Of a stretch of DNA of 64,000 nt, positions 1 through 64,000 are shown piece by piece. Origin of the DNA: Amoebophrya sp. A120 (taxonomy: Eukaryota; Protista; Dinoflagellata); contig CAJINV010000004.1 of the NCBI GenBank assembly GCA_905178155.1, positions 3,245,035 through 3,309,034 of the forward strand, in the 5' to 3' direction. Positions within the stretch are counted from its first letter, which is position 1, and each line of letters begins with the position of its first letter. The position numbers and the translations under genes are program-made. Under the pieces are notes generated by a model that had not been told where the DNA came from, did not search any database, and saw only the letters and a program-made list of their open reading frames with translations.

Positions 1-35
1 CTCCTCACGACGGACCAACCTCCGCGATCATGTGT

Positions 36-161
36 TTAAAAGTCGTCGAACCCTCCAATGGGTTGCCGTTTCCTGGCGTACTGGCTGTCGCGACCGAAGA
101 AGCCAATGCAGGCCAACACGACACTGACCAGCAAGGCAAGTAACACGTAGTAGGCAAACAT
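36..161 (-). CDS. possible small single-pass membrane protein (41 aa)
   Basis: ATG followed by a hydrophobic stretch (MFAYYVLLALLVSVVLACIGFF); same strand as all other genes; no homology recognised. Confidence 0.25.
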   Translation of the reverse strand: MFAYYVLLALLVSVVLACIGFFGRDSQYARKRQPIGGFDDF

Positions 162-950
162 GATTTTTTTTTTGCTTCGTGTTCGGATTTCGAAGGTGGT
201 GTTGATGTACGCTTTTATTACAGTCGAGCGAGTGCGATGGTGCAGAAGTTCGACGATTATGCACAATCAAGGCATGGCATACGTTTGAGAACCAGCAGAT
301 TACAGCACACTTTCAACACCTTGTCGTGGCCAGAAAACATCCTATTTCGAAAAGCAGGTGCAGGGCAGCCGTAGCGTGAATGCATGGACGGCTGCTCCAC
401 CCGAGTCAGTGCCTGCGTTTGCTGAAAAGGATGTGGAACACGTTATGGTTCTCTCACACGACTACGAGAGCTTCGAAAGCTTCCACGACTTCATCACCCG
501 CATCTTTCCATTTGATGATAGTCTGAGCACTTCACTGAGATACTAACGTTCACATCGCAACGACAACGTCATCTTGACCAGTACGCAAGCCCGACAGGCC
601 GATAGTTTCAGTCTCATCGTATGTCTACTTCCACAAGCAAGAGGACTGATGATCGAAAGACTGACCTTCAACGTCGGAACTGACATGCGCAAGCACTGTC
701 GGGTCGTGTTCGTATCGATATTGAACGTGATTAGTACGACAGCATAGTACTTCGTCGAGGTCGATACGCAGAGATGAATAAGAGGTTAATAGATACTGTA
801 CTGCATTCATACATGCGAAACTTGATGGAGGTGGGAGTGGAAAAATTTACGGGGGAAGATCATCGTCGTCAGTATCTTCATCTTGCTAGCATAGAAAAAA
901 TCACATACGACGGGGGCAACGAGAAATCTAATATCACAATTGTATCGCGT

Positions 951-3900
951 TCAGACACTGTTAAAGTTGTCTTGTGACGCGTTTCCTTTACTGGTGACAC
1001 GCCTGCTGGATTTCTGCCACGTGCCGTCGTTGGCGGTTTCCAGGTTGCCGCTCACCTGCGTTTTCAGGCGCGCGAAGCTCTGGCGCATCTTCGAGCCCCG
1101 CAGGTGGTTGTGCGCCGTGGCGGTCGGGTTGGCCGTTGATGATGCTGATGTGCCAGAGAAATCAAGAGGACCAGAAAAAGCTCCTGCTGGTGCCGCATCC
1201 CCTGAAGAGGACATCACCGCGACGTCTTTGATTACAACGGTTTTATTGTTACTTCGGGTCTTTTTGGGGTACTGAATGAACGCCGGCTGGTCCTCGTTGT
1301 GAAACATGCTTTTTCGCGGTTTATTTGTTCCAAAAATCATATTACCCCCCGACGCCGATTGGATGGAGGTCACCGACGAACCTGCCCCAGGTGGAACAGC
1401 TGGTGCACCTCCAAACTGCACGACTGGGGACAGGTGCACAAAGGTGGAGCCCCGTCCAGAAGTGCTGGGGCTTCGATTGACGTTGATTGCACTGGTGCTC
1501 CCAACTAGTACACCTGCGCCACCTTGATGCGGATCCCCCTGGTGATGTTGTTCTACCGCTTTCACCCGCGCGTGCTCCATCTCGACCTGCTTCCGTGCGA
1601 GCATCATCATGGTCCGCAACTTCCGGGCCTTTTCCGTGACCGCGAGGCTATGGGAGTGCGCGGTGTCCAGGTCGGGCAGGCACTTGGCCTTCTCCAGCGA
1701 CTTCGCCTCCTCGTAGTTCGCCCGGGAGATCTTCACGATGCAGACTTCGTGCGAAGAAATCCACGCGGAATACGCCGGAGTGATCCTCTGGTACCCCTCC
1801 GCGCCGGTGTCCCCCCGCGGGACCAGCGCCTCGATGTTCAGGACCGCGTTCGAGCCCAGGTCCTGCTGGAACTGCGACAAAGGCAACGCCGAGCCGTGCG
1901 AAAACACGTGGTGGTGCGCGATGCGCACGACCCCGGTGAGCACGATAATCATGTCGTCGCAGGGTTTGCCGGCCTGCAGCAAAAAGTCCTCCTGTTCCGG
2001 CAACGCCGAGTGGCTGTTCTTCTTCACGCGCACCTCGACCTGCGCGCCCGTCGCCAGCAGCCAGCGCAGCGCCTTGCCGCCGATCCACCCCTCCCCGACC
2101 TGCCGCATGTGCCCGGTCTGAAACCGCCACGGCAGGCGGCTTTTTAGCATGCTGGTCCAGGACGCGCGAGAAGAACTATGGATGTGTCAGGTTTGAAATC
2201 GTCAGAGTTGAATAAATAGTTTGTCATGCATAAAATGGATGCCAGTTGGAGCCCAGTTTTCAATTGGCGCATGACAAATTTTGGCGATGCCTAAATCCAG
2301 TTTGTGATGCTGTTTGGGTAAGGAAGACGCCTTTTGTCATGCTACTTTAGCAGCTCTATTTCTATCCCTCAACAGGCTTGCAATCTGCCTCCCTTGCCTA
2401 CTCTGCAAGACAGGCACTTTGTGGGTTGCATTTTATGCATCACAAATTATTTCAACTTTGACGATTTCAATCCTGACGCTTCCATAAGAACCTGCTGCGT
2501 CGTGGTCGGACAGCAGTTCTTCCCGGCCAACTGAACCTTCCATCCGAGTCTTATGAACTGCAAAAGTATCGCACTCGTATAAATGCATTACAAATTTCCT
2601 CAGCGTGAAAAATAAAATTTGTAATGCTGATTTACCTTAGGGAAAAGATTTTTTGTGATGCATGATTACAATACGAGTACGACACAACTTTTGCACAGGA
2701 TAAGTCTTACTCACGGCCAGTTCGTGGAACAGTTCCGGCCCGGGGTAGTTCTCCCGCAGGTGCGCACACAAGACCGCAATCTCGAAGGGCGTCAACGGAC
2801 TCTCGGCCAGCGCCTTGTTGAAGACGCGCATGCTCATGGGGTCCACGTTGTAGAAGTGTTGGCCACCGCGGAGCTTCGAGGCCGGCTCGTGGACCATCTT
2901 CGTGAGTTCCAGCAGCTGCTCACGCTCTTCCAGTAGTTCATCCCCTTGCGACGCTTGACTCTTCATCGCAATGCCGCTGCCGCTAGCACTGCTGACCGTG
3001 GAATTATGGTGTCGCCCGGTCATTTCCGACATTGTCTGCAGCTCGATCTGTGAGGCGTTCTTTCGTTTATTGTTGGCAGATTTGGTATTCCTCTTGGATC
3101 CCGAGTTAATTATATCGTCTGCTGATGTGCTGTTGTTTTCCTTGTTATCTACGCTTGTTCCAGCAGCAGCTCCAGTAGTCGCAGCAGCACCAACGGTTGT
3201 TCCCCCTTCCTCGTCGCTGCTCGAGGTTTCCATGCTGAGCGCGCCGTGCAGCAGCGTTTTCGCGACGTCCTCCTTGGCTTCGAGCACCTCTAGGGGCAAA
3301 GCCGCAGACTCGTCGTCGAACTCCTGGCCGAGAATCTCCTCGAAGATGTCCTCTTTGGAGAAGACGCCGATATGGCGTTCTCAAATGTTACATTCTCAAC
3401 TTGTCATGCAAGAATGGGAAAAGTGAAAGGGGGGAGGTTGCACCTGTAGCATTACAAGTTCCGGACCGATTTAAGTGGTGTCTAGCCCTTCGCAAATTTG
3501 TCATGCGAAGCAGCTTGAACTTGATCGTGTGAATGATGATAGTGTTTTTGCATGACAAATTCATGTAACAGTTGAGAAGGTAACCGATTTGAGAACCCCA
3601 TAGCCGAGTAACTTTCGCGTGTCCTCCTCCACGACCAGCGCGAGGTGCGCAATGGTGTATGACAGTGCACAACTGCCCCTCCCCTTCATTTGTCATGCAA
3701 AATACCCAGCCCATCCTTTGTCCCTTGGCACTGAATGCATGACAAGTTCTGGTAGCCCAAATAGCAGTGCAATCCAGTAGACATTATTTGTCATGCAAAA
3801 CCGGCACTGTTGCTGATGCTTGTATTGCCGTTCATGCTATACAAATGAGGGAAAGGGGGAGTTGTGCAATGTCATATGGTGCCCTTTTTGAACACATTGA

Positions 3901-4891
3901 TGGCGAACCCGCAACTGTGCTGCGGGTAGAAAGTCACGTACGTCCGGGCAAACATCTGGAGGAAATCCTTCACGGGCATGGCGTCATCCGGGTCCACAAG
4001 CATCAAATCTCGTGTGAGGAGAATCGCGACAATGCTGTGTTCGTCCTCCAGGGAGTAGATGGGCACCCGGGAAAAGCCAGACTTCCAGATCAAAGCCACG
4101 GTGTCGTAATCTAGAATGGTGTTAAACGGCAGCTTGAACACGTCTGGAAACGGCGTCATCACGTCGGTTACCTTTTTGTCCTTAAAGGAAAGCGCGCCTT
4201 GCAACACCTGTTCCTCCAGACTGGACAAGTGCGCCGCCTGCGCCTGCACCTTGAGCAAGTACATGAGTTCCTTGCGGCTGTAGCTGGTGCCCAGCTCCTC
4301 GCCCAGCACGTAGTCCAGCGCCTTCGCGATCGGAAAGGCCAGGGGGAACAGCAAAAACCCGAAGACGTACACGACCCAGATTGTGTGCGCGCCGACGAGG
4401 AGCGCGTAGCGGGAGCAGGCAGACTGGGGCACGATCTCGCCGAAGATGACGATAACCCCCGAACTGACGATGAAGCCCATGACCCCGCCGGCCATGTCGC
4501 CCATAAAGATCGCGAGCGCGGCATTTACCATCACGTTCCCGAGGAGAAGCGTGCAGAGCAGCAAATTCCCGTGTTTCCGCACCGGGTAGATGCGTCGCGC
4601 GTACTTCTTCTGCTCCTCGTCGTCGCCGTTGATGACGATCTCCAAGCCCGCGAGGTCGAGGCCGAGCAACCCCAGAGTTAGCCCGGAGAACAGCCCGGAT
4701 AGACAGATGAGGATCACCACCATGACGTAGTCGAGGAAGCTGCTGCCCTCCGAGGCTTTGAACCCGCAGTAGCCTTCCACATTCGCGCCGCAGCTGCAGT
4801 CCGCATCCGCCGTGCACACCAGTTGGCCCCGCAACGACGTGTAATTGGCGAAGATCGCCGTGTAGTCCGTCAATGGACTGCTGTCCGCCAT
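951..4891 (-). CDS. CNNM: CNNM/CorC-family metal (Mg2+) transporter: DUF21 + CBS pair + cNMP-binding-like domain; 5 exons
   Basis: Motifs LSGLFSGLTLGLLGLD, GNLLLCTLLLGNV, VIFGEIVPQS, SGFSRVPIY. Removing 4 introners joins FKKGTIAHLALV..KLLGVFSKEDIFEEILG in frame. Confidence 0.9.
2177..2486. mobile_element. introner, family D (310 bp)
   Basis: TIR TATGGATGTGTCAGG../..CCTGACGCTTCCATA; TSD AGAAC; frame restored (AAGS|SRASW). Confidence 0.9.
2552..2702. mobile_element. introner, family B (151 bp)
   Basis: TIR TATGAACTGCAAAAGT; TSD AGTCT; frame restored. Confidence 0.9.
3371..3602. mobile_element. introner, family C (232 bp)
   Basis: TIR TATGGCGTTCTCAAATGTTACATTCTCAAC; TSD GCCGA; frame restored (LLG|VFSKED). 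Confidence 0.92.
3658..3876. mobile_element. introner, family E (219 bp)
   Basis: TIR TATGACAGTGCACAACTGCCCCTCCCC; TSD TGGTG; frame restored (KKGTI|AHLA). Confidence 0.92.
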
Positions 4892-5831
4892 GATGGGCTA
4901 TTATTTGTAGTCGGAAGATTGGATCAAGTACTCGAAGCTCGTCGTGGTGGCGGTGCTGGGGGGAAGATGACTAGTTTGTGTTTTGCTCTTGGTCGTGAGG
5001 AAACTACACCTGCATATCAGGCATTGAGAGGGAATAACAAACTGAAGCCTTCTAATCTACCTCAACGAATCAATATCTCGCTGTAACATCATTCTTCACG
5101 GGTGTGGGTGGTCAAATAAACAGGGATTCATCGGAGAAAATACTTATGCAATAGTCAGGTGTGACTCCAGAGCTTGCAAGCCATACTCGAAGCCTGTTTC
5201 ATCAAAGTGGAAATCAGATTTTCACTAATTGTAGCATTCGACGTCTACGCAGCAGAAGATTGTAAGTAGAGCACACAGCACGGCGTGTTTGCGAAAGAAC
5301 GATATCGGAGGGACGTACGGAAAAGTGATATTTTGAACGATGTTAGGAAAATTACGGACGACACAAATATCAACCGAGGGAGAAGATGTTTCAAGCAGAG
5401 CCGATTTTCCACTTACGCTGTGTCAACCGAGCTATTTTTTTTTTTTCGTGCAACAAGGAGCTTCTTAGTGTTGAAAGTCCAACAACCGAAACGGATTTGA
5501 ACGATTAGCGCGAGATGGAGAGTTCAAAACGAAATAGTTTTACGTCGATGAAACCTCAACCTGTCCTGTCACAACCGAGATTGCAATGATGCTACAGCAC
5601 CGAGACTGGTGAGGACATCCAGGACGATATGTTGCACCGCGCGTGCCGCGCGTGCACTCGCATCCGCAAAATCATCCTGATTGATCAGAAGCGTGACAAT
5701 CAAGCCATGTAGTTGCGCGTAAGAATGGTGAAGTTCTATTATTTGCTTCGACAACAACTTCAACTATCAAGTGTACATTTCCTTCCCGATGCTACTTTAC
5801 CTCGGGTGCTACTAACTTACTTACTCGTTCT

Positions 5832-8800
5832 TCACAACCTTTGCCTTTTGCTCGGATGAAGGGCATGATCAAGCTCCTCCTCCTTCCGCCCCATCTCGTC
5901 CGCCGCATGAAGAAGATCCTCTTCACTAGAAATTTGCAGCGACGTGTCAAAAAGCGACACCATGACGTTTTTCAATTTTCGGCTGTGGGCGGAGGAAAAG
6001 GCCCCGCTGCTTTCTACCGACCGGTCCACTGCGCCCTCCAACAGGGACTGCTTGCTTTATCCTGAGTTAAAACGTCCCCACCCCATAGTCAAGTTGAGAA
6101 TCTAGCAACACAAGTCTCCAAGTTTTGGGAGCTGTGCATGACAAGTTTCCCTCTGTAGTGTAGTGCTGGTTGGCAAGGGCAGCCGCATGAGAAAGCCATT
6201 TTCTCATCGTGTTTGCAGCATTACAAATTCCAAAACACGATTTGAAATGCCTCTCATGGAGCTGCGCATTACAACTGTTCCTGTCATTGCACATTTGCAT
6301 GACAACTCTGGGGTGGGGATGTTTTTACTGAGGATATGCTTTCCTGCATCTTCTGAATCCGTTCCTCGATCGAGTTTTCGACGATGATTCTATAGACGTC
6401 GAGCTGCTTGTGGCGGAAGCCAATCCGGTGGACCCGGTCGACCGCCTGTTCCTCTAAAGCCGAATTCCACCTATGCGTTGCAAGTATGTGTGCTGGGTCT
6501 GGAATACAACTTGTGGTGCTGCCAGCCTTTGAATTCTACAAAAATCTGTATGGGCTGAGCAGGAGGAGGCAGTTCTCATGCGGTATAGGCAGCCCCCACA
6601 TAATCTCCGATGAGAATGAGATGCAGATGCTAGGACTAGGGCATGTATCGCAGACATCTCATGATCATGGATCATGCAAATAATGCAAATGCGCATCATG
6701 AGAAGTCTTGCAATCTTTGAGGCCCAGACATGCTTGCAGTTGATACCACCAGGGCTCCAGCAAAATCACCGCCCGTGCCCGCGTCAGCGTGATCCCCACT
6801 CCGGCGCAAGCGAGCGAGCAATATCCTCTGCAAGAGTATCGCACTCGTACGAATCGCAGTCATGCATGACAGATTCTTCTCTTTACCTCATCATCATCTA
6901 GCATGGGAAATTGTTTATATGTTTTTTTGATCTTGAGACGATTTGTAGTAATGCTTACTTGCTAGTACGATACGTTTGCAACGCATAAGCAAAGCAGCAC
7001 GTCGATTTTCCCTTCTTGGAAATCCGTCAACAGCTGCCTCCGATCGCTCGGCTTCGTCGCACCTGTGAAAAGCTCCGCGCGCAGAGCCAAGGAGATGCTG
7101 CTGTTACTAGTACCGCAGGCTGAAGATGACACTGGTTGCGTTTTCTTGGTTCCCAGCCTTTCCTTCGCAAGTCTCAATGTCTGCACGAAAGAGGAAAACA
7201 CGACGACGCTGCCGGGCTTCGCGTCGTGCGTCGAGGCGGTGTCCAGGCGGATTTCGTGAACCAAAGAAGCAAATTTGGCCAACTTTGCGGATTCCGGAAG
7301 AAGTTGCTGTTGTTCCTGGGTATTGTTTTTGCTTGAACAAGCCCCAGTTGCAGCAGCACTTGAAGGCGCAGGGAAATGTCCTGGTCCCGCCGTAGAATTT
7401 CCACCATTATGTTCTAATTCTTCTCCAACACGATCTCGTAGATCTTCCCTACTACAGTTGTTCTTGATCGCTTTCAGTTCCTCATCTTTCGGGCGGTGCA
7501 CCAAATCCTTCAGCCTCACCGTCGCCCGGCAGATGGGACAGGGCGCGCCGCCACCGCCAAAGTCCGCCGCGTGGCTTTGCTGTTCCCCATGATGGTGCTT
7601 CTCCTGCAGCTCCCTACTGGCCTGAACGGCCTGCGCGAGGCAGTCGTAGTGGAACACATGGCCGCACTTCGTCACGCACACCGTGCTGTCGTCTAGCGGA
7701 CAGAGGCATACGCTGCAGTCCGTCCCTATGGCGTTCTCAAACGTTACATTCTCAACCGTTACATGATTTGTCATGCAAAATCCCAATCAGAATCGACACG
7801 AACACGATCAAGCTGCTTCGCATGACAAATTCCCGAAGGGCCAAACAGGCTGAAAATCTGCGCCAGGTCTGTCATGCAAAAGGCGCAATCTTCCCCCTTT
7901 TCAGTTTTGCCATTCTTGCGTCACAAATTCGCGTAACAGTTGAGAATGTAGCAGTTGAGAACGCCATAGTCCCATCGGCTTCCTCGAAGAGCTGGAGCGG
8001 GTTCTTCTGCTCGGAGCCGTACTGAATACTGGACTCGGTCAAAAGTTTCTTAACCAGCGTCGCGTCGTCGAGGAGCAACGCCTCCACCCATTTTTCCGGC
8101 AGCAAGCTCGCGTGCTGCAGCAGCTGGCGCAGTCGCGTGATGAAGCTCAAAACGCTGATCGACGAATTTAGTTGTTGGGGATCATTCGTAGAAGTCGTGT
8201 TGCCTTTATTTCTTAAAGTAGACAACTCGCCAGCACCAACAGACCTTGATGATGCTTGCTCTTGTTGTCCGGCAGCTCGTCTGCTCGTACTTGAGGCTGA
8301 GGTCGCACCAGATGATGAAGTCGCTCCTCCTGCTGCGACCACAGTCGTAGTACTCGCTGCGGCGATGGCGGACTTCAGCACCGTTCGGGCGGCCGTCGCG
8401 GCGTTTGCCTGCAATTGGACGCCCCCCGAATTCAGTAGCTGTTCGCTGCAGAGCTGGAACAATTTGTCGTACATAGCGCGGTGTTCCTTTCCCAGCTTTA
8501 CCGTGATATGCATTGCAAATATGTCTGGGTCCTCTGGAAGGCTGCAACTTGTGATGCTGCCTTTGGATTCTAAAAGAATTTGTCTTGCATGATCAGGAAG
8601 ACGAGCCCAACTTTTGCTACGCGGAGAGGGCATTTCTCATGCGGGATAGGCATCAACAAGGCCTCAGAAAATCTGTGATGCTAGAGCATACATCACAGAC
8701 ATCATGGATATATGGAAAATGTGCATGACAAACTTGGGCTCTACTTCCAGACCCAGACATTTTTGCAGTTGATACTTGACGACATGATACCTTTTTCTCG

Positions 8801-11800
8801 GCAACTCCAGAAGACACCGCGTGTTCATTGCCGGCTGCACAGTTGTACTACCTATCAAATGTAAAAATGTCTGGGTCTGGAAGAGTGCGCGATTTGTCAT
8901 GCTCCTTTTCCATGACTCATGAGGTCTGAAATGCAGGACCTAGCATGACAGATTCTGTGCGATCTCTCTCATGCCTATCCTGCATGAGAAACTCCCTCCC
9001 GACTTGGTCAAAACTGGACGACTTTTGGCAATCATGCAACACAGATTTTTGCATGCTTCAGATTTAGCATGACAAGTTACATTCTTCCAGACCCAGACAT
9101 TTTTGCATTTGATACTACCAGTAGCCGTTCTACTTGTTGCACCGGTCGTGCTATTGCGCTTATTTCTAGTACTGCGCTGCTGCCCCGGGGCAGCTGGTGC
9201 AGCTGCGCTTCCAGTTTGAAGACCGATTTGATGTGTAGATGAAGGTGCTGCTGAAGTAGAATCGCTGGCATGATTCCGAATCGGCACCCGCGTGTTTTTC
9301 AGCCGGCGCAGCAGGTAGACGCGCAAGATCAGGTTCAAAACCTCCAGCCCCTTCCCCTCGCCCATCTTCACCGGGCGGTCGATCAGTCTATGGAACCACG
9401 CGGGGTCGACGAAGGGCTCCAGTTATGCACTGCAAAAGTGTCGTACTCGTATTGCAATCATGCATTTTTTTTATTTTTTGTTAAGTCAAATCCGCATTAC
9501 AAATTTTCTCTCATGCTGAGGGAGTTTGTAACGCATTTATACGAGTACGATACTTTTGCAATGCATACCAGTTCCAGGAAAGCGAGGAGCGGCTGCACGT
9601 CGAGCAGTTTGTTCACCACGGGAGTGCCGGTGACCAGCCACTTGATTTCCGCCTGGACAAGTTTCGGGTTCGACAGAACTTTGCACAAATGAGTATTCGC
9701 GTTTCGCATCACATGAGCCTCGTCCAGGATGATGCGCTTCCAGCACAGTATTTGATGTCCTGGTGCTGATGTTGCAGCTGCAGGGCCACTTGCACTCGGT
9801 GTGGATGATGAGGGTCCTCGTGAAGACGAAGACGACGATGATACCAGAAGATTTGCGAACGTCTGGTAGGTGGACAATAGAATCGCGTGCTTGTGCTTCG
9901 TAGGCGGCTGTAATATGTTCGCTTGATCCACCGAGGTTGATCCCACGACCCGATGGTGTACGACGAAATGGCTCAGGACGGACGGTTGCCTGCTTCTATT
10001 CGCTCCGAAATTATTCGTCGCGCTGCAGCTCGCAATCGCAGCCGCGAACGTTTGCGCTGCGTCCTTTCCGTGGCACAAATGCAGAGTGACGTCCGGTAAG
10101 GCCCGGCTAATCGCGTCTTCCCAGGCGGGCAGGACTGACAACGGGCAGAGAATCACCGTCGCATCGATTTTTACATTCGAAGGAGAAGGGGTAGAGGTAG
10201 ATGCGTTGCTGATAGTCGCGCCACTGCTCGTTCCAGCTGTACTAGTAGCTCCAGTTCTTGTCGTCCCACTGCTGCTTGTTCCGTCTGGAACTGCATCCGA
10301 GTAGTTTTCCTTCGTGTGGCCAAACTTCAAATCGTGGGCGATGCAGGCGAGGAGGGAAATGGTCTTCCCCAGGCCCATTTCGTCGGACAAAAAGCCCCCG
10401 CGCGGGATCTTCGGAATGGTCGTGAAACGCGCCAGTGTTGCGGTTATGGAAGCGTCAGAATCGAAATCAACAAAATCGAAAGAATTCGTCATGCATGAAA
10501 CCGATACCAGTTGGAGCCTCAGTTTCCAAATGCCGCATTAACAATCTCGGGAGCACCATCAAAATCCAGTCTGTCATTCTGTTTCTTTGGGCAAAGAAGA
10601 CTGCTCCTGTCATGCTACTCTGGCAGCACATCGTCTTCCCTTCAACAGGCTTGCAATAGGTCTCATTTGCCTGCTCCCCTACACAGGCCTTGCGTGCGCT
10701 GCACTTTATGCATTACAAATTTCTCGACTTTGTCGATTTCGATCCTGACACTCCCATAGCGGTGTTTTGGAATTTCCCGTCCTTGCTGATGGTCCACAAG
10801 GGTATCTCCCCCTTCCGGATCCGGTCGAACTGTTCCATCTTAGGAAACTGCTTCTCGCGCTGCACCAACCAGTGCAGCGCTTTCTCCTGGTGTTCAAGCA
10901 GGTGAAACCCACCTTGAAGAAAACTAGTATCATCTGGGTCCTTAATCAGCGGCATGTCCTCGTAGCGCATGGAGGAGAGGCATCCACAGAAAAAAAAACA
11001 AAATCCTCATCCATTTTTTGCATGACAAACGCAAGACTTGTATACGTGTGCTCTGCATGACAAATTGGATGCTCTGGATGGGTGTTTTTTCCTGGATAAG
11101 AGGTAGAGCTTTTCCAGCGCAGAGTGGAAATCCTTCCCGATGTCCACGTTGCCGATCTTCGCCCCGTCGGCCCCGACCGCGCCATGCTTGCGGTTTTTCA
11201 GGAACCCGGGGACGTCTTTCTCCTCCGGAAACTCCTGCTTCCACCGGTCTCGCGAGAGCTGCTCGACCGGAATTCCCTGTTGCACCCGCAAAACCTTCAC
11301 GTTGGCATACTCGCAGCGCGTCTTCGCAATCTGAGACAGAAGAAGCTCGACCTGTTTCTTGACCGCCTCGCGGCGACCTTTCACCAGCTGGTAGCGCTGC
11401 TGCTTTCGCCGGTACAACTGCTCGGCGGGGGAGGTCGTATTAAATGAAGTTGCTGTGCTAGAAGTACGAGTAGAATGATTTTTTGCTGACGCAGGTCCGT
11501 TGGGGTTCCACCGCTGGACAGAGAAATTACCCGGGGGTTGCGAAAGAAACTGGGACGTTGCGTTGAACCCTCCCATTGGCGGAAAAGTGCCAGTCGCCCC
11601 AAAAGAGCCACCTCCACCCGTGGTCGCACTCCCAAAATAACCTGTTGCGCTGTTCCCGCCAAATTGCGACGTCATAGATCTTGAGCCGCCTCGGGGAACA
11701 ATGCCATTAGCTGCAGAGGTGCTCGTAGCTGCTGCCCACGAAGACGCCGCACCGCCGCCACCGAAGCGGCTGCCCGCAAACTGGGACCGCTTGGGCATGT

Positions 11801-13549
11801 TGCATTTGGCCAGCAAAGACGTGCTGGATGAAGAACTACCTCCGGGTCCAGTAGATGCAGCGGATCCAATAGAAGAACCAGCGTTCATGATCCGGCTGCC
11901 CCCAAGACCAGCATTCGTTGACAAGCCACCTGCGGAAATCTTCGTGGCAGCTGAAAACTCCTCCTGCGCCACGATCGCACTACTTGCAGGAGGAACTTGT
12001 CCGCCGTTCGGGTTCTTTGAGACAGGCAAGGAGGATGTTGAGATATTATGATCGTCCGCAGGCGGCGGGACCGGGGGACTTGGAGGTTCTTGCAAGTACA
12101 TGCCGTACACCTGAATTACCAGGGGGATTTTGTACGTCTGTCCTGCGCCGCTTGGAACCTCCCCCTCCGCACGTACGATCGGAAGGTGAAGGTGGAGCTC
12201 CGTTTCCGAGTCGTCTTGCTCACCTGCAAACACGCGCGGAGATCCCTGCAACTGCATGTTGGCACCAGTAACATGATTATAGTTAGCACGAAATCCATAT
12301 CCAGAAGACGGGTCCTCGACGTTGAAAGCTAGTGCAGCTCCACCCTCATCTGCGTTGCTCGGGGTCGCCAATGCGACCAAATCCGCGAAAAGCGGTGCAA
12401 TTTCCTTGGCCATCCAGCCAATCTGCTGCCCGCGGTCGTTACACACCTTGCACTTGCGACCCTCAATGCGCAGTTCCACCCGCTGCCGGTTGTCCACGGT
12501 GCCTTCGTTGTGCGCCACGCCAACAATGTGCGTGGTATCCCAGGAAAAAAGTGTTTACATTTGAGTACACTTTGTGTTGCAGGACCAGCAAGACAGACAA
12601 CCTGTGTCATGCACGAAATGCCTGCGAGCATCCTTCCAGAGTCAGAGGATGTGTGTTTACTTAAAATCTTTCATATTGCACGTTTTCTCCATCAACATCC
12701 AGAGCAAGTTTGTGTCGCTGAAGCTGCATTAGGTGTGTAACTGTATTATGCTTTTTTCTTGGGTTACGTGGTGATCTGCGCGTACCAACGCTCGTTGGGC
12801 TCGTCTATCTCTATGGGAGGTTGTTCTAGGAGCCGGCCCGGGATATCGACGAGACGCTGCGATTCATTTGTGGTCGGATCGCGGTCGCGCTGCTGTTGGT
12901 GTTGCTGCTCTCCTCCCGTTTTCATATAATTCGCAGTTCCTGTAAAAGCGCCACTGGCAGTCGCCTTGGCGGCCGAACTGCAGCTCGAGGTGGTGGTCGC
13001 ACTACGTTGGCCCGCATTTTTCGTGGCCGGCTGAACCTGAAACCAGGAATCAAATGAGAATGCGCCGGACCCTGCTGCAGATTTTGATATGTTGGAAGAC
13101 GAGGAGCTAATAGTTGTAGCAGCAGCGGTTTTCTTCGTGTTTTCCATAGGTGGTGGCGGTCCACGGCCGGTTGCAGAAACAGAATCCTCCGCCGGGGCTG
13201 GTGCAGAAGTGCTAGCCACCACAGTTTTGATAGTTCCACCACTGCTACCTGTACCTACAACTGCCTGCTGTCGTGCAGCTGGTGGCTCCCCAATTAAAGA
13301 ATTGGAAAGAGCGGTCGCACGCGAAGACCTCCGCAGCTGCGCATTGACCTCCACCCCACCGCTGGTGACCAGCGAGTTCTTCCCTGATGACGCCGGCGCC
13401 TGCCCGAAGGATGTGTTCAGCGCGGAAATCACGTTCGCAGCGGACAACGCCGCGGAGGAACGTCGGGTAGGCGGAGCAGGGCGGTTTTTTTCGCCTTCCT
13501 CGTCGGAAGAGGAGGACAACTCAATCACCTCGTTCGTACTGGTGTTCAT
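5832..13549 (-). CDS. RAD5/HLTF-like SWI2/SNF2 helicase with HIRAN-like domain and RING finger; 11 exons
   Basis: After removing 10 introners the frame is continuous: HIVGVAHNEG (HIRAN-like), [98 protein letters not shown]. Confidence 0.92.
6058..6336. mobile_element. introner, family G (279 bp)
   Basis: TIR TATCCTGAGTTAAAACGTCCCCACCCCA; TSD TGCTT; frame restored (MQES|KQSLL). Confidence 0.9.
6472..6745. mobile_element. introner, family A (274 bp)
   Basis: TIR with (GT)CTGGGTCTGGA core; TSD CCACC; restores [12 protein letters not shown]. Confidence 0.9.
6822..6987. mobile_element. introner, family B (166 bp)
   Basis: TSD AGCAA; restores VLLC|SLACAGVG. Confidence 0.9.
7727..7968. mobile_element. 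introner, family C (242 bp)
   Basis: TSD GTCCC; opposite orientation to the 3371 copy; restores ADGT|DCSVC. Confidence 0.92.
8507..8774. mobile_element. introner, family A (268 bp)
   Basis: TSD CGTGA/CTTGA (1 mismatch); frame restored. Confidence 0.88.
8853..9114. mobile_element. introner, family A (262 bp)
   Basis: TIR TATCAAATGTAAAAATGTCTGGGTCTGGAAG; TSD CTACC; frame restored. Confidence 0.92.
9424..9567. mobile_element. introner, family B (144 bp)
   Basis: TIR TATGCACTGCAAAAGTGTCGTACTCGTAT; TSD CCAGT; restores AFLEL|EPF. Confidence 0.92.
10445..10758. mobile_element. introner, family D (314 bp)
   Basis: TSD GCGGT; restores FQNTA|TLARF. Confidence 0.92.
10981..11098. mobile_element. introner, family F (118 bp, shortened; left end CA)
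   Basis: CATCCACAGAAAAA../..TTTTTTCCTGGATA; TSD AGAGG; frame restored. Confidence 0.85.
12536..12766. mobile_element. introner, family F (231 bp)
   Basis: TATCCCAGGAAAAAA../..TTTTTTCTTGGGTTA; TSD CGTGG; restores QITT|HIVGV. Confidence 0.88.
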
Positions 13550-14332
13550 ACTTTTTTAGTTGGAGGCGAAAGATTCATTTAAATTTGAAGCGGGATTTTC
13601 GCTGTTTCCGGGGAAACTAGTCAGAGAAACACGAAGCAGGGATCATTCGAAGAACTCTATTGAGAACCCGCTCGGAAGGACACAGAGTTGCCGTACACTG
13701 GAAAAAAGCATGATCGTTCGGCACTAATAAAACGAGCTTGTTTGGCTTTGCTTGGATCTAATAGACGGTCCAGATCTTCGTCCTGGGTGTCGCGTTCACT
13801 GGAAATTAAACGAAACCGCATGCCCTTCCTCTACTACTAGTTCCAATCTAGTATATCCAAAATGACATACACGATAGCGATACAGGAGTGACGAACAGCA
13901 GTAAGTAGACTCAGTTATCCATGAGTAAGTAGCAGCGCATCTTTGACATGATTTGCTAGCTTGTCCACGCCTTAGTCCTGTGATCATCCACACGAGATCA
14001 TCTTCCTGCGAGATCTTTATACGGATAGAACGACAGCAAAAACAGCAGCAAGCACAACTTCATCGTCGAAGCCAACGCAACAAGGAATTATAAATATGAT
14101 CAAAATCGTGCTGCTCCTGCTTCGCTCCTTGTACGCATGTTCTACTTCGCAGTGGTCTTTCTGCGGCTGGAAGGAACAATTTCGACGCGGCCCGCGCGCT
14201 CTCACTAGGGAGGGTCATACATGATGATGATATATTAGATCACGGGATGACGACGATTACTTTTTATGTCCGCAGAAGCTACTACAGAAGCGACCTTCTT
14301 CTTCTTCACCACATCCTCGTCATTCTGTAGCG

Positions 14333-16580
14333 TTAGCACGCATACATGATCTGCTCATTCTCACCGACCATCTCTAACAAATTCCCAAATTTCCGACACA
14401 TCTCTTCCACAGCGGTTACCAGCCAAACCTCCCGAAAGCCCTGTTGCACGAGCAGATCCGCGACACCGGCGCCCGCCGCGTCGGTGTCATGCGCAACGAG
14501 CACGAGGGGAAGCTCCCAATCATTCGCGGTGTGGTGCCACTGCCGGGATCGCAAGTCGATGAGCCAGTTGGGGAACTGGCCCCGGTAAAGCGCGGCGTCC
14601 GAGAGGACAAAGGAACCACGGATTCTGGTCGTGGTTGGGCTTGGGGGTTTCTTCAGTCCTGCTGGTGGAGATGAAGTGCTGGAAGTTGTCGTTTTCTTGC
14701 TCCTTTGATGGTCAAAACTGTTGTAATGATCTGCTGCCTGCTCCGGTGGTGAAATAGATGACGCGCGGCAATCCAGGAAAAACACCTCCTGTTGGAAGAA
14801 GAAATGCGGATGCGCAGGCTCCTGTATTGGATGTGTCTGTCTCTGTGCCTGTGGCCCCTGTTGCTGTCCGAATACTAAATGACCCGGCGGACACAAAACA
14901 TCGCCGTTGATTTGTCCTTCTCCGTGACTCCCTTCGCCACCCGGATGATGTCGCCTCTCTTCCACGCGGGCGGTGGCTTCAAGTTCATTTTTAGCTGCTT
15001 CTTGCTTCGTACCTTTCGTCCCAAACAGAATCCGTTTCAATTGTCCCGAAATGGCAGCTGCACCGGTGTACCTGTGCGCAAGCTTGTTGACAAGAGGATT
15101 TTTGTTTTTCGTTTTCGACGTTTCTGAGGAAGATTGACCACGGCGCGGCGAGTTTTCTTCTTTCGCAGTCGTACCGCTCGTTGGAGATGATGCTCCGCGC
15201 AGCGAATTCTGAAAGTGGTGGATCGGAAGGCCCCAATCCTGCTTCTGTGGTTGCTTTTTTTCCTGTTCCTTTTCGGAGGATGATTTTATTTTCGTGCTTT
15301 TCTTGCCAGTTATGCCAGCTGCACAATGATCAATATCCGCATCAAATTTTGGCTGCGAATGCGAGGAGACCTCCGCTTCTTGGTGCATCTTCACGTGATC
15401 GTCAGCAGCATGATTCACTCGTCCTACAAGTTTCCTGTGCACTTCCGCCTGCAGCCGTGCGATTCTTGCCGCCAACATCTCCTTCCTGGATGTAGTAGTG
15501 GCTGTGGAGGGATTTTTACTCGAAATGGCCGCCCTGCTGTTCATGTTCGACGGCGATGCCATCGCAACCATGATCTCCCTAAGACCACCTCCGTGCACTC
15601 CCTCTAACAGACAGAGCTGCAGACTCAGCAATTGCCCCGCGGTGTCCGCCTTCATGCGCGAAAACAACTCGCTCTTTTATCAAGTGCAAAAGTATATATC
15701 GCATTCGCTTTCGCACTCGTCTCGTAGTAATTGCAGCCATGCATTACAAATGTTTTTCTTGTTCTTAAGCCAAATCCGCATTACAAATTTTTTCTCATGC
15801 TGTAATGCATTTATACGAGTACGATACAACTTTTGCACAGCATATCTTTCGCGCGGCGAGGACACGATTGGATGGGGACGGCGAGGTCGGCGATGTACGT
15901 CTACCACTAGAACCTCCAGGGCTCAGAGCTGTACCATGACCGGCAGGATAATCATGATGTGGAGATTTAAATCTCGCAGACGGAGATGTGCAGGAAATTG
16001 AGGCTGACCCAGAGACCAGCAAAGGCAAGAAATAGCCCCCGTCCGTCTCGACAACATCCTTCCCGCCTTCTCCGGCAGCGGCCCGCCGCTTGCTGAAGGC
16101 CGTCGGAGAGCGAGTCGTCCGGGTGGCGCCCGCACCGCTAGCTATCCTGTGCAAAACTATCGTACTGTGATCCTGATCGCAGTTGTGCATTACAAATCTA
16201 CTTGTCAAGGTAAGTCAGCATATACAAATTTAATCTGTAATGCTAGAGCCAATTTGTATTGCGATTTATACTACTAGTACGATACTTCTTTTGCAATGCA
16301 TACCAGCGGGCTGGAACCAGTTCGCCGGGTCGTGTAGCCGCTCGAGCACCCGCGACGGAACCGCTTCGTAGTCCGGATTCTTTTCCCCCGGCAACGGCTT
16401 CACCGGCATGTCTAGGCCGTCTGGCGGTCGGAGCTTGTGCCGCGCGGGCATCGGGAGCGGCACATTCTGCCACGCGGGTCTGTCCCTGATATCGTTGTTT
16501 GTTCTTATATTCCGCCTGGAGGACGGCGACGGAGAACCGGATTTATGTCCTGTTCGTGGGCTGGGGCTGCTCGAGGTCAT
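14333..16580 (-). CDS. CEP41: CEP41-like centrosomal/ciliary protein with rhodanese-like domain; 3 exons
   Basis: KNPDYEAVPSR and KSELFSRMKADTAGQLL resemble CEP41 N-terminal motifs; C-terminal rhodanese-like FFLDCR..LVQQGFREVWLV..KF; two introners removed in frame. Confidence 0.65.
15678..15844. mobile_element. introner, family B (167 bp)
   Basis: TSD TCTTT; restores LAARK|SELFSR. Confidence 0.9.
16143..16302. mobile_element. introner, family B (160 bp)
   Basis: TSD CTAGC/CCAGC (1 mismatch); frame restored. Confidence 0.87.
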
Positions 16581-17243
16581 TCTTGAGTAAAGCGAACAGG
16601 TCCGCGTGGACACACTTCGTCAGCGAATGGTTCTACTTGCGGTTTCTTGTAGTTTCCGAAAAAAATGTGCACTGTGTCCTTGTGTTGGTGGTTCACCACA
16701 ATGTAGCTTCCACTCTAGGTGTTCTTGTTTATCGCAGTGTATGAAGATGATGTTTTCCTCCCGGAACAAAAACCATGACCGAGTTGTCAACTTCTGCAAC
16801 GAACTACGAGGTCGACGTGGTTCTGCCCAGGAGCGTACCAGCCTGCATAAAAGAAGTACGAAGGAAGCGCCCAAGAATCCGACCCGAGACAAAAAACGAG
16901 ACGCGACAGGAGCCCTGATCCCTTCTCATGAATGTTGACGAAGCAGCAGAGTTTGAGGACAGACGCCGAATGATCCCGAAGATTAAGAAGAAGTAGAAGC
17001 AGCTTTCTTATTCTCATTGAAGACAGTTTCATCGTTGTCCAGAGCAAGAGCTGTTGCTGTTGTCCTTCTGAGCTTATCAACTTCAACTCCTCCTTCCATA
17101 TGCTTTTGTCCTCTTCGACGGACGGACACAGCAGGAACGCCCTCGTCGCCGCACGGCTTGGTCAGGACCTTTTCTTCATGCCCTCGCTCTCCTCGCTGTT
17201 CATCTTCTGTAGCATGATCGTCTCCATCCTTTTATGTTCTTCC

Positions 17244-20200
17244 CTACATAAACTCTCGCATGGCGTTCCGCACCGGGGCCACGAGCAGGTCCCACAACGC
17301 GCACATGTAGCTCTTCCCAAGGTACTGTCCGGTCTTCGGGTCCATCTGGTCCATACGAAACGCCGTTTTCTCCCCATTCCACTGCAAGACGAAGGTTTGG
17401 CTGTCCAGATTATCCATATGCAAATGTGTGTGGGACTGGAAAGACCATGCAAGGACAAGGTAGTTGTGCTGCTAATCAACAAGGAGCACACATCTAAACT
17501 TGATGCATGAGCACCGATTACTGTTGCCCGCTTTTACTTGTGACGGAAAAAGTAAAGGCGAATTTCTCAACATGCGGCAAAGAAATTGGAAAGCTAAAGC
17601 ATTCGCAAAACTAAAAATTGCATGTAAAAATGCTCTTGTCCGCAGTCCAGCTCCAGACCTTCTATGTTGTCCTTGTCGTCCAGAAGTTGCATGGCAACCA
17701 GTTCTACATTGCATGCTTCCCGACCCAGACATATTCGCATTTGGTACAGATCTGGTGGAAACAGGATGACCGATATGGCGTTCTCAAGTGTTACATTCTC
17801 AACTGTTACATGATTTGTCATGCACAACGAACCTCAACGTCCACAATAAAATGAAGCTACTTCGCATCACAAATTTTGGAAGGGCTAAACAGGATAAGAA
17901 TCTGTGCCGAATTTGTAATGCAAGAGTTGCAAGATCCGGCCTTTCCCTGTTGCCATTCTTGCATCACGAATTCATGTAACAGGTGAGAATGTAACGATTG
18001 AGAATCCCATAACCGGTTGGTAGACGTTATCGTCACTCAAAACGCCGTGTTCAATGTACTTCGCCATCGCGTGGATCGGCTTCAAGCTGGGCAGTGTGCA
18101 GCTGACAGAATTGTCCGGGTACATATCAACGCGCAAATTGAAATGTGTTGGCCCGGAAAAAGATAAACTTGTCATGCTTGTCAGGCACCACATCTGGAAA
18201 ATCCGCATTCCATAGTACCGGACAAAGGCAAAGTTGTATGGCGGCCTCTTTCGTCATACAAAAACGCAATTTGTCATGTACACTACGTGATGCAGCAATA
18301 GAGCACAGCTCGAAAAATTCGTCATGCTTGGCTGCCCTTCAGTAAAGTGATACTCACTTCCGTCAGTCATATTAGACACTTACGCATCACAGCTTTGACG
18401 TTTCCTTTTCTAGACTCAGACACATCATTTCCAAAAATGCGTAGTACAACCACAACTGCGACTGGATGTTGATCAACGCCTTGGAATTTCCCAGAAACTC
18501 GCTATCCAGAAACGCGTACACGCGGACGCTACCCGGCGGTGTGTTGTCCGCCACGACCGGCGCGAAAGAATACAAAGAACCTGTTTTACGGTGGTCCGCT
18601 GTGAGTCTTGTTGCGTCCTCTCCTGTCAGCCACACAGACTCCGGGAGGGAGAAGTAGCTCTCCGTGTTGACATCTTCAGGGGACGATGATGATGATGATG
18701 ATGACGAACCAAGTTCAACATCTAGAACAAGTGCTGCTTCACTTGCAGCTTCTACCGCTGTTGGCCGCTGCTGATCTTCTTCTTTGTCCCCAGCAACGGA
18801 ACTGGGGGTAGACGGGCCGGAGCTACTGGAGGTCCTGGACATCGTATCCGCACTATCTTCCGGTTCCGAAGGAGCTTTTTTCTCGGTGCTTGTATTTTTC
18901 TCGAAAACCCTGCACAAAACTCCCTCCGGCGCCGGAAACTGTGCGTTCCATTTCAGCACGGTCTCGCGCGGAATCATCTTCTCCGCTTATACAATGCAAA
19001 AGTGTCGTACTAGTATAAATTGCATTACAAATTCCCCCAGCATTACAAATTGAATTTGTGATGCTGATTTACTTTGAGAAAGAGATTTGTTATCCATAAA
19101 TGCAATTACTACGAGTACGATACTTTTGCACAGGATACCGCTAACACAGACACCATCGGCTCGATCTCGCTCGCGCGAAACAGGTCCGCCGCAGTCAGGT
19201 CACCGTCGAGCAGGGCTGGTTGCTCTTTCATGATCTGCTCAGCTGGAGAAGAAATTCGCGTCGTAGTACTACTAGAAGTACCATCTCCATCAGGAGGTGT
19301 TTCGGCGAACGCTGTTGACGTAGGAGTACTCGAAGATGACGCACCATGGAAAGCGCGTCGCAGCCGCTCGTCGGTGGCATAAAGATGATCTTGCTCGACG
19401 TCTTCCAAACCTCGTTCTTCTTGTGCCTCGCCGTTATTTGTCACCAACATCTTCTGTGCGGTATCAAAATTCGTAATATTCCTCTTCGCCAATCGAACGA
19501 GGTCTGCTGCAACGTCTTCTTCGAACCCAAACGACTCCACGAGATCCTCTTCCCGCTGCGCAAGGACCCACCCTCTCCGCCACCCGAGGTCGTAGCATGC
19601 GGAGAAGATATGAGAGTGCACAACTCCACCCCCTCCCCCTCATTTCTAATGCAAAATTCGAAATCCACCCTACTTTGCCGTTTGGCACTGCTTGCATGAC
19701 AGGTTCCCGACGCCGAAGCAGTACCAGCCTCGTCGGTCGTGAAGTTGTCATGCAAAAGCTGCATCTGTGCCAGCACTTGTGTTGCTGTGGATGCCATTCA
19801 AATGAGGGGGAGGGGGAGTTCGAGTTGTTGTTGACTCCCATAGAAGACGCCACTGTCCCAGAGTTCTTGCAAGACTTTCCGCACTATCAAATGTAAAAAT
19901 GTCTGGGTCTGGAAGAATGCAACTTGTGATGCTGCATTTGGATTCCAGAAAAATCTGTATTGCATGAGTACCAAAAGGAATGTAATTTTTGCTACGCGGA
20001 GACGGCATCTGTCATGCGGAATAGGCATCAAGAAGCTCTCAAAAAATCTGTGATGCTAGAGCATGCATCACAGACATCAGGGCTCATGCAAAACGTGCAT
20101 GACAAGTGTCAGAATCTTCCAGACCCAGACATTTTTACATTTGATACGCACCCCCGGCTCCAGCACGTCGTCGAACACAATCCAGGTAGGGGCCAGCTGC

Positions 20201-21684
20201 AGTGCGCGCTTGGCATCCAACCGCACGTAGTTTTCCTCGTGGTTTCCGTCGATCAGAATCAAGCCGAAGTTCTGCTGCTCCGCGGTGAACAGCGCGCCCC
20301 ACTCCGTCACAAGCGAATCCACGTGGAGGGTCAGGATACTAGGCGAAGATGGAGGTGGTGTTGGTCTACTACTAGAACTTCTTGTGCTGGTTTCATTTTC
20401 TTTTTCAGCAATCTTTATTGCATCATCTTCTGGATAAAGAACAGATGCTTTCTTGCTTCCCCCACTTTCTTCGCCGTGCAGGACGAGCATTTTCGCGGAA
20501 AAATCCTTCGCAGCGCGCAGGTGCTCCGCGTCGATGTCGAGAAGAACGAGTGCTGGTGGAGGCTGATTTACTTTCACTGCGTAATGACTATCAACATCAT
20601 GATCCTGTAGAAGTAATTCATCATCGTCCACTCTACTAGTATATCAAATGTAAAAATGTCTGGGTCTGGAAGATTGCGAGATTTGTCATGCTGATCTGGC
20701 ACGGCCCTTAAATCTGTGTTGCGTGGCCACAAACAGCCTCTCTCGCCTGTCATGCAAAAACGCAGTTTCTCGTGCGGAATACGCAGCACAGAAGCACGAA
20801 GCAACTTGTCATGCTTGGGGGCGCATTACAGTGCATTTTTTATTGACTGACTTGCATCACAAGTTTCCAGACCCAGACATTTTTACATTTGATATAGTAC
20901 CCAGCATTCTCCTTCCGAGCGCCTGCGCCAACACGGCGGACGTGTGCCCTTTGTGGCAGCCGAGTTCCAGGACGTGCCTGTTCCCACGCGGGAAAAACTT
21001 GGACTGCAGAAACCAAAACAGCTCGTGCTTGAACCTGCGCGAGGTGGTTTATCAAATGCAAATGCGTCTGGGTCATCTGGGAAGTTGCGACGAGATTTGT
21101 CATGCTAGTCTGGCATCACAACTCTGAACTCTGTGTTGCGTCACCGCAAAGAGCTCCTCTTGCCTGGCATGCAAAAACGCAGTTTATTCTCATGCGGAGT
21201 ACGCAACTCAGAACCACGGAAAAACTTGTCATGCTTGACAGCGCATTACAGTGTGCTGACTATTCCACTCCTTGCATCACAAGTTTCCAGACCCAGACAG
21301 ATTTGCACTTCACATGGTTGGGTGGTGAGCGATTTTGTCCGGCAGGAGTACGTCGATAATCTCCTTCAAACGTTGAGACGAGGTGGAGGGCAGCGCTTCA
21401 GGGCGTTGGGCTTGGGCTTCGGATTGCTCTCGCTCTCCTCGTCCTTCGTATAGTTCTTCTGGGGCGCTGTTTTGGAGGACGTTTGTAGATGAAGTCTTCG
21501 ATCTTTCCGGGAAGACCAGGGGGGCGGGACTTCTTGTTAAACTCGGGGCTCCTGCTCCGCACAACTCGACGACCGGCTGCAGGAGTGAGAGGATGGGTAG
21601 GAACCTCAAGAACATGGCAACTCTTGCTGTGACAAAAAAAGGACTCGTCATCTTCGCAGAAGAGGAGCTCTGGCCGCGAACCAT
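17244..21684 (-). CDS. class I SAM-dependent methyltransferase (Methyltransf_24-like) with N-terminal signal/anchor and unknown C-terminal region; 9 exons
   Basis: Reconstructed VLELGCHKGHTSAVLA (motif I) and FGLILIDGNHEENYVRLD..WIVFDDV; 8 introners removed in frame down to TAG at 17244-17246. Confidence 0.75.
17411..17746. mobile_element. introner, family A-like, degenerate (336 bp)
   Basis: TSD CAGAT; frame restored (PPD|LDSQ). Confidence 0.8.
17774..18011. mobile_element. introner, family C (238 bp)
   Basis: TSD ACCGA/ACCGG; frame restored. Confidence 0.88.
18124..18443. mobile_element. introner, family A-like, strongly degenerate TIR (320 bp)
   Basis: TA ends; TSD GTACA; internal TGTCATG motifs; restores LWLY|PDNS. 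Confidence 0.75.
18988..19137. mobile_element. introner, family B (150 bp)
   Basis: TSD CCGCT; restores VLA|EKMIP. Confidence 0.9.
19609..19842. mobile_element. introner, family E (234 bp)
   Basis: TSD GAAGA; restores SGVF|SACYD. Confidence 0.87.
19885..20146. mobile_element. introner, family A (262 bp)
   Basis: Near-perfect TIR; TSD CGCAC; frame restored. Confidence 0.92.
20642..20894. mobile_element. introner, family A (253 bp)
   Basis: Near-perfect TIR; TSD TAGTA; frame restored. Confidence 0.92.
21050..21314. mobile_element. introner, family A (265 bp; right end CA)
   Basis: TSD TGGTT; restores HHPT|TSRRF. Confidence 0.87.
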
Positions 21685-23065
21685 ACCGAATCGAAGACGG
21701 TTTGTTTTCAGTTGGCTAGGTGCGGCGCGTGGTCATGCATCTACTTCTTTTCGTCGGAACTTTCCTCACATCTTTGTCCGCCATGTCCAAATGCTGGCTT
21801 CAGTCTGGCACCGAGACCATGATGCGGCCGAGACTTTTTCTCCTCGAGTTCTTGTTATGAATATGATCCCGCTGCTAATAAATTTCTTATACTTGAACAG
21901 AAAAGACCATGAAGATCGCGGGAGTTCTTGTAGTTCTGATTGAGTTCTAAGGAACATCGAAGATCCTGAGAAATCAACCCGGCTAAAGGGCGGGGTCCGT
22001 TCGCACGGCACTAAAGGAAGAGCGGAATCATCCTCGCAAGACGAAATATGCAGCAGTGGTGCGGATCGTTCTCGATAAAAGTTGCACTTGCACACCCTTC
22101 TGCCCAATTTTGTTGTACGAGGAGGAAATCCTTCTCCTTGTTGCAGTTTTTCTGATACCTAAAAAAAACACCATCAACTAATATCTCCATCGATGTTCTT
22201 AGTGAAGATCGCAGCGCTCCGCGGAGTTGCAGCCAGAAGTCTATGTTGATGTTCAACATCCGGATCCGCGGGCACGAGGAGTATCTGAGTACTAGTTTAA
22301 GTACTTACTTACTATCGTGCCTAGTGGTCCGACTAATACTATTCTCTCTCCACCTCATCCCCCGGTGGAGGGAAGTCGTTCCCGATCCCGGGCAGCCAGC
22401 TGGATGCATACCCGATTTTGCCGAAGAGTCTGTGGCAGCCCGACATGACGACCTTGCCCGATGTGCCCGGCTCAACTGGAACAACAATCACGACAAATAG
22501 ATTTACATCTAACCAGATGATGGAAAGCCGAAATTTGTGTTGCATCAAGGGCTTGTTTGCTCCCGCTTCGCATCGCAAATTTTGTGGGCATAATCTCAAA
22601 ACGGTTTGGAGGTGTGTCAGAGATTTGTCATGCTACACTCGTCTCTGATAGCTAACCACACCAGATCATCCACATTTTGCACATACAAATTGTTCCACTT
22701 GCCGCGATCATTGTTCGATCTGAGCAGGCCATACCCGAGTCCCACATTTCCAGGTCGGACTTCACACTTTTCTCGAGTTTCTATCAAAGTGCCGCAGCAC
22801 ATCAAGTCGCCCACTTGTTTCGATTTTCATTCCTCAACTTCTCATGCTAAATTGCAGCAACTCTGCCTGTTGTCCCCTTTTAGTGCAATTTCTTGTTGCG
22901 TGAGGACTTCTACTACGACCGACAGTCGAGGAATGTTCTTGAAGCTGAAATTGTTAATATGCAAAAGCTCCCAGTTAGTCTGCTTTTGTTTCTGTTGCTT
23001 TTATCTCTTTTTCGTGCCTAGCTATTTACGTACTGTGGGGGACTCCTTGAACTTCTTGTGCACTT

Positions 23066-26000
23066 TCATAGCTGTTCGTAGTCGGTGTCCGCATATGGGA
23101 CCAGGCCGAGGCAGGGCCGGTAAGCCCAGTGCCGGACCTCGCGGCCCCCGATCTTGATCCCGAGCGCCGCACCCAGCCCGCGCCAGATCAGCTGTATGAA
23201 GTTGCCCCCGCCCTTGGGCTCCTCGGGCAAGACGGGGCCTTTTTCCGCCGCGAGCAGGACGTCCGGGTCGCGTATGGATGTGTCAGGATCGAAATCGACA
23301 AAGTCGAAAAATTTGTGATGCATAAAATGTAGGGCACTGCAAGCCTGTATTAGGGAGCAGGCAAATGAGGCCGATTGTAAGCCTGTTTAGGGGTATCTAT
23401 ACAATGTGCTGCCAGAGTAGCATGAGAGGAGCAGTCTTCTTCGCCCAACCAGCGCGACAGACTGGATTTGGGCGCTCCCGAAATTTGTCATGCGCCACTT
23501 GGAAACTGAGGCTGCTCCAACTGAGGTCGATTTTGCGCATCACAAGTTTTTCGATTTTGGCAATTTCGGTTCTAACACTTCCATATCGCGCAGAAACTTC
23601 GTCGTCTTTTCTTCGTCCCCTAGGTCGCCGTCGGCTCCGTACACCCAGCCGACACGTTCCAGGACCGGGCGCATGGCCGCCGCAGGCTTCCAGCCCGGCG
23701 TGCCGAAGGTGGCGGCGATACTGCCGGCGGCGCGGAAGTCCGGCCCCATCTTCCCCAGCTCTGCCAGCGCTCCTAACAGCTCGGCCAGAAACAGAACCTC
23801 GTCGTCCCACATGTTGAATATGACCATGGCCTGCAGACAGAGCAACGCCGCACTCTCGGCGTCTTCCTTGCTGGGCGGCCCGCCCTGGTCGCAGACCTCG
23901 CGCGCTTTTTTCGCCTGCAGCCCCCAGCCGCAGGCACACAGCTTGGGTTTCAGCTCTGCTTTCGCGAAGTCCGGCTGCGCGAAACACTTTTCGCCCCACC
24001 GCAGAAACACCCCGCGGGCGCCCTCGAACCCGCCCGCCAGGTGGTAATACCCCGAGCCGCGCTGCTCCGACGGCGAGTCCAGTTTCCGCTCGGCGCAGGG
24101 CGGAAGGTCCTCCTCCTCCGCCACCTTGGCGTCCGCGAGCTGCTTGTTTTCCCCTGAATGCACGTGGCACATTTGCCCTGTTCCCTGTTGCTGCGCCAAG
24201 AAGCTAGCGTACAGGATGGTTTTCCCACTTTCCTCGGTTTGGTCTTCCCCGGGCTCGTCGACGATGTGCAGAAACTTCGTGCTCGAAATATCAAAATGAA
24301 AAACCCCCCTCCCCGTATCAAAACGGAAATCTGTGATCGATGCGGGATTTCAATACACAAATCAAATTTGTCTTGCACTAGAGCACTGCACGCAGATCGC
24401 AAGCCTAGGCAGGGGCCTCTTGCTGTAGGCGCCTAGCATGGCAGAGGCAGACGTCTGCCCTGTAGGCCTTGTAGCATTACAAATCGCCTACATAACGCGG
24501 CGGACAGCCTAAATTTGCCTTCTTGCAAGACAGAGCGGCTTTGTCGTCACAAATCTGCATCACAAATTTTCAGGAGGGTGCGTTTTCAATATGTGGAGGG
24601 GGGATTTTTCTTTGGAATACGAGACCTCCTGGTTCCCGCACGCGATCTTGGCATCCTGCAATGGGTATGGATTGCAAAAGTGTCTGGGTCTGGAAGATTG
24701 CAACTTGTCATGCTAAATCCGAATAATGCAAAAATCTGTGCTGCATGAGTGCCAAAAGCTGTACACTTTTGACCAAGTTGGGAGGGAGTTTCTCATGCAG
24801 GATAGGCATGGCAGAGACCTCACAAACTCTGTCATGCTAGGTTCCGCATTCCAGACCTCAGGGGTCATGGAAAACCTGCATGACAAGTTTCCACTCTTCC
24901 AGACCCAGACATATTTGCATTTGATAATGGGTGCAGCGCGATCAGGCCTTCGACAGCGGCGGGCAAAGTTTCCGCCTTGTCCAAGAAGGCGCAAACGTCC
25001 TCCTCGGTCGTGCTGTCGGTGGAAGACGATGTAGACGTCGAGGAAGAAGATGATGTGCTACTCGTTGTCGTTGTGGTACTACTTTTTTTCTCCTCTTCTG
25101 CTGACGCTTTGTCGTCTTTCTCTTTGTCCTCTTTATCTTTGTTTTGATCACTCTCGTCTTGGTCTTCCTGGACGAGTTGCACAGCCGCGGAAGTTGTTGT
25201 ACTAGATTTTTCGTTTTTTTCTTTCTCTTCGTTTTCTTTGCTGTCACTTGATGTTGTTTCATCTTCTACAACCTTCTTATCGCTTTCCTTGCTGTTTTTA
25301 TTCTCCTTGCTACTAGCACCTCCGTCTTGCGTGAACTCCACGCTCCATCTTTGGCACAGATTTTTCATGTGTTTCCGCTCGTGGCTGTCGTCGCTCAGCT
25401 GCGTTCGCGGCACCTCGAAGGTAAACTGCGCGCTCGCGCCGCCGAACGAAAAGATGTGGTTGTTTTTTTCCGCGCGGGTTTCCAGCTTCGCCTCCTCCCA
25501 CCCGTGCAGGACCCGCATGTGCTGCGAGTCCCGGATCACAAACGCATACCCGTCCTTCTCCCCCTTTTTGTTCAGCTTCATCACGCTTTTCTCGTAATTC
25601 GCGAAAATTTCGTTTGGGTTTTCGTGCCGAAGCCGGCCCCCCGCGGTCGCGTATCCCACCGCGTGAATGGGGATCACGCCAGTAGAAACCGCGTCCGCTT
25701 TGTACTTGTCGCTGTTTTCCACCACGAAGCCCTCCGCTAGACGCAGCACCAGGCTCTCTGCTAGCGCGTCGCACTGCGCGGGCTCGTCCGCATTCTTGCA
25801 GGGTTGCAGGATGTCGCGGGACGTGTGCACGCACCCCTCTCCGGTCAGCACGCGGTCCTCTTCCCCACAACGAAGGAGCGCTTTGTGTGGAGGCGCCCTC
25901 AAGCGTTAGTACGCTGATCGCTGATCATGTTGCGTGGTTTCTACTATGTCGATCTACCACAACGACCACACAGAACCGGCGTCACCGATTCTGTATGATC

Positions 26001-28840
26001 ATTGAGCAAGCTACTGACAAGCTTCCAAAGACAATAAAGGGCTCAACAGCATTGACATCCACCGTGTCGAACCTGTCATGCTGGCAACTTTTGCTTTCGC
26101 GTTTGCGGCCAAGAATCTTGCATCACAATAAACCAAGTCCAACTAGAAATAATCATGCAAGAGCGATCAATGTACTTAAGCTTAACTACGTTTGACAACG
26201 CCATACCTTGGACCGCGTACCGGAGCTACCGACGTCGTGGGCAATGAAGAGCATCAGGTTCGGACAGCCGTCCTTCAGATCGATCGTGCAGGTGGCAGCC
26301 TGGGTTGCTTCCACGCCAAGGCTTGTCGTGGTACTGGTGGTGGTCGTGGACATGCGCATCGCGCGCGCCAGCGCTTCCGGGCCGGTTTGCAGCACCAGAG
26401 GCTGCTCGGCGTGGTCGATCCCGGCAATGCTGTCAGAATTGCACACCTCCGCCAGTGGCTGCCACCGGCCCGCTTGGCAGCGGAGCACGGACCCTTCCAC
26501 TACCTCGAATGCCGTTTGGATCGTGGCAACAGAAGAAACCGCCGGGGACGACGAGGCTGCATCGATTTCCACCACGCCACCTGCATCGACCGAGGTCGAA
26601 GTACTAGCTGGAGCCATACTGCCGCCCAGCGGGACAGTGCGGTACACCCGCCGCCTACCCGAGACCCGGCCGTTCGCGCACCGCCAATTGTCGCACACCG
26701 TGCCCTATGAACTGCAAAAGTATCGCACTCGTAGTAATCGTAGTCATGCATTACAAATTTCTTTCTCAAGTCAAATCCGCATTACATTTCTCATGCTGAG
26801 AAAATTTGTCATGCGATTTATACTAGTACGATAGTTTTGCAAAGCATATACCCGGTTCGATGGCGCCGTAGCAGTAGTCGCCGTACTTCTTGGCCGGATC
26901 GTTGGGCGACGCGACCTATCAATTGAAATTATGTCTTGGAGGTCTGGAAGATTCTGAGACTTGTCAGGCGCGTTTTGCATGAGTTATGATGTCTGTGATG
27001 CTTGCATGCCCTAGCATCACAGATTTTCCAAGGGCTTCTTCGTGCCTATTCCGCATGACAAACACAAATGCGCTCTCCGCGTAGCAAAAATAGATTCCTT
27101 TGGCTGCTCATGCAATACAGATTTTTGTGACATCCAAATGCAGCAACACAAGTTGCATTCTTCCAGACCCAGACATATTTGCATTGGATACGACCACGCG
27201 CACGTCGACCATCTTCTGCCGTTTCCACTCCTTGACTTGCGCCGTGTCCACCTCGCAGGGACATTCGCGGCAGGTCCCCGCGTGGGTCAGACAAAACCCG
27301 TCGTTGCAGCCGTACGATATGCATTTTTGCAAAAGTATAAGTATCGTACTAGAAGGAGTCTGAGTCGCATTTTTCATTTTCTTCAACACGTACACGACAA
27401 ATAGACGATTCTGTCATGCTGAATTACCTATGGAAGCGTACAGATTGGTCGTGCACGTCTGGCATTTATTTAAATTTTATACGAAAATACAGTAGTTTTG
27501 CAACGCATATGCGAATAGCCCCGGCAAAAGGTGCCGTCCACGCATTTCTCCCCGGCGGTGTAGTCAGGTTGTGCTAGCATCGTCGCCTCCTCGTCCGCAT
27601 CAGGCTGGTTGCCATCGAGAACTTGTTCCACCGGATAGCGGAGGAGATCCTCTCCTGCTCCTATCTGACGTTCATCATTTTCTCGCGAAGCAGGCGGTGG
27701 AACACGACGCGATGCAACTGCTTCCGAACTTGTTGTGACACGACCTTCCTCCTGGCTGCCTTCTGGTGGAGATGTCGTGCTGGAAGACCTCCTTGCGTTC
27801 ACCCCTGACTTAGACTTGGTGTCCTCCTCATCTCCTGAAGGAGATTCGACGAAACGTCGAATGCTAGAACTAGACGTCGCACTATCATCTTCAGGAGTTG
27901 CAGCATCGTCCACTGGAGATGAATTCTTACCCGCTGATGAACTCTTTGTTCCCGTCGTGGTGCCGTCGGAGGCTGATGCGGTACTACCGTCGGACGCCAT
28001 CGAACTCGACGTCGAAGAAGACCCACTGTCCACTGTTGCGTCTTTTTTGCCAGTCGTGCTCTCGTCGGTTGTTTTTTCCGAAGAACTACTTTGCTCTTCA
28101 TCTATTTTTGTCCCCGCTGTTGGAGTTGTACTAGAGGAAGTGGTAGAGCCTGCAGAACTGTCGCTCGTGCTGCCTGACGTAGAGCCTCCGGAAGATTCCT
28201 TTTTTTGGTCCTCTGACTCTGAGGGCGCAGCACTTGAAGATGCATCTCCTGCTGGGACCCTGGTATGATCGCTACTTTCGCCCTTTTCGCTAGTACTATC
28301 GCCCTTCTCACTGCTACCGGCCGCGCTGTCTTCCGGTTCATCCGCCTTCTTGTCCTCTCCGCCTCCTGCATTATCATTTCCATCATCCGCTTTTGTATTT
28401 GTTGCATCTTCTTTATTGTCCTTGGAAGTAGACTCCTCCGTTGTAGTACTATCACCGGACGGTGCCGAACTACTGCCTTTGTCTTCTGTATTTTCATCAT
28501 CACCCCCATCACTCGCTTTTTTGGCGCTATCATCTTCGCCGCCCTCATCTCCGTCTTTTGCGGAGGACGCGCCGTCGCCGTTGGTGCTTTTTTCATCATT
28601 CTCTACTGCGTCGTTGTCAGCCGCAGTTTTATCCGATGCTGCTGTCTCGTCGCCGTCTTTATCTCCAGCTCCGCCAGCCTCCGCGCCCAGGACCGCGCAG
28701 ATCTGCTGCGAGATGAGAAGATAATTCCTGTGCGTGACAACGTCAAAGCAGAGTCGCAGGAACGCGGACACTACGAAAAGCAAAAATTGAGAAGACAAAC
28801 GCGGGTGTCTTCTTCTGGAACTTGATGCTTGATGTCGCAT
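23066..28840 (-). CDS. large secreted or membrane-anchored protein with Ser/Asp/Thr-rich spacers and Cys-rich modules, function unknown; 8 exons
   Basis: Hydrophobic N-terminus; continuous frame across ORFs 27470, 27108, 26186, 24865, 23540 and 23066 after removing 7 introners. Confidence 0.7.
23273..23585. mobile_element. introner, family D (313 bp)
   Basis: TSD TCGCG; opposite orientation to the 2177 and 10445 copies; frame restored. Confidence 0.92.
24289..24619. mobile_element. introner, family H (331 bp)
   Basis: TATCAAAATGAAAAACCCCCCTCC../..GGAGGGGGGATTTTTCTTTGGAATA; TSD CGAAA/CGAGA; frame restored. Confidence 0.82.
24666..24926. mobile_element. introner, family A (261 bp)
   Basis: TSD ATGGG; restores LHP|LQDAK. 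Confidence 0.92.
25886..26205. mobile_element. introner, family C-like, degenerate (320 bp; left end TG)
   Basis: Right end ..TTTGACAACGCCATA; TSD CTTTG/CCTTG; restores TRSK|ALLRC. Confidence 0.75.
26706..26848. mobile_element. introner, family B (143 bp)
   Basis: TSD TGCCC/TACCC; frame restored. Confidence 0.88.
26917..27190. mobile_element. introner, family A (274 bp)
   Basis: TSD CGACC; frame restored. Confidence 0.88.
27318..27509. mobile_element. introner, family B (192 bp)
   Basis: TSD TACGA/TGCGA; restores CRGYS(H/Y)GCNDG. Confidence 0.82.
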
Positions 28841-29755
28841 ATTGCACAACTGGAACTAGCTAGTACGAGAACCGATTTATTCCGGGCGACATAGATAGAA
28901 TCTTAACTTAGTGGCTGACGAATCGAAGTATCTTGACTCTTGGGGACGAGTGGAGTCCTTCATTGACCTTCTTGTGTTTTTCGTCTTCTGAATAGTACCC
29001 AGTGTCCTCGATAAAAGGATCGTCCCTGTCGTGTCGACCGATCTACAGAATTCAACATCAGGTAGTGCCACCAGATCTGCGAACCGATTCTGTAAGTAGA
29101 ACACCAACATAAAGTGCTTACGCTTAGCTGCACGGGAAATCGTGCGTGACTCCTGGGCGACCAGCGCGTCTGCGCAACGTCGAAATGCACAGGTGGGGTA
29201 GTGCGGTGTGACTGTGAGCATCAGCATACCATTTGAAAAGCAGAAAATGAGTCAAAGTATGTTTACATCGCGACCTGGTCCGTCTTGCTTAAGTACTAAT
29301 AGAGTCGCAGGGCATGTACAAGTACATGAGCCTGGAGGCCATAGCTTGCTTTCCTATTCCTAAGAATAAGACACGAAAAAAAAAGTTTACCGACGTATCG
29401 TCGCGAAGGATGCAATACAAAGCATGATCGTCCCCCCGACACCGCGGAGCTGTACGAAATGCAAGATGAAATCGAAATCGTCGTCTTCATAATAAGTATT
29501 CATTTTTTGGTACTACACCTACATCATCAAAAAATGGAAACTACAACTCTAGTCCAAGAATGATTCCGTAGCCGCGTGGGAACGCCTTATTCCGCAAAGA
29601 TGAAGGTGGCATCCTTTGACAGAGCTCACATGTAAGATCAGTTTCAGAAGTCACGCTTCCATAATTACGAAAAGCTGACATGCTTAGAAGTCTCCCCCTT
29701 CGAAGATCCTGTCTGCTACAGGAGCTGCTCCCCGAACAGGAACAATGTTGTACTA

Positions 29756-32742
29756 CTAGCCTTCATTCTTGGCGTTAAACACCGCGGCCCTTGACCTCAT
29801 CTCGTTGAGTAGCTGTGCCGCGGAATCCTTCTCGCGCTGGCGGTAGCCGAACTCGGATGTGGCGAAGTTTCGGTGGAGCTCCCCCAGCGCAATGGTGACG
29901 TCGTTAGTGATTTTGTTCGCGATCTTGCGCACGACCGCGTTGGGGCACATCCAGCGCACAGTGGACGAAAATTCCATCGTGATCACCCCCCGAATTTCCA
30001 TCGCATCCACGTACTCGGAAAATTCCGGATTCACATTGCCATTGGCAAGCAGTGGCTGGGGTGCACCACCAGCTTCTGGTGACAACTCAGCTTCTTTATC
30101 TTCTTCCTGCTCGTTCTGGTTCTTCGCCGAAGTTGAAGATGATGTCGCGGGTGCAGGAGAAGCCGTGCTGGCTTTTTTCTTACTAGGAGTTGATGTACTA
30201 GTAGTTTTACTATTTCCACCACCTCCGCCCCCGCCACCGCCAAATTTGGGGTTTTTCCTGCGTTTGGGCGTGACTAAGGCCACCATCGCGTCGGTATAGT
30301 TTCTCTTCAGCGTCTTGCACTCCTTTTTGGATAACCCGGGAACAACCGTGTCCCGGTAGGGGAGGTCTGGCACCTCGTATTTGTGCGTCTTTTCGCTCCC
30401 GTCGCCAAATTTCGGACTGTACATCATGACAACAAACCCGGGAGGGAGGTGAAACTCGTCCTTTTCCGCTGTCAAATCCTCCCCGGCCGGCCCCCGCGTG
30501 CGCTGCGAGTGCATCCGGCTGCGCAGCCGGTCGCGCTTGCGGTTTTTGCCCGTGCGCGCGGAGGTCCCGTCGAGAAGGCAGATCTCCGGGTTGGTACCCA
30601 GGCTGGTGGGGTAGTACTGCCAGTTGGGGTCGATCCAGGCCGTGCTGTTCGACTCGTTCGCGGTCAGGAGGTCGAAAAAGAAGTTCTGGTTAAACGTCTG
30701 CACGGGGCGCATCATTGGCACCGGGAGTTTCACCACGTTGGAGCTGAGAAAATCCCCCTTCGACCACTGCTTCACCATCTCCGCCTCCGTGCACAAGGGG
30801 TTCAGCTCCGGGCCCAAATCTACCTCCTGCATCACCGTCCAGAGTTCGCCCAGCGCTACCGGGAGCCCGAGCACCTGGGTTTGAGATGATGTCAACATCG
30901 ACTTTGAAAATCATTTTGACGTGAGAAGTGGTGAAGCAGCCAACTGATACTTCTTCATCTACCGGGACGAGCAAGTTGATTATACCTCCCTCGCAGGTAC
31001 GCTAACTACCCCTAAGAAAGTCTAACCCGCTACAGCCTGAGGGCACCAAAAGTTCTTGTACAGGTTTCACTTTCATCTACCAGAGTATAATCTACGTTAA
31101 TATACCTCAAAATACGCCGATACTGACTCGCCTTCGTAATTTATCCGTATGTCCATGGGAATACTCAACCCGTACACTGGATCGATAATCTCTGTGGTGT
31201 ACGGCACGTAGTCCTTCGTTCGCACCTCCGTCGCGAGCCCGCCGGGCCCCGTGAGCCCGCTCTTCAACTTTTCGACCGACACCTTCATGGCCTCTACCAA
31301 AACTTTATTCCGCTTGTCCTGCTCCGCCTCGGTTTTCCACACCTCCTGGATGCGGAGAAAGATCAAGTTGCGAAACAAACTGCCCTATCAAATGCAAAAG
31401 TGTAGTCTGAGTCTGGAAGAATTATACAAACTTGCCACGCATATTTTCCATGCCCCATGAGGTCTGGAACGGAGGACCTAGCATGACAGATTCTGCGAAG
31501 TCTCTATCCTGCCTCTCCTGCGTGAGAAACTCCCGCGCATCTTGGTCGAAAAAGGAGAACTTTTGGTGATCACGCAACGCAGATTTTTGTGTGACCCACC
31601 GGACGCATCACAAGTTCCATCCTCCCGGACCCAGACATTTTTGCATTTGATATGCCCTCGTCCAGCTGTCCAAGAAACTGCGGGTCTATGTAGTTTTCAT
31701 CTTGGGTTGTTGCATCAATGCCGCTAATTTTCACGTCCTCGGCCCTAACTCCTGCTCCTACCTCCCCGGTGGGCCGGTAGAACGCCGAGGGCTCGGAGGC
31801 GAGTGCCGCGGAGGGTTGTCGGTTTCTGTCAGAAATTTCCAACCCCGGAAGTTGTGCTTTGTTATTGCCGTCTTGTTTCATCCCTTCGCCTTCCTCCGTG
31901 ATCACAGCCGGACTAGCGGCTTCGCCCTCGGCAGCTGCTCCCGCGATGGGCGAACCGTCCACTTCTTCGTCATGAACCTCCACCGTGGTTGCGAACCGCA
32001 CGATGTTGCGGTCGGGCAGGGTTTCTGTGAAAAACCTCTCCACCCGCAAGTACCGAAAATGCGCTTCTGGGACCCGTAGACACTCGCTCATCTCCCGGAT
32101 TTCCTCGAACTCGTCCTGCAGAAGGGTTCTCACGATGTCCACAAAGTGGTCGCGGTGCTTCTTTGACTGCGGGCAGGTGTAGGGATTCTTCGTGCCCCCG
32201 CCGGAGAGCAGCCAGTCCCGCACCTCGTGTTTCGACAACAGCTCCGGTTCCAACAGCTTCTCGATTTTGTCAAAGGGCGTGGGCACCTCGATTTCTACCT
32301 CGACTTGCTGCCGTGGTTCTTGACCTCCTGCCCCGTCGACGAACTTTATTTTCGGCCCTAAGGAGTTAGTCGTGGCCCCTGCAGTTCGCTCGACACTAGT
32401 TTGTTGTTCAACAACATCCTTAGAAGTTGTTGATGCCAGTACTGGGTCAGGAGCGTCGTCCTGCAGAATCGCGTCACGGCTGGGGTCTTTTGGATGTACT
32501 GTAGTTTGTTCGTTCTCCATATTAAAAACTACATCCTCTTCTTGAAACGTGTCATCGATAATCCTGCGGATAAAGTCTGGCGTGTCTTCCAGAACCAGTC
32601 TGACCGAGGTTTTCCGGGATTTTAGTGTCGGCCGGGCGGACCGGGGACTCTGCATCCATTGCGACAGCTCCGAACGCCGCGGCGCGTGCCGAACCGGCTT
32701 GTTCTTCGCCTTTTTGGCCGACGAAGAGCAACAACTGCCCAT
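29756..32742 (-). CDS. putative acylated (MGSCCSS) protein with C-terminal START/SRPBCC-like lipid-binding domain; 3 exons
   Basis: N-myristoylation/palmitoylation-type N-terminus; one introner and one GT-AG intron join three ORFs; START-like call rests on overall pattern only. Confidence 0.55.
30875..31105 (-). other. canonical GT-AG intron (231 bp)
   Basis: GAG|GTATAT...CCCAG|GTG, phase 0; no TIR and no TGTCATGC motifs. Confidence 0.75.
31386..31652. mobile_element. introner, family A (267 bp)
   Basis: TSD TGCCC; restores LDEG|SLFRN. Confidence 0.9.
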
Positions 32743-33763
32743 GGTGCTTGTATCGTCGTATAGCGTACGAGGAGGGGGCTACGAACTGAAACGAGTAGCT
32801 GTTGGTATTGCTATATAAGGACGACCTGAAATAATGTAAAAACGACAGTGAAGCTTAAAGTAACTGCATGGGGAACGTGCAAACTGTGGAATACTATACC
32901 GAAATTGTAGTTCTAGTCGTATAGTTTGCTGCACTAGACTAGTGCATTGCAGTGGATAGGGAGGTCCTGGAGATGAAGTTGGTTTTTTCGGAATCTTTTT
33001 TGACGGTGTATACATATACACATCGCAGAAGAGACGAAAACCGAATCCGATCGTGGGCAAAGACGACTACACGATTTTTTTTCTCTTGCACGAAGCATTG
33101 ATGGACGACAACGACTCAGCACGGCATGATGAGGACTAATGAAACCGACACAGTTTGTTTCTTGCACAGCTTGAGGTCGTCAGGAAAAATGTTCTATTTT
33201 CTTCTACAACAGCGTTCTGGACCGATGCGGGACGGACGTTCATATTCTAGCACGACCAGAAGGCCTGGACCGATCTTCTTGATATTGTGAGCAAGTAAGT
33301 AGTTCTCTCGACGGGTCGGGAGAGCACATTGACATGAAAGTCCGAAATTTCCGTAAAGTAGTTCTTGCAACCTGCTTCATCCGATGAAGATAATATTTCA
33401 CGTTTGGCAAAATCAATCCTCCTTACTGTCTTTGTTCCGCAAAAAGAGCGGACGGAAGCCGGTTGGAGGATATCACAAAGCATCTATATAAATGCGCTAG
33501 CGCCAATCGGAAGTTGATAAAGCAAAAAAATGCAGCCACCAAACATCTTCTAATTTACAGAAACGCTTCCGGTGTTGGAAAATTGTGATGTCGTGTGGCT
33601 TCAAGCAGCAAAAGAGCGTAGTAGAAAAAAGTATCTTTCTAGTAAAGTTATGGTGTCGCCCAAAATAGTGCTATCAAAATTTGGTTTTGGAAGACGCACA
33701 TACCAATGGAATCACTCAATACCCAACTACTTCACAATCACCCGCAAAATTCTGCCCAAGTTA

Positions 33764-35486
33764 CTACACGCTTGCCAGGAGCGGTCGGTCGTTGTTGCTC
33801 GCGGCTGTCGGCCCCGCAGCGGTGTTGTTCCGGACCACATTTGTTCCGCTTCGCCCGCCCCGGAGCTGCCTCCACTGCAGCCGGAGCTTGCGGTGGAAGT
33901 CGATGCCCCAAAAAATGCCGACGAACAGACAGGCGAACCCGGTCCAGGTGAACACGATAGAGAACATGACACCGTAAAAGTTCAACGTGCCGTCCGAATT
34001 GTACATCCCTGCGAAGCCGGTACTGTAGCAGAAGTCCGAGTACTGGGCGGGCACTTCGGGGTACTGGTGTTTCCCCCGCGGGTCACAGTGCATGCCCCAC
34101 GCGTCGTTCATCAAGTGCCGAACCAGGTCAGTGAGGATCAGAACGGTGGCAAGGACGAGGAGGTAACAGGGACCAAACTTCTCGAAGTGCGGACGCTTGC
34201 TCTGTGGTGTGATGGATCATCTTCATGTGAAACGAGGTAGCATTTTGATAGATTCAAAGTTGTAGCTGCTTTTCATCAGGCAAGGCTCTTTCTGTAGTAC
34301 GTACAACAAATTGAAAATTGAAGTACCCTGACTGGGTGCGCTTTGCACTTGACGATCATGAACTGAATCATGTTTGTGAAAATGGCCATGTTCATCCCAA
34401 ATGTGAGGGAGTGCGATATTACAATGAAAAATGCCCCCACCCCCGAACTCGGGAGCGTTTGCATTGCAAGCCTTTCCAAATGAAACATTTGCCCACTTGC
34501 ATCTATCAGCATCACAGGTTTCCGCTCGTCAATAGCAAAAATCTGTATTGCAAAAGACCCCAGCAAGAGTGGCGCTTGTCATGCAAGCGATGCGATACAC
34601 GCCCAGGCTCTGCATCAGAGAGATTCTCTTCATACTCCTTTCATGCATGGCAAAAAGTTTTCATTTGGAAACTTCGCATCACAAATTTTTGCAACTTTCG
34701 GTGTGGGGGCGTTTTTCACTGTAATATGCGAAAATTGCCGACTCGCGGCGGTATTCAGCCGGGACAAGCCCGAAAAAGTATCAAATGCAAATATGTCTGG
34801 GTCTGGAAAGTTGTGATGCATGTTAGTGAATATTAGGGGGTGCATTGTAATGCATCGCCACGCATGACAGATTTTTCCGTGGCTTTGTGTTGCGTATTCC
34901 GCATGAGAAACAGCGTTTTTGCATGACAGACCAGAGGATCTCTTGCTGGCCACGCAATACAGGGCTCCTCGTCATGCCAGACGAGCATGACAAATCTCGC
35001 ACTCATTCAGACCCAGACATATTTGCAGTGCATAAAAGGCGCTGGCTAACAACAGCGGCCAGCATCAGCTTCCGACCAACGCTGGAATGGAGCACACCAT
35101 CGTGGCCAACGCGCAACAGGTACTCCGCCGGTCCAGCTCCGGCTCCTGACAGGAGTCGTCCACATCTGTGGTGGCGGCGCAGTGTCGTCCTTCGGCCGTT
35201 GTGCTGGAGGCGAGCGAAGGACCCACATTCACGGCCGGTGGAGCTGTTAGTGTTCGTAGTTTTGGTGTGATTTCTGTTGCTAGTATGCTATGCGACGAGG
35301 TTCAACTTTTCATGCACATCCATGATGCACACACAAATTCAAATTTTTGTGGACTGCAAGAAAATGCAAATGGACGATCTTACGATGAAAATAAACCATA
35401 CCATCCGCGAAGAGCTCCGATGTCGATGGTCCTCAGTTTCCGGTGGTGCACTCCCCGTCGTCGGTGGGGTTATGGGCAGAACTCAT
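33764..35486 (-). CDS. putative membrane selenoprotein (MSP-like) with two in-frame UGA codons; 5 exons
   Basis: Spliced frame MSSAHNPTDDGECTTGN[TGA 35433-35435]GP...CCALATMVCSIPALVGS[TGA 35065-35067]CWPLLL...SHSLTFGMNMAIFTN..KFGPCYLLVLA..DLVRHLMND plus TM helices. Confidence 0.65.
34202..34326 (-). other. canonical GT-AG intron (alternative donor at 34332)
   Basis: AGG|GTACTT...CCACAG|AGC, phase 0. Confidence 0.65.
34417..34726. mobile_element. introner, family H (310 bp)
   Basis: TIR TATTACA(A/G)TGAAAAA(T/C)GCCCCCAC; TSD TGCGA; frame restored. Confidence 0.9.
34779..35034. mobile_element. introner, family A (256 bp)
   Basis: TSD AAAAG/AAAGG; restores LASA|FSG. Confidence 0.87.
35244..35401 (-). 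other. canonical GT-AG intron (158 bp)
   Basis: GATG|GTATGG...CACTAACAG|CT, phase 1. Confidence 0.65.
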
Positions 35487-36935
35487 CTTGTTCGTCAAGC
35501 ACGGCTCCCGATTTTCGCAATCAAGCCCGGCTTTGTGCAAGACGAGAAGAGGGCACTCGAGAGGACGAGAGGAGGACGTGGCTTATTAAGCTGCTGGTGC
35601 AAGAAGCACGAAGAGAAATGGTACTTCTTGTCTTGACCTACTGAACGCGACCTATTTTTCTCTTGCACAGGATTAAGCTAGTAAGTAATCTATCAAGCGA
35701 CGCTTCTTTCAGTACACAGGGGAAGATGGACAAAAAGTAGCTGAGACACAAAAAATGCAGTGTGCATGCGAAACTATTTCGGAGGTTTATGTGGGTTTTC
35801 GCTTTACTGAGGCTGTGCATGTATGAGCTGTGTGAAAGCAGATTTTTGGAAAAGTCGCGAGCCAGAATGCCAGGAAATTACCGGCGCTTCAGAAAAAATA
35901 GATGCGGACCTCCTCGTCACTCACGCTCCACTTTCAACTTCTTTATAGGAATCTTCTCTCGAATGCTTTGCCCCGCGGCTTACCTAGTACCTGCTAAGCC
36001 GACATCTTGTTGCCAACCAGCCCGGGAAAAGAACAGCGGCTCCTTTCGCAGCGAAAATTCATCAAAATCTCTACTAGTCTCACTATGCTAGTACGTTGAG
36101 ATTGAGTCTCAATCTTATTCTTTTCCCGTCCCCCACCAATGGTGGATTTTTATGAATATCAGACACATAAAGAGGTCATCCAAAATGGTATCCTCTGAAT
36201 TTTTTCTGCACACAGGATATTTATTGCAAGGTAGCTCGTATACCGAGCGGTGTACTAGTTAGTATTAACAAACTCAAACAACGCACAATGGTATAACAGA
36301 AATCCAATAGTAGTGATTCCAAGCAGGAAGCTTCAGATTTTTGCGAAAACAAATTTCTAGCAAAAAATGAGAATAGAAGCTTCGGCTCGGATAAGATAAG
36401 TCGCCGGCACAGCGACGAAACAAAAACAGAAAAAAAATAGTAAAGAAACTTTTCGTTCCAACAACATACTTCGTCGTTACATGGTGCCTTAAGCAGCGCA
36501 TTGCATTTGCAAGCGGAAGGAGTGTACTACTTCAAAGGCGTTGTAACTACAAACAGATAGGAACTCACACGACTTTTGTCGCGTTGGATGGGGAATGATA
36601 TCATAATTGATATTTGATCGTCTGAACGTACATATAATCGTGCTACTCCTGCAACACTCACATTTTGTTCCATCGAGTGTTTGTTTGTTTGTTTGTAGGC
36701 ATGCGGTAAGGTGGAAACGCGATTACTCACCTTTTTTCTTTAGCGCTATTTCAATAAAAATCCCTCTACCCAAAGAAGCTTGAAAAAATACTGAGTGACT
36801 GCTACCGGTAGTGCTAGTGTGCAACTGCTTTAAAAATAAAAACGGCCTGTTGGAAAAAGATACTACTGCCCATAACCCTCTGTCGTTGAAAAAGGCACAT
36901 CTGAATTCCATCGAATGTTCTTGCATTGTACATTC

Positions 36936-39900
36936 TCAATAATACGCCATCGGTTCTTCCTGCGCCTTCTTCTTTTTCATCTTCCGTGGTCGCGCGACTT
37001 CCATGTCGTCCGGGTTGTCAACCGGTCGCGACACCCGCCCGCGCAGCTGCAGATTCATGTCATCGTCTCGATCTTGATCCATCAAAGCGGGTAGTTTCCT
37101 GGCCTTCTTCGCCTTTCGCCCGCTTTCAGCGTCACGGGACGAAGGCGGGCGAGCGGAAGGTGGGGGAGGGGGCTGCTGGAAGCCGCTGTTCAGAGGTTGA
37201 TGTTGACCTGGCGGGGCAGTGGTTTCTACTTCAAGGGGCCGGTTGAAATTATTGTTTCTTCCCGATGACTTTTTACCACGCGAGGATTGTTGCGGCAATA
37301 CTTGATGTTGATTTGCGCCAGCCTGCTCATAGTACATCGGTGCAACGCCTCTCACACTATCTGGTACTATCGGCGGCGGCGGCGCAAAGTTGTTCCTACT
37401 GGTTGGTGGTGCGATGGTATTACCTCCGCCCGGCGCGGCTCGTCCTCCCCTGGATTTCTGCAGCAAGGTTGGCATGGAGTCTTCCTGTTCTCTTGCTCTG
37501 GTAGTTCCACCTGCTGCATTGTAGAAATTACTATCTTCGCCGACACTGCGGTTCGCGAACTTGCTGTTATGTTGTCCCCCTCCGAACCGGGACGTGGCGG
37601 CGTATACACTGTTTTCCGCGAGCCTGGGTAATCCCCTCAGATCGCGGCTGATCTGGACCAATTCTTCCGAAGTTTCCCGGTAGAGTTCATTAGACGTGTC
37701 GCGCACTAAAACCGCCACTTTCGAGGCCTCCTTCGCAATTTCCTTCGACGTTTGACGCACGAAACGCGCCGCCGCGTTTGCACTCGTCGTGGCTCCGGCG
37801 CCGCCGCGTGCCCGGGGACCCGCGTTTGACGCAGTTTTGGCATTCCCGTTGCTCTCGGAGCTACTATTTCGGTCGCTCTCCGGGGAAATTTTGTCGCCCC
37901 GCGACCGACTGGCGTTGGTTACGTGGCGCTGCTCGTACTCTTGCTTTCTCTTCTCTGCACTGGTGGCTGTGCCACTGCTGTTCCAAGCGCGAGGGTCCTT
38001 CTTCTTCGCTGCCGGTTGTTGTGTTTCCGGGCCGCCTTTGATGCTGGTCGTGTTCCCCTCTGCAGCTCCTGCTGTTGAGGGCGACACCGAAGCAGGTTTG
38101 CTCGCTTGACGAATGCTACCTGAATCGGGGTCACCGTCTTCTGCGTTTTTGCGACACAACTTCGATACAGCCACGGCCAGTAGGATGAGAACCACCAACC
38201 CCGCGCCGCCAAGAATCACGAAGGTCAGCGGGTCCGTGAGGCTAAATCCGAGCAGCGTCGCACCGCTCGCTTTGGTGGCTGCCTCCTCACGACTGGCGCC
38301 CACCTCTGGGTTATTACCATCTCCGCTACTGGATGTCTGCCCGCTGCCAGTAGTGCCCGAAGACGTGGTTGGTAACGCCGCCGTAGGCGCCGCCGCCAGA
38401 CTCGCGCCCGCGACGAACGTGGTCCGCCTTTCCGCGTCGGCTCTGGTTTCGCAGCTTCCCGACGAAATAGTAGATTCTAAATCCGTACAAGCCGTCCCGC
38501 ACGGCAAATTCCAATTTTTCTTCCCGTACCCGGACACCACCGAGCGAATGTCGATACTGTCTTGACCGCAGGAACTGCAGGCCTGGAGGAACAAATCAAA
38601 AGCCCCCAGCCGGTCGCCCATCTGGAGCTTCAACTCCGTCTTGTAGGACAGCGCCGGACAGAAGTCCGGGATCAACTGCAACGCCTTGTCGTAGTACTTT
38701 TCCGACTGCGCAAATTGCGGATTCGGCCTTTTGCGAAACGCGTAGCCGATATCGGATTCGAGTAAGGCAAGACAGACGTTCTCCTCCACAGACGCCGGCA
38801 GCCAGTCGGAACACGACAAGGGGGTGTGCGGCGTCACGCACCACAGAAACTTCAGCGCCTCATCGGCGGTTTCGTCCGAAGAAAAGCCCCCGTCGAAGTC
38901 CGCGGGTATCAGAAATTCCTTCGCGACCATGGGATACGTGTAGTGGTGTTTTCCGGTTTCCGTGTTAAACATGGCCCGTAGATCCTTCGTTTTCTCCATG
39001 TTGGTCACCTGGACGCGGAGTTTGTGCCCCAGTTCACAGCCGTGACTCGAGGTCAAAAAGTAGACCCCCTGGTTCTGGCAGTTGAATTCTACCTGCCCGG
39101 AGCTGGACAGAGGCGCGAGTTGGTACGCCACGCCGGAGGCGTCTTTTGTGTTACAAAGCACGTAGTCGGCTTCGGATTTCAACAGTAAAATGTCCAGCAT
39201 CCACTTGTCTCCCCCCCAACTGAGCCGGATGCTGTCCCCGACCTCACAGAGCACCTGCTTCAGCTCGGCCGCCGCGTTGTTGGACTTTTTCGTCAGCAAC
39301 GCGACGCCCCAGTCGTACTTCCCGACTTTCTTCATCTTTGGCTTCAGACTCGTGGTCGGGTTCGCCATGCTGGCAACCTGCACCATGGAGGTCTTTCCCG
39401 CGTACATCATGGCCGTATTCACCACGTTTGGGATGTTTTGCGACAAGGTCTGCATGCTACTCTCATCCGCGTTCGCCAATGTCGTTGCTAACGCCTGGAT
39501 GCCGGATGTCACGCCAGTCGTAGTACCAGAGGTGGAGGTAGCTCCTGTGGCCGCAGTGCCCCCTCCCGACGTTGCTGCTGGCGAATTCGCGGACCAGAAC
39601 TCAAAGTCCACAATCACGGACGTGGTCACCGACTGTCAGATCAGATCAGATAGTTTTTTGTAAATACTCATAAAGAGTAAGTTTACAAATGCTCGCTCGA
39701 AAGCGGCGGTAGGGACGTCGTGTAACTAGAAAAAAGCGATAAGGGAAAAAAAAATAAAAAGGCTTTTGCACTTGCTTTTTGGCTTAGGCCTAGGTCGCTC
39801 GCCCGCTGCTACTACAGAAACTGCCTGGTAAAGCTTTAAACTGGTCCTGACCTCAACTTTAGTACTGCTTGGCTTTTAAAGATGTTGCGCAACTACTTCC

Positions 39901-42900
39901 TCCGGAAAAAACAAGAACCGCCTCCCAAAAATGCTAGTCGATCTATCTCGTGCCTCTTCTTGCGCAGTTGCACTTAGGACGGTATGCGTGACGAGATTGA
40001 AGCTGCTTTGTCTTCACTCGCAGTTTTCGAACTTGGATACGCTTAGAACAACTCGAGAAGTTTTGATCATACCGTGCTGAGAGCATGTCAACTGACCTAG
40101 AGACATCGAACGGCTTCTGTAGAAAATTACGCGCCTGCTTAGCCAGGAAAATTACGCTGTAGCCCCCAACCAGCGGACTCACGTTGACCTACAAAGACCA
40201 TCGCTTTCGGCAATAGAATTTGCAAGCCCCCAGCGCGGTTTAGGTAAGGGCGTTAGGCCACCCGGCGCCTTTGTTTTAACTTAAGCCCTAACATTAAGTG
40301 GGCGTCAGGGTTTTGAACATACAAATAACAGAAGATGACGTTTTCAAAAAATGATGAACCTTCAAGAACTTAACCCTGTAGGAGAGAAGGACAGGTCCAG
40401 GAAACAGAAAAAACAAACCCACTACTATTGAGGCTCTCTACACCTTACGCTGCGGCTGCAGCAGCAGCATGCTCGCGCTCGCGACGCAGAGCATTGATCT
40501 TGCGGACATGTTCGTTTTTATTCAACAAAATTTCCTCCTTCTCCTGCACTGCAGCGTCGACGGCTGCCTGAACCTCCCCGAAGCGTTCCGGGCAGATAGA
40601 TCGGGTTTTGTATTTGGGTGGGAAGGCGAAATGCGCGGAGGCCATCCAACAAACACTTCTTCGCGTTGGCCTTCACCAGCGGGTCGGCAGTTGGCGGCTT
40701 GCGGCGTACTAAAGGGTCGGGCACAGCACCTGGCCCCTGCACCTGCTCCGCTTTCGTAACTTGTTCGGCAAACTCCCTGATGGCCTCACGCTCCTTCAGC
40801 TCCCGCATGTGTACAAAAGCGAGACGCAGGTTGCTGAACCACCCACGCTGGCCGTTATTGGCCTTCTTGCAGCTGTCGCACCCGCACGTGATCCGCTGCA
40901 GCCGAAAGCGCACCGGCGGAGCGCTGTCTTGCAGGAAATAGGCCCTGTACTGTGCAGGGTCGAAGGACGATGGTGAGCAACCGAAAAAAGGAAAAGCGCG
41001 AACCTCGTCGAGAATGTCAAAAAGCTCGTGGTGAAGGCCCTGCAGGTAGTGGTCTTCCTCCTCGGTGTGACCCGGTGTGCCTACCCGTCCGCACGTGGGG
41101 TGGCGCACTGTCAACGGGACTGGTTGCTGCGTTCCAATGCAGTCCGTTAGCGCTGCGATGCCTATGTGCCTGGAAACTTTCCCCAGGAACTTCTTGTCAT
41201 TAGTCCCGACCCCGTGCACCCTTTCCTTTACGTTGTCCACAATTTGCTGGCGCGCAGAGTTGCTTTCTGGGGCCGGCGCGCAATGCCATCCATGCGACCA
41301 GTCCTGGGCTACTGGGCAGAGGGCGTCGTGCTCACTTAACTCGAAGTCACCTGTAGCCCCACCGACGATGTTCAGAGGATAATGATCGAACTCCTCCCGT
41401 GCCCAATTCGCGTAGCCCCAAAACTCCTCCGAGTCTGCTACCCGGAAGCGGTCATCCGGGCCCTGGCGATGAAAAGCGCACTTCTGGAGGTCGCCACATT
41501 TGCACCGAGTCGGGAACTCTAGGTCTTTGCGTACCTCCTTGCGCAAGTCCCGCAACTCACGCCCCAGCTCCGTCGTAGCCGAAAACTCACCAACCCGGAT
41601 GTCAAACACTTCCCGGAAGATGCTGCTGGCGAATTCGCGGACCAGAACTCAAAATCCACAATCACGGACGTGGTCACCGACTGTCAGATCAGATCAGATA
41701 GTTTTTTGTAAATACTCATAAAGAGTAAGTTTACAAATGCTCGCTCGAAAGCGGCGGTAGGGACGTCGTGTAACTAGAAAAAAGCGATAAGGGAAAAAAA
41801 AATAAAAAGGCTTTTGCACTTGCTTTTTGGCTTAGGCCTAGGTCGCTCGCCCGCTGCTACTACAGAAACTGCCTGGTAAAGCTTTAAACTGGTCCTGACC
41901 TCAACTTTAGTACTGCTTGGCTTTTAAAGATGTTGCGCAACTACTTCCTCCGGAAAAAACAAGAACCGCCTCCCAAAAATGCTAGTCGATCTATCTCGTG
42001 CCTCTTCTTGCGCAGTTGCACTTAGGACGGTATGCGTGACGAGATTGAAGCTGCTTTGTCTTCACTCGCAGTTTTCGAACTTGGATACGCTTAGAACAAC
42101 TCGAGAAGTTTTGATCATACCGTGCTGAGAGCATGTCAACTGACCTAGAGACATCGAACGGCTTCTGTAGAAAATTACGCGCCTGCTTAGCCAGGAAAAT
42201 TACGCTGTAGCCCCCAACCAGCGGACTCACGTTGACCTACAAAGACCATCGCTTTCGGCAATAGAATTTGCAAGCCCCCAGCGCGGTTTAGGTAAGGGCG
42301 TTAGGCCACCCGGCGCCTTTGTTTTAACTTAAGCCCTAACATTAAGTGGGCGTCAGGGTTTTGAACATACAAATAACAGAAGATGACGTTTTCAAAAAAT
42401 GATGAACCTTCAAGAACTTAACCCTGTAGGAGAGAAGGACAGGTCCAGGAAACAGAAAAAACAAACCCACTACTATTGAGGCTCTCTACACCTTACGCTG
42501 CGGCTGCAGCAGCAGCATGCTCGCGCTCGCGACGCAGAGCATTGATCTTGCGGACATGTTCGTTTTTATTCAACAAAATTTCCTCCTTCTCCTGCACTGC
42601 AGCGTCGACGGCTGCCTGAACCTCCCCGAAGCGTTCCGGGCAGATAGATCGGGTTTTGTATTTGGGTGGGAAGGCGAAATGCGCGGAGGCCATCCAACAA
42701 ACACTTCTTCGCGTTGGCCTTCACCAGCGGGTCGGCAGTTGGCGGCTTGCGGCGTACTAAAGGGTCGGGCACAGCACCTGGCCCCTGCACCTGCTCCGCT
42801 TTCGTAACTTGTTCGGCAAACTCCCTGATGGCCTCACGCTCCTTCAGCTCCCGCATGTGTACAAAAGCGAGACGCAGGTTGCTGAACCACCCACGCTGGC

Positions 42901-45900
42901 CGTTATTGGCCTTCTTGCAGCTGTCGCACCCGCACGTGATCCGCTGCAGCCGAAAGCGCACCGGCGGAGCGCTGTCTTGCAGGAAATAGGCCCTGTACTG
43001 TGCAGGGTCGAAGGACGATGGTGAGCAACCGAAAAAAGGAAAAGCGCGAACCTCGTCGAGAATGTCAAAAAGCTCGTGGTGAAGGCCCTGCAGGTAGTGG
43101 TCTTCCTCCTCGGTGTGACCCGGTGTGCCTACCCGTCCGCACGTGGGGTGGCGCACTGTCAACGGGACTGGTTGCTGCGTTCCAATGCAGTCCGTTAGCG
43201 CTGCGATGCCTATGTGCCTGGAAACTTTCCCCAGGAACTTCTTGTCATTAGTCCCGACCCCGTGCACCCTTTCCTTTACGTTGTCCACAATTTGCTGGCG
43301 CGCAGAGTTGCTTTCTGGGGCCGGCGCGCAATGCCATCCATGCGACCAGTCCTGGGCTACTGGGCAGAGGGCGTCGTGCTCACTTAACTCGAAGTCACCT
43401 GTAGCCCCACCGACGATGTTCAGAGGATAATGATCGAACTCCTCCCGTGCCCAATTCGCGTAGCCCCAAAACTCCTCCGAGTCTGCTACCCGGAAGCGGT
43501 CATCCGGGCCCTGGCGATGAAAAGCGCACTTCTGGAGGTCGCCACATTTGCACCGAGTCGGGAACTCTAGGTCTTTGCGTACCTCCTTGCGCAAGTCCCG
43601 CAACTCACGCCCCAGCTCCGTCGTAGCCGAAAACTCACCAACCCGGATGTCAAACACTTCCCGGAAGATGCTGCTGGCGAATTCGCGGACCAGAACTCAA
43701 AATCCACAATCACGGACGTAGTCACCGACTGTAGCCGCCGATGAACTTCTGCTTGTTGTGTTTTTCGTCTCACGACCGTCGTATTGTTGTTCGTAGCAGC
43801 AGTTTGTTCACCAGCAACTACGTCCGGAACCCGGACTCCCACCACCTCGCACTCAATCGCGTTCGGGTCCGTGAGCCCCAAGCCGTTCACAAAGCCGTCG
43901 CACATCGCGGACTTGAAATCTGTATCGGCCGCTAGGCTGTCTACCGTCGTGTCCCCGGACAGTGTAAAGGAGAACTCCGGCATCCAAGAAAAAAACTGTG
44001 TTAGTGTAAGTCTTTTGATGGGAAAACAGCATCACAAGTTTTTCTGCCATGACAGGAAAAACTTGTTATGCGCAGATAGGAGGGGAAACCACATAGGAAG
44101 CAAGCCGATCATGCATGTCGAGCATGACAAGTGTAACTGTTTTGCATTTTCTGCAGCACAGATTTACACTTACACAGTTTTTTTCTTGCATATCCGGGGA
44201 GAGGGTCAGCGTCTCCCGCTCCGTCACTTCCTGCGTGGTGGCTGATAACACCGCTAACTCCGCGCGGGTCGTGGTGGTAGTAGTGACCGTTGTGGTGGTG
44301 AAGGTCGACGTGGTCGTGACAGTAGTTGTGGAGGTGGTGGTCGAGGTTACCGTGGTCGTAGTAACCGTAGACGTGCTGGTCGTGATAGTACTCGTTGAGG
44401 TTGTGGTAGACGTTACCGTGCTGGTCGTCACTGTGGAAGTGGAAGTTGTCACCGTCGAGGTCGTTGTGGAAGTCACGGTCGAAGTCGACGTGGTCACCGT
44501 TGAAGTGGTGGTGGAAGTCACCGTCGACGTATGAGAGTGCACAACTCCCCCTCCCCCACCCCCTCATTTGTGCTGCATGAACAGCAACACAAGCGCGGGC
44601 AAGGATGCAGCTTTTGCATGACAAATTCCTAGAGGACTGTAGTGCCGATTTGTATTCCGGAATTTGTCGTGCAAACAGCGCCACAAGGCAGCGACTGGAT
44701 TTGGGATTTTGCATGACAAATGAGGGGGACGAGGGCGAGTTGTGCACTGTCATACGACGTGGTGCTGGTACTCGTTACCGTGCTGGTCGTAGTGACAGTC
44801 GACGTCGTGGTGGTCACAGTTGACGTGGTGCTCGTCGTGACCGTGCTAGTCGTGGTGGAAGTCGTCGTGCTCGTCACCGTGGATGTTGACGTTGTGACTG
44901 TACTTGTGGTCGTGGTTGTCGTTGTCGTAGTAACGGTACTGGTACTCGTTGTTGTGAGCGTCGTCGTCGTGCTAGTACTAGTTGTGAAAGTCGTGGTACT
45001 CGTGACTGTAGTTGTCGACGTGGTCGTTGTGGTCAACGTGCTTGTTGTGGTGAAAGTTTTCGTCGTGGTCGAGGTCGTGGTTGAAGTCACCGTACTAGTC
45101 GTCGTGACTGTAGTCGTGGTCGTCAACGTCGTAGTAGTCGTTTTTGTCGTGGTCGTGCTGGTTGTGGTCAGCGTCGTCGTGGACGTCGTGGTTGCTGTGG
45201 TCGTGGTTGTGACAGTCGACGTCGTTGTTGAAGTGAGCGTTGTCGTGAAGGTAGAGGTTGTGGTCACCGTCGACGTTGTCGTAAAAGTGGAGGTTGTCGT
45301 CAAAGTTGACGTTGTGGTTGTCACCGTCGACGTTGTGGTAGACGTGGAGGTTGATGTTGTAGACGTGGTTGTAGTCGTTTTGGTGCTCGTGGTTGTCGTC
45401 AACGTCGTGCCTGATAGACGATAAATTGTTTGTTTTTCTTTTTCATGATTTCGGCTATAGTACTTCTTATTCGTCGTGTCGTACAACTTCATACAACTAG
45501 AGGACTTACTTGTACCACAATCACAACGGGAAGAGAAATCTGACTGTGTCTGTGATACGCCCAGATTACACCAACACGACCAAAAGCAAGAACTACAAGC
45601 AAGCTCCTGCCTCATTTCTCTCTAATTCACGATCGTGAAGATCCTCATATAGTTAAAAGTAGCTTTTTGCTCATTTCAATTTCTTCACATATACAAAAAT
45701 TTCCAAAAACTAAAATCACTGCTAGTACTTGTCGTCGTCACTGTCGTGGTACTGGTTACCGTCGACGTGCTCGTGGTCACCGTGGTCGTGGTGGTCGTCG
45801 TGCTGGTTTCCCCCGGCGCGAGCGTCGTATAGAGACGAAATAGGTGATCTTCAGCACTGTTCTTATCCCTAAAGAAATTCGCAGCATACCGTCGGGATTT

Positions 45901-48900
45901 GCCTTTTTTTTTGCGCCAACGCAGGCGCTGCAGTTTTTATGGTCGCGCCTGCGTAGAAGTGCTGTTGCCTCCCCTGGTGGGTTTTTGCACGCGGCCCAGG
46001 CGTCGTTCTAGAGGAACCAGCAGGCACTTCAGCACCCCGGCGAGCCTAGACCTAGACTAATGAGGCCCCCCCACTTCGCAGATCGACGCGCCCAACGGGC
46101 ACTCACAACACAGCCATCCGGCGCAGGCGAGCATCTTTTCCGCGGCCCCGGGCCCTACGTACTCGCAACCGAAAAAAGGCCGCAAGCCGGCTCGTGCGGA
46201 ACATGTTTGTAACGACCTAAAAATGGTGTTCTTATCTATGCACGAACAGGAGGGATAAGAACAGCATTTTTGAGAGAACGGGAACATCTGGAGGAGAAGC
46301 TTCAACTCTGATCGTCCAATCATCTCCGTGCATAGATGAGAACTTCTTTTATCTATGCACGGAGTTGGAGGATAAGAACAACAGAAAACGAGAACGGGAA
46401 CATTTGGAGCCGAAGCTACAACTCTGCTTCATCCCAAAACACCACAGCAGGTCGCTGCAGTAGTGTTCTTATCTATGCACGAGCGGGAACGTGCGCAGCT
46501 GAAGCACCATCTTTGCTTCGTGGACGTGGTTCCATAGCCATATACATATCATTTTATGGAGCCAGCGCCCCACCGGTCCTAATTTAGGACCGACGGCACG
46601 ACGCAGGCACCAAAGACAACACCGGAGGGGCCATCATCTGCTGCCTGACACAAAGAGAGACGAGTGGGCGCGCACACTGCCGCGGCCCGGTGCGACCGCC
46701 GGCGTAGCCCCGGCTTGGGGGGGCTCTTTGGGTGGGGCATCAGCTCGCGCCCGGGCGCGCAAACTTGGACGCAGTGGCCGGCGGTCATTCTGTCAGTGTG
46801 CAGAGCGCTCCCTGGCGCATGAGCTGGGGCTGCGCTAAGCACGAAAGCGCGACCCTCTGGATGATGCCCGGCGAAGGCTTTGGATAGCCCTGGGCGGTGG
46901 CGCTTTTGTTAGCCTCAGACACGCCAGGCCTTGCCTAGAATAAAAAAAGCCCACGAATCGCGACGGTATGGCGCGATTTTTCTTAGGGATAAGAACACGC
47001 GGAAAGATCAACACCTTTTTCATCTCTATACGTCGTGGTGGTCGTCGTGCTGGTTTCGCCCGGCGCGAGCGTCGTGGTCGTTTTCGTCGACGTCGTCGTT
47101 GTGCTGGTCGTGCTCGTCGCGGTGCTCGTTGTCGTCACAGTTGTGGTCGTCGAGCTTGTGGTGGTGGTAGTCACCGTCGACGTCGTCGTAACGGTGGTCG
47201 TCGTGGTCGTAACGGTGCTCGTGGTTGTCAGCGTTGTACTTGTGGCTCGTCGTAGTGAGCGTCGTAGTAGACGTTGTACTTGTACTCGTCAAAGTTGTGG
47301 TGTAAGTCGTAGTAGAGGTCACCGTCGACGTTGTGGTCACCGTTGATGTACTCGTATCCAGTGCAAAAGTATCGCACTCGTAGTAATTGCAGTCATGCAT
47401 TACAAATCTCCTTTCCAAGGTAAAACAGCATCACAAATTTCATTTCTCACGCTGAGCAAATTTGTCATGCGATTTATACTAGTACGATACTTTTGCATTG
47501 CATAACTCGTCGTCGTTGTCAACGTAGAAGTACTTGTGGTGCTCAAAGTCGTTGTGGTTGAGGTTGCCGTCGACGTTGTCGTCACCGTGCTCGTGGTCGT
47601 TGTAGTACTCGTTAACGTTGTCGTCACTGTACTCGTCGTGGTGGTCACTGTTGTGCTCGTTGTCGTCACCGTGCTGGTGGTTGTACTAGTAGTGGTCGTC
47701 GTAGAAGTACTGGTGGTTGTAATAGTACTGGTTGTCGTCGCAGTGCTTGTCGTGGTTGATGTTACCGTGCTCGTCGTTGTCAACGTCGTACTGGTGGTTG
47801 TCAGCGTCGTCGTACTCGTTGTCGTTGTGGTCAGAGGCGTACTGGTGGTTGTCAAAGTAGTACTAGTTGTCGTCAAAGTAGTACTTGTCGTGGTTAAAGT
47901 GGTCGACGTCGTTGTCACTGTTGTAGTTGTGGTCACCGTGCTGGTTGTCGTTACAGTGGTCGTTGTAGTGACCGTCGTCGCGATTGTTGCTGTCACCGTG
48001 GTTGTCACCGTCGAAGTGGTGGTGAACGTGACCGTGCTGGTGCTGGTTGACGTGGTGGTCGGGCACGCATCTATCCTGTGAGAAAATAACGCCCCCAGCA
48101 TTGCGACCCCAAAGTTCATCTTGCCATGCGGATTTGCATAAGCATGGTCCCAGCAAGCACTACATCTCTCTTCATGCTTTTAAACGACAATGACCACATG
48201 GCAGGCGTTTTCTACTAGACGTTGTTGGAATTGGAGACCTGCCATCCGCCAATCAGCATGAACAAGCGGATTTCTGATGCATGTGGACTAACTAGGCACG
48301 TGGTCTCCCACACTGCACGCCCAAAGTTTGTAATGCAAAAGCCCCAAACTTTTAGAAACTCCAGTAGAATTCACTTTTCTACTAGCACATTTATTGCCAT
48401 GTTCTTAGACAATTATGAGGAGCACGACGGAGGGACGTTTTTCATCCTCAGGTGGATAGCATCCCCGTATTCCACATACCCGTGCCCATACGGACAGTCC
48501 ACGCCCCCGCCCGCGACGGTCGTACTGTGCTGGTAGGTATGCATTGCAAATATGTCTGGGTCTGGAAGATTCCGAGATTGTCATGCTCATGCAGTTTTTC
48601 CAAGCTCCGCCAAGGCTGGAATGCAGGGCATAGCATCACAGGCTCTGCAGCTCCTTGGTGATGCCTATTCTGCATGAGAAATGCCCTCTCAGAATGGCCA
48701 GAATAAATGGGGAGCTTTTGCAAGTCATGCAACACAGATTTTTGTATGATCCGCAACACGCATGACAAGTTCGCATCCTTCCAGACCCAGACATTTTTGC
48801 ATTTGATAGTAGGTCCTTGACCGCTGACTTGGGTTCCCCGTGTACCCATCGCACTCCGTCCACGCTTATCAAATGTAAAAATGTCTGGGTCTGGAAACTT

Positions 48901-50320
48901 GTGATGCTGTGTGGCGTATCATGAGGAGGCGACAATTGCTGGCTCAGCATGACAAGTTTCTGAGCTTCTATGTGTTGCCTATTCTGCATGACAAACTACG
49001 TTTCTGCATGACAGAAAAGTGGGGCTCTTTGGTAATGTGCATGACAGATTTAAGAGTCATGCCAGACAAGCATGACAAACATGCATTCTTCCAGATCCAG
49101 ACACTTTTACAGTTGATAACGCTGTCCAATCCCCCACGCAGTTGGTCCCGCAGTTTTGGCTCTGCGAGGCCCCGTGGCTGTAGGGGCAGGCGCTGCCGCC
49201 GTGCTGGGGGTACCGGTACACGTAGAAGGTGTATCCAAGAAAAAAAGCTGTGTTAGTGTAACTATCTTTGGCTGGCAGCATCACAAATTTGCTCTACATG
49301 ACAGAGAAAATCTGTCATGCGTGGCTTGTAAGGGAAAACACACATGAAAAGAGGACTTCATGGGTGTCTGGCATGACGGGCGTAACTCTGTTGCATGTTC
49401 TGCATTACAGAGTTACACTTACACAGTTTTTTTCTTGCATAAGGTACGGGACTGCTGCCCGTTGCTGCACGCACTCCACTATCAAATGCAAAAGTGTCTG
49501 GGTCCGGAAGGGTCATGCTGTTTTTGCATGACACAGAAGCTCTGGCGTGGAGGCTCTAGCATCACAGGTTCCGAGAAGCTTCCGCAATGCCGAATCCGCA
49601 TGACAAATCCCCCATTTTTTTTTGTGACAGAAAGTCAAAGTGGGCAACTTTTGCATTTGCTGCCTCTGCATGAGAGATTTTTCTCTGTTCTGAAATGCGC
49701 ATCACAAGTTTGTATTCTTCCACACCCCGACATGTTTGCAGTTCATATCCACCCGCCCCAGTAGTACCCGCAGTGTACCGGCGGGTAGTAGGTCGGCGTC
49801 GGGGCCGGGTTGGAGTACTTCGACCCGGGAAGCTTTCGCCGGGGATATTAAATGCAAAAGTGTCTGGGTCTGGAAACTTGTGATGCTGAGTGGCGTAGCA
49901 TGAGGAGGCCACAAGTGCTGGCTCAGCATGACAAATTTCTGAGCTTGTAGGTGTTGCCTATTCTGCATGACAAACTGCGTCTCCGCATGACAGAAAAAAA
50001 CGTCTCTTGGGCAATGTGCATCACAGATTCAAGAGTCTTGCCAGACAAGCATGACAAACTTGCATCCTTCCAGACCCAGACATTTTTACATTTGATAGGG
50101 GAGGTTGAGACACAAAGTCGTGTGTCCACCTCTCATGATCTCCATTCTCGTATTCATCTTCCAGCTCTGCTGCGGAGCCGAAGAATTCATCCTCTTCCTC
50201 GAATATTAAACTTCGATCAGGCGCAGGCACGGGCGCAGGTTGCACTTCATTTGAAGGAAATAAGTCCGCGGCCGCTGCCGAGCATAATCGAAGCAGCAGG
50301 CAAAAACGGAGAAACCACAT
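36936..50320 (-). CDS. large type I membrane adhesin/mucin: signal peptide, two TSP1 repeats, very long Thr/Ser stalk, cupredoxin/phytocyanin-like domain, TPR, TM helix, cytoplasmic tail; interrupted and possibly disabled
   Basis: MWFLRFCLLLRLCSAAAA; WGGWSAC..QSRTF..PQHGGSACP and CVGDWTAWTEC..RSRTY (TSP1); GVYFLTSSHGCELGHKLRVQV; YYDKALQLIPDF (TPR); TM FVILGGAGLVVLILLAVAV. Contains 10 introners, 1 GT-AG intron, a 4-kb insertion and a frameshift near 47245. Confidence 0.7.
39573..39636. repeat. 64-bp exon direct repeat, copy 1 (copies 2 and 3 at 41621-41684 and 43669-43732)
   Basis: Encodes QSVTTSVIVDFEFWSANSPAA; three copies exactly 2048 bp apart, differing at two synonymous sites. Confidence 0.95.
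39637..41620 (-). mobile_element. 1,984-bp insertion, probably a 5'-truncated non-LTR retroelement, copy 1
   Basis: ORF without ATG (40518-41609, Cys/His-rich, frameshifted tail to 40445); about 800-bp 3' region ending in a hairpin and (ATCTG)3; flanked by 64-bp direct repeats. Confidence 0.55.
41685..43668 (-). mobile_element. 1,984-bp insertion, tandem copy 2
   Basis: Appears identical to 39637-41620 (same ORF set shifted by 2048 bp). Confidence 0.55.
43981..44192. mobile_element. introner, family F (212 bp; left end CA)
   Basis: TIR (C/T)AT(C/G)CAAGAAAAAAACTGTGT; TSD TCCGG; restores LSP|EFSF. Confidence 0.9.
44530..44754. mobile_element. introner, family E (225 bp)
   Basis: TSD CGACG; frame restored within the Thr tract. 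Confidence 0.9.
45411..45719 (-). other. canonical GT-AG intron (about 309 bp)
   Basis: AGCA|GTGATT...CTATCAG|GC, phase 1; AT-rich; no TIR. Confidence 0.7.
45828..47030. mobile_element. long introner, family I (1,203 bp)
   Basis: About 85-bp imperfect TIR TATAGAGA(C/T)GAAA(T/A)AGGTG..GTTCTTATCCCTAA; TSD CGTCG; restores TTTT|LAPGET. Confidence 0.88.
47355..47504. mobile_element. introner, family B (150 bp)
   Basis: TSD ACTCG; frame restored. Confidence 0.9.
48072..48458. mobile_element. introner, family G/H-like, degenerate (387 bp)
   Basis: TATCC../..GGATA; TSD GCATC; restores YGDA|CPTT. Confidence 0.8.
48538..48808. mobile_element. introner, family A (271 bp)
   Basis: TSD GTAGG; restores RSRTY|QH. 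Confidence 0.92.
48867..49118. mobile_element. introner, family A (252 bp)
   Basis: TSD ACGCT; restores DWTA|WTEC. Confidence 0.92.
49232..49441. mobile_element. introner, family F (210 bp)
   Basis: TSD AGGTG/AGGTA; restores QSRT|FY. Confidence 0.9.
49480..49747. mobile_element. introner, family A (268 bp)
   Basis: TSD TCCAC; restores WGGW|SAC. Confidence 0.9.
49846..50097. mobile_element. introner, family A (252 bp)
   Basis: TSD GGGGA; close sister of the 48867 copy; frame restored. Confidence 0.92.
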
Positions 50321-51563
50321 CACGGAGAAAGACGAAGAACTGGTCGTCGTGCAGCTCCGGTATAATGCAGCCCGGGCTCTATAATTGCCCGTGGTGGTGG
50401 AGAGTGGGCCACGAGCCGGTTTCATCGCGTTCAATTCCGAAAAATGATGATGTGTCATGAATTCAATATGAAATTAATCAAGCAAAAAAAAAAAGAGCGA
50501 GATATTGTAAATTCGTGTGGGATGAAAGAGGCAATAGCAGTTAGCAAGTAAATATGAAATTAGCAATGTCTGTAGCAAATAAAGATGAACCCGCAATGGA
50601 AATGTAGCAGGCAATCAACTGATCGTATGAATGTTAATGGTAAGCAAAAGAAAAAGAAAGACATATGAAGGTTGCAAAATAAGTGTTCAACAATTGTTGA
50701 GAGATAAGCTCTAATCAGGGCCGTAAAACTCAGCTACTAAACACGAGCTCAACACAGACTGAGGGATGCAAAGAACCTTGGTATAACTACCTTTCACTTG
50801 CATCTTGCCCTTTGCATATTTTCAAAAAAAAAAAGCTGAAATGGGTATGGAAAGAATATGGGTACGTTAGTGAATGGGAGGAAATAAAAGGGGGGTCCGT
50901 CTGTAGGAACAGGTTTGGAAAAACCACGAAGAGATAATGAAGAATGAGCAATGACTGTAGCAGAAGGACAAAGAGTGCCAAAAATGGTAGAAAAATGCTT
51001 TATGTTCAGCTGCTGCTATTCAAGAATGCAACTACTGCCAACGACATAATCAACGATCAATGCGGGGATGCAGTCTGTATATGGATTTCTACGGTCTTGG
51101 CACAGATTCGTCACGGCGGACCGACCTTTATATCAAACTAACTCGAGCTCGTGAAGCACTGCACATCAATGACTGGCAATTATACCGAAATGGAGCGAGA
51201 AGGACAGAAATCACACCGATTCTCTTCTTTTCGCGAGTAGTAGCAGCAACCGAAAAAATATAGCGTGAAATAGCACTAGGCGCACTCGCAGCGTACATTC
51301 GTTCTTAATCTTATGCACATCACGACCGCGGGCAGTAATATATCGTGCATCACGTGCCTGCTACTCAGGCTTAGCTGCAGTTATCCTTTCTTTTGTCTAC
51401 TGCAAATTGGATTTTTACCACTGACAACGCAACATCATCTACTCGATGCCTAGTTTTCAAACAGCACTGGTGTCTGCAGGTCAGCGTCTAACGGTAAACT
51501 AAGTGTCGTTTGATGTTCAGCGATGGATAATTTCAAAGTTTGTGTCGGTACTTATCCCTCCAG

Positions 51564-52603
51564 TTACCGCTTGATGTTGCTGTCATCAGTTTCTAGCTCT
51601 ATTCCATCGCCATCCTCCTCCCCAGCGTCCCCGATAACCGCCTCGGCCATGAGCGCCCGCTGCCGGTCCGCCGCTTATCCGCTGCAAAAGTACTTATCGC
51701 ACCCGTAGTAATCGGAATGATGCATGACAGACTGATATTTTTTTCATCTTCTCCGCTGATTTCACATGACGAAGTCCATATTCCTTTCTGACAAAATTTG
51801 TATCTGCGATAACTACTGGTAAGTACGCTAGTACTTTTGCAAGAATGCATACCGCTGCGGTTATGACGACCGGGCACCACTTTTTCGACGCCTCGGCTTT
51901 TCCTAGTTCCGTCACGTCCTTGGAAAGTTCGTATTGCCGGAACACCGCGTTTCCCAGCAGTACCAGCCCCATATGCCTTGCAAATACGTCTGGGTCTGGA
52001 AGAGGACAAGTTTGTCATGCACATTTTCCATGATCTATGATGTCTATGATGTATGCGATAGCATCACAGATTTTTTAAGCGCTTATCGATGCGCACCCTG
52101 CATGACAAATGCCCTCTCCGCGTAGCCAAATTCTACTCCTCTTGCTGCTCATGCAATACAGATTTTTTTAGCATCCTAATGCAGCATCACAAGTTTGGAT
52201 CTTCCAGACCCAGACATATTTGCAATCCGTATCCCAAGCTCCCGTACAAAAACCGCCGAAACGGGTGGTTTGACACGCGGAACACGCCGAACCGCGTTTT
52301 CTGTCCGCAAAAAAAGTCCTCGTCGATTTTCGCGGCCTTCAAGGCGACGGACTTCGGGGGCCGGTACTTTTGCAAGTCCGCAGAAAAGGTGGTACTGGAA
52401 AGAACCAGGGCGGACGTTCTTGATGAAGCTGGTGGGTGGGAAGGAGCATCAAGTTGTGTTGCTGGCTGCAGAAATGGAAGCGGTGCTGGTGCAATAGATG
52501 TGGTTCCTGCAGCAGTTGATGCACTGCTTCCTAAAGTTCTGATATCCTGCTCCTGGCTTTCCCGCGCATGATTCGTGTAGTCGTTCCCCTTCTTGGTCAT
52601 CAT
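51564..52603 (-). CDS. small single-TM protein, weakly reminiscent of NDUFA13/GRIM-19-like mitochondrial subunits; 3 exons
   Basis: Frame continuous after removing 2 introners: ..TRFGVFRVSNHPFRRFLYGSLGLVLLGNAVF..WCPVVITAAADRQRALMAE..; the family call is weak. Confidence 0.5.
51676..51851. mobile_element. introner, family B (176 bp)
   Basis: TSD CCGCT; frame restored. Confidence 0.88.
51972..52231. mobile_element. introner, family A (260 bp)
   Basis: TSD CCCCA/TCCCA; frame restored. Confidence 0.88.
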
Positions 52604-52820
52604 GGCCGCACTCGCGAGAGGAACGCTCCGAACGGAAACGTTGGAGTTGTTTTCATCCTTTCCAGGCCTGTCGAGCGGTGGCGCCCGCTCACCTCTTTTA
52701 AAGTTTCTTGTTTTTCTCTTCTATAATAGCACAATATCGTTCAAGTAGAAGGTACAAATGGAACTAAATCTGAAACTGAGGAGGCATTGAAGCACTTTGT
52801 CGAGGGTCACGAACATGACC

Positions 52821-54948
52821 TTAACGCTTAACGCAGGAGCAAGAACAGTTCAAATACGTCAGGCAAATACTTTGTAAAAGCGGTTCTGGTATCTCGATAC
52901 CGCGAGCAGCTCCGCCACCACCAGCACCACTTTCTGCCGCCTCCTGCGGGGGTGCCAGAGGGTTCACTAAAACGATATTCCCGTCCGCGTCTAGCTTCGT
53001 GTTTGGCTTCAAGCCAAACAAGGCACGGAACCCGGGCTGCCGCATCAGGGCAGCCAGGCCGATGCCGGACACCACGTTGCTGCAACAGTAGAGGTTGAAG
53101 CCGGCGGAAAAATACGCGGTGACCGGGAGCGTGACGGCGCCGATGACAAACGAGGTCAAGTGCAGCACCCGCCGGGTTTTCGCGTCCGCGACATAACTCG
53201 CCGAAATCTTCACGGCCGCCATGGTGAGAAAGGTGGTCAGGAAGGGCAACACCGTGTAGCAGTCCGGCAGATTCAAGTCTTGGCACCACAGGAACCCCTC
53301 GACGTTCCAGCTGGGGGAAAACCGTGGTGTCATGTTGCGGAACGCAAAAAACATGCTCATGTGGAAGGGGCTTAGCAGCAGCATGCCGAGAATGGGCCGC
53401 ATTTGGGCGACCCAGGGGTTCGGATATCCTGTGTAAAAACGTCCCCACACCATAGTTGTCATGGAAATCTGCATGCTTAAAATGTTTATCATGCGGAGCC
53501 CCATGAGAAGCAGTTTCTAATGGTGTTTCGAAATTTGTCATGCTCCAATCAGCATGAGAGACTAGATCTGTAATGCTGCTGAACTAGCTCAAACAGCACT
53601 ACACTACGCGTCCAAATTTGTCATGCGAAACAGCCAAAGCTTGTGGATTTGTCTAGCCGATTCCCCATCTTGACTATGGGGTGGGTACGTTTTTACATAG
53701 GATATCGGAATGTCCAGCTTCTTTGCCACCGCTTTGTACTCCTTCACGAACCGTTCGCTGTCGAGCGGGAACTTCTGCCGCAGCTATCCTGTGCAAAAGC
53801 ATCGCACTCGTATTGCAATCATGCATTACAAATCTTTTTTTTATAAGTAAATCAGCATTAGAAATTTTATTTCTCATGCTGAGAAAATTTGTAATGCATT
53901 TCTACGAGTACGTTACTTTTGCAATGCATAGCAGCTCCTGCGCCGCAACGGACAGCTCGAGGAGTTTCGGACTGTCTCGTTGCATCCGTTTCTGGATGGC
54001 CAGCTGGGCGGGCAGGTGCACCGCCGCTTTCAACACCCAGGGCACCACCAGCGTGACGGCGACCCAACTCAGGTTCAGATCGTCGTGCAGCAGTTGCAGA
54101 AATTCGTGAACCACGTCCACAGGTGTGTAGAGCAGGGTGGAGAGGAAGGAAGTGGAAGAACTTGTTGACGCACTAGATGAACAAGCCGCTTCGACCGTCG
54201 ATGCTATGGCGTCTGTGGTAGAAGAAGTACCTCCTGCGGCTGCAGCAAGCTGCTGGTCCTGTGCGGCAGCTCCTGCGTGCAGTAGGAGGTCGTGGTGATC
54301 TGCGGACATTATAGCGGGCACCGGTGTCGTGGCACTTGCAACGTCAAACAGCTCCTCGTGGTAGGTACTGGCGCTGCTGTCAACTATGCCTGCATCCTCC
54401 GCAACTGCAGCTCCGTTCCCTGCAGCTGCCGATGTGGTTGCAAAGCTTCGACTTCGAGAATAACGCGATATTGATACACGACTGCCACCTACTACAGGTG
54501 CATTCGTTACAGATCTTGATTGAGCGCCATTCCTGAGCGCGAGCAATCGCGTGGAGGTCCACCCCGGACAGAAGCTAGTAGTCTTGCGCGGAGATCCTTG
54601 ATAGTACAACGAATCAGCAATCTTTCTGACTCCGCAAGACGAACCGCTGATAGACCGGTGCTGAAAAAGCAACATTGACGCCCGGTCCTCTGCAAATGAG
54701 GCTGCTACGCCCCTCTGCGCAAATGCTGTACCGCTACCGGACCGTGGCAGATTCGGCCCGCAGCTTGATGCTCGGAGCGTTGTCGACAACGAGGGCAGGC
54801 GTTTCGGTTGAGGTTGTAGCAGGGAGGCATAAGAAGAAGCACCACGAGCAGTCGCTCTCGTTGTCATCATGCTTTGAACCGAAGCCTCGCGCGTCAACAC
54901 GAACCGCTGCCCGGCAGCACCCGGTAGCATGTGGAGAGTCGTGGTCAT
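52821..54948 (-). CDS. mitochondrial Oxa1/Cox18 (YidC-family) membrane insertase; 3 exons
   Basis: Arg/Ser-rich presequence; LLHDDLNLSW..VLKAAVHLP; SMFFAFRNM; EGFLWCQDLNLPDCYTVLP; FSAGFNLYCCSN. Confidence 0.85.
53425..53704. mobile_element. introner, family G (280 bp)
   Basis: TIR TATCCT(G/A)TGTAAAAACGT(C/A)CCCAC; TSD TCGGA; frame restored. Confidence 0.92.
53785..53930. mobile_element. introner, family B (146 bp)
   Basis: TSD GCAGC; restores QEL|RQKF. Confidence 0.92.
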
Positions 54949-55472
54949 GGCCTTCTTATCGAGATTAGAATCCTCACATCGTGTTGAGATTCTACTTTCA
55001 ATTTTACTTGCGATAAGTATCTTATCAGCAGGAAAAGACCGACTTGGCTCGTCTCACTCGTGAAACTGAAACACAAAAAAAAACCCCGGTTGCCATAGAT
55101 TCGGTCTGTGCAAGAATCTTCGCCTTGGAAATAAATGGTGTCGCTATTTCCGACACATATGTGACGCGATCTTCTTAAGACCATAAGATTGCGCATGCGA
55201 ATGCGTCGAGGATCAAAACAAGAAATGTCGACATGTGCCTTGAGCTTTGGAAGAAACTTGTGAAAAGAGATCGCTGTGACGTTTGATCCGGTAATGTAGT
55301 ACTCGAGGAACTCAAGTGTTGTTAATAGAGCGAACAAAGTCCAACAGCAGACGAACTCTACTTAGTTGACCTGAAAACAAATAAGACAACAGATCCCATC
55401 GTATTGAACAGCGGAACATCAAAATCGAGGCCCGGGTCGTAGTGTATGAAGCAAACTGCGTAGACCGAATGT

Positions 55473-55751
55473 ACGCAAATCGCCATGAGGAACTCGCATG
55501 ATGTAGAAGATGTACACGCGTGTGGATACCGGAATCGAAACATCCACAAATAACAGGCACGAAGCGTCGATCTTTTTGCCATCAAAGAGCTCCCTCTATC
55601 CGAGGGTCTTCACTTCATTTTGTAGGTACGATCAAAAGTCAATTTTTACAAGCGTTTATTTGGTCATTTACAATCCTTCGGGGAATAAAATTCGAGTCCT
55701 TCGCAAAATTGCAATTCATCGCTCCACCGTGTTCAAATAGGGTATAGTTTA
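55473..55751. repeat. dispersed intergenic repeat, copy 1
   Basis: Shares ACACGCGTGT(G/A)GATACCGG..GGAATCGAAACATCCACA..GGGAATAAAATTCGAGTCCTTCGCAAAATTGCAATTCATCGCTCCACCGTG with 63649-63905 and in part with 62688-62772. Confidence 0.9.
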
Positions 55752-55793
55752 CGCATACCTGTTTATCTTGTATACATTTCATTTTCGTTGCTT

Positions 55794-58700
55794 TATAGTG
55801 GCGGCAGAAGCTTATTTTTTGGAAAATTAAAAAAAACATTGGGTGTCATAGATACTGGCCGCGGAGAGCACCACCACCGCCACGTGTGTCGAGCGTGCTC
55901 GGCTGCGGCGCCTGTGCAGCCGCGGTTGGAATTGATCGGAGAAAAAGAAGGTCGGGCGCCTGGTTGACATAAATGATAGGGCTGGGGGGCTGAACCTTAC
56001 GAAGTGCACTGCACTCGCGGGCCCTGGCTCTAGCTCGATGCCCCGCCGAGGCCTGCGCCGATAGTAGTGGGGCCGCCGGCAAGCGGGCCCTGGTGGCATG
56101 CTTGCCAGTGGCTTCGCGTGTGTGTTTTGGCAGCGCGCCGGGCAGCAGGATGGGCCGGGGAGATGTGGCGAGGAGAAGCATTTCCGTGCCAGGCTTGTGA
56201 AAAGGCCTCGCTTAATGGCCGCGGGAAAATAACAACGCGCCCCGGGCTGCTAGGAGGGTGCGCTTTTTGCCTCCCGCAGCCCTTTCTGAAGCGTCGCCCG
56301 GCGGCTCTTGCTGCTTTTCTACCAGCTCTGGTGGCTGGCCCTTGGAGGGGCGATCGCTGGCGCGCCGGGGTTTCAGAGGGGCCGCGAAAGGGTCACCGCA
56401 CCGGCTGGAGAACATGAAAAAAGCCCCGGAAACGTGCGGCGGCCAAAAACCGCGCCCGTTTTGAAACCTGGGAGCAAGAGCGCCTGCCGCCGGAGTACCA
56501 CAACCAAACTCCGGGCTGGAGGGGCGGAAACTCTTGGTCGCTGCGGCTGTGTCACTCCCGCCCCGGCCCCTGGAGGGGGCGTGGCAAGCGATTGGCCCGA
56601 CCGAATGTCCGCCGCCCAGCGCACCCCCAAAGCGCGGGGCCTTTGCCTCTTTTGGAGGGGCATGAAACGGCACAAAGCGGACTGCCCCTCCTGCGTGCGT
56701 TATGCCCCGCAAGGGCAGTGGGGGTTCGCAGAGTAAGCCAGGCCAGAAGGGCTTCATTGATCGCCAAAAGCGCCGCCAGCCCCGTCCCTTTCCTTTTTGC
56801 CGCGCCATACTCGGATCGGGACAAAGCACGTGGCCGAACACTACCCGCCCGACCAGTCCTACCGACTACGCCCAGTCGGGCACCTTCAACGAGGGCCAAG
56901 GACAGGGCGACGCAGATGCGCACCCACGGCCAAGGAAGGGAGCGCGCGACCGCAAAGAAACGGCCGCCCACCCCTTCTGCGTGTTATCTCCGAGGCGCGT
57001 CCCTAGCCCGCCCGCCCGCGGAAACCCGGGGAAGCGGCAGGGCCCCGGTCGCACCAAACGGGCGAAAACCCCTCCCCCACCCGAGCATGCGCCGGCGGCG
57101 AGAGGAGGGGGAGCAACCTGAGCAGAACTTGTTGGGCCCCCTCTTCCGACAGCCCGGAAGCTGGCCGCCTTAAATGGGCAAGGGTTTCGTGGAACGGCGC
57201 GCGCCGAGCACCCCGAACCCGGGTGGCACGCTTGTCGCCTCGACGGAGCTTCGGTTGGGAGGCTCCCCAACGGAAATGTGAGCCGGGCAACCGGGAACAC
57301 CTGCCGGGGTAGGCTAAAGAGGCACCCCCCCAAAGTGGGCCCGTAGCATGCGGGGTCGCTCTTGCTTAGGGCCACTTTTGGAGACCCTATCCGGGCACCC
57401 CCGTCCGCGGGGCCCGGGGGGGCCCCGAAGTGGAAAACCAGTTGCGGCAAGGGCGGTCACGCAGCACGCGCCCCACATGCGCCCCGGAGCGGCCGCGGGG
57501 CTGCGCAGCTGCCCGGGAGCTTGGCTCCGATTGCCCCGGCAAGCAAGAGCGCCGGCGGTCCTGGCGCCCCAAGCGCGTTGGCTTCTGGTTTTGGCGCCAT
57601 GCGCCCCTCGGTCTGGCCGAAGGAAAACAGCGACAACAAGCACGGCCCACAGCATGCCGGTAGTGTTTTCCCCTGGAAATTGGTCCGCGTCCGCCCTGCA
57701 TTGCCAGCCGGCCGGCTTCGCAATGTTGGCAGGGCGGCGCGCCGAAAGAGTAAGGCGGCCGTGGCGGTCCTGGTGTTTTTGGCATCCTCTAAAAGGGCCC
57801 CGGGCGCCGCGCACCTCTGCGCCCTACCTACTGCGCAAGCGCTGTGGATTTCGGCTCGGGCCAGGAAAGCAGTGGGGCGGCGGAGCCAGGCCTAATCCTT
57901 TCCGCCGTATATTTTTCAGGAAATCGGCCCAAGGCACGGCGGTCGGCCGAGGGGGCTTTTCAGGTTGTAGCCCGCCCGGGCTGGGGCCACTAGAGCACGG
58001 CGCGCCGCGGTCGGGCCCCCCTTACGCGGGCCGTCTGATCAGTTCCCCACCTGCAAAAAGGGGGGCCCGGGTGCCCCGCTGTGTTGCCCAGCGCGGCGGC
58101 GCTTGTACTCTGGCCTCCAAACGTGCTGGCAGTGTCGGCGGGCGGTTGTTTTCCGCGAAATTGGTATCCGAAATGCCGCCGGGTAATTCTTGCAAGGAAT
58201 CCCGCGACTTGGCGGAAGCGCGCTAGGGGGCGGCTTGGGAGGTGTAACCAAACCGCAGGCGCCTTGGCTGGGATGGAGCCACGTCTCCGCCCGCTTTGCA
58301 GGAATGGGGCTGCTCGAAAAGAGCGAGTGTCGCGCGGTTGGAGAATTGTGGTCAGCCGAGCAGGGGTCGTGGGCGGCGGCCGAGGGGTGTTGCGGCTCCT
58401 CGCCGGGCAATCAGGGATGGGCATTGCGGCCGATGATGCCGCCTGACCGGGGCGCAGGAGCATGGCCCCGGGGCATCTGGTGCGGCGCAAGGCGCTCGCC
58501 CATTCCACATCACGCCGTGCCTTTGGGTTGGCCAGATTCGGCCGCGCCTGCCGGGCCTCCGCCTGCCCCGACCAAATTCGGAGCGGCGCAGACCTGGCGG
58601 GATTGGCCCGTCTAGGGGTCAACGACGGGCCCGGCTCCCTGCCCACGATGCCCGCTCTAGCGTGCGCGGACGTTAAAGTTGACGTGACCTTTCGCGCCTT

Positions 58701-58902
58701 CTGCTAGGGGTTCTGCGGTGGTGTGATGTGTTTGACTTTGCGGCAGCACGGCAGAGCAAACTGGGTAAGCGTTGCGCTGGCGTGGGTCTTACGCCGTCCT
58801 GAGTCCAGAAGCGTGATGATTCGGCTGGGCTGCGGGGCCCACGATAAAGCCACCCAATATTTTTTTTAATTTTCGCAAAAATAAGCTTCTGCCGCCGCTA
58901 TA
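55794..58902. mobile_element. 3,109-bp intergenic TIR DNA transposon with introner-type termini and a degenerate GC-rich interior
   Basis: 52-bp TIR TATAG(T/C)GGCGGCAGAAGCTTATTTTT..GAAAATTAAAAAAAA(C/T)ATTGGGTG; TSD TGCTT at 55789-55793 and 58903-58907; abrupt shift to GC-rich sequence inside. Confidence 0.9.
57300..58700 (-). pseudogene. possible decayed IS630/Tc1-like DDE transposase
   Basis: Weak motif remnants in the expected order across frameshifts: RRHFGYQFRGK, FLQVG/TDQT, NFQGKTL..CLLSLF; not verified by any search. Confidence 0.3.
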
Positions 58903-59424
58903 TGCTTTAGTTTGGTTTTACAACTTTTTACAGAGTAGACAAATTTTCGGTAGGCACAACAAAACCAGCAGCATTCCCAACAGCATCAAAACCGGTCGCG
59001 TTACGTCAGAAGAAAGAAGCTCGAGGATGCTGATGCTGTTGTCATATCTCCCGCCTCGCAGATTCGTTTTTTGTGCGTTCTGTTGGACGGCTTGTTTCTC
59101 ATGATTCTCGCTTGCAGCTGCTTGTGGCCGCCCTGGTGGGGGTACTTCTTCTTCTTCTTCCGGGTTGCTTTTTACAGTAGTCGACGGTCTTTTGGGTGCA
59201 CGAGCAATCCAACTGTCGTATTCTGGAATACTCCTTCCCGTCGCAGAAGCGGAAGTCCGCGAGGAACCTGGTAGTGGCTCCCCTATCCGAGGAAAAAAGT
59301 GTTACATACAAAGACAAACTCGTAGTTGCACAATTTCGCATCACGATCATAAGTAGGCTTGTCCTGCACAATAAAGAAGATCATACAAAAAAGCATGCAT
59401 TAAACGAGGCCCGCAAGCTGAACG

Positions 59425-62283
59425 TTATCTGTTTTGCTCGTGGTCCCACAACACAACAATGTATAGGCGTAAACACTCTTTTCTCGCGATATCATTTCCC
59501 AGCTGAAGGAACGAAGCCGAGAAACTGTTCTCGTTCCCCGGCGTAGCGGCTCCGGGCAGAACTTCCACTTGCTCCTCCACTACATTACTCGCAAAAGAAG
59601 AGCGTGAAGCAGCCATGGGACTGGTGGATGAGATGGAGGTCGCACTGCGGCCGCCAACAGCTTCATTGTCCTCCTCTTCGAGGAACGAACTCCCCTTGTG
59701 TCGGCTCGTGTGGTGCGAATGCGAGTGTTCATGTTTTTGGGCCGGCGAGACCACATTGCTGTTTGTTCGTGTCTGCGCTCCGCCTGCTGATACCTGAGTA
59801 CCACCGCCTTCCTTTTTGTTTTGGTTTTTATCCGAATTGGATTTTTTACTGCGCTCATCATTTTTGACGTGGTGGTCATGATCCGTCTTCTTCTTCTTCT
59901 TGTGTTTGTGGTGCGTGGAGGAAGCCTCGTCGCCCTGCTCGTCCTCGCCGGTAGTCCTCTCGTCGGCCGCGGCATCGGTTGGAGCTGCTTCGGGAACGAC
60001 TACAACTTGTTCCTCCTCTTGTTCGGCCACCGCAGTGGCTTCTGCTTCGGGGGGTCGTGGTGCAGCTTCATCTTCATCTTCATTGACAGCAGCATTTTCT
60101 GCGACCTCCTCTGCCGGAGCCGTTGGCGGTGCTGCAGTCTGCTGCGTCTGTTCCTCGGCTGCGATCATGCCCGTGGTTTGCTGCTCGTCCACCGGAGGGG
60201 CAATCTCCTCCGTAGTAGAAGTGTCTTCGATGGGTGTTCTTGGTGGAGAATTGTCGTTGTTCAAGTCGTACTTGCCCCATGCTGGCGCCTTTTTCGGCTT
60301 TTGACTCTTCCCTCCCGCCTTTTCGTCTTCTTGCTCCTCGGATCCCGACTCGGCGTCTGCCCGCTTCTGCTTTCGGCGTGCCGCGACGACTGCGCGCAGT
60401 CGCGGTGCCGCGACACCTGCGAGCCCTGCCCCTGCGGCAGTTGCGGCGACCTGGACCGGCTCCTTTTCTACCTCCTCTTTCACCACCGCCAGGGGACCCG
60501 GGCTACCAGCTGCTTCAGCTGGAGGCGCTCCGTCCTTCCAATACATCTCTTCCGCATCCAGCTGTCCGTTGCCGTCCTTGTCCTGAGATTTGAAAATTTC
60601 GTACAGTGTGGCCGTCCCCTCGCTGTCCCGGTGTTCGCCCGGGAGCTCCGCTACCGTGAGCGGCAGCTTGCCGTCCCCAAGCTCCTCCACGTCTTTGGCG
60701 GATAGGGAAAACCGCGCGGGATTGCCCCCGTCGTGGGCCCGGAGCTCCGCAAAAATGTTGTCTGTGTACAGCTGCACCGTACCAGCTGCGCTTCTCCCTG
60801 CCCCGCCGCTCCCCGGTTGAAAAACGTTTGCCAGTTTGGCTATTTTGTCCTCGCCGCTCGTAGCTTCCTCGCCGGTGTCGGGGAACATGCTTTTCGCTGT
60901 GGTTTTCAGCGCATCCTTTTGGTCGTCCGATAGGGCGTCGTACTCCGAGGTGCCGGGTACCGGAAAAGGTTTGGAAACGTCGAGTCCCATCTGGTTCATT
61001 TGCTGCTTGTACCGAAGTTGGGCCAGTTCACCCTCGCCGGCTATTGTTCCGTCGTTGTCCGTGTCCGCGGCTGCGAAGACCTCGTCTCCCCCGTGCCACT
61101 CGGTCTTCTCGATCGGATCATGACCGTCCCCAATAGCGGCATGCTCGTCAACGCCGCTAGTACCCGTGGAGGTCCCGAACACCTCATCCGCACCCGCGGT
61201 CTCGTCCAGCCACCGGGCCTGCACGTGCTCGGCGAACAGTTTTGCGGCTTCACTTATGGAGTTCTCAAATGTTACATTCTCAACTGTTGTAATGCAAGAC
61301 TGGCAAAAGTGAAAGGAGGAAGATTGCGCCCTTTGCATTACAAGTTTGCCGCAGATTTAGATGCTGTTTAGCCCTTCCGAAATTTGTCATGCGAAGCAGC
61401 TTGATCATCTGCCGGCTTAGGGTGCTTTTGCATGACAAATTCATGTAACTACAGTTGAGAATGTAACGTTTGAGAGTCCCATATCACTTTCGGATTCGGT
61501 GTGCAGTGCTTGCTTCAACTCCTCGGAAGTAATCCCGTCGCTGACGTCGATGTTCAAATCTATCGCTGCCGCTTTCAGCAGAGCCTTGGCCTCGTCTGGG
61601 GTTTGCTCCTCCGCCCCAAGGTGCAGTGCGTCTTTCTGTGCTCCGGAGAGACCGTCAATGCCGATTTGCAACGGCTGTCTGGAGTCCAGGCCGAGCTGCT
61701 CCTCCTGCAAGGCAAACAGCTCGTCCTCCCCCTCGATCTTCCCGTCGCCGTTCTTATCAGCGTGGTCGAACACATCCGCGCCCCCGTGCCATTCCGCTTC
61801 CAGGATGGGCATGTCGCCGTCTCCGATGCCGTAATACTCCTGGCCGTCTAAGAAGCCCTCCGTACTGTCGAATGCGCCATTATCGCCCGTTTTCGCGGCC
61901 AGCCAGTGCTCTTGGAATTAGTCCGCCAACTCGTGCGCTGCGTCCTCATCGTTATCAACACCGAGTGCCGTTTGCAGCTCCTCGCCGGTGATGCCATCAG
62001 TAAGATCGATCAGAGGTCGATGGTCATGTGTGGCAGCCGCATTTATCTCGTCCGCCGCAGCCTTCAACGCTGCTGTCTCGTCCGGCATTGGGACGTCTTC
62101 GGCTAACATGTTCAGCGCTTCCTGATACACCTGATCGTCTAGTAATCCGCCCAAGAGATCGACAACACCTTCCTCCGCATGCAGTGTTTCTTTCTCGTTC
62201 TTCGTGACAACTTTTCGGGCAGTGGCGAAGCGCGCTGCACCCGCGACACAGTGAACGAGAACTCTACCTAGCACGGCGCCCAT
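59425..62283 (-). CDS. secreted acidic EF-hand-like repeat protein with an in-frame TAA at 61918-61920
   Basis: Signal peptide MGAVLGRVLVHCVAGAA; loops DKNGDGKIEG, DTDNDGTIAG, DKDGNGQLDAEE; internal repeat (DGIT.EEL..AL...IGDG..PI...EWHGG..VF). Confidence 0.65.
61255..61483. mobile_element. introner, family C (229 bp)
   Basis: TSD TCACT; restores ESES|EAAK. Confidence 0.92.
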
Positions 62284-62687
62284 GATTCAGTTTCGGATAC
62301 TTAATTCGCTACACAGTCATTCGTTACCGACCACCCTAGGTGGCGGTCATTATCAGCAGTAAAGACATAGGTATGTTGCCGCCTAACTTGTTTTTTTGTT
62401 TTATCTCAACATTTGTCACTGCACGACCCAGAAGCAAGTCGTACCTCAGGATTTGGCTTGCAAGACGATTTTTCGCATTCTTCGAGAAACCCCGATGTAC
62501 AGTATCGCAACCCCTCGCCCTCCATAGCCCGTCCCATACTATCTAAACCTCGGTGCACGACATGCAGGATTGCATCTCATACTCATCTTGGCTTTATTTG
62601 ATGACCCAGAGAACTGCGAGCGAAGTCACGACGAAAACAGTGTGTAGATTTGCATTTGCAGTGCACGAGACCCACGACGTCGAGTGC

Positions 62688-62772
62688 ACGCAAACCGCCA
62701 TGAGAAACTCGCACGATGTAGACGATATTAACACGCGTGTAGATACCGGTGGAATCGAAACATCCACAGATA
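62688..62772. repeat. dispersed intergenic repeat, partial copy 2
   Basis: Matches about 55473-55551. Confidence 0.8.
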
Positions 62773-63648
62773 TGTAAAATTGGTTTTGTTGTATTCTTAG
62801 GTGCAGAGACGGGAGAACGGGAAGACGAACTACGCAACAACAGGAGGGGTTGGGGGAGGGGGTTTATAAGTCTAGCGCGCGAACACGGCCCTAAGTGGAA
62901 AGAAGATCGTTGGTGCTCGCTTAAAACTGTGATCCCAATGCGCAAGGCGGATATGGGCGCCGGCTCCACCATCCTTGCACTCACAGTTTTAACGTGTTGG
63001 CTATCTAGTACCGATGTGGGAAGCGGAAAACAAGACGCAACGGGGAACACGCACACTAACAGGGATCGAGGGGGATCATGAATTACCGATAGTATCGAGT
63101 ATGAGAATGAAACTCTTGCAAAAGTCAGACGAAAAGAGTCGAGAACGAGCAATACGATACGAGAAACGACCCAGAGTTGCTATTGCATGCGAATAAATAT
63201 AAATGTCACCAAGAGATAATGGAAACTGTACGCACAGCCACGAATCGGTAGTACTAAAACAACATATTCACGTCGGTAGGAGAGAAATGATGAGAATCTT
63301 AGAGCGAACCAGAAGCCGCAAGGTTTTAGGTAAACTCAAAAACTCACCGATGGAAAACTTCTCTGAATCTTCAAAACAGGATGTATTATTAGCCCAATTA
63401 GCTAGATACGAATTGAGCCAAACTGCAAAAGATCAACATTCCTATTTTGCCGTGAAGTCGTGTGTTCTATCGATTCGTTTTGGTTTCGCCTACAGAAACA
63501 ACATAATGACATACCGATAGATCTAATTTTGGATCGTTGACGCACACAAACATTACACGGAAACACGAAAGCACATCTGTCGTCTCTCCGGCGATGGCGA
63601 AGCTCCTGCTGTTTCTTGTTTGGTTTTGCATGAATAAAAATATAGATA

Positions 63649-63905
63649 ACACGCGTGTAGATACCGGTGGAATCGAAACATCCACAGATAACAGGCACGA
63701 AGGGTCGATCTTTTCGCCAAGAAGCGCTCTCTATCCGAGGGTGTTCACTTCATTTTGTATGTTTGTACGTACAATCAAAAGTTGAATTAAATTTTACAAG
63801 CGTGTATTCGGTCATTCAGAATCTTTCGGGGAATAAAATTCGAGTCCTTCGCAAAATTGCAATTCATCGCTCCACCGTGACCGTGTTCGGATAGGGTATA
63901 GTTTA
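63649..63905. repeat. dispersed intergenic repeat, copy 3
   Basis: Matches about 55514-55751. Confidence 0.9.
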
Positions 63906-64000
63906 TGAAGGTCGCGCCCGGAGGGCGATATTAGTAACCAAATGCGTGCGCGAAAATCTAACCAGCGCGAAAGCCTAACCAGCCGCGCGGCGAAAGCGCG

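Follow-up and report, generated by a model that had tools for sequence, protein, structure and literature searches.

What marks the interior of an introner, and which process reads that mark? The question arises from a 232-bp intron at 3371..3602 of the window, the 64,000-nucleotide stretch of the Amoebophrya sp. A120 genome analysed here. An initial annotation of the window had proposed that introner families with unrelated terminal inverted repeats (TIRs) share an internal, alternating TGTVATGC word, and that this word could be the real determinant of splicing or excision rather than the termini. The long open reading frames of the window lie on the minus strand and are broken up by TAT...ATA elements flanked by 5-bp duplications (TSDs). 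The catalogue holds 50 short elements (46 automatic, 4 by hand) and two long ones (45828-47030 and 55794-58902); family letters were assigned anew and may differ from the A-H of the initial annotation. A possible decayed element at 22782-23070, with one 15-bit site and an unclear TSD, was excluded.

These elements fit the A120 introners of PMC7789003, which in the available text have inverted repeats starting with TAT, seven loose bases and then As, direct repeats, a length of about 240 nt, non-canonical ends and co-oriented host genes. The same text gives roughly 30,000 A120 introners, with no known mobilising enzyme or splicing mechanism. Together with copies from a second assembly, 469 short, non-coding, multi-copy elements with TIRs and TSDs were analysed (15 multi-copy clusters). 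The TSD is perfect in 341 of the 469, the element finder having demanded at least three of five matching bases. Weighted by family, a TAT start has a frequency of 0.97-1.00 and A at positions 11-13 has 0.68, 0.76 and 0.89; the family consensuses read AAA there in 10 of 14 cases, TCA in three and CAC in one.

The internal word and its arrangement

The element at 3371..3602 is a family C introner (TAT...ATA) forming an intron of a minus-strand gene. Its TSD copies at 3366..3370 and 3603..3607 are identical, and a contig from run X3 skips 3366-3602, the 237 nt that make up the element plus one TSD. The left TIR (3371..3400, plus strand) is constrained at positions 1-3 (TAT) and 11-13; the right TIR (3571..3602, minus strand) has an approximate inner limit. 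Between them lie four cores: an inward-facing one of 18 bits at 3402..3409 (plus strand, TGTCATGC), one of 17 bits at 3449..3456 (minus, 47 bp past the first), one of 20 bits at 3499..3506 (plus, 50 bp past the second) and another of 20 bits at 3550..3557 (minus), which faces inward from the right end. The four alternating sites reported earlier are thus present in strict alternation, the first about 9 bp to the left of its earlier placement at ~3411.

In the window as a whole, TGTVATGC has 139 matches against 7.26 ± 2.73 expected, a count reached in none of 100 shuffles, and 137 of them fall inside the 50 short elements, in agreement with the repeated interior motif described for families A-H. 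The other two (9706 and 14485) lie in open reading frames and are the only ones in the ~52 kb outside elements; window sequence that is neither element nor open reading frame has no strict match anywhere. Of the four GT-AG introns said to lack the motif, the statement stands for the two that RNA confirms (best scores 4.3 and 1.3 bits). The full motif is a 14-bp word, about RAAYYTGTVATGCW, which at 8 bits occurs 17.5 times per kb inside elements and 0.48 times outside. All 50 short elements carry at least one site of at least 8 bits, as scored by a weight matrix trained on these same elements. The outermost site lies mostly 36-50 bp from the element end, and longer families hold more sites, as had been suggested (Spearman 0.82 over 14 families).

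The RBFOX word UGCAUG and the ApiAP2 word TGCATGCA were considered as identities for the motif and rejected on account of the freely varying V base and of the motif's absence outside elements. The window gave no match to Rfam, and a two-site pattern scan of viral sequences returned 41 loci; all lacked a convincing combination of TIR and TSD and were taken as chance. The available text of PMC7789003, PMC12130899, PMC9860276 and bioRxiv 2020.10.14.339549 mentions no internal motif for Amoebophrya introners (figures could hold one), and the last leaves Amoebophrya unmentioned. The supplement text of Farhat et al. (PMC7789003) contains 'CATGC' nowhere and describes only inverted and direct repeats, to which the internal array is an addition. 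The motif is real, under selection and spaced; it belongs to a known introner class and has apparently gone undescribed.

Alternation did not hold up as a rule. In the window 61 of 140 adjacent pairs alternate, where shuffling within elements gives a mean of 67, and strict matches alone give 45 of 90 (shuffle mean 48). Only families C (12/12) and D (7/9) alternate there, with 15/60 in F and 2/8 in E. Strict alternation is also absent from all five loci named as recurrences: 9424 reads -+++, 19885 ++++--, 43981 -+--, 44530 +--+- and 53425 +-++. The proposed spacing of 35-55 bp accounts for 47% of adjacent spacings, but the main peak is at 31-33 bp between sites facing the same direction. The family F element at 19885..20146 exemplifies this commoner layout, with same-direction pairs about 31-32 bp apart. 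Such 31-33 bp pairs occur among members of 13 of the 14 families (20-100% of members; 0/35 in C), with a look-elsewhere-corrected P of 0.002 for one random member per family and 0.0007 when singletons are added. Measured from a strong site, offsets peak at ±32 and ±93-95 in the same direction and at +15, +47, -17, -35, -48/-50 and -66 in the opposite one, so that several peaks differ by about 32; the 47- and 50-bp steps of 3371-3602 are part of this general lattice. Since the families are related and indels in 32-bp spacers are just modestly rarer (0.029 against 0.041 per 10 bp), part of the spacing is inherited.

Selection, decay and descent

Additional copies came from a three-site pattern scan of metagenomes, which returned at least 128 loci. 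Among the matches listed, assembly JACKZZ01 supplied 83 non-redundant loci (479 kb) with the same families as the window; 40 loci outside it were left out (22 inspected ones were tandem repeats or chance, 18 were uninspected), as were five further sub-ranges. Of 419 elements called there by TIR and TSD alone, 405 have a site on the window-trained matrix, and the motif is also carried by four families that the window lacks (J, K, L and N). The pattern that picked the loci favours families A, C and D (89/115 copies, against 1/301 in the other eleven), so key tests were rerun without these three. Strict matches in the JACKZZ01 loci number 1,458, of which 1,180 lie within called elements; 281 lie outside, 211 of them resembling known elements and 70 not.

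Several loci have further peculiarities. Two to five intact motifs without recognisable TIRs occur at L042 ~1832, L050 ~1332, L072 ~4651, L075 ~485 and L119 ~6306, in AT-rich stretches with several motifs 32-38 bp apart; these clusters were picked by motif and are hence biased, and are possibly very old introns that keep it. At L052 505-1608, L072 3862-4492 and L076 4568-5189 the element has grown by roughly 0.4-0.8 kb through insertion into its interior, while keeping its ends and TSD. A 2.46-kb element with family-F ends and a perfect TSD (L113 476-2934) holds an orphan 415-codon frame with no Pfam match and no homologue except itself. Looking for insertions duplicated along with their flanks turned up a single near-identical pair, too few for power; a comparison of coding with non-coding insertions was noisy (115/185 controls open), and TSD mismatch tried as an age clock gave weak differences.

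If the shared word were a bystander, it should decay like its neighbours. Across 377 copies in 19 subfamilies, the seven fixed bases of the core mismatch their consensus at 0.047, against 0.213 for the other interior and a context-matched expectation of 0.198; the TIR stands at 0.107 and the V position at 0.24. The rates are thus not equal, with 4-5 times fewer changes in the core than in adjacent sequence. Trees of 340 copies place its rate relative to the interior at 0.11 for internal branches against 0.39 for terminal ones, with 0.45 and 0.74 for the TIR and 0.94 and 1.07 for the V control. Only 52 core changes were counted in 10,513 internal branch-sites. Without families A, C and D, the core rates are 0.14 internal and 0.42 terminal. 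Constraint on the core is about threefold looser on terminal branches. Judged from these trees, constraint is strongest on the lineages that went on copying. The terminal rate is 0.39-0.42, not 1, which either unsampled ancestors or selection after insertion can explain. More constrained than the motif are TIR positions 1-3 and 11-13 (terminal 0.15-0.33, internal 0-0.04), the first three being required by the element finder and the latter just loosely; positions 4-8 are free.

The motif had also been said to persist where TIRs have decayed. The copies at 18124 and 25886 do keep two strict sites each, but the core decays in old copies: in 21 with decayed TIRs it mismatches at 0.174, the TIR at 0.266 and other sequence at 0.291. 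Persistence in such copies partly reflects redundancy. Within subfamilies core mismatch barely climbs with TIR divergence, from 0.054 to 0.066.

Simple descent from one recent family was the other explanation to be weighed. With motifs and TIRs masked, the window families align locally little above shuffles, and are therefore not one recent family. Anchored consensus alignments reveal old homology, with z ≥ 4 in 12 of 180 between-family pairs (best G/E 5.7, C/D/K 4.6-5.6 and F/A 5.0), by which measure the families are not statistically independent. To call their TIRs unrelated was an overstatement: TAT opens every one of them, AAA stands at 11-13 in 10 of 14, and several families share deep homology. 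This homology and the weak indel constraint are what one would expect if word and spacing were neutral leftovers of common ancestry, which may hold for some spacings. For the word itself that account is refuted by a core so much better conserved than its neighbours around a neutral V, and by the scarcity of core changes on internal branches; as a whole we regard it as very improbable. Motif sharing instead reflects descent plus selection, given old homology yet a conserved core. The word is a common cis-signal, as first proposed, under purifying selection, and many of the 'families' may be one superfamily run by one protein.

Removal of the elements from RNA

Runs X3 and X6 are presumed to be RNA; their contigs skip at least two GT-AG introns as well as at least 18 TIR elements, each skip comprising the element and one TSD, with exons free of mismatches in those records. 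The elements at 18124, 25886, 22462, 6058 and 59284 are not among the RNA joints listed, and the 65 raw RNA reads of run X9 include none that is informative. One deep contig in X3 and X6 covers a Thr-rich, mucin-like gene with 11 introns at 43690-50900.

Seventeen of the 18 skipped TIR introns have at least one site, a lone one in one case and sites of a single polarity in two others; the eighteenth is site-free. For example, the RNA contigs skip 49480..49747, with four sites that are all UUGU... in the mRNA sense, the old element 48072..48458, with three that are all GCAU..., and 51676..51851, a decayed copy of family B that retains just one site. The site-free case is the 1,203-bp TAT...ATA element at 45828..47030, which has a 5-bp TSD, no TGTVATGC and a best matrix score of 2.1 bits; X3 and X6 contigs skip 1,208 nt there. 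Both of its ends read TAT-N7-AAA. It has a repeat of its own, TGTTCTTATC, which lies some 33 and 35 bp in from the ends and recurs four times internally, within 116-120-bp repeats; the JACKZZ01 loci contain no copy of the element. In this spliced element the motif is dispensable for excision. The motif is thus not supported as the determinant of splicing over the termini: an element without it is precisely removed, TIR positions 1-3 and 11-13 are more constrained, and old copies lose it. The case against a splicing requirement is this single motif-free intron, whose own repeat could play the same part.

A GT-AG reading fits just 15 of 308 elements, and the available text of PMC7789003 reports a failure to find U1 in these genomes. 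Both points leave room for a redundant splicing aid, in which a protein binds the motif in pre-mRNA and both polarities are kept so that either direction of insertion works. The residual constraint on terminal branches, the retention of a site of at least 8 bits by every short window element and the existence of motif clusters without TIRs are consistent with it. However, introns with no site, with a single site or with one polarity are found spliced, and the core decays in old copies. Nor is there a net strand bias. Gene strand could be assigned to 417 of 469 elements, and in the window 47 of 50 assignments were right locally. Sites of the two polarities number 813 and 804 in mRNA; terminal-branch loss is similar for both (0.38 and 0.49). 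We consider such an aid unlikely but not negligible. All 14 families are inserted in both directions, 34 of 405 elements are without one polarity and 34 without the other, and orientation is skewed in families E (4:16, P 0.012) and G (11:26, P 0.020), both uncorrected.

The ends are the better candidates. Euglena nonconventional introns, in the available text of PMC12501133, are likewise non-GT-AG and have paired terminal motifs whose distance from the boundary does not vary, as TAT and positions 11-13 are fixed here. The letters differ, the Euglena rule was tested by knock-in whereas the terminal rule here comes from sequence comparison, and no internal array is mentioned for Euglena, whereas the elements here have one. 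By this analogy, we infer that splicing here depends on the ends, as it does under the terminal code of Euglena. Two separable signals would follow: an internal array, likely for mobility, and TAT plus 11-13, a candidate splicing code common to the motif-free intron. At two introns with mismatched TSDs (49227-49446 and 51967-52236), the first TSD base in the mRNA is that of the upstream copy and the last that of the downstream copy; because the mRNA mixes the copies at both joints (49232 and 51972), the cut lies inside the duplication.

A protein on DNA or stems in RNA

The initial annotation offered two forms for the signal, a protein-binding array or the stems of a multi-hairpin RNA. For the stems, in which forward and reverse copies would pair, one can cite the outer two sites of 3371-3602, which lengthen the TIR stem in a predicted fold (z -6.0), and a mean predicted core-core pairing of 0.38 in 150 folded elements. 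Yet the inner pair of 3371-3602 is unpaired in that fold, core-core pairing is below 0.1 in 25% of the folds while TIR pairing is predicted in 98%, and family E alternates at just 2 of 81 neighbouring pairs. Opposite-orientation pairs in five spacing classes gave no covariation, the V base matching its partner in 42-50% of cases, no better than permutation (P 0.14-0.66), and the commonest pairing is of same-direction sites. The stems are largely refuted by these results and highly unlikely to be the signal.

A protein on double-stranded DNA is favoured by the strand symmetry, the lack of covariation and same-direction pairs that are incompetent to form stems. The protein-binding array of the initial annotation is the most likely reading, and fits the 31-33 bp spacing. 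On balance, we lean towards the word being an array of double-stranded-DNA sites for a mobilising protein and not a signal needed for splicing. One transposase, or a host DNA-binding partner, would occupy the sites in multimeric form; since 32 bp make three turns of the helix, sites at that distance would lie on the same face of it. The protein would read only TAT, positions 11-13 and part of each TIR, so that TIRs and spacers could drift apart within a superfamily of old common origin, and splicing would rely on the paired ends. The repeat inside each end of the motif-free element is what would be expected of a second lineage that has a binding word for itself.

Alternatively, a host protein on double-stranded DNA, such as a chromatin or transcription-coupled factor, might mark the element, with a part in its copying as well as in its co-transcriptional excision. 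Such a protein would agree with the strand symmetry and the helical spacing, with the residual terminal constraint and with the available text of Farhat et al. (PMC7789003), which reports no transposase in A120. Two strict matches in ~52 kb outside elements would be unusual for a general host factor, however, and the motif-free element is spliced; we hold this version to be rather improbable. Equally doubtful is a combined scheme in which one protein that reads the 32-bp-phased array on DNA would both copy the elements and tag them for U1-independent removal, a parallel protein serving the TGTTCTTATC lineage. If true, it would amount to a DNA-level intron mark common to tens of thousands of non-canonical introns.

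Subterminal binding-site arrays are also found in CACTA elements and in Tn7/Mu. The available text of PMC11707139 describes them in piggyBac/piggyBat, Tol2, Tag1 and Ac, where, as here, a short word is repeated inside the ends and outside the TIR, and where the arrays are needed for synapsis. Unlike those, the putative binding array here fills the whole element, has a 32-bp period, accompanies diverged TIRs and sits in elements that are spliced. PMC7789003, in its available text, rules out general transposase mobilisation, whereas the array argues for one common mobilising protein.

The enzyme might be an integrase-like transposase, a guess from the 5-bp TSD and the TA...TA ends; most LTR integrases make 5-bp TSDs. 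GingerRoot (PMC6839031, available text) shares the TA...TA ends but has a 6-bp TSD and a TIR of 100-150 bp, against 5 bp and about 30 bp here, where no coding element was found. A120 family 38 is described in the available text of PMC12130899 as TIR elements with Copia/Gypsy-like frames. No transposase family was detected in 21 long open reading frames scanned, 69 further ones lying outside the scan. The conserved, spaced 14-bp word offers a direct bait for fishing the protein out.

The second long element, at 55794..58902 (no strand assigned), is a GC-rich, motif-free TAT...ATA element of 3,109 bp between two genes, with a 52-bp TIR and a perfect 5-bp TSD; its four open reading frames checked have no Pfam match. 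Similar intergenic sequence occurs at 55520-55740 and 63650-63880, with a shorter piece near 62730. Elsewhere in the window, at 39577-43700, a stretch of ~2 kb stands in tandem at an offset of 2,048 bp, either a duplication or an assembly artefact; a loose end of the X3 and X6 contigs at 43669 matches sequence near 39545.
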